Shown one piece after another: positions 1-46,894 of a DNA stretch of 46,894 nucleotides. Location of the stretch: IMG/VR virus record IMGVR_UViG_3300007956_000005, positions 1 through 46,894 of that record. The stretch is one strand, 5' to 3'. The notes below the pieces were generated by a model. It did not search any database, was not told where the DNA came from, and was given only the letters and a program-made list of their open reading frames with translations. Numbering within the stretch: position 1 is the stretch's first letter; every line of letters begins with the position of its first letter. This stretch comes from a virus. Lineage: Duplodnaviria > Caudoviricetes. Made by a program: the position numbers and the translations under genes.

Positions 1-152
1 TCTGGATTAATAACGTCTAGAACATCTGCGGTAATATGACGATTTGAACCTTTTTCATCTGGTTTAATATCGCAACTAAAAGCATCATGGCCTTGAGCAA
101 TAAAAGCGTCCCTAACTGTACCGCTACATTCACAAGCAATTAATATTCTCAT
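1..152 (-). CDS. DNA cytosine methyltransferase-like protein, N-terminal part (runs off the window)
   Basis: Manual translation MRILIACECSGTVRDAFIAQGHDAFSCDIKPDEKGSNRHITADVLDVINP, a phage C5-MTase-like SAM-binding N-terminus; AAAGGA SD upstream; not in the ORF track. Confidence 0.7.
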   Translation of the reverse strand, partial: MRILIACECSGTVRDAFIAQGHDAFSCDIKPDEKGSNRHITADVLDVINP

Positions 153-314
153 TTTATGGTCCTTTTTAGCTAATAGGGGCAAGGTAAGCCCCCGCCCCAT
201 AACTAGTAACCACGATTCGCAACTTAGTAAAGTATTTTTCTAGGTTGTTAATTAAATACCATAGAAACAACCCAAAACCAAACCACGCAAAAACCAACTA
301 GATAATATATTGCG

Positions 315-590
315 CTAGGCATTGTTTACCCCGTCTATTGATTCCAGGTCATAGACCATATCAAAGGATTCATAGAATTCGTCAAAATCAATATGCATAA
401 TATGCTTTGATATTGAATTCTTGCGGGGCTTTTCATTGTAAAAGTAAACCGTAACGGATTCCCTTTTGTGGGATACCTTCAAAACCTTTGCATGGTCCCA
501 GCCAAACCAGTTATGGCACGGGGTTTTTTTGTTTGCTTTGTAATTTGCGCCCTTAAACATTTTTTGGCTCCCAGGTGTAATTGGTTGCAA
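315..590 (-). CDS. hypothetical early protein
   Basis: ORF co-directional with and overlapping the 553..879 gene; true start uncertain. Confidence 0.55.
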   Translation of the reverse strand: MQPITPGSQKMFKGANYKANKKTPCHNWFGWDHAKVLKVSHKRESVTVYFYNEKPRKNSISKHIMHIDFDEFYESFDMVYDLESIDGVNNA

Positions 591-879
591 TTACATGCCC
601 CCACGTCGGGGACTCTGGGTTTTCGTTTATTTGAGCAACATCCCAAAAAAGCCCCGCTTTATAATTTGCCCCTAATAGGATCTTATAAGCAACCAAAGCT
701 TGCAATTCAGATTCCCCCGTCCAATAGAACCAGGTTAACCCCTTCAAAGTTTTGCGCCCCCTTATCGGTTCCAAGCGCCACCGGGGAAAGCTTTCAGGAA
801 ACCAGGGCGCATTTTGCTTTATTTCGCTTCCAGTATTCCAAAGGGAGTCGAAGTCTTTTAATTCAAATTGAATCACCAT
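553..879 (-). CDS. hypothetical early protein
   Basis: 108 aa ORF coupled to the gp88-like gene by a TAATG overlap at 879. Confidence 0.65.
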   Translation of the reverse strand: MVIQFELKDFDSLWNTGSEIKQNAPWFPESFPRWRLEPIRGRKTLKGLTWFYWTGESELQALVAYKILLGANYKAGLFWDVAQINENPESPTWGHVIATNYTWEPKNV

Positions 880-1586
880 TACGCCGCCCCCTGCAATTCT
901 AAGGTTTCGGGGTTGTCTATAATAAAGGGACTCTTACTTGCCTGAGTTGCTTTGCCCCCCTTCAATTTGAGTCCTACTATAACGGGACCACTATATAGAT
1001 TCACCAGGTCCGATTTGTCCCCGTCTATCACTTGGCGTCCTAAATACGTTTTAGGCAATCCCCCACGAAATACCGCAGATATGGGAACGTTAGTTTTCAG
1101 CGCTCTTTTAACCTGGTTTTGGTAACCAGGGGCGGCGCTATATGAAAACATTAATTTATAGTTTTCTGGAGTCCGTCCCAATCTCGCCGCTAATTTTGTG
1201 TAGTCATATAGTAGAGCCTGGGGAAACATTTGCGGAATCCCGTATTTTTCCCAGGGAATATCTGAAATGGTATTCAGTCTAAACGCTGCAAGCTTCCCCC
1301 GTTTATTGCACCTGGTAATAAATGCGGCAATTTCTTTTATAAGCATTTTCAAAAACAATTCGGGGTTGCTATGCCATAAATCAGATTTTGATTGTCTGGC
1401 ATTTGCGACGGAATGCATTTGCCCACGCCCTGCAAAAACCAGGCAAGGATCTTTACATTCAGCGATGAGTTGAGAAGGGCAGATAATAGAGTCGGGCATT
1501 AAAGAAAGACTCGCAATTTCGTATTCCGTCCCTTTTTGGGTTTTCATGATTTTTGTATTGCTGGCATTTGTGTTTAACAATTTCAT
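879..1586 (-). CDS. Gene product 88 (GP88)-family protein with Cys cluster
   Basis: Motifs ICP-x5-C-x3-CL, GRG, FRLNTISDIPWE, YDYTK, IDGDKSDL, VGLKLKG; strong SD AAAAGGA. Confidence 0.7.
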   Translation of the reverse strand: MKLLNTNASNTKIMKTQKGTEYEIASLSLMPDSIICPSQLIAECKDPCLVFAGRGQMHSVANARQSKSDLWHSNPELFLKMLIKEIAAFITRCNKRGKLAAFRLNTISDIPWEKYGIPQMFPQALLYDYTKLAARLGRTPENYKLMFSYSAAPGYQNQVKRALKTNVPISAVFRGGLPKTYLGRQVIDGDKSDLVNLYSGPVIVGLKLKGGKATQASKSPFIIDNPETLELQGAA

Positions 1587-1646
1587 TTTTTTTTGGTCCT
1601 TTTGTTTAGCTAGTAAAAATCAGGTGGTTAAATCCTGATTCCTAAA

Positions 1647-1675
1647 TACCATAACAAAAAGATTCCCATTTGCCA
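1647..1675 (-). promoter_or_regulatory. leftward early promoter, weak -35 ATGGCA - N17 - TATGGT
   Basis: Spacing is correct; GANTC in the spacer; followed by a 5' hairpin (AATCAGG..CCTGATT) and the gp88 leader. Confidence 0.4.
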
Positions 1676-1806
1676 TAACTAAAACGAACCTAAAATTTTT
1701 ATTTATTAAAACATAGATTTTAGTATTTTCGGGCTATTTCAATATCTTACCAGGGGGGTAGATGTTAGCGATACCATGATCACCTAAGTAGCCCTTTAAT
1801 TATGAT

Positions 1807-1819
1807 TGACGTGCGAGTA
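1807..1819 (+). repeat. 13-bp direct repeat TGACGTGCGAGTA, copy 1
   Basis: Identical to 2064..2076; overlaps a TTGACG -35-like hexamer. Confidence 0.85.
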
Positions 1820-1864
1820 TTTTTTAAACTACAACTGATTCCACTGGAGCAGGAGAATCCCAAA

Positions 1865-2056
1865 ATGATACTAAACCCTGAAGTGGCAAAAGAGGTAGGC
1901 GAGGCAATTATAGATGCCTCAGAGCGAAGCACTGAAGATAGCAAAGACCACTATGTTGTCTACTTAGATGAATTAGGAAAGGCTGTCTGCATGGCTGTAG
2001 ACCCTGATGTCCATAGTTACGATTACAACATAATTGTTCATGTAACGTCGCCCTAA
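1865..2056 (+). CDS. small acidic hypothetical protein (63 aa, start MILNPEVA)
   Basis: GGAG SD upstream of ATG 1865 favours this start over 1802; has its own terminator. Confidence 0.65.
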   Translation: MILNPEVAKEVGEAIIDASERSTEDSKDHYVVYLDELGKAVCMAVDPDVHSYDYNIIVHVTSP

Positions 2057-2063
2057 ATACATC

Positions 2064-2076
2064 TGACGTGCGAGTA
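2064..2076 (+). repeat. 13-bp direct repeat TGACGTGCGAGTA, copy 2
   Basis: Identical to 1807..1819. Confidence 0.85.
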
Positions 2077-2081
2077 AAATC

Positions 2082-2106
2082 AGTCCCTTAGCGGGACTTT
2101 TTTTTT
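2082..2106 (+). terminator. rho-independent terminator
   Basis: AGTCCC-ttagc-GGGACT followed by a T-run. Confidence 0.85.
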
Positions 2107-2119
2107 GCCTACGCCCCAA

Positions 2120-2194
2120 ATAAAAACCCCCCAATCCGAAGACTAGGGGGTTATCACTACACAGTGAAGAGAGTGAGTTGGGAGGATACTCACA
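2120..2194 (-). ncRNA. candidate small RNA 1 (~75 nt) with anti-SD loop
   Basis: Promoter TTGCAC-N17-TATCTT (2200..2228, minus); hairpin GUGAGU-aUCCUCCCa-ACUCAC, hairpin UCACU..AGUGA, then a cUUCGg terminator with U-run (2122..2152); no ORF. Confidence 0.6.
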
Positions 2195-2199
2195 TCAAA

Positions 2200-2228
2200 A
2201 AGATAACGAATCACTTAACTAAGTGCAA
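2200..2228 (-). promoter_or_regulatory. sigma70 promoter of sRNA-1 with operator CACTTAACTAAGTG (2212..2225) and TGATTCG site
   Basis: TTGCAC-N17-TATCTT; perfect inverted repeat CACTTA-ac-TAAGTG. Confidence 0.6.
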
Positions 2229-2245
2229 GCTTTATTTTTTTGTTC

Positions 2246-2275
2246 TTGACTCCAACTAATACCCATAACTATGGT
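2246..2275 (+). promoter_or_regulatory. integrase promoter TTGACT-N18-TATGGT with operator CCCATAACTATGGT (2262..2275)
   Basis: Sigma70-like hexamers 33 nt upstream of the integrase start; the operator overlaps the -10. Confidence 0.6.
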
Positions 2276-2307
2276 TAGTCATCCGCATAACCACGGGAGG
2301 TTGTAGA

Positions 2308-3426
2308 ATGGGATCGATTAAATATTTGGAACGGCATCAGCTATCCACAGGTGAAATATCTTGGGGTGCAAACCCCTCAAAGGCTGTTAGAGAGGCCTTA
2401 CTAGTTAAGTACGAAAGCTATAAGGATAAAAAAGATGCCGTAGACCGCTGTATGGAGTGGGAGAAGGCATTTCTCGACTACAAACGAGGTATGGACAGGA
2501 AAAAACATATTAGCGAGAACTCTGTTAATGGTTTGGTTGCTGCCTATAAAAATACAAGCAATTGGGACCGTCTTTCGGTTAATAGTAAGAACACCTATAA
2601 TCAATTGATACATTCTGTGATGGAAACTCGCATTGGGCGGTCAAATATCACCTTTGGGCAGACCCTACATCACAATATTACGGTAAAAGTAGCTGAATCC
2701 TTACACAAGCAACTGTGTAATGACGTGAGTGAACATCGTGCCAACCATGTATGTAAAGTTTTACGGCGTGTGTGGTTCGTAGGATTCCGTTTAGGCCTTA
2801 CACGCTCCAATCCATTTTCTAAGATGGGTTTAGTAACACTGCCTTCCAGAGATGTGCGTTGGGAGAAGGGACACGTAGATATATTTGTGAAACAGGCTGA
2901 TAAAATGGGCCTCACATCTATCGGTACGTTAGCTTTAATGTGCTATCATCTATGCCAGCGTATTGGTGACATGAGGCAGATGCGCTGGGGTAATTATGAC
3001 TTACAAGGGGATGGTTTCTTCGACTTTGTACAAGAAAAGAGCCGTACAGTGCGTAAACCTCAAGGGAACCTGGTATCTGTACCTGTGTACGATGAAGTAC
3101 TCAAAGAACGCCTAGGCCGTCTTACCCGTGGTGGTAAGGATGATTTCATTATTCTCAATGAGCGTACTGGTAGGCCATACACACGGTGGGCTTATAAGGC
3201 TGTAGCAGAGGTACGTAAGGCCGCTGGTCTACCAGAAGAACTCAAGATCTCTGATCTTAGACGTACAGGGGCCACTGAGGCTGGCGAAGCTGGCCTGACA
3301 GAGGATGAGATCATGTCACTTACAGGACATACATCCCGTGAGGTTGTCAGTGTTTATGTAAAGAAAACCCGTAGGATGGCGTCCACCGCAGCAAGAAAGA
3401 GGCATGAAAATGAGCGATATCAATAA
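2308..3426 (+). CDS. int: tyrosine integrase
   Basis: Catalytic motifs QRIGD (R), EKS (K), DLRRT, TGH, VY; N-terminal arm and core-binding regions; GGGAGG SD. Confidence 0.92.
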   Translation: MGSIKYLERHQLSTGEISWGANPSKAVREALLVKYESYKDKKDAVDRCMEWEKAFLDYKRGMDRKKHISENSVNGLVAAYKNTSNWDRLSVNSKNTYNQLIHSVMETRIGRSNITFGQTLHHNITVKVAESLHKQLCNDVSEHRANHVCKVLRRVWFVGFRLGLTRSNPFSKMGLVTLPSRDVRWEKGHVDIFVKQADKMGLTSIGTLALMCYHLCQRIGDMRQMRWGNYDLQGDGFFDFVQEKSRTVRKPQGNLVSVPVYDEVLKERLGRLTRGGKDDFIILNERTGRPYTRWAYKAVAEVRKAAGLPEELKISDLRRTGATEAGEAGLTEDEIMSLTGHTSREVVSVYVKKTRRMASTAARKRHENERYQ

Positions 3427-3571
3427 GGCCAGGTCAGCATTTGAGCAGGAACTGAAGAAAATACTTGAGGCTGCGGGTGTGCCAGATGCCCCAGTTAACG
3501 GTTTGACCGAAAGGTTCATTGATTTTGTTTATGCTATTAGAGAGGAATTGAGGAAGACAGATGGACGGTAA
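3410..3571 (+). CDS. small hypothetical protein (53 aa, MSDINKARSAFEQ...)
   Basis: Manual translation; overlaps the integrase end; GAGG SD. Confidence 0.6.
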   Translation: MSDINKARSAFEQELKKILEAAGVPDAPVNGLTERFIDFVYAIREELRKTDGR

Positions 3572-3716
3572 GCTACCTGTAGATATTGAGCGCCATTTAG
3601 AGTCCTTGGGTATTCTGGCGAAGAACCCCCTTGATGAACACGAAGATAAACCTCACCCCAACGTATTTGAATTAACTAAGGTACAGTGGGATGAAAAGGG
3701 AGAACCCCATTGGTAG
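3561..3716 (+). CDS. small hypothetical protein (51 aa, MDGKLPVDIERHL...)
   Basis: Manual translation; fills the gap to thyX; GAGG SD. Confidence 0.6.
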   Translation: MDGKLPVDIERHLESLGILAKNPLDEHEDKPHPNVFELTKVQWDEKGEPHW

Positions 3717-4441
3717 AGATTTCAGCTAAACTTGTTGGCCTTACGCAACCCACTAACAATGTGGAAGCTAGCACCCCAGAGGAGTTGATATCGTACTCCG
3801 CTAGAGTATCAAACCCAGCTAACCAGAGTAATCACTCTAGCGCCCCAGGCCTACTTAACTACTGCATGAAGAATAAACACTGGTCTGTATTTGAGATGGC
3901 TAACGCTGTTGTAGAGGTTAAGGCTCCTAGGGATATAACCAGGCAGCTATTGCGTCACCGCAGTTTCAGTTTCCAAGAGTTCAGTCAGAGGTACTCTGAT
4001 GAAATACGGATGACTAATCGTGAGTATCGTAGGCAAGATAAAAAGAACCGCCAAAACTCCATCGATGATCTTAGTGAAGCAGTCACAAAAAAAGTAAATA
4101 ACAAACAGTTGCATGTCCGTGCGTTAACTTTCGATTCATATCACAAATTGCGAGAGTATGGTGTAGCCAAAGAGACGGCCCGTGCGCTGCTTCCAGAAGG
4201 GCTGACTATGTCTACCTTATACGTGAACGGCACACTACGGTCCTGGCTACATTACCTTGAGGTACGGGACGATGAGGGTGTAACTCAATGGGAGCATGTC
4301 CTTTTGGCTCGGAAGATTAAAGAGGTATTATCCCCTGCGTTCCCCATTATTATGGGTGGTAACACTCAGAAGAGTAATAACAGAGGTGAACATGCAGAAC
4401 AAAAAATACTGAGAGAAAGGATAAAGAATCAGTATGGTTAA
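3710..4441 (+). CDS. thyX: FAD-dependent thymidylate synthase
   Basis: Signature RHRSFSFQEFSQRY, HWSVFE, ARALLP, LRSWLHY; TTG start with GGGAG SD. Confidence 0.95.
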   Translation: MVEISAKLVGLTQPTNNVEASTPEELISYSARVSNPANQSNHSSAPGLLNYCMKNKHWSVFEMANAVVEVKAPRDITRQLLRHRSFSFQEFSQRYSDEIRMTNREYRRQDKKNRQNSIDDLSEAVTKKVNNKQLHVRALTFDSYHKLREYGVAKETARALLPEGLTMSTLYVNGTLRSWLHYLEVRDDEGVTQWEHVLLARKIKEVLSPAFPIIMGGNTQKSNNRGEHAEQKILRERIKNQYG

Positions 4442-4486
4442 GGGTGACCCGACCAATTATAACCAATCCAATCCAATGACCTGTGT

Positions 4487-4499
4487 TAAGTCATTGAAA
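4487..4499 (-). promoter_or_regulatory. IHF-like site, left att arm
   Basis: Reverse complement TTTCAATGACTTA has one mismatch to WATCAANNNNTTR. Confidence 0.45.
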
Positions 4500-4510
4500 T
4501 TGTTTAATTT

Positions 4511-4548
4511 TGGTTGCGGGGGTAGGATTTGAACCTACGACCTTCAGG
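4511..4548 (-). mobile_element. attP: attP core: 3' half of tRNA-fMet(CAT)
   Basis: Minus strand reads CCTGAAGGTCGTAGGTTCAAATCCTACCCCCGCAACCA (anticodon-stem 3' strand, T-arm, acceptor strand, CCA of alphaproteobacterial initiator tRNA); 5' half absent; AT-rich flanks. Confidence 0.85.
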
Positions 4549-4586
4549 GTCTGCGAAACTTATGTAAAAATAAATAGATACAGAGA

Positions 4587-4599
4587 TATCAATTAGTTA
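4587..4599 (+). promoter_or_regulatory. IHF site, right att arm
   Basis: TATCAATTAGTTA is an exact match to WATCAANNNNTTR. Confidence 0.55.
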
Positions 4600-4626
4600 G
4601 GCTACAACTTAATCACTTTGGTAAGG

Positions 4627-4668
4627 ACCATAATTAACTGTTGACTAATGAACCATTGACTGTATCCT
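4627..4668 (+). promoter_or_regulatory. primase promoter TTGACT-N16-TATCCT preceded by operator ACCATAATTAACTG
   Basis: Operator-like 14-mer at 4627..4640 abuts the -35 at 4641..4646. Confidence 0.5.
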
Positions 4669-4714
4669 ACGGATACCCCGTCCAGGGGTAACGTATATAT
4701 GGGAGTATATACAC

Positions 4715-5497
4715 ATGAATTTTAGTTACCGTGATCAATGGGAAATACTACAAGCAATAAATCTTACGGATGGTGAGCATAAAGCAATAGACTGCCCGTT
4801 CTGTGGTGGACGTAAGAAATTCAGTATTTCCAAGATAGATGGCAAGACTTTATGGAACTGTTATAGGGCTAGCTGTAACGCTAAAGGTGTGAACGCTGGC
4901 TCTAGATCCATAGAGGAAGCCAAAGCATATATGGCTGGTACAAACAAAACTAAGATAGAGCGTAAGACTACACCTCTACCTACAATGACTACGCCTATAA
5001 GAAACCACCCTAAATCAATAGAGTATCTTAAATCTGTTAACTCATATGAAGCCTACGAGAAGGGAAGTATCACGGTACGATACGCCCCTGGAGAAGATAG
5101 AGTCCTATTTTATACGAGAGATAAAGAAGGTGCTGTAGGACGTAACATGAAAGGGTACGGACCTAAGTGGTGGACCTATGGGGATACAACGTCAGGTATA
5201 CACGTTGGTACAGGATCTACAGCGGTACTTGTAGAGGATGTAGCTTCTGCTTGTGCAGTTTCACGGTGTAGTAACCTGGTAGGTGTAGCTTTGTTAGGAA
5301 CCAACCTAACTAAAAACCTTAGTAAATCCTTAAATGTGTATAAAAAACTTATTATTATTCTTGACAATGATGCAAAACAAAAGGCAATGTGCATGTTGCG
5401 AGGGTTAGATATGCCCTCAACAATGAGAATAACTAAGTCTGATCTAAAGACACTTAGTTTAAAAGATATTGAGAGGCTTATATACGATGTTACTTGA
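4715..5497 (+). CDS. DNA primase (Zn-finger + TOPRIM)
   Basis: CPFCGG...CYRASC Zn-binding domain; VLVED and LDND TOPRIM acidic motifs. Confidence 0.9.
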   Translation: MNFSYRDQWEILQAINLTDGEHKAIDCPFCGGRKKFSISKIDGKTLWNCYRASCNAKGVNAGSRSIEEAKAYMAGTNKTKIERKTTPLPTMTTPIRNHPKSIEYLKSVNSYEAYEKGSITVRYAPGEDRVLFYTRDKEGAVGRNMKGYGPKWWTYGDTTSGIHVGTGSTAVLVEDVASACAVSRCSNLVGVALLGTNLTKNLSKSLNVYKKLIIILDNDAKQKAMCMLRGLDMPSTMRITKSDLKTLSLKDIERLIYDVT

Positions 5498-5742
5498 TAA
5501 AATAGAAAACACAATTAGATCCGTATATGATTGGCCCTACTTGATTTCTGATACTCAGGCTAGACATATTAGGAATTCACGTAGATCTATAGATAAATCA
5601 GACCGTTACGGAATTAGCACTGCTACCGCAATGGGTACATATTTACTTCATCCACACCTTGGCCCGCCGACTTTTTAAGTCTAAAGGAGCCGTGCAGAAT
5701 ACTACTGCATTATTAACAACCTAAAATACTAAAAGGTGTACT

Positions 5743-5949
5743 ATGAAGTTACGAGCGCTAGTCCTCCTGGACTACGATTTACCAGATGCGGGATTAATTG
5801 AAGCTGCCGATCAACAAAGAGCGCTTCAAATTAAAATCGATGAGATCACTAAGGATAACCCTAACATTGTTTACAGTACTGTAGACATGCGTGAGCGCAG
5901 AGGTGACACACAGCCTGATCTGAAAAAAATGAAATTTCGTCAGACATAA
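5743..5949 (+). CDS. small hypothetical protein
   Basis: 68 aa ORF with AAGG SD and its own terminator. Confidence 0.7.
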   Translation: MKLRALVLLDYDLPDAGLIEAADQQRALQIKIDEITKDNPNIVYSTVDMRERRGDTQPDLKKMKFRQT

Positions 5950-5982
5950 GTATCTGAAACTAAACAATTAAAATATTTAAAT

Positions 5983-6012
5983 GGCCCTGGGTTTTATCTG
6001 GGGTCTTTTTTT
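5983..6012 (+). terminator. rho-independent terminator
   Basis: GGCCCTGGG-tttta-TCTGGGGTC followed by a T-run. Confidence 0.75.
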
Positions 6013-6015
6013 GTC

Positions 6016-6045
6016 TTGATTACCATTACAATGGTCTTTTATAAC
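6016..6045 (+). promoter_or_regulatory. helicase promoter TTGATT-N18-TATAAC with operator ACCATTACAATGGT (6022..6035)
   Basis: Perfect inverted repeat ACCATT-ac-AATGGT in the spacer. Confidence 0.65.
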
Positions 6046-6088
6046 GTGAGTGTAGCATCACGCTACTGCTAGCTAGAAAGGACCAATA

Positions 6089-7306
6089 ATGGATAAAGCA
6101 TTGTTGAAGACCTTATTGTCTTCAGAATTTTATCAAGCAAACAAAACAAAAATGAGGCAGTCGTTATTCACAGGTAACAATGCAGAGGTTTATAAAACCA
6201 TTGCTCAAGCACAGGACAAGTATGACCAAGATATAAGTACCAACGATATCTTAGCTATCTGGGCAACTAATCACCCTGTCGCAACAATCGCTGAAAAAGA
6301 AGATTTTGAAGACACTTTAACCGCAGTCAGAGAACAACAGTCTCTAACACCTGAAATAGCAAAGGATGTTATCGGGGATCTTTGGCGTAAGGAAACAGGT
6401 AGGGATATCACTACCCTGGGTATAAAGATAGCTGAAGGCCACGTTGAGGCAATGGCTACTCTAAAGAGCCTGTTGGAGCGTACCTCTGAAGATTACCTAC
6501 CTGATGACTATGGTCCTGCAACTACTGACGATCTGTATGAGTTACTGGCGCAAGCGAGTGATGAGTCTCGCTGGAAATTTAATATAAACCAGTTGTCACG
6601 TCATGTGTACGGTGTCGGTCCCACAGAGTTTATGATCATATTTGCAAGGCCTGAGACAGGTAAGTCGGCCTTAGCAGTCAGCCTATGTGCATCCCCTGAT
6701 GGTTTCTGTCAGCAAGGAGCAAAGGTTTTGTACATAGGTAACGAGGAAGCAACCCGCCGCACTAAGCTACGGGCAATACAATCCTTCACAGGTATGAGTA
6801 CTAGTGACATACAGGCCAATCCTGATCTAGCTTCTAGCCGATACTTAGCTATTCGTGATCGTTTGATTATGAAGGATGCCCAGGAGTGGGACATGACTAT
6901 GTTAGATGGTTATGTATCTCGTATTAAGCCTGATGTTTTAGTTATAGACCAATTGGACAAGGTCAATGTAGCGGGTCAGTTTGGTGGCACACACGAAAAG
7001 CTTCGTGAGATATACCGACAAGCACGGGAACTAGCCAAACGACACGAATGTGCAATCATTGCAGTATCCCAGGCGAGTGCTGAAGCAGAAGGACGTGTAC
7101 GTCTAGATTTCTCTATGATGGAGAACAGTAGAACAGGTAAGGCAGCGGAAGCTGATTTGATCTGTGGTGTAGGCAAATCATCTGGTGAAGATGATGATGG
7201 TCCTGATCCTACTAGGTTCTTACAAATATCTAAAAACAAATTGTCGGGGTGGCATGGTCAGGTGATCTGCAATCTACAAGCCGATATCACACGGTATGTA
7301 GACTGA
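6089..7306 (+). CDS. SF4 (DnaB-like) replicative helicase
   Basis: Walker A ARPETGKS, Walker B VLVIDQLD, VSQAS, KAAEAD, ISKNK. Confidence 0.92.
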   Translation: MDKALLKTLLSSEFYQANKTKMRQSLFTGNNAEVYKTIAQAQDKYDQDISTNDILAIWATNHPVATIAEKEDFEDTLTAVREQQSLTPEIAKDVIGDLWRKETGRDITTLGIKIAEGHVEAMATLKSLLERTSEDYLPDDYGPATTDDLYELLAQASDESRWKFNINQLSRHVYGVGPTEFMIIFARPETGKSALAVSLCASPDGFCQQGAKVLYIGNEEATRRTKLRAIQSFTGMSTSDIQANPDLASSRYLAIRDRLIMKDAQEWDMTMLDGYVSRIKPDVLVIDQLDKVNVAGQFGGTHEKLREIYRQARELAKRHECAIIAVSQASAEAEGRVRLDFSMMENSRTGKAAEADLICGVGKSSGEDDDGPDPTRFLQISKNKLSGWHGQVICNLQADITRYVD

Positions 7307-7830
7307 TGGGGAAACGATCTAGTTTTGAGAGAAAGCCCCGTGATTACTATAGAACTCCTGTAGAAGCAGTCGCACCTATTAGACCCTTCATCCAAGAGGT
7401 TCAGACGTTTTGTGAGCCGTGTGCGGGTGATGGGGCATTGATACGCAGTCTACTTACAATGGACCTAACGTGTGTCAGTGCATTCGATATAGATCCTCAG
7501 AAGATTGGCATCGATATACTGGATGCCACCCAGCTTGAGGAACATCATCTTAACAATGCAGATATTATTGTAACGAACCCGCCCTGGGAGCGTTCACTCC
7601 TACACTCGATGATCGAAAGGTTTTCAGACCTGCGGCCTACCTGGCTGCTATTTGATGCTGATTGGATTCACACAAAACAGGCCATCCCCTTCCTGCCACG
7701 GCTTAGAAAAATAGTAAGCATCGGGCGGGTAAAATGGTTCGATAAAACCGCAGGGAAAGACAATGCCTGTTGGTATCTTTTTGATCGTTATGACGAAAGT
7801 TATAACACTAAATTCTACGGGAGAACATGA
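7306..7830 (+). CDS. DNA N6-adenine/N4-cytosine methyltransferase
   Basis: DYYRTP, EPCAGDG (SAM binding), TNPPW (catalytic); ATG at 7306 overlaps the helicase TGA. Confidence 0.85.
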   Translation: MGKRSSFERKPRDYYRTPVEAVAPIRPFIQEVQTFCEPCAGDGALIRSLLTMDLTCVSAFDIDPQKIGIDILDATQLEEHHLNNADIIVTNPPWERSLLHSMIERFSDLRPTWLLFDADWIHTKQAIPFLPRLRKIVSIGRVKWFDKTAGKDNACWYLFDRYDESYNTKFYGRT

Positions 7831-8009
7831 TGCTTAATGAACATGACCTCAAAGAGTTTTATGAACTGCTTGAAAAGAAGCAGGAAGAATATTCCAGCGA
7901 AAAAAAGCCTGAACTTAAAAGCCTTATAGATGAGCAAGTAGATCTTCTCCAGGCACTCATATCTGTACAGACTAAGATCCTAGCTAAGTTGTCGGGGTTC
8001 AATGTATGA
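7827..8009 (+). CDS. small coiled-coil hypothetical protein
   Basis: ATGA overlaps at both ends; GGGAG SD. Confidence 0.7.
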   Translation: MMLNEHDLKEFYELLEKKQEEYSSEKKPELKSLIDEQVDLLQALISVQTKILAKLSGFNV

Positions 8010-8398
8010 CAAAAACCCTCGTACTAGATCTGGAAACCACCGTCCAACGTTTTGATGGTAAGACAGACAACAGCCCATTTAACCCTAATAACAAGTGTGT
8101 TTCAGCGCACTTTGGTTGGCTAGGCTCTGATACCGTGGATGAAGTAACCCACTTGGTGTTTAATCATAATGATAAGGCTACACCTGATAGCCCAGAACCT
8201 TTGCGTAAGGTTTTGTCTGAGGCTGATATATTAGTTGCCCACAATGCAAAGTTTGATGTTCTCTGGTTGAGGGCAATGGGTATGCCTATCCCCCCTAAAA
8301 TTAGATGCACCATGATCAATGAATACATTCTGGCTAAAGGGCAGCGCACAAAACTTTCTTTGAAAGAAACTGCCCAGCGCAGAGGTGCGGTGGAATGA
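8006..8398 (+). CDS. DNA polymerase A, N-terminal part of the 3'-5' exonuclease (ExoI, ExoII)
   Basis: VLDLETT (ExoI), AHNAKFD (ExoII), CTMINEY..LSLK. Confidence 0.85.
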   Translation: MTKTLVLDLETTVQRFDGKTDNSPFNPNNKCVSAHFGWLGSDTVDEVTHLVFNHNDKATPDSPEPLRKVLSEADILVAHNAKFDVLWLRAMGMPIPPKIRCTMINEYILAKGQRTKLSLKETAQRRGAVE

Positions 8399-10167
8399 TT
8401 ACACAAAAGAAAAGTGACCTAGTCGATGATTTGTTTACGTCAGGTGTCGGCTTTGAAGCCATGCCCTTGTATGATGTAGTCATACCCTATGCAGAAGCGG
8501 ATGTTAAAGCATGTGCAGAGGTGTATCTATCTCAACTGAGCAGTTTTGAGGAAGAAGATAACTTATCTTTAAAACCTATCGTAGTCCTAATGAATGAAAT
8601 GCTTGAGTTCTTAGTGGAGTGCGAAACAAACGGTGTTCAGATAGACTTAGACGTACTCTCTTCTATCGGGAATGAATTTCAGAAGGAGCATGATGAACTC
8701 ACCAAACGCCTAGATGAAATAGTAGAGATGGTAATGGGTGATACTCCTGTAAATTTAAATTCAGGAGCAGATGTATCCAAGCTTATCTACAGTAGAGAGG
8801 TGTCTAATAGAGATTATCATATACAGACATTTCGTATCGGTACTGATGAGCATGGTAGAACACTCCCGCCCCCTAGAATGAACAAGTCGGAGTTTAATAC
8901 CGCAGTACGTTCAAACACTAAGGTTATTCAAAAAACATCTATAGAGTGCTGCCCTGAGTGCGATGGTAGGGGTCAGGTTCAGAAGTATAAGCAAATAACT
9001 AGGTATAAGAATAAGAAACCATATAAAGTTGTAGGCGAAGCTTATAAGAACCTATCCAAGTGTCCTTCCTGTTTAGGGGTAGGGGCTTTCTACATTCCTA
9101 CTGGTAAGGTTGCAGGTTTAAAACTCAGTCCTTTGGGTCCACAGTATGCTGCGGCTCACGGTTTTAAGACTGATAAAGGGACTATTAAACTTCTAATATC
9201 CCACGCAAAAAACAAGAATAACGATATAGCTGTCGAGTTCCTGACTAAGATAAGTAGGCTTTCAGCGGTATCCACTTATTTAACTAGCTTTGTTAAAGGC
9301 ATTGAAACCTGGACACGTCCTAATGGTCTAATACATACAAACTTTAATCAATGCATCACCGCAACAGGGCGTCTGAGTTCTTCCAATATTAACCTGCAAA
9401 ATATGCCAAAACGGGGCTTCCCCGTCCGTAAGGCTATGGTGTCTAGATTTGACTACAAGATTGTTGAATTCGATTACTCAGGATTAGAATTTCGTGTTGC
9501 TGGAGAAGTGTCCCGAGATCCTCAGATTATTGAAGATATTCTGAATGGTAAGGACATCCATAAACAGACTGCTTCTATCATTCATAGAATACCTGCCGAA
9601 GAAGTGACCAAAGAAACTCGTTCCCAAATAAAGTTTCACACGTTTGCACCTCTATATGGTTCGCAAGGGTCAGGTTTAGCGGAACATGAGAAGAAATATT
9701 ACGACGAATTCTTTGTGATCTACAAAGGTCTAAAATCTTACCAGCAACGTCTTATGGATGGAGTTGTTAAGAACGGCATAGTTCAAACTCCTAGTGGCAG
9801 ACAGTACTATTGGCCTAATGCCCGTAGACTAAGAAATGGGCGGGTTACTAACGCTACTCAGGTAGTCAACTACCCCATCCAGGGATTTGCTACTGGGGAT
9901 ATAGTACCACTAGCTTGTGTAAGGGCGTTACGCCTTTTTAAGAGCCATAAACTCAAGTCAAAACTAATTCTAACGGTACACGACTCAATTGTAGTTGACT
10001 GCCATCCAGATGAATTGTCACAGGTCAAAAAAGTTTTAGTCGAGGCTATGGCTAATGTAGGCGAAGAATTAGAGCAACGCTTTGATTACAAACCAGTTTT
10101 ACCGCTAGATGTAGAGATGACTGCGGGTAAGAACTGGTTAGATCAGGATGATATTCCACTTGATTAA
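8395..10167 (+). CDS. polA: DNA polymerase A: ExoIII, DnaJ-type Zn finger and polymerase domain
   Basis: YAEADV (ExoIII); CPECDGRG and CPSCLGVG (CxxCxGxG); TGRLSS, DYSGLEFR (motif A), RSQIKFHTFAPLYG (motif B), VHDS (motif C). Confidence 0.93.
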   Translation: MITQKKSDLVDDLFTSGVGFEAMPLYDVVIPYAEADVKACAEVYLSQLSSFEEEDNLSLKPIVVLMNEMLEFLVECETNGVQIDLDVLSSIGNEFQKEHDELTKRLDEIVEMVMGDTPVNLNSGADVSKLIYSREVSNRDYHIQTFRIGTDEHGRTLPPPRMNKSEFNTAVRSNTKVIQKTSIECCPECDGRGQVQKYKQITRYKNKKPYKVVGEAYKNLSKCPSCLGVGAFYIPTGKVAGLKLSPLGPQYAAAHGFKTDKGTIKLLISHAKNKNNDIAVEFLTKISRLSAVSTYLTSFVKGIETWTRPNGLIHTNFNQCITATGRLSSSNINLQNMPKRGFPVRKAMVSRFDYKIVEFDYSGLEFRVAGEVSRDPQIIEDILNGKDIHKQTASIIHRIPAEEVTKETRSQIKFHTFAPLYGSQGSGLAEHEKKYYDEFFVIYKGLKSYQQRLMDGVVKNGIVQTPSGRQYYWPNARRLRNGRVTNATQVVNYPIQGFATGDIVPLACVRALRLFKSHKLKSKLILTVHDSIVVDCHPDELSQVKKVLVEAMANVGEELEQRFDYKPVLPLDVEMTAGKNWLDQDDIPLD

Positions 10168-10189
10168 TGGTACTTAATTATGGTACATT
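10160..10189 (+). promoter_or_regulatory. promoter TTGATT-N18-TACATT with operator TACTTAATTATGGT (10171..10184)
   Basis: Lies in the polA to SSB-like intergenic gap. Confidence 0.55.
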
Positions 10190-10217
10190 ATAAACTCAAT
10201 TATAAAAGGATACACCA

Positions 10218-11096
10218 ATGGGTGAACTTACAAATATAGAGGCCACTGATCTAGCAGCATTGGCAGAAAAACTGGGCGCAGCCAGTGGTGAAACTGCAAC
10301 AGTAAATATGTTGGAATTAAAGATTAACTACGAAGATGAAGACGATAATGGTGTTCGTTTAAATCTTGGTGATATCTACGTGCGGGAAAGTGATAAAAAC
10401 CACTTTTATGCTAAAAATGTTACCTTTCGCCCCTTGAGTCAGATGCACCAGTACTCTGTGTATAATGCTCAAGAAAAAAAGATGTCGTGCAAAACCCGCC
10501 TAATCGCAAACTTTCGTGAGGAAGCACGGGATACCAATGGCACAATACGATGTGGTAAACCTAGTTCTTCTGAGATGCGTGATCTTACAGAGGAACAACG
10601 GGCCAAGTATTCAGGTATAAAAAATCAAAGGCAGATCCGTGGCCTGGTAAGCTATACAGGTAAGTCATCCTCTGGTGAGGAAAAGACGTATGAAAACCTT
10701 CCAGTTCTAATGCGTTTAAATGGTCAGAATAACTATCAGGTAGATAGTAGCAATAAACTTTCTGCCCCCTTTGAAGCACAGTTTCTAAAACAAATCCCTC
10801 GGGGTTCCAGCATGTGGAATTTCAGTATGGATATTACTACCAAGCGCAGAAAGAGTGCTGCGGGTAAAGCGTACTATACCTACGAGTATACCCCTGATTT
10901 TGGTGTGCAGCTTCCGATAACGAAGGATATCTATGGATCACTTCAGATGATCGATCAGATCATTCAGGATGAGAATGCTTACGTTGATAGTCAGTACTAC
11001 AAGGCACTGAAAGGTGACATGTACGAAGCAGAGGCCTCGGAAGTTTTGGACCGTATGCATGATAGTTTAGATGCCGATTATGAGGACGTAGCTTAA
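10218..11096 (+). CDS. putative ssDNA-binding/annealing protein
   Basis: Position between polA and the exonuclease; acidic C-terminal tail DADYEDVA. Confidence 0.55.
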   Translation: MGELTNIEATDLAALAEKLGAASGETATVNMLELKINYEDEDDNGVRLNLGDIYVRESDKNHFYAKNVTFRPLSQMHQYSVYNAQEKKMSCKTRLIANFREEARDTNGTIRCGKPSSSEMRDLTEEQRAKYSGIKNQRQIRGLVSYTGKSSSGEEKTYENLPVLMRLNGQNNYQVDSSNKLSAPFEAQFLKQIPRGSSMWNFSMDITTKRRKSAAGKAYYTYEYTPDFGVQLPITKDIYGSLQMIDQIIQDENAYVDSQYYKALKGDMYEAEASEVLDRMHDSLDADYEDVA

Positions 11097-11950
11097 TGCT
11101 CCAAGAACTCATTCATATGACAATGGATCAAATGTCTAACGACGAATACGACGATCTAGTTGTGAAGGATGAGTGGATTGATGCCGTTGGTGAAAACATA
11201 AAGCGTGAACTAAAGAAAAGCCTAGCCCCTAGGGGTAAAGATTTTAGACTTCGGGGGTCCAATCTGGGTAAACCACCTTGCGTCCTTCAAATGCAAAAGT
11301 CTGGGGCTGAACCTTCTAGAAAACCTTACCATTTCGTAATGCAGATGCTGCACGGGTATATGATCGAAGAGATTATGACACTCATACTAAAAGTGGCAGA
11401 TGCAAACATTACGGGTGGTAAGGCCAAGGTTTCTTTAGATCTTGAGGGTGTTACCATTAAGGGTGAGGACGATATTCAGATCGATGGTAAAGAGTATGAT
11501 GTGAAATCGTGTTCACCCTGGGCCTTCAACAACAAGTGGAGCGAAGGATATCATGGCTTACGCAAGTCAGATAACTTTGGCTACGTTGGTCAGCTTATGG
11601 CTTACTCAGAGGCACAGGACATACCTGTTGGTGGGTGGCTGGTAGTCAATAAATCCACTGGTGAGGTTTTGGTTGTGGACGCAGACAACAGCCCTTCAGA
11701 ACGCAAAGCAGTTTTGAATAAGTTGAAGTCAACGGTACGCACTATCAAGAGTGATGCACCCTTTAAGCGTTGCTTTGAGCCTGTCAATGATACCTTCAAG
11801 AAAATGCCCACAGGACGCAAGTATCTGAGCAAAGATAACTGTGGAATGTGCGACTTCAAAACCTCTTGTTACCCTGGTGTTAAACTTAAACCGCAGCCTG
11901 AGAGTAAGGCAGCTAATCCACCATTAAAATGGTACATTAAAGAGGCCTAA
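11096..11950 (+). CDS. PD-(D/E)XK (Cas4/RecB-like) exonuclease
   Basis: GEDD..YDVKS, GYVGQLMAY, split Cys cluster (C..CGMCDFKTSC). Confidence 0.8.
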   Translation: MLQELIHMTMDQMSNDEYDDLVVKDEWIDAVGENIKRELKKSLAPRGKDFRLRGSNLGKPPCVLQMQKSGAEPSRKPYHFVMQMLHGYMIEEIMTLILKVADANITGGKAKVSLDLEGVTIKGEDDIQIDGKEYDVKSCSPWAFNNKWSEGYHGLRKSDNFGYVGQLMAYSEAQDIPVGGWLVVNKSTGEVLVVDADNSPSERKAVLNKLKSTVRTIKSDAPFKRCFEPVNDTFKKMPTGRKYLSKDNCGMCDFKTSCYPGVKLKPQPESKAANPPLKWYIKEA

Positions 11951-12303
11951 TGGCAATAACTCCGCAGTCTGCGAAAGCCAAAGGACGCCGATTGCAGCAA
12001 TGGGTGAGGGACAGGCTTTATTCCACTTTTCCTAAACTTGAGGATGGAGATATCCGCTCGACAAGCATGGGTGCTGGTGGAGAAGATCTGTTGTTCTCAC
12101 CCGCTGCCAGACGCTGCTTCCCATACTCCGTGGAATGCAAAAACAATAAAAGTAATGCGATTTATAAAGTGATGGATCAGGCCATCAGTAACTGCCCAAA
12201 GGGCGCTACGCCATTAGCCATAATTAAGGCTGATCACAAAAAGCCTCTAGCAGTTGTTGATGCAGATCACTTTTTCAAATTGGCAAAAAGGAATAAAAAA
12301 TGA
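11950..12303 (+). CDS. Holliday-junction resolvase-like endonuclease
   Basis: AKAKGRRLQ, GED, SVECK (Hjc-like PD-(D/E)XK). Confidence 0.75.
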   Translation: MAITPQSAKAKGRRLQQWVRDRLYSTFPKLEDGDIRSTSMGAGGEDLLFSPAARRCFPYSVECKNNKSNAIYKVMDQAISNCPKGATPLAIIKADHKKPLAVVDADHFFKLAKRNKK

Positions 12304-12620
12304 ATTCAGATAACATTCCTAAAAATTCAATTTCTCTAACTGTGTATTTGGATGATGAGGGTACTACCATCGTCGATACATATTCCAATCTGTCAGACAC
12401 ACTGCCTGATGATGAACAAACGTTCCTAAGATTAATGCTCAAAGGTTTAGAGTTTCACGCATACGCAGGGCCAAATCTATTAGCATCCATAGGTAATATT
12501 GTTGCGATACTTGATACCTATGAGGATGATGATCTGGAATTTGAGCCTGACGAGGAACTCAAAGAAAAGCTACAGGACGCCAAGGTTATACCCATTAATC
12601 GCAAGCCAAGGCTTAACTAA
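12300..12620 (+). CDS. hypothetical protein
   Basis: Coupled ORF in the operon. Confidence 0.7.
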   Translation: MNSDNIPKNSISLTVYLDDEGTTIVDTYSNLSDTLPDDEQTFLRLMLKGLEFHAYAGPNLLASIGNIVAILDTYEDDDLEFEPDEELKEKLQDAKVIPINRKPRLN

Positions 12621-12862
12621 TGGATCGTAACAAAGTGGCCTCAGATGGCCTATCCACCAGCTATTATACCATACCTAATCATGCCAGTGAGTTACGCCAT
12701 CTCATTAGTCATAAGGGCATGTCTAAGTCCCGTGGAGACATCTTTAAGGCTTGCTACAGGCTTGGTGAAAAAGAGGGAACAGATACCCTCTACGACTTAA
12801 ACAAAATGAAGTTTTTTATCGAAGATTTAATTGAAATGCACATGAGAGGAGAACATTTATGA
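12620..12862 (+). CDS. DUF3310-like protein
   Basis: SYY..GDIFKACYRLGEK..YDLNK pattern. Confidence 0.6.
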   Translation: MDRNKVASDGLSTSYYTIPNHASELRHLISHKGMSKSRGDIFKACYRLGEKEGTDTLYDLNKMKFFIEDLIEMHMRGEHL

Positions 12863-13185
12863 ACATGAAAGACTACCAGACACAGGCATCGAAAACCGCC
12901 ATCTATCCTGAGTGTGACGTAATTACATACCCCGCACTGGGTTTGGTATCTGAGGCGGGAGAAGTGGCGGGGAAGGTAAAAAAAGTACTTCGTGATCACA
13001 GTGGTCAATTTCTTCCAGAACAACGTGAGGCCATTGCAGACGAGGTGGGTGATTGCCTTTGGTATATTGCTAGTCTGGCAACCGACTTGGGAATGGGCAT
13101 GGAAGAAATTGCCCAGCGCAATCTTGATAAACTGAACAGTCGCATGGCCCGTGGGGTGCTGGGCGGTAGCGGCGATAATAGATAA
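12859..13185 (+). CDS. mazG: MazG-like NTP pyrophosphohydrolase
   Basis: LGLVSEAGEVAGKVKK..DEVGDCLWY..GSGDNR. Confidence 0.9.
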   Translation: MNMKDYQTQASKTAIYPECDVITYPALGLVSEAGEVAGKVKKVLRDHSGQFLPEQREAIADEVGDCLWYIASLATDLGMGMEEIAQRNLDKLNSRMARGVLGGSGDNR

Positions 13186-13225
13186 CCCCCAAAAATTCAT
13201 AAAATAAAATCAACGGGAGCAGAGA

Positions 13226-14968
13226 ATGCTAAAAAATAGTTACGGGCCTACACTACCGATTAGTGAGCAAATCCATAAAGAAAAATATCGTAGTGAAGGA
13301 GAAACCTTCCACGAAGCAATGACCCGTGTGGCAGAGGCATTGAAAGATGATGAACCACACTTCAATCAGTTTAGAAACATCCTGTATAACCAGCGGTTCT
13401 TACCAGCGGGGCGGGTACAATCGGCTATGGGCGCACCTCGCACTGTTACCCCATACAACTGCTTTGTGAGTGGTACTATTGAAGACAGCATGGAAGGCAT
13501 TATGGATGCGGCGAAGGACGCTGCTAGAACAATGCAGCTTGGTGGTGGAATAGGATATGACTTCTCTACTCTACGTCCACACGGGGCGCTCATTAAGAGC
13601 CTAGATAGCCGCTCTAGTGGCCCTCTTAGTTTTATGGCTATATTTGATAGTGTCTGTCATACTATAGCTTCTGCGGGGCATCGTCGGGGCGCACAGATGG
13701 GTGTACTGCGAGTAGATCATCCTGATATTGAAAAATTCATTCGTGCCAAGAATAATAGCACAGAACTAACAGGTTTTAACATTTCAGTTGGTGTCACTGA
13801 TGCCTTTATGGAAGCTGTTAAAACAGACAGTCAGTTTGATCTGGTCTTTGAGAACACTGTGTACTCCACAGTTAATGCCCGTGCGCTATGGGATGATATC
13901 CTGCGGTCTACATGGGATTGGGCAGAGCCAGGCATCCTGTTTATTGACCGCATCAACCGTAAGAATAATCTGCATTACTGTGAGAATATTGTTGCTACCA
14001 ATCCATGCGGTGAACAGCCGTTACCACCCTACGGGGCGTGTTTGCTGGGGTCATTTAACCTTGCTAAGTATATCGTACAGCATGACGGTAAATACGTCTT
14101 CAATATGAACATGCTAAAGACAGACATTCCGTTTGTGGTACGGGCAATGGATAACGTAGTAGATCGTGCTACTTACCCTCTCCCACAACAAGAGAAGCAA
14201 GCAAAAGACACACGGCGTATGGGCCTTGGTGTTACAGGTGTTGCTAATGCTATTGAATCGCTAGGATTTGATTACGGTACAGATGAGTTCATCCGTGTTC
14301 TGGAAGAGATCATGGGTACAATTCGTGATGTTTGTTATGAAACATCGGTAGAATTAGCACAGGAAAAAGGTGCATTCCCATTATTCAAGAAAGAATACTT
14401 GGACAGTGAATTTGCAAAGACCTTACCCCCTAAGATACGAAAAAGCATTGCGAAGCATGGTATTCGTAACTCTCACCTACTGTCAGTAGCACCTACAGGT
14501 ACAATCAGCCTGAGTGCAGACAACGTATCCAGTGGTATCGAACCTGTCTTTAGTCACTTCTATGACCGTACCATCCAGACATTCGATGGTCCTACCATTG
14601 AGCGAGTAGATGACTATGGCTACCGTGAGTTTGGGGTCAGAGGTAAAACCGCTGATGAACTATCTGTGTTTGACCATGTGCGGGTTCTAAATGTTGCATC
14701 AAAGTATGTTGATAGTGCGTGTAGCAAGACCTGTAATGTAGGTGATGATGTAACTTGGGAACAATTCAAACAGGTATACATGGATGCATATGAGGGCGGT
14801 AGTTCAGGCTGTACGACATTCCGTGCATCTGGAAAAAGATACGGCATTCTGAATGCTTCTGCGTCTGAGGATATTGCTGAAGAAAAGCCCGTGGAAAAAG
14901 ACAATTTCATCGAAGAAGGGGGAGCATGTTATTATGACCCTGCCACTGGACTGCGTAAGTGTGAGTAA
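13226..14968 (+). CDS. nrdJ: class II (adenosylcobalamin-dependent) ribonucleotide reductase
   Basis: PAGR, NCFV, TNPCGEQPL, APTGTIS, C-terminal Cys pair; no beta subunit nearby. Confidence 0.9.
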   Translation: MLKNSYGPTLPISEQIHKEKYRSEGETFHEAMTRVAEALKDDEPHFNQFRNILYNQRFLPAGRVQSAMGAPRTVTPYNCFVSGTIEDSMEGIMDAAKDAARTMQLGGGIGYDFSTLRPHGALIKSLDSRSSGPLSFMAIFDSVCHTIASAGHRRGAQMGVLRVDHPDIEKFIRAKNNSTELTGFNISVGVTDAFMEAVKTDSQFDLVFENTVYSTVNARALWDDILRSTWDWAEPGILFIDRINRKNNLHYCENIVATNPCGEQPLPPYGACLLGSFNLAKYIVQHDGKYVFNMNMLKTDIPFVVRAMDNVVDRATYPLPQQEKQAKDTRRMGLGVTGVANAIESLGFDYGTDEFIRVLEEIMGTIRDVCYETSVELAQEKGAFPLFKKEYLDSEFAKTLPPKIRKSIAKHGIRNSHLLSVAPTGTISLSADNVSSGIEPVFSHFYDRTIQTFDGPTIERVDDYGYREFGVRGKTADELSVFDHVRVLNVASKYVDSACSKTCNVGDDVTWEQFKQVYMDAYEGGSSGCTTFRASGKRYGILNASASEDIAEEKPVEKDNFIEEGGACYYDPATGLRKCE

Positions 14969-14970
14969 CC

Positions 14971-15147
14971 ATGAATAAACCCTATGACGAGGGCTTCCAG
15001 GCCTTCTTTCGGGGGGATTTCATATGTCACTATAGGCTCCGCTCTCACTACCATCGTGAGTGGCAGCGGGGCTTCAATTCAGCGTATTTTTATAACAGGG
15101 ATACCTATGTACAAAGCATTCCAGAAGAATATCTTCGACAAGTATGA
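14971..15147 (+). CDS. small Rmf/CrpP-like protein (58 aa)
   Basis: Manual translation MNKPYDEGFQAFFRGDFICHYRLRSHYHREWQRGFNSAYF..., G-x-x-A-x3-G..C-x-Y..W-x-x-G pattern. Confidence 0.55.
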   Translation: MNKPYDEGFQAFFRGDFICHYRLRSHYHREWQRGFNSAYFYNRDTYVQSIPEEYLRQV

Positions 15148-15529
15148 TGCTCCTGCTAGGGAAAAGGCCAAGAGGTTTTGGCGCTCCCAGGGGTACGTAT
15201 GCACGGACCATAAGGATGAATACGATGTTGATCTTGTTGTAGAGAAAGATAACAAACGATTTTACTGCGAAGTCGAAGTCAAAACTACCTGGCATGGACA
15301 GGAATTTTCCTATGATACATTACACATACCTGCCCGTAAGGCTAAGTTTTTATCTAAGCCAACTCAGTTCATGGTGTTCAATAATAGTATGACTAGAGCA
15401 GCTATCGTGGGGCGCAATAGGTTGTTAAATGCCACCACAGTAACCGTGCCAAACAGAAAGATTGCATTCGGGGAACAGTTCTTTGATGTGCCTAAAAAGG
15501 ATTTATTTTTTGTACCCCTAGAAATATAA
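15107..15529 (+). CDS. PD-(D/E)XK nuclease-fold protein
   Basis: YDVDL...CEVEVK motif; start at MYKAF preferred to 14984. Confidence 0.65.
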   Translation: MYKAFQKNIFDKYDAPAREKAKRFWRSQGYVCTDHKDEYDVDLVVEKDNKRFYCEVEVKTTWHGQEFSYDTLHIPARKAKFLSKPTQFMVFNNSMTRAAIVGRNRLLNATTVTVPNRKIAFGEQFFDVPKKDLFFVPLEI

Positions 15530-15560
15530 AAAGCCCCCAAGTCTATTGACCTAGGAGCCT
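15528..15560 (-). terminator. terminator of the leftward structural operon
   Basis: Minus strand GGCUCCUAGGUC-aaua-GACUUGGGGGCU followed by a U-run. Confidence 0.65.
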
Positions 15561-15574
15561 TCCAATTCTATAAT
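15546..15574 (+). promoter_or_regulatory. near-consensus sigma70 promoter TTGACC-N17-TATAAT driving sRNA-2
   Basis: 11/12 consensus match; no downstream ORF before the terminator. Confidence 0.75.
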
Positions 15575-15580
15575 ATTTGT

Positions 15581-15645
15581 AACGGGGTTGGTCCCCCGTT
15601 TAGCTAGTAAGAAGCCCTCAGATTTAGGTCTGGGGGTTTTTCTTT
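15581..15645 (+). ncRNA. candidate small RNA 2 (~62 nt)
   Basis: Hairpin AACGGGG-uuggu-CCCCCGUU, single-stranded UAGCUAGUAAG, terminator GCCCUCAGA..UCUGGGGGU-UUUU; complementary to three phage RBS regions. Confidence 0.65.
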
Positions 15646-18600
15646 ACCTGCCTAATCCTAATACTTCCATTGTCTGATCTATGGCATTCTTTGTTTTAGA
15701 CTTGGCACTGTCTACTGTCTTATCTACCGTTACTGCGGCATCAATTAGATTCTCATCCCAAGTTTTGTATGTGGATTCCCTATCTGCTTCAGCGTACTTA
15801 CCTATACGAATACCTAGAGAAAACATTTCATCATACATATCTTTTGGGAGCCTGATGGGGCCAATCCCTTTAGTGGCCCTAATTGATTCCAGTTTGTCTA
15901 TTACTTTTAAAGCTTCCTTGCTGTCTGACACAATTATGTCCATAGCAATCTCATACCTATTTGTAACATCCATTTTTTCAGCGGCAAGCCTACCCGCTGT
16001 ACGGGCCTGTGTACCAATACGATTTAACGGACCAACAATCACGTTAATCATCGTATTAATAGCATTCTGGTATTGCTGTATCTCTGGTGTACCTGATGAT
16101 CCTGGCAACGCTTTAGCATTACGCTTCGCCTGACCCTCAGATGCGGCGGTAAGAATAGTTTTGATAACACTTTTAAGTTTAGGATCATTTTCAAGAATGA
16201 CCTCTCCTGATGCAGCAAGTCCTGTGTTTTCTTTCAGTATATTTCGGACCTTTGCCACACTAGATACGGGCGCACCAGTATTAGTCTGACCCGCAGTAAA
16301 TGCTTTGTCCCTTAATTCTTGCAGGTAAAGTTTCTTCAGTCCCCCACGCACAACAGGACTGTTGTCTGTAGCGTTAAGTATTACTTTAACACTATCCGCA
16401 CCATTAGAGGAATTTAGCATAGAGGTTATTTTATTCTCTACATTTGCAGAAGGCATCCCTGGTACAAAGTCATCTACAAATCCAGAAATTAATTTAGAAA
16501 AAGCATCATTCTGCATAGCATCAAACTGCTCTTGTGCTTGAACTAAAGTATCTGCAACAGGCTCACCTGTCTGTTTAGAATTCCTTATTCTGCTTTCAAG
16601 CATATCAAGTTCCATTGCCAGGGTATCGAAGTTGCCTCGCATTTGGTCAGCGTAACCTCTAATAGTGGAACTAAGAGTAGCAGGGTCTATGTTATTAATA
16701 CCGTCTTTAGTGATCTGAGCGTATAAATCTTCAAACGTCCTAGCAACTAGGTATTCTTGAATAGTCTCTGGACTTGCACCTATATCAGAGACTTCTAGTG
16801 CTTTTACCAACTGTGCTACTTCTTCCGAAGCACCAGACTCAAGTATATTAGTAACTTGTCCTTGTGACTGCACTTTTTCAGCCGTGGGGGCAAGTTTCCC
16901 AACACGGGTATCTTTAAATGTCGTGTAAGTATCCGTTAATGGCGCATCCCCCCACAAAGGGATGAACTCATCTTTGTAATAATCCATAGCCTTTGTGGCA
17001 GCGTCTTTAGCCTCTGGGTTGTTAATAGCCACAAATTCAACCTGATCATCAATGTACTTCACTACAGATCTTAGGCGAGCCCCTACTGGACCTCTACCAT
17101 TAGAGAAGGCTTCTTCTGCTAAAGCAGATATTGCGGGACGAATATCATTATACAGGCGTTTAAAATCTACTCCTGAATCAAACAATTCTTGCGCCAGGTC
17201 TGCAACATCCACTGGATCTTGGGTAACAGGGTTTCCAAATTGATCTAGAAGAGTACTAGGGGCTTGTTCTCCAGGTTTAGTCTTTTTATATGCCGCCTTA
17301 ATAGTGGCAATTAATCTAGACTGTAAAAATTCCGCACCCTCAGTACCGAACTGATCCAGGTTAGTAGATAGTTCTTCAATTAAGTTCCCAAAGCCTTCGT
17401 AATCAAATTTAGCGTCTTCAGGTATCTCATTAAACAGATCGTTTTTCTTTTTAGTCATGCGCTCTGCTTCATCAACGAGCGTAGTAGCTATTTCTTTTTT
17501 CTTTGCTACCGACAAGGCGCTTACTTCAGAAGAAGATACTTTAGATAAACGGCTTAAAGCAGGAGATAAATTAGGATCACTAAGTATGCTGTTTAACGCA
17601 GCTTCATTATCAGTCTTAATTGCTTCTTCTGCTTCAAATATACTACGCTGTTGCTTCAGCATTCGGCTGTCGTTACTTCCAACGATACCTTCTACTGCAT
17701 CATTCATTGTAGAACCCGCAGGTAATGCGGCCTTTGCTTCCTCTTGAAGGATTCTGTCTGTTTGCACATTAACCATATTTGATTGCTGATTAAGTGCGCC
17801 TTGGTTTTTAGAACTACTTACAATTCCACTACGGAGTTGCTGTATACGGGCCAGTGTCTGTGGAGTGACATCCTCCCCAGCTTCTAGAGCAGCAAACACG
17901 TCTAGGGTTACATCATTTTTTTGTTTGCTGGCGTCGGTCTGTTCAATTAGCAACTCACTATTTTTTCGCATAATGCTTATAAGTTGCTGTCTTGCGGTTT
18001 CCATATCTTGTTTTGTGGAGTTTGCTTGCACTGAAGCAAGATCTGAAAGGATGTTATCCATCGCAGAGGATTTCTTAGCTGCATCGCCCTCTAGTAAAGT
18101 TCTTGCGATTGCTCCTACGGAAGCCTCATTAATGAAGTCAGCCGTCTTTAACCCTACTTTAATTGCATTATCTAGAACACCTGACATAATCAAACTGTCT
18201 ACAAATATGTTCATCCTTGCAGCTAGAATTTGCTCTGCTTCAGGGTCTTCACGGTTTACCCCAAAAGGAGCCAGAATAGCTTCCGTATCTGTATCAGCCC
18301 CAAATGCGATACCTAGTTCGCCCCCTGTGTACTTTAGAAGCTGCTTGGTAGGCTCATAAGTTTTTTCTATTACAGGCTGACCTAGTTTCATCCAAGTTTC
18401 GTTTTTAGAAAGGGGATTCATAAACCGTTTTATTAAGCGTTCACCACCCTCTACCGCTGCATCCGCAGCTATTTTTCCTGTAAAGAAAGATGCAGCTAAT
18501 CCCGCACCTTCAGTCATAACAGCATCTACTTTAGAGAAACCTGATGAACTACGAGGAATTGTATTAGTCCATTCCACAAGTTTTGTATCTAAGCCTACTT

Positions 18601-19291
18601 TATCTGCTACTACATCACCTACTGCGGCGGCTACTTCAAGCGCATTTGTGCCAGAATCAACTATACCTTCAAGGAGTTGAGTTCCGTGGTTAACCGAAGC
18701 ACCTCGACTAGCTTGAAAATCTGGAGCAATAAAGTTTATGAAGTTATCAACTACATCAGATACTACAGGTATGCCTAAATTTAATTTACCTCTAGGAAAG
18801 GGTATTCTCCACGTCTTACCACTAACAGGGTCATTATAGAGAAGTTCCCCTGTAGCGGTATCTACCACAGTGTTTTCACTATCGGCATACGCATTGTACA
18901 CCTCAAAAGCGGTTAGTTCTCCCCCTTCAGGGGTAGTTTCTGTACGGTCATCCCGATATCCTAGGGGCAATCCATCGTACATCTCCCCTGCGGGAAGACC
19001 TGGATTAAGTTCTGCCGTACTATTAGACGAAGATACGTTTTCATCAACTCCCTGCTCTTCTCTAATAGAAGCATCATATGCCTGGATCTCTTCGTTTGTG
19101 AAACCCGCAGCCTCTAAATCCGCAGCCTCGTAGCCCCCCTGTATATCCCTAAGTTCATTAGCGTAAGACACTAACTCAGGGTTAATCTCGGTAGTCTCTA
19201 CTTCCGCTTTAACATCATCGAATGGATCAAATATAGTAGGTTTTTCTTCTACAGTAGGTGTCTTATCAAAGGGATCAAAAATTTCTGCCAT
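15644..19291 (-). CDS. large internal virion (ejection) protein
   Basis: 1215 aa helical acidic protein, last gene of the structural operon; N-terminal IFDPFD repeats. Confidence 0.65.
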   Translation of the reverse strand: MAEIFDPFDKTPTVEEKPTIFDPFDDVKAEVETTEINPELVSYANELRDIQGGYEAADLEAAGFTNEEIQAYDASIREEQGVDENVSSSNSTAELNPGLPAGEMYDGLPLGYRDDRTETTPEGGELTAFEVYNAYADSENTVVDTATGELLYNDPVSGKTWRIPFPRGKLNLGIPVVSDVVDNFINFIAPDFQASRGASVNHGTQLLEGIVDSGTNALEVAAAVGDVVADKVGLDTKLVEWTNTIPRSSSGFSKVDAVMTEGAGLAASFFTGKIAADAAVEGGERLIKRFMNPLSKNETWMKLGQPVIEKTYEPTKQLLKYTGGELGIAFGADTDTEAILAPFGVNREDPEAEQILAARMNIFVDSLIMSGVLDNAIKVGLKTADFINEASVGAIARTLLEGDAAKKSSAMDNILSDLASVQANSTKQDMETARQQLISIMRKNSELLIEQTDASKQKNDVTLDVFAALEAGEDVTPQTLARIQQLRSGIVSSSKNQGALNQQSNMVNVQTDRILQEEAKAALPAGSTMNDAVEGIVGSNDSRMLKQQRSIFEAEEAIKTDNEAALNSILSDPNLSPALSRLSKVSSSEVSALSVAKKKEIATTLVDEAERMTKKKNDLFNEIPEDAKFDYEGFGNLIEELSTNLDQFGTEGAEFLQSRLIATIKAAYKKTKPGEQAPSTLLDQFGNPVTQDPVDVADLAQELFDSGVDFKRLYNDIRPAISALAEEAFSNGRGPVGARLRSVVKYIDDQVEFVAINNPEAKDAATKAMDYYKDEFIPLWGDAPLTDTYTTFKDTRVGKLAPTAEKVQSQGQVTNILESGASEEVAQLVKALEVSDIGASPETIQEYLVARTFEDLYAQITKDGINNIDPATLSSTIRGYADQMRGNFDTLAMELDMLESRIRNSKQTGEPVADTLVQAQEQFDAMQNDAFSKLISGFVDDFVPGMPSANVENKITSMLNSSNGADSVKVILNATDNSPVVRGGLKKLYLQELRDKAFTAGQTNTGAPVSSVAKVRNILKENTGLAASGEVILENDPKLKSVIKTILTAASEGQAKRNAKALPGSSGTPEIQQYQNAINTMINVIVGPLNRIGTQARTAGRLAAEKMDVTNRYEIAMDIIVSDSKEALKVIDKLESIRATKGIGPIRLPKDMYDEMFSLGIRIGKYAEADRESTYKTWDENLIDAAVTVDKTVDSAKSKTKNAIDQTMEVLGLGR

Positions 19292-22170
19292 TAGTCATCT
19301 ACCTTGTATTTTTTATTGTAGAAATTTATTAGGTCAGCGTCAGATACACCTTTATTTCTTTCATCCGCCTTTGCCGCCTTCAGAAAAGCCTCTAAAGAAG
19401 GTGGATCATTTGAGGTTACTTCAGGACTTTTCTCTATCGGCGCACCCGTAAACCGTGCGTAATTATCTTTCAGGGATTGAGAAGTTTGTGCCGCCACATA
19501 ATCAGCCATATTTAAAGGCTCACTTACAGGTGACCACCCATATTTGTCTTTAAACCCTTGGATCTGGCTTCCTGGCCCTACTACTTTGAAATGTTTCTGG
19601 TCATAGGATTCAATCTTACCTGCCATATAGTCCGTCAGGTTTTTCTTAAATGCTTCCGCAGACCCACCAGATGTTCGTACAATATCCATAATTTTTGTGA
19701 AATCTTGGTTCGACATGGCATTGCCCGATTGTCCTTCCATACGTCCAACTTGGAACGCTAAAGACAACATCTTAGCTTCAAACCGTGCAGTTGCATCTGC
19801 TAGATTTTGTACATTTCCAGAAATTACAGCGTCTAAGAAATTATTATCAAATCCACCCTGTCTCTGTAGTTGGTCAAGGGTTATTTCTTCATTTGATTTA
19901 AACAACTCTTCAGCAACACTGAAAATCTGTCCACTGGATCTTCCTGTGGTTGTTAAGAATTTAGCAAGTATACCACCTGCACCTGTGACCCGTTCATCCG
20001 TTTCTACAATTTCTATAGCTTGGGAAGAGGTATTCATACCTTCAGCAAGTGCGGTATTAGCAACACCTAGTTCAGTAATTATTTTCTGAGTTTCAGTTCT
20101 AATAGTTTTAAAGGCATCAGTTTCAATTTCACCCAAGGGAAGTGCAGTCTTGACTTCATTACCTTCTGCATCCCGATAGACTTCTTCCCTGGGCTTCTGG
20201 TAAATAGTTTTATACTCAAACTTACCATCACCTAGAGGAACTTTTGCTTCAACTGTAACAATACCAAATCCGTTTTTCTCAACTGCCTTTTGACGTTCAG
20301 AGTTTGCTTGTTGATTCGTTTTTAGATTTTCAAGTGCCTGGATTACAGCGTTACCTGCACCCTCTTTTTTAGCCAAAGTTATTTGTTTCTCAGTTGTGTT
20401 AACGCTAGTAGCACTGTCTATATATTTACGATATAAACCGTTCTTCTCAAGTTCTTTAGCCGCATCAATTTCACCTTGTAGGGCAGACAATTCCTTATCG
20501 GTGGCCCCGCCTTGTTCAGCTATCCGCTTAATTGAATCCAACTCTACCCCATTTTTACCTACGAGATAGGTAGGCTTGAGAAGGTCTTTATAAGGTAATT
20601 CCCCATCTTTAAGACTCTTTGCCATAGAAGCTGCTAGGTTAAAGTTGGCTAGATCCCCTACCTGGAAGAATTCTCTAGATTTTGCGGTCATTGCATCCGC
20701 ACTGCTAGATGCCTCTGATATCCAAGAGTAAGTATTAACATCGCCTTCATTAATGCGATCCGCTGCGGCTCTGGTAGTCTGGTTAGTAGAGTACTTAGCC
20801 ACAAGCGCCCGTTGATCTGGAGACATTTCAATCAGTTCTTTTTGTGAATACTCTTTTCGTGCCTCTATAATGGGTAGTATATCTTTTGCTATGTTAGCAG
20901 GTACTTCCATACCTTTTGCTTCAGCTAAAGCTATGCGATCTTTTAACTTGCTTGCGGTCATATCGTCAGCCAACAAGACTTTCATTGAGAATAGTTCTTC
21001 AACCTTCTGTGTGCTGTCCAACGCTTTTAAATTTTCACCCCGTGCATTAAAGGTTTCCATAAATTCTGGGTCAACATCCGTTCTGTTTGCGGTTATACTT
21101 GCGTTCTTAGCTTCCCAATCTGCGTATGTTTTTATATTTTCAATACTTACAGGCTCGTACTTACGTTTTGCAGTGTTGAATGCTAGATCTTCCCCTCTGA
21201 ACGGACGGCGATCTTCTACAACTTCGTTTGAATCAAATACGCCTGTTTCTACCTGCTCAATAACAGAAAGAACGTCCTCGTCAGAAACGTTTTTCAACCC
21301 TTCCCATGTGTCTCTCATAGTAGAAATTCGTGATGCGTCTGTATTTTGGCCTTTTAAGCGATCTTGGGCGTAACGTAGGAATAGAGCATCCTGAGTTTCC
21401 TCATCAAAGACTGTATCATCTGTAATTCCTAGAGATTCAAATGTACCATTACGCTTGAGTTCCTGCATTGTATCGCCGACAAATTGATACTTACCAGCGG
21501 GAGTAGATCCAAGTCCCTTTCTGTACGCTTCTGTACTTTCAGGCATGTTAACTTTTGACCATGCATGATAGGAACCTTCCCCACGTTTGGATTGGAAATC
21601 CATAAGTTCTTTAACAGTCATTTCGCTAACAACTATATCAGAGAATGCTCCGTTCTGAGCCTGGTTAAGTAGCGCATTAGCCCCACCCTTTCCACTCTCT
21701 TGATCTGTAAGTGTGTCTATGCTGGTGACGTTACGAGGCATACCTGGCCCCTGTTGAGGGTCTAAACGTTCAATAGAACCGCTCTCCAACCCTGATATAA
21801 AGTAGTCAGAGATTTTAGTTACGTCACTTCCACCTTTAGCCATAGTATATGCTGTTTGGAAAGCAGTTGTATTGTCTCCAAATGAGCCGCCTGTCATGGA
21901 CAGGGCAGACCTAGCTATGTCTTTATATTTCTTATCTTCCAGATCCGCTGCTTCTTGTTTTTCACGAATCCGTCTACGATTTTCTTTTTCTTCTTCAGCC
22001 TGATCTTTGGCTAGGGCTTTAGCGTCAGCTTTCTCTTGTGCCGCTGTATCCATCCAGCTTTTAGCAACAATGTCTGCGGCTTTTGCAAAACCTTCTTCCA
22101 AAGCATTTGATTTCTGGACATATTCACCACGGGCTACTCTGCCACGAACATCCTTACGATAACTCATCAA
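19291..22170 (-). CDS. internal virion protein with lysozyme-like (lambda R/GH104-type) domain
   Basis: ESGKGG..MTVKEL..STPAGKYQF..FDEETQD..TWEGL motifs at about aa 155-295. Confidence 0.7.
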   Translation of the reverse strand: MMSYRKDVRGRVARGEYVQKSNALEEGFAKAADIVAKSWMDTAAQEKADAKALAKDQAEEEKENRRRIREKQEAADLEDKKYKDIARSALSMTGGSFGDNTTAFQTAYTMAKGGSDVTKISDYFISGLESGSIERLDPQQGPGMPRNVTSIDTLTDQESGKGGANALLNQAQNGAFSDIVVSEMTVKELMDFQSKRGEGSYHAWSKVNMPESTEAYRKGLGSTPAGKYQFVGDTMQELKRNGTFESLGITDDTVFDEETQDALFLRYAQDRLKGQNTDASRISTMRDTWEGLKNVSDEDVLSVIEQVETGVFDSNEVVEDRRPFRGEDLAFNTAKRKYEPVSIENIKTYADWEAKNASITANRTDVDPEFMETFNARGENLKALDSTQKVEELFSMKVLLADDMTASKLKDRIALAEAKGMEVPANIAKDILPIIEARKEYSQKELIEMSPDQRALVAKYSTNQTTRAAADRINEGDVNTYSWISEASSSADAMTAKSREFFQVGDLANFNLAASMAKSLKDGELPYKDLLKPTYLVGKNGVELDSIKRIAEQGGATDKELSALQGEIDAAKELEKNGLYRKYIDSATSVNTTEKQITLAKKEGAGNAVIQALENLKTNQQANSERQKAVEKNGFGIVTVEAKVPLGDGKFEYKTIYQKPREEVYRDAEGNEVKTALPLGEIETDAFKTIRTETQKIITELGVANTALAEGMNTSSQAIEIVETDERVTGAGGILAKFLTTTGRSSGQIFSVAEELFKSNEEITLDQLQRQGGFDNNFLDAVISGNVQNLADATARFEAKMLSLAFQVGRMEGQSGNAMSNQDFTKIMDIVRTSGGSAEAFKKNLTDYMAGKIESYDQKHFKVVGPGSQIQGFKDKYGWSPVSEPLNMADYVAAQTSQSLKDNYARFTGAPIEKSPEVTSNDPPSLEAFLKAAKADERNKGVSDADLINFYNKKYKVDD

Positions 22171-22732
22171 CAGGTTCCTCTTGTTCTTCGATTTGGCCTA
22201 GCATTGCGGCTTGTTCATCTGGTGTGGCAGGAATATCGTTCATCCCAGAAGCGTCCTCTGGGGGTGCTGCCATTATACCGCCGTCTACTATACTGTTATC
22301 TTGTTCTAGGACTTCTATCGTTACGTCCTCTTTTTCATCATCATCTAAAATACCAAGGGCTACTTTTAGAGATGTAGGTGTGATGACAACTCTATCTTCA
22401 TCGCCTACACCCATGTCATATTTCAGGTCTTGTTCATCCGCTATAATACTTATGTAACGGGCAATCGGTCCTGCTATTAGAATAGCTAGATCAATTGAAA
22501 ATTTACCACGGGAAATTGCTTGCATCAAAATAGATGTAACAATAGTAGAAATTTTAGCGTCAATTTTAATTAGTGAAAATACTAATTCAAGCTGCTCATC
22601 TTCTTTTAATTTGTTTAGAATATAGCCTACGCCACCATCATACTCGACTAGGTCTGGTGGCCTGTGCCACGGATAATTTCTAGTATCTGCGGTGTAATTA
22701 GCACCTGCAATTGGGGCATTAAAGACTTTCAT
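22154..22732 (-). CDS. virion-associated hypothetical protein
   Basis: FNAPIAG..YPWHRPP N-terminus; coupled in the operon. Confidence 0.65.
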   Translation of the reverse strand: MKVFNAPIAGANYTADTRNYPWHRPPDLVEYDGGVGYILNKLKEDEQLELVFSLIKIDAKISTIVTSILMQAISRGKFSIDLAILIAGPIARYISIIADEQDLKYDMGVGDEDRVVITPTSLKVALGILDDDEKEDVTIEVLEQDNSIVDGGIMAAPPEDASGMNDIPATPDEQAAMLGQIEEQEEPVDELS

Positions 22733-22898
22733 CAGGCATATCCTCTTCTGAGACTTCGCCTAGAAGTTCTTCTTCTAGTTCGTCAAAATATTCGGGGGTA
22801 TGAAAAAGATCCTCACCTGCTAATTCGCTGGTAATCTTGGGCATTTTACCTCGCATAAACTCTTTGATAGATCTCTTTACGGCGTCTTCAAACTTCAT
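22719..22898 (-). CDS. small acidic hypothetical protein (59 aa, MKFEDAVKRSIKEF...)
   Basis: Manual translation; ATGA overlap with the upstream gene; GGAG SD. Confidence 0.65.
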   Translation of the reverse strand: MKFEDAVKRSIKEFMRGKMPKITSELAGEDLFHTPEYFDELEEELLGEVSEEDMPDESL

Positions 22899-25387
22899 TG
22901 GATCTCTCCATAATTCACCATTAGATATCCATCCTCACCCACGGATACTGCATTGGGGTATTTTTTCTGTACCTGTTGGGCGATTACTCCGAACTTAGGG
23001 TATTTTTCTGCGCCCACACGCTTACCTTCTTCGTTCCAATCCCATGTGTAATATTTTATGCCCTGGACCGTATCATGGTATTCAATATTTTCTTTTAAAC
23101 GCTCATCTGACATAGATGTAATGTATGCTGCACCCAGTGAAAAAAGACCGCTCATAAAGCCGCCGCCGCTACTCTGTTGTCTGCTCTGCGCCTGTAGTTC
23201 CGCAGCTAAAATGGTAGCATCTCTGTCAGACTCTGCATTCCACCCCTTGAAAATATAATCTAAGTGGTTGTCCACTCTGTCCCACAGTCGGGTCATGCTC
23301 TCTAGAGACAAGTCTAGAGTGTTTTTAACATCTGTCTCAGCCGCATCAAATTGCATCTGTGTGTTTGTTGTTGCTACTGTTTGACGCCACTTAGCGTTTG
23401 CAAGATCTAGGTTGTATTGCATGTTAGCATAAAATTCTTGACGGGACTGCTCTAACCGTGAGTTGAATTCACTACCGTCATTTATTTCGCCTACGTTAAA
23501 TTTACGCATCTGGTTGATCTGCTCAGAATTCTGCAACGATATCTGTGCATTCATATTGTCGTAGTATTTTTGCATGTCGTTAGCTTGCTCTGCGCCAAAC
23601 AAACGTGCGGCGTTGATAGCAGATTGATCGTTAAATATAGCGTCGATCATAGCTTGGGTATTTACGACTTCAGCCTGTTGCTCATTAGTCAGGTTTGCTA
23701 GATCCATTTCGAGGAACGATCTCGCATTCTGTACCGCAGCGGCCTGACGTGCATCCATATTAGCAGTCTCAAAATTAGCCATAACTGTAGCTTTATTGAT
23801 AATTGCTTGTTGTCTATTATCTAGGTTTTTAGTTGTTAATGTTTGGAAGAATGCTGCTTCTTTTTGAGCAATACCCAAAGTGGCTTCCATGATAGCGTTA
23901 GCCATCGCAGCGGTTTGAGCAGTTCCAGAAATTCCTGAGAATGCCATTGTTTTAGCAACGTCACGGGACAAGGCTTGCGCCCACTGAGGCACTTTTGGGT
24001 TACCCTGCGAATCCTTGAATTCCGCAGAGATAATTTCCATCTGCCCTAGAATAGTGGCTTTACTGTCTGTGTAGTTACCTTCACCCAGTTTTTGGGCTAG
24101 AAGTTTTCCTGAAACAGTAGACGTATCTATTAAACTGCTAATATTTTGTGTAGCAAAATCGTTCAGTGCCTCACCTGTTACACTGACAGTACCATCAGCA
24201 TTACGCCCAGTACCTACCCCCTGCATATCAATCTGAGCAGCATCAACTAGGTTTTCATTTGTAATACTACCAGTTGCAGCATCTACAGTAGTAGCATCTG
24301 TACCTAGTTGATCTGTGGCAGTCGTAGCATCAAAGCGTTCAGCGTCTGCATTTACTACACCGTCAGTCGTAGCAGTATCACCCACAATAGCTGTGGCTAC
24401 CGCAGGACTTTCACCTAATCGATATCTTAAACTCTCAGGGTCTAGTAGAACCCCTTTTGTTTCGGGATCTAGGTTAGGTATTTTTTCGGCTAGTAATGAC
24501 CCGTTCTTTTGTAGAAATCCTACAGGATCATTTGCAATTTCCCTTAATTCATTATTACTGGCTTTCATGCCAGAATCTTCAAGCATCTCCTTAATAAACT
24601 CAGCCATAATTCTGGCTTCTGATATTGGGGTGTCAGGGTTTTCAGTGTCTTCCTCAACTTGGTCAATGTCCTTGACCCCCTCAAAATCACCTTCTGCCTC
24701 TGCGGCATCTCTTGCTCTATCGTAACCTGTACGTGCTTCTGATGCCACAAACCCTGCATCACCAGCTTTCCTACCAGCATTATCTTTAGCAATAGACATA
24801 GCGGATACAGCTTTACCTGTTGAGTCTATCTCTACCTCATACATCATGCCCAATTTGTTGTGAGAGTATGATATCGCTTTCCCGTTTCGGGTGGTAGAAC
24901 TATAAACGGTGCGCCCAACACTATCTTGAGATGTTTTATCCTTAGCTGGATCTACACCATTGAGCCACCCCATCATTTTACTTAGTGCCTTTGGTACTAG
25001 GCTCAGAGGTGCTACAAAGCCTAATGCAGCATCCTTTACCCCAAAGCCAGGTGCTACACCCAGTTGGTCATTTGCTTGATTGTTCATAACCCCTGAATAA
25101 GTTTTGCCTGTAGCAGGGTCTGTATAGCTACCATCCTGGTTTTGGCCTATAGGATCTTTAGTTTTGTCGCTGGTTAGAATACCATTTACGTAGCTTGCAC
25201 CATCGTTAGGGGTAAACATATTAGCAATGTTTTCACCAAAGCTATTTTTGTTACCTCCAGATTTGTTACCGCTGGATTTTTGCGCCCCCTGATTACTGGA
25301 GTTTTGAGCGCCACCTGTAGAAGAATTTGCCGCTGCCGCTGCCGCTGCTTCAGCCGCTGCCGCTGCTTCATTACTGTTTTCTGGCAT
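22895..25387 (-). CDS. internal virion protein, Gln/Asn/Ala-rich coiled coil with C-terminal peptidase S74-like domain
   Basis: Start MPENS (AAGGA SD); NLDNRQQA/NLTNEQQA repeats; SDERLKENI..GVIAQQV..YLMVNY. Confidence 0.7.
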   Translation of the reverse strand: MPENSNEAAAAAEAAAAAAANSSTGGAQNSSNQGAQKSSGNKSGGNKNSFGENIANMFTPNDGASYVNGILTSDKTKDPIGQNQDGSYTDPATGKTYSGVMNNQANDQLGVAPGFGVKDAALGFVAPLSLVPKALSKMMGWLNGVDPAKDKTSQDSVGRTVYSSTTRNGKAISYSHNKLGMMYEVEIDSTGKAVSAMSIAKDNAGRKAGDAGFVASEARTGYDRARDAAEAEGDFEGVKDIDQVEEDTENPDTPISEARIMAEFIKEMLEDSGMKASNNELREIANDPVGFLQKNGSLLAEKIPNLDPETKGVLLDPESLRYRLGESPAVATAIVGDTATTDGVVNADAERFDATTATDQLGTDATTVDAATGSITNENLVDAAQIDMQGVGTGRNADGTVSVTGEALNDFATQNISSLIDTSTVSGKLLAQKLGEGNYTDSKATILGQMEIISAEFKDSQGNPKVPQWAQALSRDVAKTMAFSGISGTAQTAAMANAIMEATLGIAQKEAAFFQTLTTKNLDNRQQAIINKATVMANFETANMDARQAAAVQNARSFLEMDLANLTNEQQAEVVNTQAMIDAIFNDQSAINAARLFGAEQANDMQKYYDNMNAQISLQNSEQINQMRKFNVGEINDGSEFNSRLEQSRQEFYANMQYNLDLANAKWRQTVATTNTQMQFDAAETDVKNTLDLSLESMTRLWDRVDNHLDYIFKGWNAESDRDATILAAELQAQSRQQSSGGGFMSGLFSLGAAYITSMSDERLKENIEYHDTVQGIKYYTWDWNEEGKRVGAEKYPKFGVIAQQVQKKYPNAVSVGEDGYLMVNYGEIQ

Positions 25388-25632
25388 CAGATCATATCCT
25401 TTTCTTCTTCGCATCTACGAATACGATCACGCAGATAGATGTAGTTTTTCACAGCTTCATCAATTGCCGTATTGCTGGCAGGTAGACGGTCTAATTCATC
25501 AGCTAATTGGTTGTTGAACCGCTCATCATACTGCTTAATTTGAGGACAGTAGATTTCGAGTTTGGTCTTATAAACCGTTTGAGCGCAGCCTGTCAGAGAG
25601 AGACTTGCGATCAGTAAGATTATCAGTTTCAT
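25387..25632 (-). CDS. outer-membrane lipoprotein, o-spanin-like
   Basis: MKLIILLIASLSLTG-C lipobox; overlaps the 3' end of the i-spanin gene. Confidence 0.7.
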   Translation of the reverse strand: MKLIILLIASLSLTGCAQTVYKTKLEIYCPQIKQYDERFNNQLADELDRLPASNTAIDEAVKNYIYLRDRIRRCEEEKDMI

Positions 25633-25810
25633 GTTCTGCCATATTTTTGTAAAATTCAGACGCATTCTGTGTTGCGTTTAGTTCGTCCATCAGGACTTTA
25701 TTCTTTTCTTTAGCTCTGCCTTTGATCTGACCAATCACGTAAATGATGGGTAGGGCTAGAGCCAAAGCACCGATAATGTATGTCTTGATTTTTCCAAAGA
25801 TGAACATCAA
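25568..25810 (-). CDS. i-spanin (Rz-like)
   Basis: N-terminal TM helix then a helical periplasmic domain; follows the lysozyme gene. Confidence 0.65.
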   Translation of the reverse strand: MMFIFGKIKTYIIGALALALPIIYVIGQIKGRAKEKNKVLMDELNATQNASEFYKNMAEHETDNLTDRKSLSDRLRSNGL

Positions 25811-26538
25811 TGGATGCCTTCTTTGTTGTCCTTAAATCTGGAGTATGCAGCCAGTGCGATACCGCCGATTGCGAGGATCAAGAATATCGTTTTAAGCATA
25901 GGGGCGTAGGCCACTAGCCCTTGTATCTGACCCGCAACCTCATTCATCGCAGTAGCTGCGCCAGCGATCCCTGCACCTGCCATTGTTTTACTTTTAGCAA
26001 GAGATTTAGGGGCATCTGCGGCGATCTTTTGTGGCATTTGTGGACCACCTTCATCAGAAGGCAGTTGAGCCTCACTGGAAAAGATGGCTGCTTCAGCCGC
26101 ACGGCGGCGTGTTAATCCCCTTAACGGAGTAAGCTTTCCATCGACACGGGCTTTGTTCCATCGCATCAGTTGTTCAGGTACTTCGTCGTATAAGCCCTTG
26201 TTCAGCTTTTTTAACAGGGTACTACTACGGAACGCCCCTCCACCTAAATTGAATACAAACGACACTAAGGCGTTGTATTGATGCTGGCTAAGAGGAACGT
26301 TAACGTATTTTTTCACGATTTTGCCGTGTTCTTCTAAATCCTCTAAAAGAAACTGCTCAGATTGAGCCATAGTCACCTTCATACCTGATCTGACGCCCTT
26401 ACAGTGGCCCCATGATATCGTCCACTTTCCAGCGGGGCAGCGATATGAGTGTACCATGCCGTCATCTTTTAATTTGTGTAGACCTTCAAACATTTTTACT
26501 AGGTCTACACCTTGTTGCGATACTCTATCTGGATGCAT
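25807..26538 (-). CDS. GH24 lysozyme (endolysin) with hydrophobic C-terminal extension
   Basis: FEG..YRCPAGKWTISWGH, ALVSFVFNLG, GLTRRRAAE. Confidence 0.9.
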   Translation of the reverse strand: MHPDRVSQQGVDLVKMFEGLHKLKDDGMVHSYRCPAGKWTISWGHCKGVRSGMKVTMAQSEQFLLEDLEEHGKIVKKYVNVPLSQHQYNALVSFVFNLGGGAFRSSTLLKKLNKGLYDEVPEQLMRWNKARVDGKLTPLRGLTRRRAAEAAIFSSEAQLPSDEGGPQMPQKIAADAPKSLAKSKTMAGAGIAGAATAMNEVAGQIQGLVAYAPMLKTIFLILAIGGIALAAYSRFKDNKEGIH

Positions 26539-27941
26539 TAGAAAGTTGACCCCGCATTGAACATAATACCTCTATCCGACATTCTCTGCATTTCAGCCTG
26601 TTCTTCTGGGGTTATGTACGTCTGTGTAAATGCGTTAAATATTTTACCATCTGATCGAACACCTGTAGAAGCGTAAGGTCTAGAAGCAGACTGATTTTGT
26701 AATCCATTCAACGAGCGTAGAGAGTTCTGTACGTTGATTACTTGCCGACCCAAATTTTGACCTGTGGCACTAAAACGGCCTAGTATCAGGTTACCTTGAT
26801 CATCCATTTTACGTGTGATCGTGTTGCCTTGATTATCAATGCTGTTGGCGATCAGCGCACCATTGTCGTTGAATGCTTGACCAAGCTGGTTAAATTCTTG
26901 ACGCATATTATTGTCTAAACCCTCTTGGGTTGATGCAATACGTGCCATATCTCTCGCAGAGGTAATTTGACCTGAATCTAAACTACCCATAATTGCAGCC
27001 GTACCCTGCGACATTGCAGATTCGGCGGTCATAAACCCACGTTCCATTTCTCCAGATAGGTTCTGTTGACCTGTGGCATTTGCTTGTGCAATATCCCCAA
27101 TATCAGAACGCAGACGGTTTGTTTGATTAGATTGCGCTCTAGATAAATCTGCTCTAGATTGTTGAGCAATCTCTTGATCCTGCCCATATCGATCAGAGTA
27201 ACTATCAAAGTTACTGACAAACTCATCCTGACCTTCTTGCAGCCCCTCTTGGTTTTGCATAGATTGGATAGCATATGCATCCGCAGTATCAGACATTGTG
27301 TCCAGATTTGTCTGTAGCCCACCCTGCCCATTTAGAATATTAGCTTGGGTAGCAGTTAGCTGGGTGTTTGCATCATTGAAACCTTTGGTCATTGCGGTGT
27401 TTGTATTGGAAAATCCTGTGTCCAACGCATTGTTCATATTGTTTCGTGCAGTATCAAACTGAGATGTTCGATCAGATTGGGCATCTCTGAAGCCTTGAGC
27501 CTGATCATCGTTACCTGTATCTACCGCTGTTTGAATACCTTTAGTATCTGCATCTACAGTGTCAAAACGTTGTCCTACGTTTTTAAATCCACCAGTTACA
27601 TCAGATTGTATATTGCCAATACCTGTAGAGTTAGAACTTAATGCAGTAGCATTGTTACCTATACCTGTATTAACAGTATCAAACTGAGTATTCATACCAG
27701 TATCATATTGTTTCAACAGATCCTGAAGGTTAGTAAACCCACTGGAAATATCTGTACCCAGACCTGTTACCCCAGTATCCACGGTATTGAAACGGGTATC
27801 AAATGTATCGTATCTATCTGTGGCATCGCCACGGGCATCTACAATTTGATCACTAATACCTACCTGATTGTCTACCAAATCCTGAAATTGATCGTCTGTC
27901 AGACCACCATCTACTGTTGTTGAACCACCGCCACCAGACAT
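26538..27941 (-). CDS. putative ejection/pilot protein, coiled-coil, N-terminus MSGGGGS
   Basis: AAGGAG SD before ATG 27941; RFDTVD/GF repeats; Gln/Asn/Asp/Thr-rich. Confidence 0.6.
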   Translation of the reverse strand: MSGGGGSTTVDGGLTDDQFQDLVDNQVGISDQIVDARGDATDRYDTFDTRFNTVDTGVTGLGTDISSGFTNLQDLLKQYDTGMNTQFDTVNTGIGNNATALSSNSTGIGNIQSDVTGGFKNVGQRFDTVDADTKGIQTAVDTGNDDQAQGFRDAQSDRTSQFDTARNNMNNALDTGFSNTNTAMTKGFNDANTQLTATQANILNGQGGLQTNLDTMSDTADAYAIQSMQNQEGLQEGQDEFVSNFDSYSDRYGQDQEIAQQSRADLSRAQSNQTNRLRSDIGDIAQANATGQQNLSGEMERGFMTAESAMSQGTAAIMGSLDSGQITSARDMARIASTQEGLDNNMRQEFNQLGQAFNDNGALIANSIDNQGNTITRKMDDQGNLILGRFSATGQNLGRQVINVQNSLRSLNGLQNQSASRPYASTGVRSDGKIFNAFTQTYITPEEQAEMQRMSDRGIMFNAGSTF

Positions 27942-27942
27942 A

Positions 27943-28365
27943 TTAAAACTCCTTCGTATGTACCTTATTAGGCTGTTTATACCGCCGCCACTTGGCAGGG
28001 ACATTCTGTCCTAAAACGGTTTGTGAATGTTTTCTCATGCCACGCATGACTTTGAGTGAGTGACCGTAGGGGGCTATAAAATCTATGCCCCATAGCTGAT
28101 AACGATCATCAATTATATCAGGACGCTTAAACACCACTTCATCAGGCATCCATTGCTCTAATATAAATTCGTCTGACTCTGCTTGAGTTATCCAAGCCCA
28201 CGATACAAATCCAATCGGCTTGTTATCCGAATAGAACAGACGGGCTTTTTCATGGATCAGGGGGTAGAGGCAGTAGTGAGTAAATTCAACCAGGGTGTAC
28301 GATCTATGGAACGAGGATTGGTTGAATAAAAACAGGCTGTCTAAAACAGCTTTCTGTAATTGCAT
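27943..28365 (-). CDS. toxin-activating lysine acyltransferase (HlyC/RtxC/CyaC family)
   Basis: SSFHRSY (S-x-x-H), PIGFVSWA, LWGIDFIAPYGH, WRR, matching HlyC family motifs SPLHR, PVAYCSWA, WFIDWIAPFG. Confidence 0.8.
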   Translation of the reverse strand: MQLQKAVLDSLFLFNQSSFHRSYTLVEFTHYCLYPLIHEKARLFYSDNKPIGFVSWAWITQAESDEFILEQWMPDEVVFKRPDIIDDRYQLWGIDFIAPYGHSLKVMRGMRKHSQTVLGQNVPAKWRRYKQPNKVHTKEF

Positions 28366-28394
28366 GTAGATATATCTATGGTTGGGATGATATA

Positions 28395-28424
28395 ACTATA
28401 GCACTTAGTTAAGGACCATTGCAA
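28395..28424 (-). promoter_or_regulatory. promoter TTGCAA-N18-TATAGT with operator TCCTTAACTAAGTG (28402..28415)
   Basis: Directly upstream of the acyltransferase gene. Confidence 0.6.
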
Positions 28425-28429
28425 GTGTT

Positions 28430-28651
28430 TTATGCGGCCTCTTCTACTTCAACCTCAAGAGATTTAATTAGCATATCTGCAAATGCTTGCTTGCCAACTT
28501 GTAGCTGATCCAGATTGAACTGAGTAGAACCAATTTTACGATCAAGATCAGAAACATGATTTACCATCACCTTCTGTTGATCTGTTAGCTCATTTTCAAT
28601 ATCATATTCTTTGTCGTTGATCCTAATGGTTTTTGTTTGTTTCTCGACCAT
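28430..28651 (-). CDS. small coiled-coil protein, possible tail assembly chaperone
   Basis: Start MVEKQ with AAGGAG SD. Confidence 0.65.
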   Translation of the reverse strand: MVEKQTKTIRINDKEYDIENELTDQQKVMVNHVSDLDRKIGSTQFNLDQLQVGKQAFADMLIKSLEVEVEEAA

Positions 28652-28667
28652 GTTGATCTCCTTTCGG

Positions 28668-28949
28668 TTAGGGGGTAGGTGTTTGTGCAGCGTCACGTTC
28701 TGCACGGGTTTGATAACCCTCACGGGCTGTTACAAGGGCCACAAAGTCTGCCTGAGTGGACGGTATGCTATCAGTGAAGCTTTCATCATTCATCAACTTG
28801 GCAGTCCACTCAGACTGCATACGTTTCCAAGCGTTATTCTTTTTGCCGTCCATTGCGCCTTGAAGCCAATCGTCAATGTTTAACAGATCGTTCAGCAAGA
28901 TGGCTTGCTCAGTATCGGTTAGTTCGACTGTTAGTGTTACTGTTGCCAT
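28668..28949 (-). CDS. putative tail-fibre assembly chaperone
   Basis: Follows fibre 2; AAGGAG SD. Confidence 0.6.
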   Translation of the reverse strand: MATVTLTVELTDTEQAILLNDLLNIDDWLQGAMDGKKNNAWKRMQSEWTAKLMNDESFTDSIPSTQADFVALVTAREGYQTRAERDAAQTPTP

Positions 28950-28984
28950 TTTATATCTCCTTTAAGACAGGGTTATTTCGCCCG

Positions 28985-30556
28985 TTATGCTACTAAGTAG
29001 CCACTGAAAGTTGAGCAGGATATTTGTAAGTCTGTTTGGGCGCTTCCCTGATGTTGGTAAACTCTGACATAAGCGGTATCTGAAGCATCCATATCAGCCA
29101 GAATAGAACCGCTGAGTATAACATACTCTGGGTCTGAGGTAAATTTTGGAGAGACAAGCCCTACTTCGTAATTATGATTTGAAGTCGCCAGTTGTGCCTG
29201 ATAGTACGTAGCAGCGGTATCTACTTGGTATAGCCTAATATGTACATTAAACTGGTATCTGCCTGATACTGGAGCAGTAAAGGTGTTAGACGCAAAATCA
29301 TTACCTTGGTCAAAGAACTCTCCTCCAAAAACTACAGTATGGTCAGACCCAGGAGCAATGTTGTTTTGACCCGCTGTATTGTTAATTACACCAAAAGCTG
29401 GCTGATACGGCATTGTGACCGCACCATTGCTGTCCAGACGAAAACGTTCTGTGTTGTGAGTAGCAAACACCATATCGGCATTCTCACGGTTCCAAAGATA
29501 GGCTGTGCCGCCTGTACTTATCAGATGAAACCCGTCGCCATTGGTGTTTCCTGTGGTTCCATCTGTTAAATGTAATGCGGCCCCATTTGTCGCAGAGGAA
29601 TGAACATTTAAATTTTTTCCATAGTTAGATGTTGGGCTGGATGTGCCAAGCCCAAGATTGCCGCTGTTGGTGAGGAGCATTTTCTCATCGTTGTTTACAC
29701 GGAAACCCATTGAGTTGTTGCTATGGTCATATTTAATTCTACCCATAGCAGGAGAACCGCCAGTTGTCCCATCTGCAAAAGCTATAGCACCTTGTGAAGT
29801 CGTTCCTGTAGCAATAGTTATGCCACCGCTTGCTGAATTAAAGACAACAAGGTCATCAATGCTTGAATTATAAGAGTTAGGCGAACTCGTACCAATCCCC
29901 ACCGATCCTGTCGATGTGACACGCAAACGCTCAAATGTCTGGTTACCCGAAGCGGTCATAAACGCTAGGTCTTCAACGCCTCCTGTTGTATTACCAGCAA
30001 CGCTAACGATACCCGCTGGTGCAGTCCCAGATTGTGATCTGAAAGCTATTCCAGAGGCACTGTTTGTTACATCTCTATCTTGAAATATTTCTAAAGCGTT
30101 CCAAGTGCTAGAGGTGTTAGGTACAAACGCATTCCCTTGAGAAGCAGGAGTGTGAAGCGAGTGGCCCGAAATAGTTACACCAGTGCTAGTAGTTGCAAGG
30201 CGAGGAGCATTTGAGGCGTGATAAAGAGTCACTGCGCCCGTTGAGGCGTTGCCCTCAAAATACGTTGATGCACCGTCCGAGGTGAGCAACTGCATGTTAT
30301 CGCCTTGGATTTTAAGCTGCCCAGAGCCATACTCACGTATACGTGCATGAGTTGCGTCACTATAAATCTCAAGCTCTGCGCCGAAGATAGCTTTGTTGTT
30401 ATCACCTAAAACGATGTTTCCTGTAGAAGTCACAGTGCCACTGAACGTAGGGCTTGCTAGTGGCGCAGCACCAACAACCTCAGCCACACTGATCTGTCCA
30501 TCAGCTAATTCAGCATTATCCGAAAGCAAATCAGCGAGTATACGTGCCTTGGTCAT
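28985..30556 (-). CDS. tail fibre 2 with C1q-like C-terminal head
   Basis: GSVGIGTSSP repeats; QPAF..FDQGNDF..FTAPVSGRYQF..FSGYLV. Confidence 0.8.
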   Translation of the reverse strand: MTKARILADLLSDNAELADGQISVAEVVGAAPLASPTFSGTVTSTGNIVLGDNNKAIFGAELEIYSDATHARIREYGSGQLKIQGDNMQLLTSDGASTYFEGNASTGAVTLYHASNAPRLATTSTGVTISGHSLHTPASQGNAFVPNTSSTWNALEIFQDRDVTNSASGIAFRSQSGTAPAGIVSVAGNTTGGVEDLAFMTASGNQTFERLRVTSTGSVGIGTSSPNSYNSSIDDLVVFNSASGGITIATGTTSQGAIAFADGTTGGSPAMGRIKYDHSNNSMGFRVNNDEKMLLTNSGNLGLGTSSPTSNYGKNLNVHSSATNGAALHLTDGTTGNTNGDGFHLISTGGTAYLWNRENADMVFATHNTERFRLDSNGAVTMPYQPAFGVINNTAGQNNIAPGSDHTVVFGGEFFDQGNDFASNTFTAPVSGRYQFNVHIRLYQVDTAATYYQAQLATSNHNYEVGLVSPKFTSDPEYVILSGSILADMDASDTAYVRVYQHQGSAQTDLQISCSTFSGYLVA

Positions 30557-30569
30557 CAGCTAGTCCCTC

Positions 30570-30824
30570 TTATATTATTTCTTGTGCAGCTAAATGGGCT
30601 GCATATGCATCTTTAACCGCTTGCGTGTGAACGGCTGCACAGATGGCTTGCACCTCTGCGCTCTCGCCTGAGATATCTGCATCTGGTGTAACAACATGGC
30701 GTGAGAATGATCTGCTGATCTCTACATCGTCACGCTTGATGACTGTGGCAGTACGTACTTGCACATGCTTGTAGTCGCCTACGATCTCTATTTTGTCTTG
30801 TACTTCTTGTTCTGTTAGTGCCAT
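30570..30824 (-). CDS. putative tail-fibre assembly chaperone
   Basis: Start MALTEQ with AGGAG SD; follows fibre 1. Confidence 0.65.
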   Translation of the reverse strand: MALTEQEVQDKIEIVGDYKHVQVRTATVIKRDDVEISRSFSRHVVTPDADISGESAEVQAICAAVHTQAVKDAYAAHLAAQEII

Positions 30825-30874
30825 CGTTTTTCTCCTGTGATGGTTGGACTGACTACCCAAAGCTATGCAGCGGG

Positions 30875-33800
30875 TTATGCGTCTGTGAAGTATGTTCCTG
30901 ATGCTATTACATATTTTGGATAACCACCTATCGTGGGCGCACTTGCGGTTGAGTTTGCAGTTACAAAATAAGCGTATACGCTACCTATGGAGAGATACCC
31001 CGTTGTTACAGTACCAGAGTAGGTGTTATGGGCAGAAGTAAATGCTGAATAAACACCACTTGATGATGAAGTAGCAAAAGGTAAACCAGCCAGTGTTGCA
31101 TTGTGACCTCCCGTTACAGTCATTGCATTACTATACCATTGCCAATGCACTAAAGCACCAACCTTAACATATTTTCCTTGCCCAAAAGCACCGCCACTCA
31201 CACCCCCTGCAGTCATTTGGAAAGTACCTTCCTCATAATCATCCAGCTTATTAGCCGCACCAGTACCGCCAAGGTATACACCGCCACCTAAATAAACGTC
31301 GGTGAACCTCCCTCCTGCACTTCCTAAGTTACAAGCGTTGTCCGTTGTTACCCCAGTATTATTCGTTGGCACGATTGCGCCATTACCCAGACGCAAACCC
31401 TCATGTCCACTTGCTGAACTATATATTACCAAGTCGCTACTTTGAACGCCGATAGCACCCGTCTTGACAGTATCTTTGTAGAACCCTGCAATTTCACCAT
31501 CTGAACTTTTTCGGTTCAAGTTAAAAGGTGCGCCGCCATCTCTAGTAACCGATAACGCCTGACCGCTAGAAGTTGCTTGTATGCCAGTAAGTGAAAGGTC
31601 AGCGCTTGCCTTACCAACGAGCAGGTCACCAGTGCTTTTCAAAGTCATCTGGGGCGTGTCGGTTTCGTAATTTGTTGTGCCACCAGCGAAGTGGATATCC
31701 ATAATGCCAGCGGAAGATGTCGCTTTAGACCACATCCCAGCAAAATGATCTTCAGTGCCATTGTTGTCGTCGTGACCAAACAAGAATGCTCCGATAAAAT
31801 CACCGCCAGCAACAGCGTTATCTTGTCTATAAGCAATGATTTCGCCACCAGTATTAGCGCCCACCACCATAGTTTTACGAGAGTCAGAACCTATACCTAC
31901 AATAGATGTACTACCTGTACCTATTCTAAAGCTACCCTCATTTGTAATACGTAACCTCTCAGTAGCGCCTGTGTAAAACGCCATGTAGTCATCGGGATGG
32001 TTATACTGTATTCGGCCTACATCATTATCGTCAGGGTCACCAAACAGAATCTGACCGTTGCTTGCGGCTGGTGTGAGAATGCTTATCCCACTGTTTCCCG
32101 AATTTTCAACAATTAGGTCAGAGTTTGAGGAGGCTGCTGAAACTCCAGATGACGCATTAAATACATGCAGGCGTTGAAGTGGCGAATCTGTGTTAATTCC
32201 AACTCTGCCGCTGTTTGTGATATCCCCAGTTACGTCCACACCTGTGCTAGTAGTCTTTAGTTTTACTGAGCTATTCCCAGATTCGGCAAAGAAAAGTTCT
32301 GCGGCTCCTGTCCCGCCGTTTGCTTGGAAATATTCCGCATAGCTGCCATTTTGGTCATCACCTTGTATTCGAACATCTGAGTCAGCCTCGTTGCTACGAA
32401 TTAAAAGGTTTCCTGTGCCGTTAAAAATACGACCAGATGACCCAGAATGGTCTACTGTAAGATCATTGCCATCACCAAATCTGGCTGTGTTGTTATCACC
32501 GAATGACAGGTTGCCTGTCATGGTATCACCCGACAGGTTCACATACCGTGCGTCTGATTGTGTCTGCGTGAGGTGATCTGCTAGAACAAACGTACCGTAG
32601 CCTACGATCTCAACAATGTCGTTTACCGTGGTTCCACTTGCAAATACTACTGAGGTTCCTGACGTAGCAGTTACGTCTGTACCAACTAGCTGTTTGACTC
32701 CATTCAAGAAAATATCCACGTATCCCGAATCGTATGTCGCTGCAAAAACTGTTTGACCCGCTGTCGCTGTATATGAGTATCTGTTTGTAGTTCCGTTGAC
32801 TGAGGAACCCGCATTCGTCCAGCCGTTAGCGGAGTATACTTTCATAGCACCCGCTGTTGAATCAAAATACAATGCGCCTACAATCAAGGCATCGCCATCA
32901 TTGTCCGTTGCAGGAGCCGAAGACTTAGCGCCAAGGTAGCGGTCATCAAAACTATCAAGTGAAGCCGCCGCTGATGTAGCCGAACTTGCAGCCGCTGTTG
33001 CGGAGTTAGCTGCATTGGTTTCGCTCGTAGCAGCATTGGATTCTGAAGTCGCCGCCGCCGCTGCGCTTGCAGATGCCGCTGTACCACTACCAAGTATACC
33101 ATCAACATACGATTTGTTACTCGCATCTGTACCAGCCGTAGGAGTACCCAAGCCTGTAATCTTATTAGACCCCATAGCTAATGCACCAGACATCGTATCG
33201 CCTGATTTGGCTACACGGGAGTCACGCTGAGTATCGGTATATACTTTTGTAGATACATCTTGTGCCGCTGTCGGATCACCCGCACCAGTAATTTTGTTAG
33301 TACCCATAGCAATAGCACCACTCATAGTGCCGCCAGCTAGGGGTAATTTTGTAGCAATGCTGTTAGTTACTGTAGTACTGAAGTCATCATCGTCGTTGAG
33401 AGCATCCGCTAGTTCACCTAGTGTATCTAGCCCTGCACCAGCGTCACCAATCAGAGTAGATATTTCATCGTCTACGTATTTTTTGGTGGCGGCATCAAGG
33501 TCTGCACTTGGCGCTGTTAGATTAGTAATAGTAGCAGAAGTACCAGCATTCATATTAAGATTGCCGTTAACTGTTACGTTAGTGAATGTAGATGTACCAG
33601 AACCAGCGGTTACGTTACCAGTTAAATCACCAGTGACATTCCCTGTTACATTACCGCCCGACAGGTTACCCGTGACATTACCAGTTACGTTGCCTGTCAG
33701 TGCGCCAGTAATTCCACCAGAGGCTGTTACCGTAGTGAATGCACCACTTGATGCTGTAGTAGCACCAATCGTAGCACCGTCTACTGTACCGCCATTTATG

Positions 33801-34732
33801 TCAGCGGATGCTAAAGTAGCTGCGCCCGTAGTTTGTATCGTTGTGAAGCTAGCTTCGGCTTTTGTGGAAGCACCTATAACAGTTCCATCTATGTTACCGC
33901 CATTGATATCCACAGTAGCAAGAGTAGATGTACCTGACGCTCCAAGCGTAGTGAAAGCACCTGTGCTTGGCGTAGACGCACCAATAGTAGCCCCATCAAC
34001 CGTACCACCGTTAATGTCGGCTGTAGCGGCTACAAGGCTAGTATTTGCATTCAGAGTAGTGAACGTACCAGCGGCTGGTGTAGTAGTACCAATCGTAGTA
34101 CTATCAATAGCACCAGAGTTTAGGTCAATCGAATTGATTACTGTTGTGCCAGTAGCAGACAGGTTAACCAGCGTTGTATCACCAGTTACACCTAGAGTAG
34201 AACCAAGAGCCGTTGATCCTGTTACATTTAGGGTTCCACCAACGGATATATTTCCTAAAGATGATATACCTCCAGATAGGAACAAATCTTGAAAACGTGT
34301 ACTATTATTTCCCAGATCAACTGTGTCATTCGCCGCTGGTATGATGGCATTACCCGTGGTGACTTGAACAAGTTCACGCCAAACGGCTGCTCCTGAAGCA
34401 TTACCCACACATATGTATATACGCCCCGTGTTAACATTTTCCCACATAGAGCCAGGGACATAACCCTCGCTTACGTCATTAGTAACTGCAGGAGTGGTTG
34501 TGGCATCAAGCTTGTTTTTACCGCCCAATCCACCATTCGCAATAGGTAGATACCCAGATACGGACGTAGTTAGATTGATCTTTGGGGAGTCTCCCGTGCC
34601 GCCCGTGTGACCGTGTCCTGTTGTAGAGTTAAAAGCCGCAGCCAGTTGGTTAAATTCAGAGTTTAGCGGGGGTGCAGTTATAGGTGATCCGTTAATGATC
34701 GAACCTGTAGACTGCCGTGTGTAACCTGCCAT
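30875..34732 (-). CDS. long tail fibre 1
   Basis: N-terminal anchor MAGYTRQ; ADINGGTVDGATIG and GNVT repeats; Ala/Ser linker; LDDYEEGTF C-terminal module. Confidence 0.85.
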   Translation of the reverse strand: MAGYTRQSTGSIINGSPITAPPLNSEFNQLAAAFNSTTGHGHTGGTGDSPKINLTTSVSGYLPIANGGLGGKNKLDATTTPAVTNDVSEGYVPGSMWENVNTGRIYICVGNASGAAVWRELVQVTTGNAIIPAANDTVDLGNNSTRFQDLFLSGGISSLGNISVGGTLNVTGSTALGSTLGVTGDTTLVNLSATGTTVINSIDLNSGAIDSTTIGTTTPAAGTFTTLNANTSLVAATADINGGTVDGATIGASTPSTGAFTTLGASGTSTLATVDINGGNIDGTVIGASTKAEASFTTIQTTGAATLASADINGGTVDGATIGATTASSGAFTTVTASGGITGALTGNVTGNVTGNLSGGNVTGNVTGDLTGNVTAGSGTSTFTNVTVNGNLNMNAGTSATITNLTAPSADLDAATKKYVDDEISTLIGDAGAGLDTLGELADALNDDDDFSTTVTNSIATKLPLAGGTMSGAIAMGTNKITGAGDPTAAQDVSTKVYTDTQRDSRVAKSGDTMSGALAMGSNKITGLGTPTAGTDASNKSYVDGILGSGTAASASAAAAATSESNAATSETNAANSATAAASSATSAAASLDSFDDRYLGAKSSAPATDNDGDALIVGALYFDSTAGAMKVYSANGWTNAGSSVNGTTNRYSYTATAGQTVFAATYDSGYVDIFLNGVKQLVGTDVTATSGTSVVFASGTTVNDIVEIVGYGTFVLADHLTQTQSDARYVNLSGDTMTGNLSFGDNNTARFGDGNDLTVDHSGSSGRIFNGTGNLLIRSNEADSDVRIQGDDQNGSYAEYFQANGGTGAAELFFAESGNSSVKLKTTSTGVDVTGDITNSGRVGINTDSPLQRLHVFNASSGVSAASSNSDLIVENSGNSGISILTPAASNGQILFGDPDDNDVGRIQYNHPDDYMAFYTGATERLRITNEGSFRIGTGSTSIVGIGSDSRKTMVVGANTGGEIIAYRQDNAVAGGDFIGAFLFGHDDNNGTEDHFAGMWSKATSSAGIMDIHFAGGTTNYETDTPQMTLKSTGDLLVGKASADLSLTGIQATSSGQALSVTRDGGAPFNLNRKSSDGEIAGFYKDTVKTGAIGVQSSDLVIYSSASGHEGLRLGNGAIVPTNNTGVTTDNACNLGSAGGRFTDVYLGGGVYLGGTGAANKLDDYEEGTFQMTAGGVSGGAFGQGKYVKVGALVHWQWYSNAMTVTGGHNATLAGLPFATSSSSGVYSAFTSAHNTYSGTVTTGYLSIGSVYAYFVTANSTASAPTIGGYPKYVIASGTYFTDA

Positions 34733-36396
34733 TATCTTCTCCCTGCCGCTGTAAATTCAAAGACCATTCCTTGGATGGAAAAAGGTTCAGTTTGGCCTAC
34801 TGTCACAAACGTGGCCTGGGCCGCAAAACCTGATCCTTGAATATCGCTGGTCATAATTGGTTTGGATGAGCCACCATACAAAACGTTGGCTGCGCTATAG
34901 TTTATATTTCTGCCACCGTATCTGGTAGGCGCACCCGCTGAAGTTTGTGAGTAAGTGGCTGGGGTAGATACTTCACCATCTCCCCAATCGTAAGTCATGC
35001 TCACAAGCATTTCAAACGGACCTTCTCCACGGATGAAGGTGTTAATTTTACGCATGACTTTGCGCTGCTCTGTCTCTCCGAAATCTAAATAAGGGGTGGC
35101 ATATATCGATAAAATATCACCGCCGTTAAAGCTTATTCCGTGTTCTTGTTTATATACTTTACCATCGTAGTCACCATGAAGAACAAGTTCGATATCATCG
35201 ATGTAACCACTCTCGCAGCATGATGCCCTAATACCTAAAAGTTCACCAAACTCCCAAGCAATATTCCCTGAGTTATTGGTAAGTCCACCTAGGATACCTG
35301 CACTATCAGATGCAAATTTTGAATCATCACCAATAAAATATCTTATTTGAGATTTAGATCTTACTACAATAGAGTTTAAAGTACTCATGTCCTCGTTGCG
35401 GATAAGATCCACTAGAGTAGCCTGGATTGGTTTTGAAATTGTTTCCAATTCTACATCGCCAATTCGGGCAGTTGATTGGCACGGTCTGAAGCCATCAGGC
35501 GCTAAAAATACTAAATCTCCACCTATTTCTACTACGCTATCACGGGCCACGCATCCTACGTTTGCGGTAACTTGGGCTAGTACAAACGTACCTGCGTTAT
35601 TTACGTTTATCTTTTTGATAGAATTACTACCAAAAATAAATAAATCATCACGAAAAGGTTTAATCTGTACTACATCAAAACCCGCCGCTATCTGCCCCGC
35701 ACCCGCAGCCGTAGTCCACGTATATGCATCGTTTGGAGCGCTATGTGCTATCGCTGCCCTAGTAGCCTCATGCCCTGATAAAAATATATGGTTTTCAAAT
35801 ACATCAACTAATGCTGGGGCGTTTAAAGCTTGATCACCACCAGCGGTATTATTTGATGCGTTATATCCCCCAGCATGAGTAGATTTAATTTCTTTCCAAT
35901 TAAGACCATTAAATACAATAGCGGGGTTAACACCGTCTACAAATATAATGTGGTTACCCGTACCAAAATTGAAAGATGCATGACGTAGTTTATTAACAGT
36001 CAGCCCATTCAGAGACATAGGACGGGATACTGAGTGATCTAGAGTAAATTTTCTCCACCCAATAAAAGCAGTGTAATAATAGAAGCTATAATTTGTACCG
36101 CCAGCGTCTTGCCGTGCGGCAATAATTTTAGTAGAGTTTGTTACATCATCTTTAAAAATAGCTAGGCCGAGTACTTTACCTTGACCCGTTGTCTGACCAG
36201 CTACAGTAACCTCGCCGTAGTCACTATCATACTCATCATAGCCCTCAATACGACGATAGCCCCCGAAGAGGCTTGGTTCGTAATTAACTAATCGTGTTGC
36301 TGCGCCAGGACTGTTATCCGAAAGATCTAAATGATTTTCGTTTGAGTTAAGACCGCCGCTACAGATTACTTTAAGGGATTGGATCTGGTCTGGCAT
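34732..36396 (-). CDS. tail nozzle / tubular protein B
   Basis: Beta-rich 554 aa protein; VGCVARDS..FLAPDG motif; position after the adaptor. Confidence 0.7.
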   Translation of the reverse strand: MPDQIQSLKVICSGGLNSNENHLDLSDNSPGAATRLVNYEPSLFGGYRRIEGYDEYDSDYGEVTVAGQTTGQGKVLGLAIFKDDVTNSTKIIAARQDAGGTNYSFYYYTAFIGWRKFTLDHSVSRPMSLNGLTVNKLRHASFNFGTGNHIIFVDGVNPAIVFNGLNWKEIKSTHAGGYNASNNTAGGDQALNAPALVDVFENHIFLSGHEATRAAIAHSAPNDAYTWTTAAGAGQIAAGFDVVQIKPFRDDLFIFGSNSIKKINVNNAGTFVLAQVTANVGCVARDSVVEIGGDLVFLAPDGFRPCQSTARIGDVELETISKPIQATLVDLIRNEDMSTLNSIVVRSKSQIRYFIGDDSKFASDSAGILGGLTNNSGNIAWEFGELLGIRASCCESGYIDDIELVLHGDYDGKVYKQEHGISFNGGDILSIYATPYLDFGETEQRKVMRKINTFIRGEGPFEMLVSMTYDWGDGEVSTPATYSQTSAGAPTRYGGRNINYSAANVLYGGSSKPIMTSDIQGSGFAAQATFVTVGQTEPFSIQGMVFEFTAAGRR

Positions 36397-37086
36397 TTAG
36401 AACCGTATCCTAGTGTCTCGAATGGCAACATTATTATTGATGTACAATGTCTGAAGTTCTTTAACGCCCTTCTCAAAGACCATATATGCCGCTTGAGAAG
36501 CCTCTATATTATCCTTAAACATATAAAGGTGATATAGCGCACCATCTATCAAAACGGTGTCGTAGCTTTTAGGAACTCTAGTAACATCCGTTGCATCAGT
36601 AATGTCAGTGTAGTTCATAAAATAACGAAACTTTATAGTGTATGCTTTGTTTGGTGAGGGGCTTACCCCGTAACCATTACCGTGAGCAGGAAACACAAAC
36701 TCAGGAATATCACGGCCTGATGAACCCGCAGTGTAGTCTAAGTCACGATAGTCAGAGTACCACTGGTCCTGTTCAATGAACTTCAGTGTTTTAAACCCTG
36801 CACCTAAATTATCATTTGCTTGGATTTGAAAGCTGTTCCAATCAGCTACTTTAAAATACTGAGGCCAAACATATTCAGTTTGACCAACAACGAGAGTATC
36901 TGTTTCTTCCGCAGCATTGAAAGGCCAGCCAAACTCAGCTTGGTTTATTTTAGCTAGAGATGCCTTAATGGCGTCTTTAACCAGTGCCTGAACGCCACGA
37001 ACCGACCCGAAGTCGGCTTCAGCAATCTCAACCTCATTAAGGCGTCGAAGTACTTGGTTACAAAGATCGATATAAGTAGATGGCAT
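36397..37086 (-). CDS. head-tail adaptor / tubular protein A
   Basis: TYIDLCNQVLRRLNE, WPF, PSPNKAY motifs; follows the capsid gene. Confidence 0.75.
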   Translation of the reverse strand: MPSTYIDLCNQVLRRLNEVEIAEADFGSVRGVQALVKDAIKASLAKINQAEFGWPFNAAEETDTLVVGQTEYVWPQYFKVADWNSFQIQANDNLGAGFKTLKFIEQDQWYSDYRDLDYTAGSSGRDIPEFVFPAHGNGYGVSPSPNKAYTIKFRYFMNYTDITDATDVTRVPKSYDTVLIDGALYHLYMFKDNIEASQAAYMVFEKGVKELQTLYINNNVAIRDTRIRF

Positions 37087-37107
37087 AAAGCACCCTCAAT
37101 AGAGTGA

Positions 37108-37132
37108 AGGGGCAGGTACTTGACCCGCCCCT
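37108..37132 (-). terminator. hairpin terminator after the capsid gene (probably leaky)
   Basis: AGGGGCGGGU-caagu-ACCUGCCCCU with a short U-tail. Confidence 0.55.
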
Positions 37133-37141
37133 AAAGTAAAG

Positions 37142-38188
37142 TTATGCTAAGTTATAGTTAACAGTGAACAACGCCTCTGGGCGAAGGATCTTCCTTGCAT
37201 ATAACTGCATCCCACGAACCACATCACTAAAGGTATCTGGAGAACGGAATGTCTCCACTTTAGCGATTTGGTCAGCTACTGCCACCGCACTATTGTGACC
37301 AGCAACCATTACTCCGAAGTTAGTTTCGGAACCCGCTGCGGCTGTAGTGTCGAGGTTACCCACGTAAGGCAAATTGTTCGACACATAGATAGTGAAGTTA
37401 CGGATCTTAGCTGGAAGCTTGCCGTTACGGATTTCATCCGAACCACCGAAATCAGCGTTAATCAGTTTGGAGTCTTCGTCCATAAGGATCTCTGCTAGAA
37501 TTGGTGAAATTACACAATATCTCCCGTCTGTAGCTACATTGGCCTCATCCATCTTACGATTGATGCGGTTCATAATAGCTAGTGGTGAGGTAATAGCACC
37601 TGCTCCACCGCCAGCGGCGATTGGAATAGCTGTCACTTCGCTAGCTACACCCAAGTCAGATCCACCAAAATCAGTGATATCTAGCTTGTTTGCTGCCAGC
37701 AATTCATCAGAGCCAGCATTTACGTTTGCCACAGAACCAGATGTGGTTGTATTCCGAACCCATGAGCCTGGTGTTTTCCAACCAGACATATAGCCCAATA
37801 CTTCAGCATCGAATGCGTCACGAAGATCATAACCCGCACGATCAGATGCTAAGTCCATGAAATTTAAGTGAGAATGTGCAACTTCGATGTCTGCCAAAGT
37901 GAACTGCCAGTAGTTGGCTTGGTCTACAACCATAGTGAACGAAGTATCTGTAAGATCTTGCGTTGCAAGTGTAGTACCACGTTCCAGATTGTTAATCGTG
38001 ATCGTTGGCTCACGGACGATGGTCACTGAGTCGCCATGTGAAGCGATCTCACCAGCGTAGTCTGTATTTGTTACAGCTTCCACCACAGAACTCTTGCGGA
38101 AAGCAAGCTGTGCTTTTTTACTGTAAATGACGGGCGAGAAGCCGCCTGAGTTGAGGTTAGTATAACCTGATGCTTTTGCGAATGCCAT
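37142..38188 (-). CDS. major capsid protein (HK97 fold, P22/N4-gp56-like)
   Basis: Start MAFAKASG with AAGGAG SD; FSPVIYSK, TNTDYAGEI, GDSVTI, DVVRGMQLY. Confidence 0.9.
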   Translation of the reverse strand: MAFAKASGYTNLNSGGFSPVIYSKKAQLAFRKSSVVEAVTNTDYAGEIASHGDSVTIVREPTITINNLERGTTLATQDLTDTSFTMVVDQANYWQFTLADIEVAHSHLNFMDLASDRAGYDLRDAFDAEVLGYMSGWKTPGSWVRNTTTSGSVANVNAGSDELLAANKLDITDFGGSDLGVASEVTAIPIAAGGGAGAITSPLAIMNRINRKMDEANVATDGRYCVISPILAEILMDEDSKLINADFGGSDEIRNGKLPAKIRNFTIYVSNNLPYVGNLDTTAAAGSETNFGVMVAGHNSAVAVADQIAKVETFRSPDTFSDVVRGMQLYARKILRPEALFTVNYNLA

Positions 38189-38484
38189 TTTATGTACTCC
38201 TTTGGAATGGCGGGGCGAAATGCCCAAACAAACCCCGAAGAGGACAATTGAGTGGCAGTGATATATGAGGGTGCGATTGCTTTATTAGTTGCATCTAATA
38301 AGCAGACGGGCCTCACCACACTGGTGGACTAAACGTCTAAATTCTTGGGTATATAGTCAGAATTTGAGGTAGACCTTGCGGTGGCTCTATTCTGTTTGTC
38401 GAGAGTTCAACTCTCAAAAGATAAGTCTAATTACAAACGTATCTTCAAAGAGTTGTGGGTAGCAGTTATTGTTCTGCTACTCAC
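38184..38484 (-). ncRNA. long structured 5' leader of the capsid mRNA
   Basis: About 295 nt non-coding, at least 8 stems, cUUCGg and GCAA tetraloops on the minus strand. Confidence 0.55.
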
Positions 38485-38488
38485 GTTT

Positions 38489-38517
38489 ATTATAACACCT
38501 AACTAAGTGCTTTGCAA
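38489..38517 (-). promoter_or_regulatory. capsid promoter TTGCAA-N17-TATAAT with operator CACCTAACTAAGTG (38496..38509)
   Basis: Near-consensus sigma70 hexamers. Confidence 0.75.
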
Positions 38518-38518
38518 G

Positions 38519-39298
38519 CTATCTTGCTGCGCCTGTAACATCATAGTTAAAGGCTCCGCTGCGAATAGCTTCTTGAATGGCCTCTTCGTGTTTAGAAAAC
38601 TCCAGGTCAGTCATAGCCTCAACCTGACTTTCGGAGAATGCCCCACGTTGGTTTGTCCGAGGTGCGGAACTAGAAGTTCTACCCACTGCCTGTGCAGCCG
38701 ACCTATTTTTAGTCTTACGCTTGCCTGTATCAGCTTTATAAAGATCTATAGCACGGGATGCTGCTCTAGCATCAGTATTATTTTTATAAAGAGCGTCTTG
38801 AATATACATAGGCTGTATTGCAACCCATTCATGGAAGGCAGGGTCTTGTCTAATTTCAGAGAAATCAGGATGAGTTTGTACTAACTGTTGCTCTGCTTCT
38901 TTGCGAGTAAGTTTAGTTTCAAGCTGCCTTAAACCCTCCATCCGTTTCTCGCCTTCAGCTAACGCCTCATTAGCACGTTTACGAGCAATCGAGTCCACAA
39001 TTTTAGCAACATCAGGGTATTTTTTAGCCCACTGATCAATCTCTTGATCCGACTTAGGAAACTTAATTTGCCCCCGTGCGGCCTGATCAAGCTGCGCTTT
39101 CATCTGAGAGACTTGCTGATCTTTTTGTTGCATTAACTGTTGGGAGTGGCGGCGAAGATCACCATACCGTTTTTTGTATGTTGCGTCTTCAGCGTCTGTT
39201 GGCTCTGGGCCACCTGTTTCTGCTTGTTGTTGTTGTGCCAATTCTTCAGAATACGAAAGACCGTTATCGTCTTCGTCAGTACGTCTATATTTTGCCAT
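38519..39298 (-). CDS. capsid scaffolding protein
   Basis: YKKRYGDLRRH, HPDF, coiled coil, C-terminal YDVTGAAR; upstream of the capsid gene. Confidence 0.75.
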   Translation of the reverse strand: MAKYRRTDEDDNGLSYSEELAQQQQAETGGPEPTDAEDATYKKRYGDLRRHSQQLMQQKDQQVSQMKAQLDQAARGQIKFPKSDQEIDQWAKKYPDVAKIVDSIARKRANEALAEGEKRMEGLRQLETKLTRKEAEQQLVQTHPDFSEIRQDPAFHEWVAIQPMYIQDALYKNNTDARAASRAIDLYKADTGKRKTKNRSAAQAVGRTSSSAPRTNQRGAFSESQVEAMTDLEFSKHEEAIQEAIRSGAFNYDVTGAAR

Positions 39299-39339
39299 TA
39301 TGTTTTGCCTCTGGGGGCCGCTCTGTGGCGGGTAGCCCG

Positions 39340-40341
39340 TTACGACATGAACACCATTTTTGGTGTATTCATCATGCCTGGTAGTTTGGATGTTTTGGGG
39401 TAGACCTCCTCGACTTCCTCATCATCATCCAGCATATCGTCCACCTCTACGGCAGCGACTTCGATATCGACATTCTCAGAAGGAACATCATCTTCTGCTT
39501 CATCAACCTCTTCAGGTTCTTCAGCTTCCTCTTCACTTGCGTATTGAATTAGCCCCATACTAAACATGCCCATCAGACCCATTTCGGCCTCTGACTGCAT
39601 GTCCATGATGTGTTTAAGCCCGTGCCATTTAACCACGTTAGCGGGGAGAACGTACTCTCCTTCACTAATCATTGCTTCTATATCATCCCGCACATTCTCT
39701 GCGCTGGAACCCATAGGAATAGGGTTACCTGATACAGGATCTGACATCATACCGCCGCAGCTACCATCGCACTCGCCTTCGCAACCGCAAGCCATACCGC
39801 CGTGATACATCTGCATCTTTTCCTCATTCTCTGGATCATCTGCATTAGCTTTCTGAATGGCCTCTCCCCGTGCCATTTCGTAATCACTAAGCTTACCGTC
39901 TTTATCCAAGTCGGCTTTCTTTTGATCTAGTTGAAATCTGTTGTTAGCCATGTCCAAACCTTCCTGTGTGGTGATGCCTTTTTGAGAGGTGGCAAGACCA
40001 CCGAGTGCGTATTTATTTGCGTATTCCGACTGTAATATCTGAGAAGCCTCTTCAGGACTTGTTGTGTCTGTCATGGACTGATGAATTTCCGCATCAAACT
40101 CTTCTAGTTCCTGAACCGCTGTTTCCCCTGTACGGCGAGGCCATTCTACTCCACTGTCTTTTGCAAATTTTACGGCGGTATCTTGATCTACTACCTGCCC
40201 ATCCCAGACTGTAGGGATCAGTGTCTCAACGCCGTCTATCTCTACAATGATAGTTCTAACTGTACTTACTGTACCGTCTTCGTTTTCAACGGACTTTCCA
40301 TCCGCAATATTTTTATAATGATGCTCAGTAATAGCGTCCAT
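39340..40341 (-). CDS. acidic head-associated protein
   Basis: Between portal and scaffold; DLDKDGKLS EF-hand-like loop; DDIEAMISEGEYVLPA motif. Confidence 0.6.
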   Translation of the reverse strand: MDAITEHHYKNIADGKSVENEDGTVSTVRTIIVEIDGVETLIPTVWDGQVVDQDTAVKFAKDSGVEWPRRTGETAVQELEEFDAEIHQSMTDTTSPEEASQILQSEYANKYALGGLATSQKGITTQEGLDMANNRFQLDQKKADLDKDGKLSDYEMARGEAIQKANADDPENEEKMQMYHGGMACGCEGECDGSCGGMMSDPVSGNPIPMGSSAENVRDDIEAMISEGEYVLPANVVKWHGLKHIMDMQSEAEMGLMGMFSMGLIQYASEEEAEEPEEVDEAEDDVPSENVDIEVAAVEVDDMLDDDEEVEEVYPKTSKLPGMMNTPKMVFMS

Positions 40342-40556
40342 TATTCTGCGCCCTTAATTACTTCATCCCGAAGTGTCTTAAATCTACGGAGTTCAGAGAT
40401 AGCGCCTTGGATTTCTAGCACTCTCTGATGATCCTTAGTGTTCTCTAATTGTTGGTGGTATGCGGCTATTCGTGAAGATACATACTCATGCAAAAGATCC
40501 ATGTGGTCTTTCGTATTCACCAGTATGAGAAGAGAGCGGCAAAAATGCTTGTCCAT
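40341..40556 (-). CDS. small conserved head-module protein
   Basis: Coupled ORF; IQGAISELRR motif typical of post-portal genes. Confidence 0.7.
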   Translation of the reverse strand: MDKHFCRSLLILVNTKDHMDLLHEYVSSRIAAYHQQLENTKDHQRVLEIQGAISELRRFKTLRDEVIKGAE

Positions 40557-40714
40557 TACTTTACCTCAAAGCAGTACAAGGAAATATTCCTAGTAGTAAC
40601 AAGTACGGTAGCCCGTTCTTCTTCTACCCTGCACTCTTCTTGAGTTGCGTATTGGCCTATCTGGTAGTGGTCTAAGTTATTATTTACGAATTGGAAAAAC
40701 ATAAGTACCCACAT
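40556..40714 (-). CDS. small hypothetical protein (52 aa, MWVLMFFQ...)
   Basis: Manual translation; TAATG overlaps at both ends. Confidence 0.65.
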   Translation of the reverse strand: MWVLMFFQFVNNNLDHYQIGQYATQEECRVEEERATVLVTTRNISLYCFEVK

Positions 40715-42864
40715 TACTGTACTGGGCCTTGTGGAGCGGCTTCTGGTGGCGCTTGTTGTCCACCGTTATCTCCCCCACCTGCGCCTGTGAAGCCTTCTGC
40801 TCCTGGCTCTGGGGCCGCTCCTGGGGCTATGTTTCCACCACCCGTGCCTGTTGGGTCATCTGGGTTAGGTGGACCGCCCTCTGCGGGTGCTGGTGGGCCT
40901 TCAGGCTGGGGCATCATCGCTTGGATCTCTGCCATCATCTTAGCCTGTATAATGGCCTCACGTTGATCGTTTAGGATCTTGTCTTCATCTAGGTCCATAG
41001 ACGCTGCCAACTCACGCAGAACGTAATCGTATTTAACAAATGGAGCCATCTGTTGGTTCTGTGTCATCTGCATAAACTGTAGAAGTCTCTGGCTACGGAT
41101 CTCATTCCGCATCAGGCTTTCCGTACCTTTTGCAGTAACTTCCAGATCCCCTACAAATTCTTTGTCAAACAGGAACTGCATGTTAAAACTAAATAACGCC
41201 TTACCTAGTGGCGCTAGCAGGTAATCATCAATGTTTCGCACAACCGCTTTAATGTTAGCTTGTGCTGCACCCATCAGCATACTCATGCCAGACGCTGTAC
41301 GGCCTACTCCCATAACGCCTGTAGTTCCGTGAGAGTAGCTAGGGATGCCTGTAGCCTCATCAGCAAGCTGACGTGCCTTATCAAACATCATCATTAACTC
41401 AGGACTAACGTTTTTAAATGAGTGCGAATGAATGGATTGTCCTGGTGCGCCCGCCTGTCTACGAAAAATTTTGCCAGGGTAAATACTCATATCTTGCCCA
41501 GGGACTAGATTAGTCTCATCGATCTCAATAAGAAGGTTACCCGATAGCGCAGAGTTGTCTATCGACATACGGAAAAAACCATTCATTATCAATTGGGTGT
41601 CTTCCATATTCTCTGCAACGCCGACCCCAAAGAATGAGTACGGATTTAACTCATATGGCACTGCATGATAGGGAATACGGCTTGGAGTGAACGGATTTAG
41701 CACTAAACGCAGGATTTGACCGTTACATACCCATATATTGACCTGTATTTCATCCTGATCTTCATATTCATCAGGTATCTCTAAATCGGCCTCTTCAGCC
41801 AATTCAGCGTCAATAACGCCCCAATATTCAAGTACTTCGTAGCGATCTATCTGATCAGCCCCTGAATTATCCTCTAAAGCGTCTTCCCAGTACTCTCTGG
41901 TGTAGCTAGGGCCGTATTCAATAGCTAATTCTATGCTTTCATCACGGAAATGTGGGCGTTTCTTCAATCCACGCATCTGAGAGCGGTTAAATCTATGCCG
42001 TTGTACCGTAAACTCAGCTTCTTCCATATTTCGGGCATCAGGATCAGGGTAAAAGTCCCATATGCTAACAAATTCTACTTTTGGTATAGTTTCGTAGAGC
42101 GGATCGTAATTACCTTCGTCATCCCAGCGTGGATATTCTTTATCGTGGGCAAACGGGCCTTTTAGTAGGCCATGACCTAGTAATGCACACTCAAATGCCA
42201 TTGAACGGAGATGCTTAGACGCCTGAGATTCCTCAAGCTGGTCATGCATACGTTTTTCCATCTTTTGTGCAGCAACTTTAGCGGGTTCAAAGGTAATAGA
42301 ACCTAAATTTGTACCTGCACCCGCCTCAAGTTCGTCTACAATCGGTGCAAGCTTGTCTTTATACAGACCTAACTCTTTTGCCACCTCTGGACGCACAACA
42401 TTACGGGGTACTTTGTAGTCTACACCCGTTTTTTCTTTAACTTTTTCATCTGTAAGGGAGTTAGGATCATAATGTACGGCATCTGCTACGTTATTTGGGT
42501 ATTTACGTGGCTCAATGCCTACAGGATACTTACCGCCAGCAAATAATACGTCCACAACCTGTGCGTATGCCGCTAGTACCTTAGTTTTAGTAATTTTAAT
42601 AAACGCTTGAGACTTCTCAGTATCAGTAAACTGTACATCTGCGCCATAAACGCCACGATAATTGCGATATGCGGTTAGCCAACGGTCTTCATCAGTACGT
42701 CTTTGGTCCTTAGAGCGTCGAAACTGCCCATCTATGAAGGATATAACCCCCGAATACTGGATATTTTCTTCCTCAACGTCACCATCTTCTTCCAGGTAAA
42801 CCACACGATCTGTTTCGGTAGCGTCTTCTGGGTTAGAATCTTGGGGTTTGTCCATTAAAGCCAT
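40714..42864 (-). CDS. portal protein
   Basis: 716 aa after terL; IWDFYPDP, FFGVGVAE, RTASGMSML; Pro/Gly tail. Confidence 0.88.
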   Translation of the reverse strand: MALMDKPQDSNPEDATETDRVVYLEEDGDVEEENIQYSGVISFIDGQFRRSKDQRRTDEDRWLTAYRNYRGVYGADVQFTDTEKSQAFIKITKTKVLAAYAQVVDVLFAGGKYPVGIEPRKYPNNVADAVHYDPNSLTDEKVKEKTGVDYKVPRNVVRPEVAKELGLYKDKLAPIVDELEAGAGTNLGSITFEPAKVAAQKMEKRMHDQLEESQASKHLRSMAFECALLGHGLLKGPFAHDKEYPRWDDEGNYDPLYETIPKVEFVSIWDFYPDPDARNMEEAEFTVQRHRFNRSQMRGLKKRPHFRDESIELAIEYGPSYTREYWEDALEDNSGADQIDRYEVLEYWGVIDAELAEEADLEIPDEYEDQDEIQVNIWVCNGQILRLVLNPFTPSRIPYHAVPYELNPYSFFGVGVAENMEDTQLIMNGFFRMSIDNSALSGNLLIEIDETNLVPGQDMSIYPGKIFRRQAGAPGQSIHSHSFKNVSPELMMMFDKARQLADEATGIPSYSHGTTGVMGVGRTASGMSMLMGAAQANIKAVVRNIDDYLLAPLGKALFSFNMQFLFDKEFVGDLEVTAKGTESLMRNEIRSQRLLQFMQMTQNQQMAPFVKYDYVLRELAASMDLDEDKILNDQREAIIQAKMMAEIQAMMPQPEGPPAPAEGGPPNPDDPTGTGGGNIAPGAAPEPGAEGFTGAGGGDNGGQQAPPEAAPQGPVQ

Positions 42865-42867
42865 ATG

Positions 42868-44724
42868 TTAATATCCAAATGCTGAATCTGCGGGACGGTA
42901 GCTTCTCTCAGGAATGCCTTGTCCCATATCAAAGGGTGAAAACGCTCTAGGTCTGCTCATTAATCCGTAACGAACACTGTCGTAGGCGTGGTCTTGAGCA
43001 TATCTTGGGTCAATATCATCAGAGCCTTTGGGGTCAGACGGGATTGACGGGAGATCTGCAATAATCTGGCGGCACGTATCAAAGAAAACTAAGCCTGGTT
43101 GTTCCGTAACCTCATCTACTTTCAATCGCTGATGAAATTGGTTCTTACCAGCTACCCTTGCTCCTGCGGATCGATCACTAGGACGCCATCTGCATCCCAT
43201 GTTAATCATTTCCTCTGCAATTGATGGGCCTATCTGCCCTCTATTGTGCCAACATGAACTGTCCAGAATACCGTAACTAATCCTGTCACCTACTTCAGCT
43301 TCCATTACAGCAACTGCTAGGTCTTTACCTGTGTGCTTAGAGAGGTAAAGTTCCCGATAAACGATCAAAGTTTCAAAAGCAGGGTCTATTGCGAACCAGT
43401 GTATTGCACTCCACGAACTATATCCGTAATCCGCTGATCTAAACCTTACCCATTCATCAGGTATATCGAAGGGTTCTACTACATGAACCGACTGTTTGAA
43501 CTCTGGGAACGCAGCGCCATCCGCTACTGCCCAATCGCCCTCTAATAATTGCCGCCTCTGGTTCTCTGGTAGAGATAAAAGGTTGGCTTCATACGCCCCG
43601 TCTTCTGTTAGGTACGGGTTATCGTATAAACTCGCAGGAATAAACCTGCGGTAAAATAATGGTTCCCCAGCTTTTTCATGCTTTTCAGGGTAAACTAAAT
43701 CTTTTCCCGTTTCGGGATCTTTCGCCACAAACTTTTTGTTTGCAGGAGAGGGGTCTATAAACATCTTTTTGACCCATTGGTGACCAGGTCCACCTGGGTT
43801 TGTAGTTGCCCTCATGTAGGTAGGCAGGTCTGGGTCTGTGGTCCGTAAACGTGAGCGGAGATAATTGAAGAAGTAAGGTGTGGGGTATTGCGTTAACTCA
43901 TCCACTGCAATGTAAGAAAACGACTGCCCTTGGTAACGCATAACGTCTTCATCACGTTCAAGATATGTCATCCATAGTCTTGCTCCTGACGGGAACGTCC
44001 ACTGGCTTTTCTTCTCCTGCCATTTCGCTCCTGGGTACGCTTTCGGGTATAATTCTTGTGATTTAAATACCAACTCACGCAGTTCGTCGTTTGTGCGGCG
44101 AAGGATGAGTCCACTGAATGCAGCATTTGAAAAATAGCGCAGGGGATCTGCGAGTAGAGCAAAGCTTTTGCCGCCACCCGCCGCTCCTCCAAATAACACT
44201 TCTCTTTCTGGGGCTGCAAGGAAGTCTGTCTGTGGCCCTGGATTGGGTGCGAATATGACTTCTTGGGTTTGTTTTTGTGAGGCAATGGAGCCAAAGTCGA
44301 GTGTTTCGGAAACTGTCTTTTCTTCATCCGTGCCTTCAAGTTTAGCCAGCTTCTTTTCGGTCATAGTCAGGACACGCTTGGCATCTGACTTCTTACGTTT
44401 AACCGCTGCTAACTTCTTTTCTTCGTGTGTCTTAGGACGGGCCTTTTTACGTTTCTTTGCTAGAGACTTCTGACGCTTTGAATCAGGCCTACGCTCTTTC
44501 CAGATGTTGATAATGCCTTGATGGCTTATCCTAACCCCTGTCTTCTCAGACAACCAATCTGATACCCTGCGACTTGAATGCCCTTCCTCTAGACCATCTA
44601 AGGCTTCTTCTACCAACTTCACCATTTCTGGATCAGGGGTAGCTACTAGGGGATCATCGGGGCTTTCAACATACGCATATGGAAGCTTGGCTGTGCAGTT
44701 AGTACGCTTCTTATTCTGCCACAT
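42868..44724 (-). CDS. terL: terminase large subunit with N-terminal HTH-like/basic extension
   Basis: Walker A GGAAGGGKS, Walker B IAVDE, ATTNPGG, nuclease DYG..DHAYD. Confidence 0.93.
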   Translation of the reverse strand: MWQNKKRTNCTAKLPYAYVESPDDPLVATPDPEMVKLVEEALDGLEEGHSSRRVSDWLSEKTGVRISHQGIINIWKERRPDSKRQKSLAKKRKKARPKTHEEKKLAAVKRKKSDAKRVLTMTEKKLAKLEGTDEEKTVSETLDFGSIASQKQTQEVIFAPNPGPQTDFLAAPEREVLFGGAAGGGKSFALLADPLRYFSNAAFSGLILRRTNDELRELVFKSQELYPKAYPGAKWQEKKSQWTFPSGARLWMTYLERDEDVMRYQGQSFSYIAVDELTQYPTPYFFNYLRSRLRTTDPDLPTYMRATTNPGGPGHQWVKKMFIDPSPANKKFVAKDPETGKDLVYPEKHEKAGEPLFYRRFIPASLYDNPYLTEDGAYEANLLSLPENQRRQLLEGDWAVADGAAFPEFKQSVHVVEPFDIPDEWVRFRSADYGYSSWSAIHWFAIDPAFETLIVYRELYLSKHTGKDLAVAVMEAEVGDRISYGILDSSCWHNRGQIGPSIAEEMINMGCRWRPSDRSAGARVAGKNQFHQRLKVDEVTEQPGLVFFDTCRQIIADLPSIPSDPKGSDDIDPRYAQDHAYDSVRYGLMSRPRAFSPFDMGQGIPERSYRPADSAFGY

Positions 44725-45091
44725 CCTGTTTCGGAGGTAGAATAAACATACCGCCGCCTGTGTTACTTACTTCGATTTGTTCTTTTTTCACCAAGCCAGA
44801 TCGATCTAGTACTTCCCGTGCCGCTGAAATAGCGTTCCTCGCCCCCAAAGAACTAGGATCTTCCAATACATTAATAATACCGTATGCCGCCTTGGGCGCA
44901 TTCATAGCCAGCATCAGAGATGCCCGTTCTACAATTTCATCTTTGAGGGGATTAACTACATCAGACAGTTTTGTCGTAGATGCATATCCAGCAATATTCA
45001 TAGCAGAACGAATATTCCCCTGGGCTTCTCCCATTAGGCAATCTAGGAAAGCTTGCTGCTTCTCAGAATACTCTTTTTCTATGCTACTCAT
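44711..45091 (-). CDS. terS: terminase small subunit
   Basis: SEKQQAF..AGY HTH pattern, AAREVLDR, MFILPPK; upstream of terL; ATGA-coupled start at 45091. Confidence 0.7.
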   Translation of the reverse strand: MSSIEKEYSEKQQAFLDCLMGEAQGNIRSAMNIAGYASTTKLSDVVNPLKDEIVERASLMLAMNAPKAAYGIINVLEDPSSLGARNAISAAREVLDRSGLVKKEQIEVSNTGGGMFILPPKQDVAE

Positions 45092-45363
45092 CCCATCGTC
45101 CTCATATACACAAATCCTGCCCCAACGGCTGCGGTAAGCACGATCCACCAGATACGTTCCATGAAATGTAACTTCTGGCCTCTTGATGCAGAGATCTCAG
45201 TTAGCTTACGAACCCTGTCCCATATAAGCTTCTGTTCATCATCATAATGATCCATCCGCTTGAATAACGTAATCATCCGCTCTTCCATACGGGCAAGAGT
45301 AATGACTGCGTTTGAAAGTGCGTCCAATTTATCCTCAATTCGGGTGAGGCGATCATCGCTCAT
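45088..45363 (-). CDS. coiled-coil protein with C-terminal TM helix (XhlA/holin-like)
   Basis: RLTRIEDKLD..LARMEER; C-terminal IWWIVLTAAVGAGFVY. Confidence 0.6.
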   Translation of the reverse strand: MSDDRLTRIEDKLDALSNAVITLARMEERMITLFKRMDHYDDEQKLIWDRVRKLTEISASRGQKLHFMERIWWIVLTAAVGAGFVYMRTMG

Positions 45364-45617
45364 TTCTTCTTCCCTTTCGGCTTCCAATTCACCTTCTTAG
45401 AAGAAGTTTTTTTCTTGGTAGCGGCTTTACCTGCTTTAGTTTTGCACTGAGCCATAGTTGGCCTACATGCAGGGTAGGAACCCCCACTCTTTTTAGATTT
45501 TCGTCCACAGGGGCTACCCGTCTTGCAGTTAACCCATCCCTTACCACCGTTCTGACCAAACCATTTCTTCAGTCCACCGCTGGCTTTGCTTTTAGGCTTA
45601 CTTTTTTTTGCTGCCAC
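45360..45617 (-). CDS. small Lys-rich, Cys-containing protein
   Basis: GLKKWF..WVNCKTGSPCGR..YPACRP. Confidence 0.7.
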   Translation of the reverse strand: MAAKKSKPKSKASGGLKKWFGQNGGKGWVNCKTGSPCGRKSKKSGGSYPACRPTMAQCKTKAGKAATKKKTSSKKVNWKPKGKKK

Positions 45618-45759
45618 TTTTACCGCCTATCTTATAGTTCTTTGCACCAACTTTTCGGCACTTAACCATGTGACCGCTTCGATAAGCTGAATTTTGCGGC
45701 ATGGCTCTCGCTACCTTTTTGTAACAGGCATCTTTTTTGGTTTTCTTAGTAGCAGCCAT
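45598..45759 (-). CDS. small Lys-rich protein (53 aa, KKDACYKKV..SAYRSGHMVKCRKVG)
   Basis: Manual translation; fills the gap between two basic-protein genes. Confidence 0.7.
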   Translation of the reverse strand: MAATKKTKKDACYKKVARAMPQNSAYRSGHMVKCRKVGAKNYKIGGKSGSKKK

Positions 45760-45763
45760 CAGA

Positions 45764-46006
45764 TCACCAATTCTTACAGGACCAATATCGAGCGGTTAAC
45801 TTCGATTTGGCGGTTGAACATTTATGTCTGGCACGAAAAGATTTACGGCGTTTAGGACTGCTCTTCTTGATCTTCATATTTGGATCACCATACCGAACGA
45901 TCTTTTCCGTGCCGCCTTCACACGCCTTCACAACAAACTTCTTAGGGCCATCTGGTGTACGGCGAGGCTTGTTGCACTTCATCTTCGATTTATCGATTTT
46001 AGCCAT
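45764..46006 (-). CDS. small basic protein (DUF6321-like)
   Basis: KKFVVKA..VRYGDPNM..RRKSFRARHKC..ARYWSC. Confidence 0.7.
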   Translation of the reverse strand: MAKIDKSKMKCNKPRRTPDGPKKFVVKACEGGTEKIVRYGDPNMKIKKSSPKRRKSFRARHKCSTAKSKLTARYWSCKNW

Positions 46007-46012
46007 ATGAAA

Positions 46013-46342
46013 TCAGACCTTTTTACGAGGTCTTTTCTTGGCTGGAGCCTTTTTTCTTGCCTTCATAGGTGCAGGGGATAGCTTCAGATCCGAGCGTTTA
46101 CCGCTACCCTTCGGAAGTTTTCTTGGTTGTTCTGGTCTTGGGGCTGGTAGCGCTTTTATAGGTTTTTTCTTTTTAGGTTTACGATTTACAACGTCTTTGC
46201 CGCCTACTGTTCCAACTACACCTTTTTTACCAACATTCGCACCACCAAGATTTATTGGGCCTTTAACTTTATTTGCATTTATTCGCCCACGCTTACCTTT
46301 TTGTTTTGCGCCAGAACCTTTTATTGGTTTTAATCTATTCAT
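46013..46342 (-). CDS. very basic Lys/Arg/Pro-rich protein
   Basis: 109 aa, low complexity, histone H1-like composition; AAGGG SD. Confidence 0.6.
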   Translation of the reverse strand: MNRLKPIKGSGAKQKGKRGRINANKVKGPINLGGANVGKKGVVGTVGGKDVVNRKPKKKKPIKALPAPRPEQPRKLPKGSGKRSDLKLSPAPMKARKKAPAKKRPRKKV

Positions 46343-46387
46343 AATGTTTCCCTTTGGTGAAGATTAAAAATTGTTGGTCTGCACACG

Positions 46388-46843
46388 TCACTTATAATAC
46401 AGGTACAGAAGGTATATGCCGCCAGCTACTGCTCCGAAGAATATGAGAACCCCAATAAATATTGAGACATTCTCTACTAACTCTTCTCGTTCTCTCTGAC
46501 GTTTTTTCTCAGCCTCTTTACGGGCTTTTCTGGATTCAGCTTGGTATTCTACCCAAGAGTCATATAATCCTGGTCTTCCGAACAGGCGCATGTGAGACTC
46601 TAGCTGACGCCGCTGTTCTTTGATTTGATCTAGGGCTAAGAACGATTCAAAATCATCCGTATCTTTACCCAGCATCTTGTTAAAAACTGATTTCTTTTCG
46701 CTCTCAGCCTTTTCTCTAAGACTGTCTTCCGCACTTAAAAAATCACTTATACTTTTACCGCATTGGGCTAATTCCCTACCATTTGATATTGCGGTCTTGA
46801 TCACTCCGAAGGCTGCATTAGCCATCGCAATCTCTGCAAGCAT
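46388..46843 (-). CDS. hypothetical protein with C-terminal TM anchor
   Basis: 151 aa; GGGAG SD; helical with a hydrophobic C-terminus. Confidence 0.7.
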   Translation of the reverse strand: MLAEIAMANAAFGVIKTAISNGRELAQCGKSISDFLSAEDSLREKAESEKKSVFNKMLGKDTDDFESFLALDQIKEQRRQLESHMRLFGRPGLYDSWVEYQAESRKARKEAEKKRQREREELVENVSIFIGVLIFFGAVAGGIYLLYLYYK

Positions 46844-46894
46844 GGCTCCCCCCCGAAAGTATGCTAGGTGTTATAAATCTCCAGTTTGAAACAA

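Follow-up and report, generated by a model that had tools for sequence, protein, structure and literature searches.

The C4 RNA of phages P1 and P7 is a small RNA that biases the switch between lysis and lysogeny. Roles of the same kind are described for P22 sar, for OOP and aQ of phage lambda and for 24B_1 of Phi24B, and sar in particular is described as blocking translation initiation (PMC12197685). In P4, the CI RNA pairs with phage transcripts and replication genes are thereby kept off in the lysogen, whose immunity also depends on CI (PMC4825925). The cuckoo RNAs consist of two to four adjacent hairpins, each of which carries CCUCCUCCC in its loop (PMC4615179), and CcsR, of the same group, is matured by CcaF1, whose DUF1127 domain serves to bind and mature small RNAs in Rhodobacter (PMC8034643). 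HMO-2011-type phages are described as a dominant marine group with a broad distribution, and CRP-3 as a phage that integrates into its host (PMC9038755, PMC6918029), with tRNA-Met(CAT) as its reported integration target (PMC6918029). The word 'repressor' does not appear in the main texts of PMC9038755 and PMC6918029.

Here we describe a predicted small RNA encoded next to the integrase gene of such a phage. The window, meaning the whole 46,894-nt stretch of DNA that was analysed, is a 46.9-kb virus record that we assign by gene order and homologs to the CRP-3-like HMO-2011-type roseophages. Following the definition of these phages in PMC6918029, its integrase lies upstream of the replication module, the genes follow the order ThyX-primase-helicase-polymerase, and the polymerase carries two CXXCXGXG motifs. 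The DNA polymerase is split into a 130-aa ORF (8006-8398) and a 590-aa ORF (8395-10167) with an ATGA overlap, as it also is in the complete relative G001; in 11 other genomes a single ORF of 701–725 aa takes their place, the gene was not called in G005, and the split is likely natural. A GC-rich hairpin forms the 5' end of the replication transcript (4675-4689), with a layout that is kept across lineages and deleted in L017. The primase and a 68-aa ORF are separated by a long gap (5500-5742) that holds hairpin-like stretches and a weak ORF of 63 aa, and for which an Rfam comparison gave no convincing match. The minus-strand ORF at 27943-28365 occupies the same position as a CRP-235 gene annotated as a putative toxin-activating lysine acyltransferase. 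Finally, the 13-bp direct repeat TGACGTGCGAGTA occurs at 1807-1819 and 2064-2076, on either side of a small ORF (1865-2056); repeat pairs with similar spacing are present in 9 of the 14 genomes, one of them with a variant sequence, and are possibly a protein-binding or recombination site.

Table 1. Features of the small RNA locus and of its predicted targets (window coordinates).
Feature	Position	Strand	Observations
Predicted small RNA, ~76 nt	2118..2193	-	Fold z -4.45; conserved unit; start probably at G2193
Intrinsic terminator, cUUCGg loop and U tract	2118..2152	-	Stem 2152-2125; 10/10 pairs kept, 3 double-changed
Linker / weak hairpin 2 (seed 2)	2153..2172	-	2168-2158 can pair over primase AUG; elsewhere the linker pairs with SDs or start codons of further targets
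Hairpin 1, 6-bp stem, loop AUCCUCCCA (2187-2179; seed 1, anti-SD)	2173..2193	-	6/6 pairs kept in 8 sequences
-10 hexamer TATCTT	2200..2205	-	TAnnnT in 76/91 distinct RNAs (a count that leans upward because the caller scores this pattern); middle varies
-35 hexamer TTGCAC	2223..2228	-	Invariant in 8/8 close relatives; TTGC in 59/91 distinct RNAs
Integrase promoter TTGACT-18-TATGGT	2246..2275	+	Back to back with RNA promoter; conserved
Integrase SD GGGAGG, candidate seed 1 target	2295..2300	+	Rank 2 of 53; complementary to CCUCCC
Tyrosine integrase	2308..3426	+	PF00589; 43-48% to CRP-3, CRP-212 and CRP-235 integrases
attP core, tRNA 3' half ending in CCA	4511..4548	-	From sequence; CRP-3 has the same site
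Replication operon promoter TTGACT-16-TATCCT	4641..4668	+	Layout conserved; start ~4675
Primase leader hairpin, SD UGGGAG (4700-4705) in loop	4693..4712	+	Main predicted target; rank 1 of 53
Primase, first cistron of replication operon	4715..5497	+	Zinc ribbon PF08273; syntenic with annotated primases
Helicase promoter TTGATT-18-TATAAC and leader, after terminator	6016..6091	+	Predicted RNA target elsewhere; search for pairing negative in the window

The preliminary description had placed at this locus a minus-strand promoter TTGCAC-N17-TATCTT, followed by three hairpins that end in a cUUCGg terminator, an anti-Shine-Dalgarno (anti-SD) motif in the first loop, and no ORF. The two hexamers (2228-2223 and 2205-2200) and their 17-nt spacer are indeed present, as is the anti-SD loop. 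The 76-nt strand is predicted to fold into the three hairpins, with only 1 of 200 shuffles as stable. Conservation between lineages does not extend to the middle hairpin. The lack of an ORF holds in so far as the RNA from G2193 contains no AUG, but a 53-codon minus-strand ORF with a TTG start (2134-1973) begins within the terminator. A peptide-coding role was rejected, given that three of the seven RNAs checked have no AUG and the remaining ones have unrelated frames. Among the close relatives, the invariant -35 hexamer is followed by a -10 hexamer that varies as TAnnnT, then by six variable bases and an invariant G, which makes G2193 the likely start of the RNA. A generic promoter scan did not list this promoter, and its support is the conservation of TTGC and TAnnnT; 17 bp separate its -35 hexamer from that of the integrase promoter. 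The stems show covariation: in eight aligned lineage members all 128 of the 128 cells of the 16 stem pairs were paired and five pairs were double-changed, two of them among the six pairs of hairpin 1, and the covariation score was equalled by 0 of 500 shuffles, for these eight sequences and with the weak middle hairpin left out of the count. The unit combines the features of a trans-acting base-pairing small RNA gene, namely its own promoter, an intrinsic terminator, an exposed seed and no conserved ORF, and is very probably a real RNA.

The unit is widespread beside related integrases. Integrase searches yielded three sets of 80 viral or metagenomic loci, together with 4 genomic loci. The sets overlapped widely, and we removed loci whose upstream DNA was too short as well as repeated entries for a single contig. 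A unit of promoter plus terminator was recognised first in 83 of 87 loci and subsequently in 99 of 100, many of them redundant and all called by a permissive caller. Stricter counts over 91 distinct RNAs, whose median length is 76 nt, found CUCCC within the first 45 nt in 79. CRP-3, CRP-212 and CRP-235 all carry the unit, which is absent from CRP-738, L069, L100, L102 and L206; in HMO-2011 and CRP-1 the primase directly follows the integrase inside an operon. Four integrase loci came from bacterial genomes, one of them with the unit. Searching the cultured phages with the locus by blastn returned nothing, and homologs were found only by their position beside the integrase. Longer versions of 119–152 nt with two or three C-rich loops lie upstream of the integrase in L061, L065, L089-L099 and L191-L194, which suggests that seed modules are added and lost.

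Pairing of the RNA with gene starts was scored by an in-house script as duplex energy plus the opening cost of both partners, using in-house start calls. By this score the primase ranked first of 53 start regions in the window, and 2/68, 2/37, 1/66 (CRP-235), 2/64 (CRP-3) and 3/68 elsewhere, so that it was among the top three in 6 of the 14 genomes, from three lineages, and mid or low in the other eight. An extra ORF before the primase explains only three of these eight mid or low ranks (G002, G008 and G009). The predicted mode of pairing differs by lineage and involves the SD, the start codon or codons 2-7: the SD loop is the predicted site in the window phage, UCAUCCAC/GUGGAUGA pair over the primase start in CRP-235, and codons 2-7 are paired in CRP-3, where the Arg codon is AGG, which makes up 9-10% of the Arg codons in those genomes. 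In the gene family of the minus-strand window gene at 46388-46843, the start region was in the top 15% for RNA pairing in 8/8 other genomes, with a 14-nt match in CRP-3. Overall, two late genes with G-rich SDs ranked high in 8/8 and 8/9 genomes; both were set aside as targets, as they had no clear preference for the RNA of their own lineage (z -1.6 for the 46388-46843 family and +0.5 for the other).

We then asked whether RNAs pair better with the targets of their own phage than with foreign ones; row and column means were subtracted beforehand, and p values came from permuted clades. In a first set (65 loci, 12 clades), the integrase gave p 0.00035 and the primase p 0.052. In some lineages a small ORF separates the primase from the attP-side promoter, and with the first cistron taken in place of the primase the same set gave p 0.0008, for a class that was defined after the primase result had been seen. 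The larger set comprised 71 of 115 distinct loci, with at most two per close clade; the first cistron was assigned in 45 of them, 12 being left out and 11 set by hand. Own pairing with the first replication cistron again exceeded foreign pairing (45 loci; z -3.8 and -5.2 with 12 and 21 clades; clade permutation p 0.0007). At the two clade cut-offs, z was -4.6/-4.6 for the integrase, -2.3/-3.8 for the primase and -3.2/-3.4 for the helicase, and for the controls it ranged from +0.5 to -1.8 for five other start regions and from +0.3 to +1.9 for two coding windows inside the integrase gene, with +1.1 for ThyX. Over 44 gene families in 14 genomes the z values ran from -2.8 to +2.2. This range exceeds that of the permutation null and means that p values obtained by permutation are underestimates; five of the seven top-placed families were nevertheless the helicase, the first cistron, the primase, the integrase and the polymerase. 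About 12 target classes were tried. When independent pairs were drawn from the integrase tree, the signal persisted for the first cistron only (median p 0.0085 and 0.0039, from 13 and 9 pairs), the other values being 0.46 and 0.05 for the integrase, 0.055 and 0.19 for the primase, 0.28 and 0.12 for the helicase, and 0.09 and 0.19 for the gene after the integrase.

Perfect complements of at least 7 nt gave own/foreign fractions of 0.44/0.16 for the first cistron, 0.38/0.16 for the helicase and 0.28/0.15 for the integrase; two coding controls gave 0.14/0.06 and 0.06/0.07, and the ratio of the former is similar to that of the integrase. The own first-cistron matches at or below -4 kcal/mol (n=33) fell on the SD in 16 cases, on the start in 7, on early codons in 9 and upstream in 1. 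The reverse complement of the RNA gave no signal in the own-versus-foreign test, a control of low power because that strand is G-rich. Taken together, these comparisons suggest that the RNA probably represses the first replication cistron.

For the integrase and the helicase the prediction is more tentative. CCUCCC had also been proposed to pair with the integrase SD, and this site is complementary and ranks high, yet the strong preference seen by clade permutation (p 0.0001) was weak in independent pairs. In L017 the loop AACUCCCU pairs with integrase AGGGAGUU, and in CRP-212, whose lineage has no primase pairing, GCCUCAC pairs with GUGAGGU of the integrase. Helicase matches, which the preliminary description had missed together with the linker as a second pairing region, include 10 perfect pairs between UGCCUCAUCC of CRP-235 and the helicase leader, and CUUCAUUGCUAGUG of L073 over the helicase start; no pairing of the RNA was found with the helicase leader of the window phage. 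Repression of the integrase by the RNA, and of the helicase in other lineages, might occur, the chance being in our estimate a little short of even for each.

How the RNA would reach the primase, and whether it acts as an RNA at all, can be read in other ways. The locus might hold no functional RNA, but an insulating terminator with DNA sites, or an old local duplication of the leader. This would suit a unit that has a convergent terminator on one side and a promoter region on the other and was called by a permissive terminator caller, but the compensatory changes in hairpin 1, the fixed geometry of -35, -10 and start, and a strand-specific signal (as far as the low-powered control on the G-rich strand can tell) make it highly improbable. 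In the model of the preliminary description, hairpin 1 opens and forms a 15-17-bp duplex that runs from the primase SD into the AUG. The underlying match stands: 2179-2195 and 4700-4716 are identical at 14/17 positions, which makes this the best non-self match in the window and places it first among 854 start regions from 14 genomes, with a chance of ~0.0015 under a mononucleotide model over 54 start regions; as judged from the sequence, this 17-mer match is more than chance in the window genome. The cofold minimum also forms the duplex, and 11-12 of its 15 positions are preserved in six of the ten members of the lineage. However, the likely start at G2193 leaves the two AUG-facing bases outside the RNA, and the match is therefore 12/15; among the relatives five keep 11-12 of 15, two keep 8 and two keep 5-7. 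The net cofold gain of -4.3 kcal/mol falls short of the average for RNAs with shuffled stem and linker (-5.5) and was reached by 68% of 500 loop-keeping, stem/linker-shuffled controls, in a calculation that does not model kissing loops, and the site is 40th among 30-nt windows by unpenalised duplex energy. In L008, which has the same hairpin, no more than 8 positions match, and pairing runs through the linker with 10 perfect pairs. We consequently regard the long duplex as very unlikely to be the mechanism, even though the primase itself remains the top predicted target in the window. Pairing through the loop seed and a second seed is the better reading. The primase SD lies in a hairpin loop in 9 of 10 lineage leaders, with differing stems, and positions 2168-2158 of the linker are able to form 10 bp with one bulge across the primase AUG, at a duplex energy of -9.1 kcal/mol, compared with -11.1 in L002 and -12.9 in L005. 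The linker is predicted to cover the AUG in the window phage, L002, L005 and L007, and the SD in L008 and L009. Predicted net binding between RNA and primase is weak in the window (-4.3 to -6.6 kcal/mol).

Two further explanations accept the RNA and differ in its purpose. It could be a general anti-SD regulator that mainly acts on host mRNAs, for example those of transporters or phage receptors, with the phage matches as side effects of G-rich SDs. Indeed, CUCCC is kept in the 79 RNAs even where primase and integrase lack GGGAG, the layout resembles that of anti-hemB, the betaproteobacterial toxic sRNA and MmgR at sub-threshold scores, and the two late genes with G-rich SDs rank high; a general anti-SD motif does not, however, predict better own than foreign pairing with the first replication cistron, and the late genes are without a clear own preference, so that we find this explanation unlikely. 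Alternatively, the same pairing might time the lytic cycle through a delayed shut-off of integrase and early replication genes, with a protein repressor keeping lysogeny. The integrase is itself a candidate target, whose early silencing would disfavour integration, and palindromes occupy the promoter spacers: CACTTA-N2-TAAGTG (2212-2225) and ACCAT-N4-ATGGT (2262-2275 and 6022-6035) fall within or overlap the promoters of the RNA, the integrase and the helicase, and are candidate operators of a protein regulator, a hint drawn from the sequence. Related motifs recur at the promoters of relatives, but the palindrome counts were not above chance, being reached by 25/100 and 8/100 shuffles. Further palindromes lie at 11920-11933 and 38496-38509. 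No repressor fold or family emerged among the proteins examined: a repressor-like family was found neither among 12 small window proteins (PHROGs) nor among 37 small proteins of G001 (Pfam), the 68-aa ORF at 5743 was predicted with modest fold confidence (pLDDT 67) and had no Foldseek match at E 0.001, and repressor look-ups in the Atlas returned unnamed viral clusters or nothing. Moreover, the unit goes with the integrase-attP layout, being missing where the integrase is embedded in an operon (CRP-738), and HMO-2011 has no such gap. We consider this timing role distinctly unlikely.

Instead, we favour by a small degree the reading that the RNA is a trans-acting translational silencer of early genes that would promote lysogeny; that lysogeny, and not lytic timing, is its purpose we infer from the targets and the lack of a recognisable repressor. 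The unit would be transcribed, from the promoter back to back with that of the integrase, as a 76-nt trans-acting RNA whose exposed loop CUCCCA would first meet UGGGAG in the primase leader loop (6 bp), and whose linker would, instead or in addition, cover the primase AUG. Ribosome entry at the primase would drop, and coupled downstream genes would drop too. The seed 1 loop may also dampen integrase translation, and elsewhere the linker may cover the helicase start. In the prophage, the replication promoter would lie just inside the attachment site, where leaky expression would start replication. Pairing with the starts of replication and integration genes would offer a direct, testable account of dormancy, and the three cultured phages with the unit share one host strain, FZCC0040. 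A broader version, which we consider speculative and somewhat unlikely as a whole, is that CRP-3-like HMO-2011-type phages rely on the RNA as their immunity factor and that it replaces a CI protein: its two seeds would silence the leading cistron of every early transcript, namely those of the replication operon, the helicase operon and the integrase, and lineage-specific co-evolution of seed and ribosome-binding site would define immunity groups across a widespread marine phage group.

With regard to known RNAs, an Rfam search, which had been proposed for this RNA, was run on the window and 11 relatives, and no family reached its threshold. The suggested link to cuckoo/CcsR/ar14 (RF02344) fits in that the anti-SD motif is rich in C and lies in a hairpin loop, the stems vary and the setting is alphaproteobacterial, but does not extend to family membership: unlike the repeated loops described for cuckoo RNAs (PMC4615179), there is one CUCCC loop here, CCUCCUCCC occurs in 2/91 RNAs, and ar14 scored 15.5 bits on 1/10 relatives, against a gathering score of 58.8, and was not listed for the window. 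The RNA also has its own promoter directly upstream, and in G001 the DUF1127 gene is ~5 kb away. This small DUF1127 protein (L105:12244-12402 of G001; Pfam E 1.8e-6) is present in 10/14 genomes and missing only from incomplete records; it is not in the window. By analogy with CcaF1, it may be a partner of the phage RNA. Anti-hemB (RF02837), the betaproteobacterial toxic sRNA (RF02278) and MmgR/suhB (RF00519) resemble our RNA in being short, with UCCUCCC in the first loop and a terminator at the end, but these are catalogued from bacteria, whereas the window RNA is tied to a phage integrase promoter. Anti-hemB scored 20.2 bits here and 14.1-28.5 on 7/10 relatives (gathering score 49.5), the toxic sRNA at best 19.6 of 50, and MmgR/suhB 15.9-17.6 on 3/10 relatives (gathering score 41), the last not being listed for the window.

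Literature searches, whose scope excludes subscription papers and supplements, returned no account of the RNA, which thus apparently represents an undescribed phage RNA family, outside Rfam 15 and with natural seed-target covariation; its main target class is supported by sequence comparison and its function is predicted. P4 CI has no sequence or Rfam match to the window RNA, and its likeness lies in a phage RNA that pairs with phage transcripts, a role that is predicted here. As described in PMC4825925, CI is processed from the leader of the operon that it controls, has flanking target sites and causes premature termination. In contrast, the window RNA is a stand-alone divergent unit with its own promoter and terminator, its predicted targets lie 100 bp (on the other strand) and, for the main one, 2.5 kb away, and its predicted action is to keep ribosomes off one to three separate leaders. 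P22 sar, OOP, aQ and 24B_1, in the account of PMC12197685, target regulators (antirepressor, cII, Q) in systems that also have a protein repressor, and do so mostly as antisense RNAs from the same locus, whereas the predicted targets here are replication and integration enzymes, contacted by short seeds that vary by lineage. Among these described systems, the window RNA would work most like the P4 CI RNA and P22 sar.

Follow-up and report, generated by a model that had tools for sequence, protein, structure and literature searches.

Two conserved, predicted small RNA genes and a candidate protein-operator system around the replication module of an HMO-2011-type roseophage

Regulators of phage lysogeny and the roseophage genome

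In phage P1, the small RNA C4 works beside the protein repressor C1, which has scattered operators, and is cut from the transcript of its own target operon, a cis arrangement. Cox of phage P2 and Apl of phage 186 are small helix-turn-helix (HTH) proteins, both of which act as repressor and as recombination directionality factor. The C4 RNAs of P1 and P7 place looped, phage-specific seeds around the ribosome-binding site of the phage's own mRNA (PMC12197685) and are processed by RNase P (PMC5499578). The CI RNA of P4, a short RNA acting by base pairing, controls the phage operon that leads to replication functions (PMC3632133); immunity is determined by this RNA, which makes transcription of its own transcript end prematurely (PMC5499578, PMC3632133). 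The Cuckoo/CcsR RNAs of Alphaproteobacteria have a CCUCCUCCC loop in each of 2-4 adjacent hairpins (PMC4615179); their C-rich anti-Shine-Dalgarno loop sits on a variable stem, and they are bound and matured by the DUF1127 family (PMC4615179, PMC8034643).

The stretch of DNA analysed here (46,894 nt, hereafter the window) is, judging by its sequence, an incomplete genome of an HMO-2011-type subgroup III roseophage. Phages of the HMO-2011 type rank among the most abundant viruses of the sea. The DnaJ-type DNA polymerase of the window (8395-10167), in which two motifs of a CXXCXGXG insert were read, is 57-64% identical to those of CRP-3, CRP-212, CRP-235 and CRP-738, as compared with 34-37% for other isolates. 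Gene order, integrase and tRNA att site are as in these four subgroup III phages, and a further feature of the subgroup, an integrase 5' of the replication module together with a tRNA att site, is found in the window as well. CRP-3, CRP-212 and CRP-235 are cultured phage-host pairs, with FZCC0040 as the host. CRP-3 integrates at a tRNA-Met att element (PMC6918029); neither of the two papers describing subgroup III phages mentions a repressor, and the ISME J paper on them does not mention small RNAs. Three variant-like loci from our pattern scan (G036, G037 and G038) were dropped, having no match to the replication proteins of the window, and a search of host genomes for prophages by helicase alignment matched two contigs, by the helicase only.

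The first leftward early gene of the window (879-1586, - strand) belongs to the GP88 family (phrog_1617), with no function assigned. Rightward lie a tyrosine integrase of the tRNA-Met type (PHROG integrase; 2308-3426, +), the attP core (4511-4548), which is the 3' end of tRNA-Met and differs by one base from the CRP-3 element, the DNA primase (4715-5497, +) and a DnaB-like helicase (6089-7306, +). An earlier note on this DNA had described an integrase and an attP lying directly upstream of primase, with two independent small RNA units flanking the replication module, and this layout was borne out: attP precedes the primase by 166 bp, and both units, at 2120-2228 (-; sRNA1) and 15546-15645 (+; sRNA2), are conserved and comprise promoter, hairpin and terminator. 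Its proposal that the replication genes fall silent on integration, being cut off from the int promoter, was not confirmed: a sigma70-like primase promoter (TTGACT-16-TATCCT; 4641-4668) lies downstream of attP. Together with a degenerate operator copy upstream of its -35 element, which in the window scores below the 11-bit cut-off, this promoter region spans 4627-4668 (+).

sRNA2 and its predicted targets

sRNA2 (15581-15645, +), a predicted multi-target antisense RNA, consists of a 5' hairpin with a UUGGUC loop, a single-stranded second seed and an intrinsic terminator. Its promoter (TTGACC-17-TATAAT; 15546-15574, +) was recognised by sequence and conservation, and the operator motif scan found no operator copy above 11 bits there. 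The unit folds with a z of -3.91, a value reached by none of 200 shuffles, and folding is strand-asymmetric, as it is for sRNA1. We found sRNA2 in all 37 readable subgroup III junctions (30/30 with attP and 7/7 without), and every copy of either sRNA unit carries its own promoter and terminator. Stems vary among the conserved copies and the loop is fixed; the anchored stem-pair counts, made on rows selected for pairing of which about 3 of 27 are doubtful, show stem variety only, and a MAFFT alignment of 12 sRNA2 copies was left out because it misplaced the loops. An Rfam scan of window positions 1-17000 returned no family for either unit.

The two seeds of sRNA2 (the UUGGUC loop and the 3' single strand) are complementary to both sides of the Shine-Dalgarno sequence, skipping the Shine-Dalgarno itself, in several leftward early-gene leaders and at one replication gene. 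The best predicted target is the leader of early gene 879-1586 (1593-1618, -), with 13 bp plus 7 bp around the Shine-Dalgarno and -31.0 kcal/mol; it ranks first among the 58 initiation regions and is the best non-self site genome-wide. A site also occurs in a second early leader (153-176, -; -22.2 kcal/mol), whose start codon at 152 is near the contig end. The helicase leader (6066-6088, +; -26.8 kcal/mol) does pair with sRNA2, as the earlier note had claimed, but it ranks 2/58, behind the early gene. In the complete relative G001, four early leaders rank ahead of the helicase, and an early gene is the top-ranked initiation region in 8/9 genomes. In eight of these nine genomes the top 7 partners of sRNA2 include helicase, primase or the gene that comes first after attP; in the ninth, CRP-235, it is sRNA1 that ranks helicase 1/77 and primase 2/77, so that replication-initiation genes are, as had been suggested, among the likely targets of one or other RNA in all nine genomes ranked. 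The main targets of sRNA2 are likely the early genes, with helicase, or else the primase operon, as a second target.

These predictions were consistent across several analyses. The observed pairing value of sRNA2 was reached by 0/60 shuffles in each of 5 genomes tested, and genome-wide scans made without gene calls recovered the same sites. The seeds and the target leaders change together from phage to phage: in a cross-genome matrix of sRNA2 against leaders, the best column was the RNA's own genome in six of nine rows and a same-seed genome in the other three. There are 3-6 predicted early targets per phage; the predicted targets are GP88-family, DUF932 and unassigned genes along with the helicase, and none is assigned as an antirepressor.

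sRNA2 is akin to C4 in being a small RNA with looped, phage-specific seeds for the phage's own mRNAs, and predicted pairing and covariation both point to the two looped or single-stranded seeds around the ribosome-binding site that characterise C4. Positions 1-17000 of the window gave no match to the Rfam C4 model, even with E values of up to 5 allowed. Unlike C4, sRNA2 has its own promoter and terminator, 14 kb from its targets and on the other strand, is predicted to pair with the leaders of three to six different genes and with a replication gene besides, where C4 has one antirepressor operon, and is kept in relatives without attP. We take sRNA2 to be a C4-like phage antisense RNA with many predicted targets, of a kind apparently not described before, which would likely act as a lytic timer and also tighten the prophage. 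Among the examples given in the available part of the review literature, no phage sRNA governs a whole regulon of the phage's own genes in trans through covarying leaders. With P4 CI, sRNA2 shares small size, base pairing and a link to the operon for replication functions, but its predicted sites straddle the ribosome-binding sites of separate genes far from it, and these phages show evidence of a protein-operator system. The comparative evidence argues against a role as sole immunity determinant of the kind known for P4 CI.

sRNA1, the palindromic operator and s68

sRNA1 (2120-2193, -) comprises a hairpin with an anti-Shine-Dalgarno loop (UCCUCCCAA), a variable linker and a terminator. Its promoter (TTGCAC-17-TATCTT; 2200-2228, -), supported by sequence and conservation, is back to back with the int promoter, and the unit folds with a z of -4.95. 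Reading by eye, we saw sRNA1, with changing stems, in 26/27 loci that have an integrase of 40% identity or more; it was not seen in six relatives that have an integrase but use tRNA-Asn as att site. The primase, put forward earlier as its target, has a leader (4695-4714, +) that pairs with the loop, at -16.4 kcal/mol if the stem opens; the match, however, is a 6-bp core only (UGGGAG) and ranks 7/58, behind the integrase leader, which also pairs with the loop, at 5/58. Matches of sRNA1 to primase or helicase are stronger in relatives than in the window, and in three lineages sRNA1 pairs over 10-12 bp with helicase leaders, using different seeds. The primase rank was poor in four of eight genomes (40/67, 71/72, 42/73 and 37/62), and the predicted targets of sRNA1 are inconsistent between genomes.

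The C-rich anti-Shine-Dalgarno loop on a variable stem likens sRNA1 to the Cuckoo/CcsR RNAs, and this phage group also encodes a DUF1127 protein. In contrast to the repeated hairpins of those RNAs, sRNA1 of the window has one loop (UCCUCCCAA, with CCUCCC), two C-rich stretches being present only in sRNA1 of CRP-212 and L356. Nor is the DUF1127 gene adjacent as in the CIN1 subgroup: in G001 it lies about 5 kb off, at the head of the late operon. Rfam gave no Cuckoo/CcsR match for sRNA1.

A 14-bp palindrome (2212-2225; 21 bits) lies over the -35 element and spacer of the sRNA1 promoter. We assumed it to be the 14-bp operator reported earlier, and as such it was upheld, since it recurs at promoters: one copy (38496-38509; 20.4 bits) fills the -35/-10 spacer of the promoter 5' of the major capsid gene, and another (28402-28415; 15.4 bits) lies in the spacer of a second late promoter, both late promoters matching the consensus. 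A different palindrome, ACCATWACWATGGT, and a direct repeat around gp01 were set aside as operator in favour of this recurring one. At the primase promoter, an operator copy of at least 8 bits is present in 67/80 attP loci versus 0/11 loci without attP. The position of the operator inside the sRNA1 promoter suggests that sRNA1 would be off when a repressor binds, and its palindromic form implies a protein regulator.

No gene of a known repressor family was found to fill this role. The earlier statement that no CI/Cro-like gene is present agrees with our searches, in which PHROGs gave no CI, Cro or HTH family among the 58 window ORFs and Pfam gave no HTH in 19 small window ORFs; nor did Pfam reveal an HTH in 11 ORFs from a complete relative that cover the missing region, where, according to the earlier note, a repressor could be encoded. 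The best candidate for the protein-operator system is s68 (5743-5949, +), a 68-aa protein of no known family encoded between primase and helicase, within the coordinates given in the earlier note. It is found at this position in 80/80 attP loci as compared with 0/11 loci without attP, a co-occurrence that holds although the primase separates s68 from attP. Loss of s68 and attP was seen in five lineages, counted as five places of att-less loci on the helicase tree. Sequence searches of Pfam, PHROG and PDB gave no match to s68, and its monomer model (strand-helix-strand, with one helix) had no HTH match, no Foldseek match and a best VIA Z of 4.4, to unrelated half-ferredoxin pieces. For s68 and gp01 the ESM Atlas held only unnamed viral clusters, all below 0.9. 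No promoter of its own was found for s68. We consider s68 a candidate lysogeny regulator, either a repressor or a recombination directionality factor; it and the operator appear to resemble Cox and Apl in their tie to attP and to promoter control, but s68 differs in its predicted strand-helix-strand fold with no HTH match.

Another candidate repressor, an 80-aa protein whose gene heads the late operon in relatives, was rejected: att-less L381 and L383 retain it and CRP-1 and CRP-207 have homologues, so it does not track lysogeny. In its family, HTH_33 was hit in 6/36 members and the F-93 winged helix in 8/36, all far below cut-off, and its three-helix model had no Foldseek match at E 0.001. 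Att-less L383 retains strong operator copies elsewhere and has, in a different position, a gene distantly similar to s68 (21.6 bits), which suggests that the operator binder may be this 80-aa protein or a host factor instead of s68.

Relatives without attP and competing explanations

The class without attP (11 loci) is a pattern result on partial contigs, from which a lytic-only life does not follow, and 8/11 of these loci keep the integrase. In all 7 readable ones sRNA2 is kept with its sites, and its predicted primase and helicase sites are kept even in integrase-less loci. Among the integrase-less L383, L445 and L446, DNA divergence is about 13%, yet all have kept loop, seed and sites; for L383 the lack of an integrase applies to the non-structural half of its contig, and one may lie in the structural half. 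An sRNA1-like unit is kept in one att-less case, L356. Some losses of att are recent, L438 being 0.02 substitutions per site from CRP-738 on the helicase tree, where attP-bearing L337 nests among L381, L383 and L446, so that sRNA2 could still be present there after its function has gone. Four att-less lineages carry sRNA2 with its seeds intact; one of them, L431/L433/L486, has a stem branch of 0.10, and its members have diverged since. Because the units persist in relatives without the integration site, they are likely general timing regulators rather than the lysogeny switch itself.

We lean towards the view that both units are conserved phage sRNA genes likely repressing translation in trans, with the lysogeny decision resting on a protein-operator system for which s68 is the best candidate. 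sRNA2, made from an operator-free, host-type promoter, would accumulate after infection and occlude early ribosome-binding sites, shutting down early genes and capping replisome loading; in the prophage, the same promoter would keep sRNA2 on, where it would silence leaky early transcripts and keep out phages whose leaders match. sRNA1, which accompanies the tRNA-Met integrase module, would be the weaker RNA of the two; of the anti-Shine-Dalgarno type, it likely lowers translation of primase, helicase or integrase, depending on lineage. A dimeric protein would bind the 14-bp palindrome at the early, int/sRNA1, primase, helicase, SSB and late promoters, and s68 would be either this repressor or a recombination directionality factor. 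Where the two papers name no repressor, this reading offers named parts in cultured phages: an sRNA whose seeds are given exactly, an operator and a single candidate regulator of 68 aa. From the code of seeds and leaders, mutual exclusion between particular phages is predicted. We advance only tentatively the more far-reaching possibility that two new parts run the seemingly repressor-free life cycle of these marine podophages: a 65-nt RNA that programs the early regulon by bipartite leader pairing, as lytic timer and immunity code, and s68 as a palindrome-binding lysogeny master regulator with no known DNA-binding fold.

Alternatively, sRNA2 could be chiefly a C4-like RNA for immunity and superinfection exclusion, active in lysogens and in cells already infected, beside a protein repressor, its seeds defining heteroimmunity groups and its att-less copies reflecting recent loss or exclusion of competitors. 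Its consensus, operator-free promoter is compatible with this, and the phage-specific sets of seeds and leaders are as expected for heteroimmunity, which is described for C4 of P1 and P7 (PMC12197685). The recent att losses fit as well, and the multi-target unit was not found in HMO-2011, CRP-1, CRP-207 or HTVC033P, all without this attP layout; yet subgroup III is one clade, so that its difference from subgroups I and II counts only once. With the seeds intact in four att-less lineages, the diverged one among them, and with loop, seed and sites preserved across the 13% divergence of L383, L445 and L446, we regard this alternative as less likely.

The proposal of the earlier note, in which dormancy of the prophage is kept by two sRNAs against primase and helicase and by no protein repressor, appears improbable. 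It is in line with the failure of family searches to find an HTH repressor, either in the window or in the part of a complete relative that corresponds to the missing region, and with the prediction of a replication gene as target of one or other RNA in 9/9 genomes. Against it, sRNA2 is aimed mainly at early genes, both units outlast the loss of attP (7/7 readable att-less loci for sRNA2, L356 for sRNA1), and sRNA1 was not seen in the six tRNA-Asn integrase-positive relatives; moreover, the palindromic operator, which overlaps the sRNA1 promoter, needs a protein, s68 tracks attP, and the primase has its own promoter. The comparison of integrase-positive with integrase-negative genomes likewise went against an RNA-only switch, with sRNA2 and its primase and helicase sites kept without attP and in some loci also without integrase. 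Finally, the units might be terminator-flanking repeats and the leader motif a preferred ribosome-binding sequence, with no regulatory RNA at all. Part of each pairing is generic Shine-Dalgarno, the sRNA1 match in the window is 6 bp only and positions 1-17000 hold no Rfam family for the units, but we give this little credence: promoter and terminator accompany every copy, folding is strand-asymmetric, the pairing of sRNA2 flanks the Shine-Dalgarno while skipping it and covaries in a lineage-specific manner, and sRNA1 pairs over 10-12 bp with helicase leaders, by different seeds, in three lineages.

Two small-RNA units in subgroup III roseophages

An earlier note proposed that two antisense RNAs directed at the primase and helicase genes, together with a 14-bp operator, may keep this prophage dormant in place of a CI-like repressor. 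The existence of both units is upheld: sRNA1 (2120-2193, - strand; promoter TTGCAC-17-TATCTT) and sRNA2 (15581-15645, + strand; promoter TTGACC-17-TATAAT) each have a promoter and terminator of their own, and they share a fold in which a 5' hairpin is followed by a linker and a U-tailed terminator. Folding was stronger than in shuffled sequences (z = -4.95 for sRNA1 and -3.91 for sRNA2; 0/200 shuffles each) and weaker on the opposite strands (z = -1.89 and -3.63, respectively). Rfam gave no match for either RNA.

The DNA polymerase (8395-10167) shares 57-64% identity with its counterparts in Roseobacter phages CRP-235, CRP-738, CRP-3 and CRP-212, which have the gene order of the window, and 34-37% with those of HMO-2011 and the remaining isolates. 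Two reports place CRP-3 in subgroup III and its integration site at tRNA-Met (PMC9038755, PMC6918029). A relative estimated to be 100% complete (G001, 52,969 bp; sRNA2 region 91% identical to that of the window) indicates that the window lacks about 4.5 kb, on which lie the head of the late operon and those leftward early genes that the window does not contain.

By eye, sRNA1 occurs upstream of the integrase gene int (2308-3426) in 26/27 distinct loci with an integrase sharing 40% identity or more with that of the window, and in 0/11 loci with more distant integrases; its C-rich loop is constant across loci and its stem freely variable. sRNA2 is present in all four isolates. Viral contigs scanned with a pattern gave 120 matches, of which 28 satisfied a hairpin-plus-terminator filter; some few of these 28 are false. 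Several junctions depart from this layout: one carries an sRNA2 variant of two tandem hairpins with GUGGUA loops (G007, L248), in another a further promoter-terminator unit follows 540 bp downstream (G031, L234), and the L383/L448 clade has an extra hairpin inserted between the sRNA2 seeds. In CRP-738, G013, G015, G029, G030 and G032 the same slot holds a second type of integrase (about 30% identity) and another tRNA att core, which we take to be tRNA-Asn, with no sRNA1 beside them. We also found a subgroup III phage stretch (L110) on a contig binned into a genome labelled Legionellales; it carries integrase and att core and has no sRNA1 ahead of int.

Within the literature searched, which covered few subscription journals, the units are undescribed: no paper joined HMO-2011 with small RNA, and none of those listed by broader searches was on the RNAs of these phages. 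The pairing logic of sRNA2 is like that of C4 of P1/P7, yet sRNA2 is not a member of that family (PMC12197685), nor is it the P4 CI system (PMC5499578, PMC3632133), and the likeness of sRNA1 to cuckoo RNAs is limited to the loop (PMC4615179, PMC8034643).

Predicted targets

For sRNA2, targets were ranked by hybridisation energy without target accessibility, using our own gene calls. When both strands of the window were scanned without gene calls, the best non-self site was the leader of an early gene (879-1586; -30.6 kcal/mol), and the helicase leader (gene 6089-7306) was site number 4 (-26.8); among called initiation regions these two ranked 1/58 and 2/58. The helicase pairing claimed by the earlier note is partly confirmed, as secondary to the early gene. 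An early gene was the top initiation region in 8/9 genomes, the first gene after attP taking its place in G032, and in G001 four early leaders occupy ranks 1-4 of 70, with helicase fifth. The UUGGUC loop of sRNA2 is predicted to pair immediately 5' of the start codon and its 3' single strand immediately upstream of the Shine-Dalgarno sequence, and both seeds vary by lineage in step with the leaders. When nine RNAs were compared with nine early-gene sets, the best column was the RNA's own genome in 6/9 rows and, in the remaining three, a same-seed genome; for the RNA of the window this was G001, because most early genes are absent from the window. Shuffled RNAs matched the observed value in 0/60 cases in each of five genomes tested. 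A regular second target is predicted to be a replication gene, either helicase (rank 2 in the window, 5 in G001 and CRP-3, 7 in CRP-212 and G031) or primase (rank 4 in CRP-738, 3 in G030); in CRP-235 neither was a leading partner (18 and 34 of 77).

The picture is less plain for sRNA1, for which genome rankings included target accessibility. The primase leader ranked 1/70 in G001; in the window itself the case for this pairing is weak, with primase 7/58 through a 6-bp core and integrase 5/58. In CRP-235 helicase, primase and integrase ranked 1, 2 and 3 of 77, primase was at rank 37 or worse in 4/8 genomes, and integrase was in the top 10 in 6/8. In a 23-locus comparison, the helicase leaders of the CRP-235, L049 and L072 lineages form 10-12 bp with linker seeds that are unrelated to one another (cognate ranks 1, 3 and 1 of 23), and primase ranked 1/23 in G001, G003 and L016, several primase starts in this set being uncertain. 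The gene that sRNA1 damps thus probably differs between lineages, being primase, helicase or integrase.

Two further features touch on these leaders. In the CRP-212 helicase leader (L007:4320-4353) the sRNA1 site is bipartite (7 + 7 bp), and its two halves enclose the sRNA2 seed site. The DNA polymerase of the window is made up of two ORFs, one for the exonuclease (8006-8398), whose leader is sRNA2 partner number 3 in the window (-22.8), and one for the polymerase (8395-10167); a start occurs at the same position in G001, and all four isolates have a single ORF.

Loci with and without attP

Primase or helicase queries were run in five scans of viral sequences and one of metagenomic sequences; the matches listed there, with those of one host-genome scan and the four isolates, gave 91 distinct subgroup III loci with at least 2.6 kb upstream of primase. 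Integrase, tRNA att core (4511-4548 in the window) and s68, a 68-aa gene between primase and helicase (5743-5949, + strand), occur together in 80/91; 8/91 have integrase and neither att nor s68, and 3/91 have none of the three. The tRNA-end pattern was absent from both strands of 14 att-less loci, and the att-less loci, near duplicates included, sit at five places on a helicase tree.

Among the matches listed, sRNA2 was found in 30/30 att loci with a readable junction (23 by pattern, L373, and six by eye; L110, which ends before the junction, and 49 that are too short were left out) and in 7/7 such att-less loci (six by pattern and L433 by eye), representing four of the five lineages. The integrase-less L383, L445 and L446 (about 87% DNA identity) retain the sRNA2 loop and seed; together with L381 they retain sRNA2 sites in the primase and helicase leaders, and the att-less L356 has kept a G-rich primase leader and a unit resembling sRNA1. 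A lysogeny switch made of RNA alone thus fails in this comparison. Three limits apply: some att losses are recent, the contigs are partial, and a missing att pattern is no proof of a lytic-only life. A generic detector of multi-target units recovered sRNA2 in 6/6 subgroup III genomes and no such unit in HMO-2011, CRP-1, CRP-207 or HTVC033P; the junctions of these four phages, where shown, have a terminator only.

Operator, candidate proteins and a proposed mechanism

The palindromic operator did differ between the two classes: among the matches listed, a copy of at least 8 bits lies upstream of primase in 67/80 att loci vs 0/11 att-less loci, and in the closest such pair an A-tract replaces it. 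With the consensus CACYTARYTARGTG, this palindrome had 67 intergenic and 25 coding matches above 11 bits in 13 genomes with 15.5% intergenic DNA, a ratio inflated because the matrix was trained on intergenic sites. In the window, copies overlap the sRNA1 promoter (2212) and fill the spacers of two late promoters (38496, 28402), positions that would suit a repressor; none lies within the sRNA2 promoter. Downstream of attP, a separate promoter (4641-4668) with a degenerate operator copy ahead of its -35 serves primase, so integration alone leaves replication unsilenced, contrary to the earlier suggestion.

Other repeats are present. A second imperfect palindrome, ACCAT-N4-ATGGT, occurs at the int (2262-2275) and helicase (6022-6035) promoters, and CCATAAC-type repeats, possible arm sites for integrase, cluster near attP and the early promoter. 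A small gene (1865-2056) lies between the copies of a 13-bp direct repeat (TGACGTGCGAGTA; 1807-1819 and 2064-2076) that is kept in relatives, with lineage-specific variants; in G031 a homologue of this gene adjoins sRNA2 instead.

The absence of a CI/Cro-like gene was borne out, with no HTH family among the 58 window ORFs or in the missing region as read from G001. The loss of s68 together with attP, although primase (4715-5497) intervenes, argues for a lysogeny gene, predicted to act as either repressor or directionality factor. Among the genomes tested s68 is limited to subgroup III; it has an invariant basic C-terminal motif, a confident yet uninformative monomer model and no fold match. 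Since strong operators are still present elsewhere in L383, s68 is only a candidate operator binder. An 80-aa protein encoded at the head of the late operon, beyond the window, has three helices and sub-threshold winged-helix matches, with no fold match and no name among 103 relatives; it is kept without attP and beyond subgroup III, and is a possible late regulator. Its gene (L032:12473-12709 in G001) has a strong promoter, and an operator adjoins the -35 in several phages.

We infer the mechanism as a whole. After infection, host RNA polymerase would transcribe from the early, primase and helicase promoters while sRNA2 accumulated from its unregulated promoter, shutting every one of the independent ribosome-binding sites of the early genes, plus one replisome gene, a timer that would need no phage polymerase. 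A protein-operator system would shut the lytic promoters, and sRNA2, still expressed, would tighten the prophage and block incoming phages with matching leaders. As its promoter is shared with the operator, sRNA1 is assigned to the derepressed state. Overall, the earlier observation is partly confirmed and its interpretation partly supported.

Other small genes were noted. A DUF1127 gene (L032:12144-12305 in G001), which has a promoter to itself and often an operator as well, is conserved in 11/17 of the subgroup III sequences compared, as well as in CRP-1 and CRP-207; its product might serve the phage sRNAs as an RNA chaperone. Two conserved genes right after int, 3410-3571 (53 aa, helical pattern; 9/17) and 3561-3716 (51 aa; 12/17), are further directionality-factor candidates. 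Finally, the stretch upstream of s68 (5487-5678 in the window; also L001, L003 and L007) has a short, conserved ORF with a GPP motif at its end, and in several relatives the s68 leader contains a conserved hairpin.

Follow-up and report, generated by a model that had tools for sequence, protein, structure and literature searches.

A predicted antisense RNA complementary to several early-gene leaders in a CRP-3-like phage of the HMO-2011 type

The unit at 15581-15645, which lies at the operon junction of a window of 46,894 nucleotides (the whole stretch of DNA that was analysed), probably encodes a trans-acting antisense RNA of the phage. This RNA is predicted to pair over the ribosome-binding leaders of several early genes of the phage itself, and of the helicase in the window lineage, and so to block their translation. 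A probability of about 0.8 is given to this reading, which is drawn from sequence. The unit is very probably a conserved, functional RNA with multiple targets. Its direct support consists of complementarity, a conserved layout of promoter, hairpin and terminator, and co-variation genome by genome. In at least 11 lineages, the specificity box and 2-6 leaders have been rewritten together, which is an unusually clear natural record of the co-evolution of a small RNA and its targets.

The window is a podovirus-like, CRP-3-like phage of the HMO-2011 type. Its plus strand carries genes for integrase, thymidylate synthase, primase, DnaB helicase, DNA polymerase and ribonucleotide reductase, and its minus strand carries the virion and lysis genes. 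The helicase is 47-57% identical to those of the Roseobacter phages CRP-235, CRP-212, CRP-738 and CRP-3, compared with 34-40% for other HMO-2011-type phages. Helicase identity, gene order and the att core would place the window in subgroup III (CRP-3-like). CRP-3 is assigned to subgroup III, and an integrase to most members of subgroups I and III, in the available text of PMC9038755; that of PMC6918029 gives a tRNA-Met gene as the integration site of CRP-3. HMO-2011-type phages are counted among the most abundant in marine viromes in the available part of PMC4928673. The DNA polymerase region at 8006-10167 is read as two overlapping open reading frames (130 and 590 aa) and is a single gene in the CRP records. 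A plus-strand entry of the ORF list at 42868-44724 fails to give the listed translation; the terminase is expected there on the minus strand, where there is no annotation.

The junction unit and its predicted targets in the window

The following features describe the junction and its phage context:
2308..3426, plus strand: integrase of the tyrosine type (context)
4512..4548, plus strand: tRNA-like att core, likely attP, one base off the matching CRP-3 sequence (context)
15527..15564, minus strand: intrinsic terminator of the late (virion) operon, with the -35 box of the RNA promoter inside its hairpin
15546..15574, plus strand: sigma70-type promoter TTGACC-17-TATAAT (-35 box 15546-15551, -10 box 15569-15574), consensus score 11/12
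15581..15645, plus strand: predicted small RNA of about 62-65 nt, its start estimated from the -10 box
15581..15600, plus strand: 5' hairpin of 7 bp with the loop UUGGUC (15588-15593), a conserved seed complementary to GACCAA just before start codons
15598..15610, plus strand: variable specificity box, made of the last 3 nt of the stem arm and the single-stranded linker and complementary to the upstream leader box
15610..15645, plus strand: intrinsic terminator serving both the RNA and the replication operon, predicted to work on the plus strand only
15644..19291, minus strand: last gene of the late operon, whose stop codon overlaps the U tail of the predicted RNA

The junction promoter, called near-perfect in the first-pass annotation, deserves the description: with 11 of 12 consensus positions it scores highest among 27 promoter-like sites in 1..20000, a region where such sites are without overall enrichment (27 vs 40.5 expected). 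The same annotation had held that this promoter is exceptional in lacking an operator found at other promoters, and this part is unsupported. CTTAGT/ACTAAG-like words stand near five of the nine upstream regions that were examined. The RNA promoter lacks them, but so do the GP88, primase and helicase regions, and they are present in coding DNA as well. The unit has no ATG-started frame, as had been noted. Folding gives a UUGGUC-loop hairpin, a 9-nt open linker and a terminator hairpin (z -3.8), and the unpaired probabilities leave both loop and box free, in agreement with the claim that the seed sits in a hairpin loop. The terminator was seen by folding, with 7 T in the next 8 nt, but a plus-strand terminator was absent from the terminator scan. 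The proposal that the predicted +1 is the first paired base proved weak, and the stem reaches outward by at least 2 pairs in 6 of 17 units.

The target sites in the window and the genes behind them are:
1..152, minus strand: DNA methyltransferase-like gene, 5' part (phrog_757), which runs off the window
157..172, minus strand: target site in the leader of the methyltransferase-like gene
879..1586, minus strand: GP88-family early gene (PF17338)
1593..1616, minus strand: target site in the GP88 leader, 13 + 7 nt, pairing over 20 bp with a 4x3 internal loop
6069..6086, plus strand: target site in the leader of the DnaB-like helicase
6089..7306, plus strand: DnaB-like helicase (phrog_19)

The complementarity on which the idea was founded is exact, since 15598-15610 is identical to 1604-1616 (13/13) and 15588-15594 to 1593-1599 (7/7); the helicase and methyltransferase leader sequences also read as described. 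No word of the RNA body longer than the 13-mer at 15598-15610 recurs elsewhere in the window. TAGCTA-N2-9-GGACCA, a pattern chosen post hoc, has four copies in the window, namely the three leaders and, in the opposite sense, the junction; its chance rate is 0.057 per simulated genome, with a maximum of 2 in 300 simulations. The targets lie 9.5-15.4 kb from the RNA and in other transcription units. The net predicted binding of the RNA to the three sites is -16, -12 and -12 kcal/mol. Among all 445 ATG leaders of the window, the GP88, helicase and methyltransferase leaders rank 1, 2 and 3, as had been foreseen, when the loop-plus-box part is used, but 1, 4 and 14 with the whole RNA body. The statement that pairing covers the Shine-Dalgarno (SD) sequence stands for GGA, which is paired, but the AAAA of the A-rich SD sits in the internal loop in this phage. 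The SD regions of the GP88 and methyltransferase leaders are predicted to be open without the RNA, and GGACCA of the helicase leader is partly paired by prediction.

The target genes scanned belong to GP88, DUF932, DUF2958, DUF2786, methyltransferase-like, helicase or unknown types, and no match to an antirepressor family was found among them. A hairpin stands directly 5' of each target site (175-196 and 1617-1640 on the minus strand and 6049-6070 on the plus strand). These hairpins are possibly 5' stabilisers of short early transcripts.

Conservation and co-variation among relatives

In each relative, the motif common to the leftward early leaders is the complement of that phage's own unit. 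The complement measures 13 nt in G001 and 15 nt in G026, and the run in G003 passes through the SD itself. Between 2 and 6 leaders match per genome. The RNA and its leaders co-vary across relatives, which the first-pass annotation had proposed as a check.

Two permutation tests were applied to this pattern. In the strict test, which covered 11 genomes, a leader counted as a target solely for having GACCA close to its start codon, and scoring was confined to the part of the RNA that lies 3' of the loop and the part of the leader that lies 5' of GACCA. The cognate RNA took first place in 10 of 11 columns and in as many rows (0/100,000 permutations); the exception is G006, which is second in its own column. 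The broad test scored 13 distinct RNA types with every early ORF leader in 13 genomes, and the cognate diagonal (centred trace) was -106 vs 0 +/- 14, again with 0/100,000 permutations. The matrices leave out G021, G023 and G005 (no helicase match, no unit), the near-duplicates G004, G008, G009, G025 and L121, and the fragments G012 and G013.

Agreement between RNA and leaders extends to genomes with other motifs. G007 and G024 have neither GACCA leaders nor a UUGGUC loop, and their RNAs still match their own leaders. The unit of G022 and G025 was missed by the first patterns and was found at the junction with a pattern derived from their own leaders. L283 is a weaker case, in which loop and leaders have a different 7-mer in common; a leader-derived 8-mer matched leaders only, and no second box was seen in its junction unit. 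GACCA is found in the GP88 leaders of 12 of 16 integrase-linked loci vs 0 of 21 unlinked loci, so the motif belongs to the phage group and not to the GP88 gene.

Pairing with the helicase leader is cognate-specific in about 6 of 13 lineages (54/100,000 permutations overall, with two start sites estimated). The original claim of silencing of replication and early genes is therefore narrower than it was put: the leftward early genes are the conserved targets, but the helicase is one in only about half of the lineages, and the repression itself is predicted. Fifteen close relatives keep the upstream box, while the seed site reads GGACCA in 6 and GGGCCA in 9. This change would be tolerated through a G:U pair and is probably one event.

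The unit itself is conserved, and dozens of metagenomic relatives have it at the same junction. All four cultured CRP-3-like phages, located by annotation and without a pattern, have the same order of promoter, hairpin, linker and terminator there, and inspection by eye found the unit at the junction of none of the three more distant phages CRP-1, HMO-2011 and HTVC033P. Of 80 loci fetched by reductase, 50 match the unit pattern; the pattern required TTGAC and TGGTC, hence those words were selected. Inspection of 26 of the 30 misses found six units with another loop, four sequences ending within 20 nt and 16 with nothing convincing. Two tested misses among the 30 are contigs without a helicase match.

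Promoter placement is alike in relatives, and a -10 match of 5-6/6 at a spacing of 16-18 nt occurs in 21 of 33 units, with 3/33 and 7/33 at two control spacings. The 5' stem varies in sequence and length and keeps its pairing: 79% of pairs are canonical in 15 distinct cores vs 47% with shuffled arms (0/10,000), a statistic that leaves relatedness outside. A single hairpin, a single-stranded linker and a terminator make up the fold of 16 of 17 units; G007 has two hairpins instead of one.

Some variants deserve separate mention. G007 (L150, junction near contig positions 25091-25260) has a longer RNA with two GUGGUAA-loop hairpins, and its minus-strand terminator has moved downstream. L069, L072, L092, L094 and L095 have a loop other than UUGGUC and keep the promoter, linker and terminator. 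About 550 nt past the RNA, G022 (L221) and G025 carry an extra segment with a 19-nt motif repeated twice, a second promoter-like box and a terminator; on its minus strand, a small ORF resembles, by eye, the window ORF at 1865-2056.

Working strand, mechanism and competing explanations

The promoter and terminator evidence favours an RNA from the plus strand. After the downstream hairpin, a run of 6-7 T follows on the plus strand in 17 of 17 units vs 2-4 T on the minus strand in 16 of 17. The upstream hairpin, which holds the -35 box, is more stable on the minus strand in 16 of 17 units and weak on the plus strand (-6.5 kcal/mol). Because of this terminator polarity in 16-17 of 17 units, full antisense overlap is predicted between the RNA and the 3' end of the late mRNA, except in G007, where the late mRNA would not cover the unit because the minus-strand terminator lies downstream. 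Other measures of the strand are more even. Mismatch polarity is 50 of the G:U type vs 41 of the A-C type, the RNA strand pairs better than a mirror control in 24 of 44 leaders, and the 5' stem is more stable on the plus strand in 11 of 17 units and slightly more stable on the minus strand in the window.

A mechanism can be proposed as follows. Transcription by the host sigma70 polymerase would begin near 15581. The RNA would first touch GACCAA and the upstream box of a leader with its exposed UUGGUC loop and its unpaired box, after which the 5' stem would open and a duplex of 17-28 bp would form, spanning about -33 to -1. Such a duplex over the SD, up to the start codon, would keep the 30S subunit off and block initiation. 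Repression of translation by SD occlusion is established for base-pairing small RNAs, as stated in the available text of PMC12197685. The loop would serve as a common handle and the box would give phage specificity, like b' and a' of C4 RNA. Once the lytic programme is under way, transcription of the late operon across the locus would put the RNA out of action.

Several other explanations of the same pattern have to be weighed. The motif might work on the minus strand, as a sense copy of the leader motif in the 3' UTR of the late mRNA, a decoy for a phage protein that binds RNA and recognises the early leaders. By prediction, the late transcript runs across the locus, the G:U polarity leaves the strand unsettled, and two conserved small proteins without assigned function are present. 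However, a sigma70 promoter and a plus-specific terminator are conserved around the motif, the G007 late mRNA would lack the unit, and the protein would need a new specificity across about 13 unrelated boxes of 10-15 nt, whereas ORF 5743-5949 stays conserved; the decoy is improbable. Even less is to be said for a DNA operator repeated at the early promoters and once at the junction. TAGCTA is palindromic in the window phage and promoter-like elements lie upstream of each early leader, but the boxes of relatives are not palindromic, the motif abuts the start codon at fixed polarity, and the copy at the junction invariably has the opposite sense and sits within a compensated hairpin, behind a promoter that drives no ORF.

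Activation or stabilisation of the leaders by the RNA, instead of repression, is just as hard to credit as the operator. The 5' hairpins next to the box in the leaders would suit it, but the duplex covers the SD and reaches the start codon in most cognate pairs, and the SD regions of the GP88 and methyltransferase leaders are predicted to be open even without the RNA. A chance likeness of A-rich leaders to a terminator region can be nearly dismissed: promoter-like matches are common and the window pattern was chosen post hoc, but cognate specificity holds across 11-13 lineages, and both permutation tests reject it.

Possible role in the phage and relation to known RNAs

Given this mechanism, the main role of the antisense RNA is most likely the silencing of early genes in lysogens and superinfected cells, a little ahead of a lytic shut-off; the two roles can coexist. 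An integrase is present in 18 of 18 RNA-bearing genomes that cover that region (a single clade), and the att core in 15 of 23 sequences scanned. The host-type promoter would fire in a prophage, and the predicted targets include the helicase in some lineages. CRP-3, CRP-212 and CRP-235, phages of one host strain (FZCC0040), have three different boxes. Because three cultured phages on one strain differ in this way, immunity or shut-off would be predictable from sequence.

The same RNA and pairing might instead serve lytic timing, a substantial alternative that differs in role only. The RNA, made from its own promoter and as the replication-operon 3' end, would turn off early host-takeover genes at the early-to-middle switch. 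Since the upstream hairpin is weak on the plus strand, replication-operon transcripts would end at the RNA's terminator, which counts for this role, and GP88, DUF932, DUF2958 and methyltransferase-like targets are the kind of gene needed briefly. Fragment L275, whose RNA locus is off the contig, has GGACCAA leaders and no integrase match, and CRP-1 and HMO-2011 have integrases and no such unit at the junction; both observations speak for timing and against lysogeny. No prophage turned up among GTDB genomes, which counts against lysogeny as well: the helicase gave no match there, and an alignment search gave seven short MAG contigs with the look of phage DNA that had been binned. Most predicted targets are accessory genes and none is a known antirepressor, which also counts against a lysogeny role. 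On the other side, timing gives no need for different boxes in phages of one host, a helicase target would be awkward during replication, and the late mRNA would titrate the RNA. For this last reason, a shut-off late in infection, which the first-pass annotation had offered, is disfavoured, since the RNA would be covered along its full length by the antisense late mRNA.

A bolder form of the lysogeny role can be stated, and it is rather unlikely. One RNA would stand in place of a CI-type protein repressor and silence the whole early regulon (plus the helicase in some lineages), the variable box would define immunity groups among phages of one host, and the overlapping late mRNA would be a built-in anti-repressor that flips the switch. 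No convincing protein repressor was found among the ORFs scanned in the window and its relatives, which counts for a lysogeny role in general. Among 58 ORFs of relatives, one has a sub-threshold helix-turn-helix match, CRP-212 gp55, which is itself behind a target leader. ORFs 1865-2056 and 5743-5949 match no named family, have confident models without a helix-turn-helix and gave no Foldseek match at E 0.001. A repressor of unfamiliar fold is possible in these phages.

The unit resembles several known RNAs in part. In the available text of PMC5320573, C4 of P1/P7 uses two short pairing elements, one partly on the ribosome-binding site and one upstream that sets specificity; the same arrangement is predicted here from pairing and co-variation. 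That text ties C4 to lysogeny and superinfection immunity, with few changed bases separating immunity groups. Unlike the present unit, C4 is described there as three stem-loops with a' and b' loops, whereas 16 of 17 folded units consist of hairpin, linker and terminator. C4 is also cut by RNase P from a longer transcript, whereas the unit has its own promoter directly ahead of the hairpin, which suggests a primary transcript, and the C4 target is an antirepressor operon, whereas here 2-6 separate leaders per genome lie 9-15 kb away. A search with Rfam models gave no C4 among seven matches up to E 10, and no Rfam family reached its gathering score in the window or nine related loci. The unit is thus predicted to work like P1/P7 C4 and is not a member: it has no Rfam match, another fold and several targets.

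A looser parallel is the CI RNA of satellite phage P4, which, in the available text of PMC4825925, likewise keeps replication genes off in the lysogen and does so by pairing with two short sequences. It is, however, processed from the leader that it controls, between its two target sequences, and acts by premature transcription termination, whereas the junction RNA would reach distant units and its pairing over SD and start codon points to translation control. P22 sar, lambda OOP and aQ, BTP1 STnc6030, Phi24B 24B_1, VP882 VpdS and lambda PreS are also phage RNAs that act on lysis-lysogeny, replication or superinfection exclusion; as covered in the available part of PMC12197685, each of them either has one phage gene as its target or works chiefly on host RNAs, and none is presented there as complementary to a leader motif that recurs in front of a set of early genes of the same phage. 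At the sequence level, the unit is like trans-encoded base-pairing small RNAs in having its own promoter, an intrinsic terminator, no ORF, and a conserved and accessible seed whose complement lies in distant mRNAs that co-vary with it. The literature searched, which leaves most subscription journals outside, gave no description of such an RNA in HMO-2011-type phages; in the HMO-2011 literature searched, "antisense RNA" occurs only in the title of a cyanophage reference, and the available text of PMC9038755 and PMC6918029 has 0 occurrences of repressor, promoter and antisense RNA.

Some further observations concern the early region. A 68-aa protein is encoded at 5743-5949 (plus strand); 46 aligned relatives keep it immediately ahead of the helicase, its ERR and K residues are invariant, and it is a candidate nucleic-acid-binding regulator. 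The frame at 1865-2056 (plus strand) encodes a conserved 63-aa protein, divergent from the early genes and modelled as a helix plus three strands. The word TGACGTGCGAGTA is repeated at 1805-1820 and 2064-2078, flanking ORF 1802-2056, and a word similar to TGACGTGCGAGTA follows the first gene in CRP-235, CRP-3 and CRP-212. Opposite the integrase leader, a second unit of promoter, hairpin and terminator lies at 2105-2200 (minus strand) with an anti-SD-like CCUCCC loop, which we take to be reminiscent of alphaproteobacterial cuckoo RNAs. This second unit gave only sub-threshold matches to Rfam, and CUCCC stretches like its own stand upstream of the integrase in nine of nine genomes compared.
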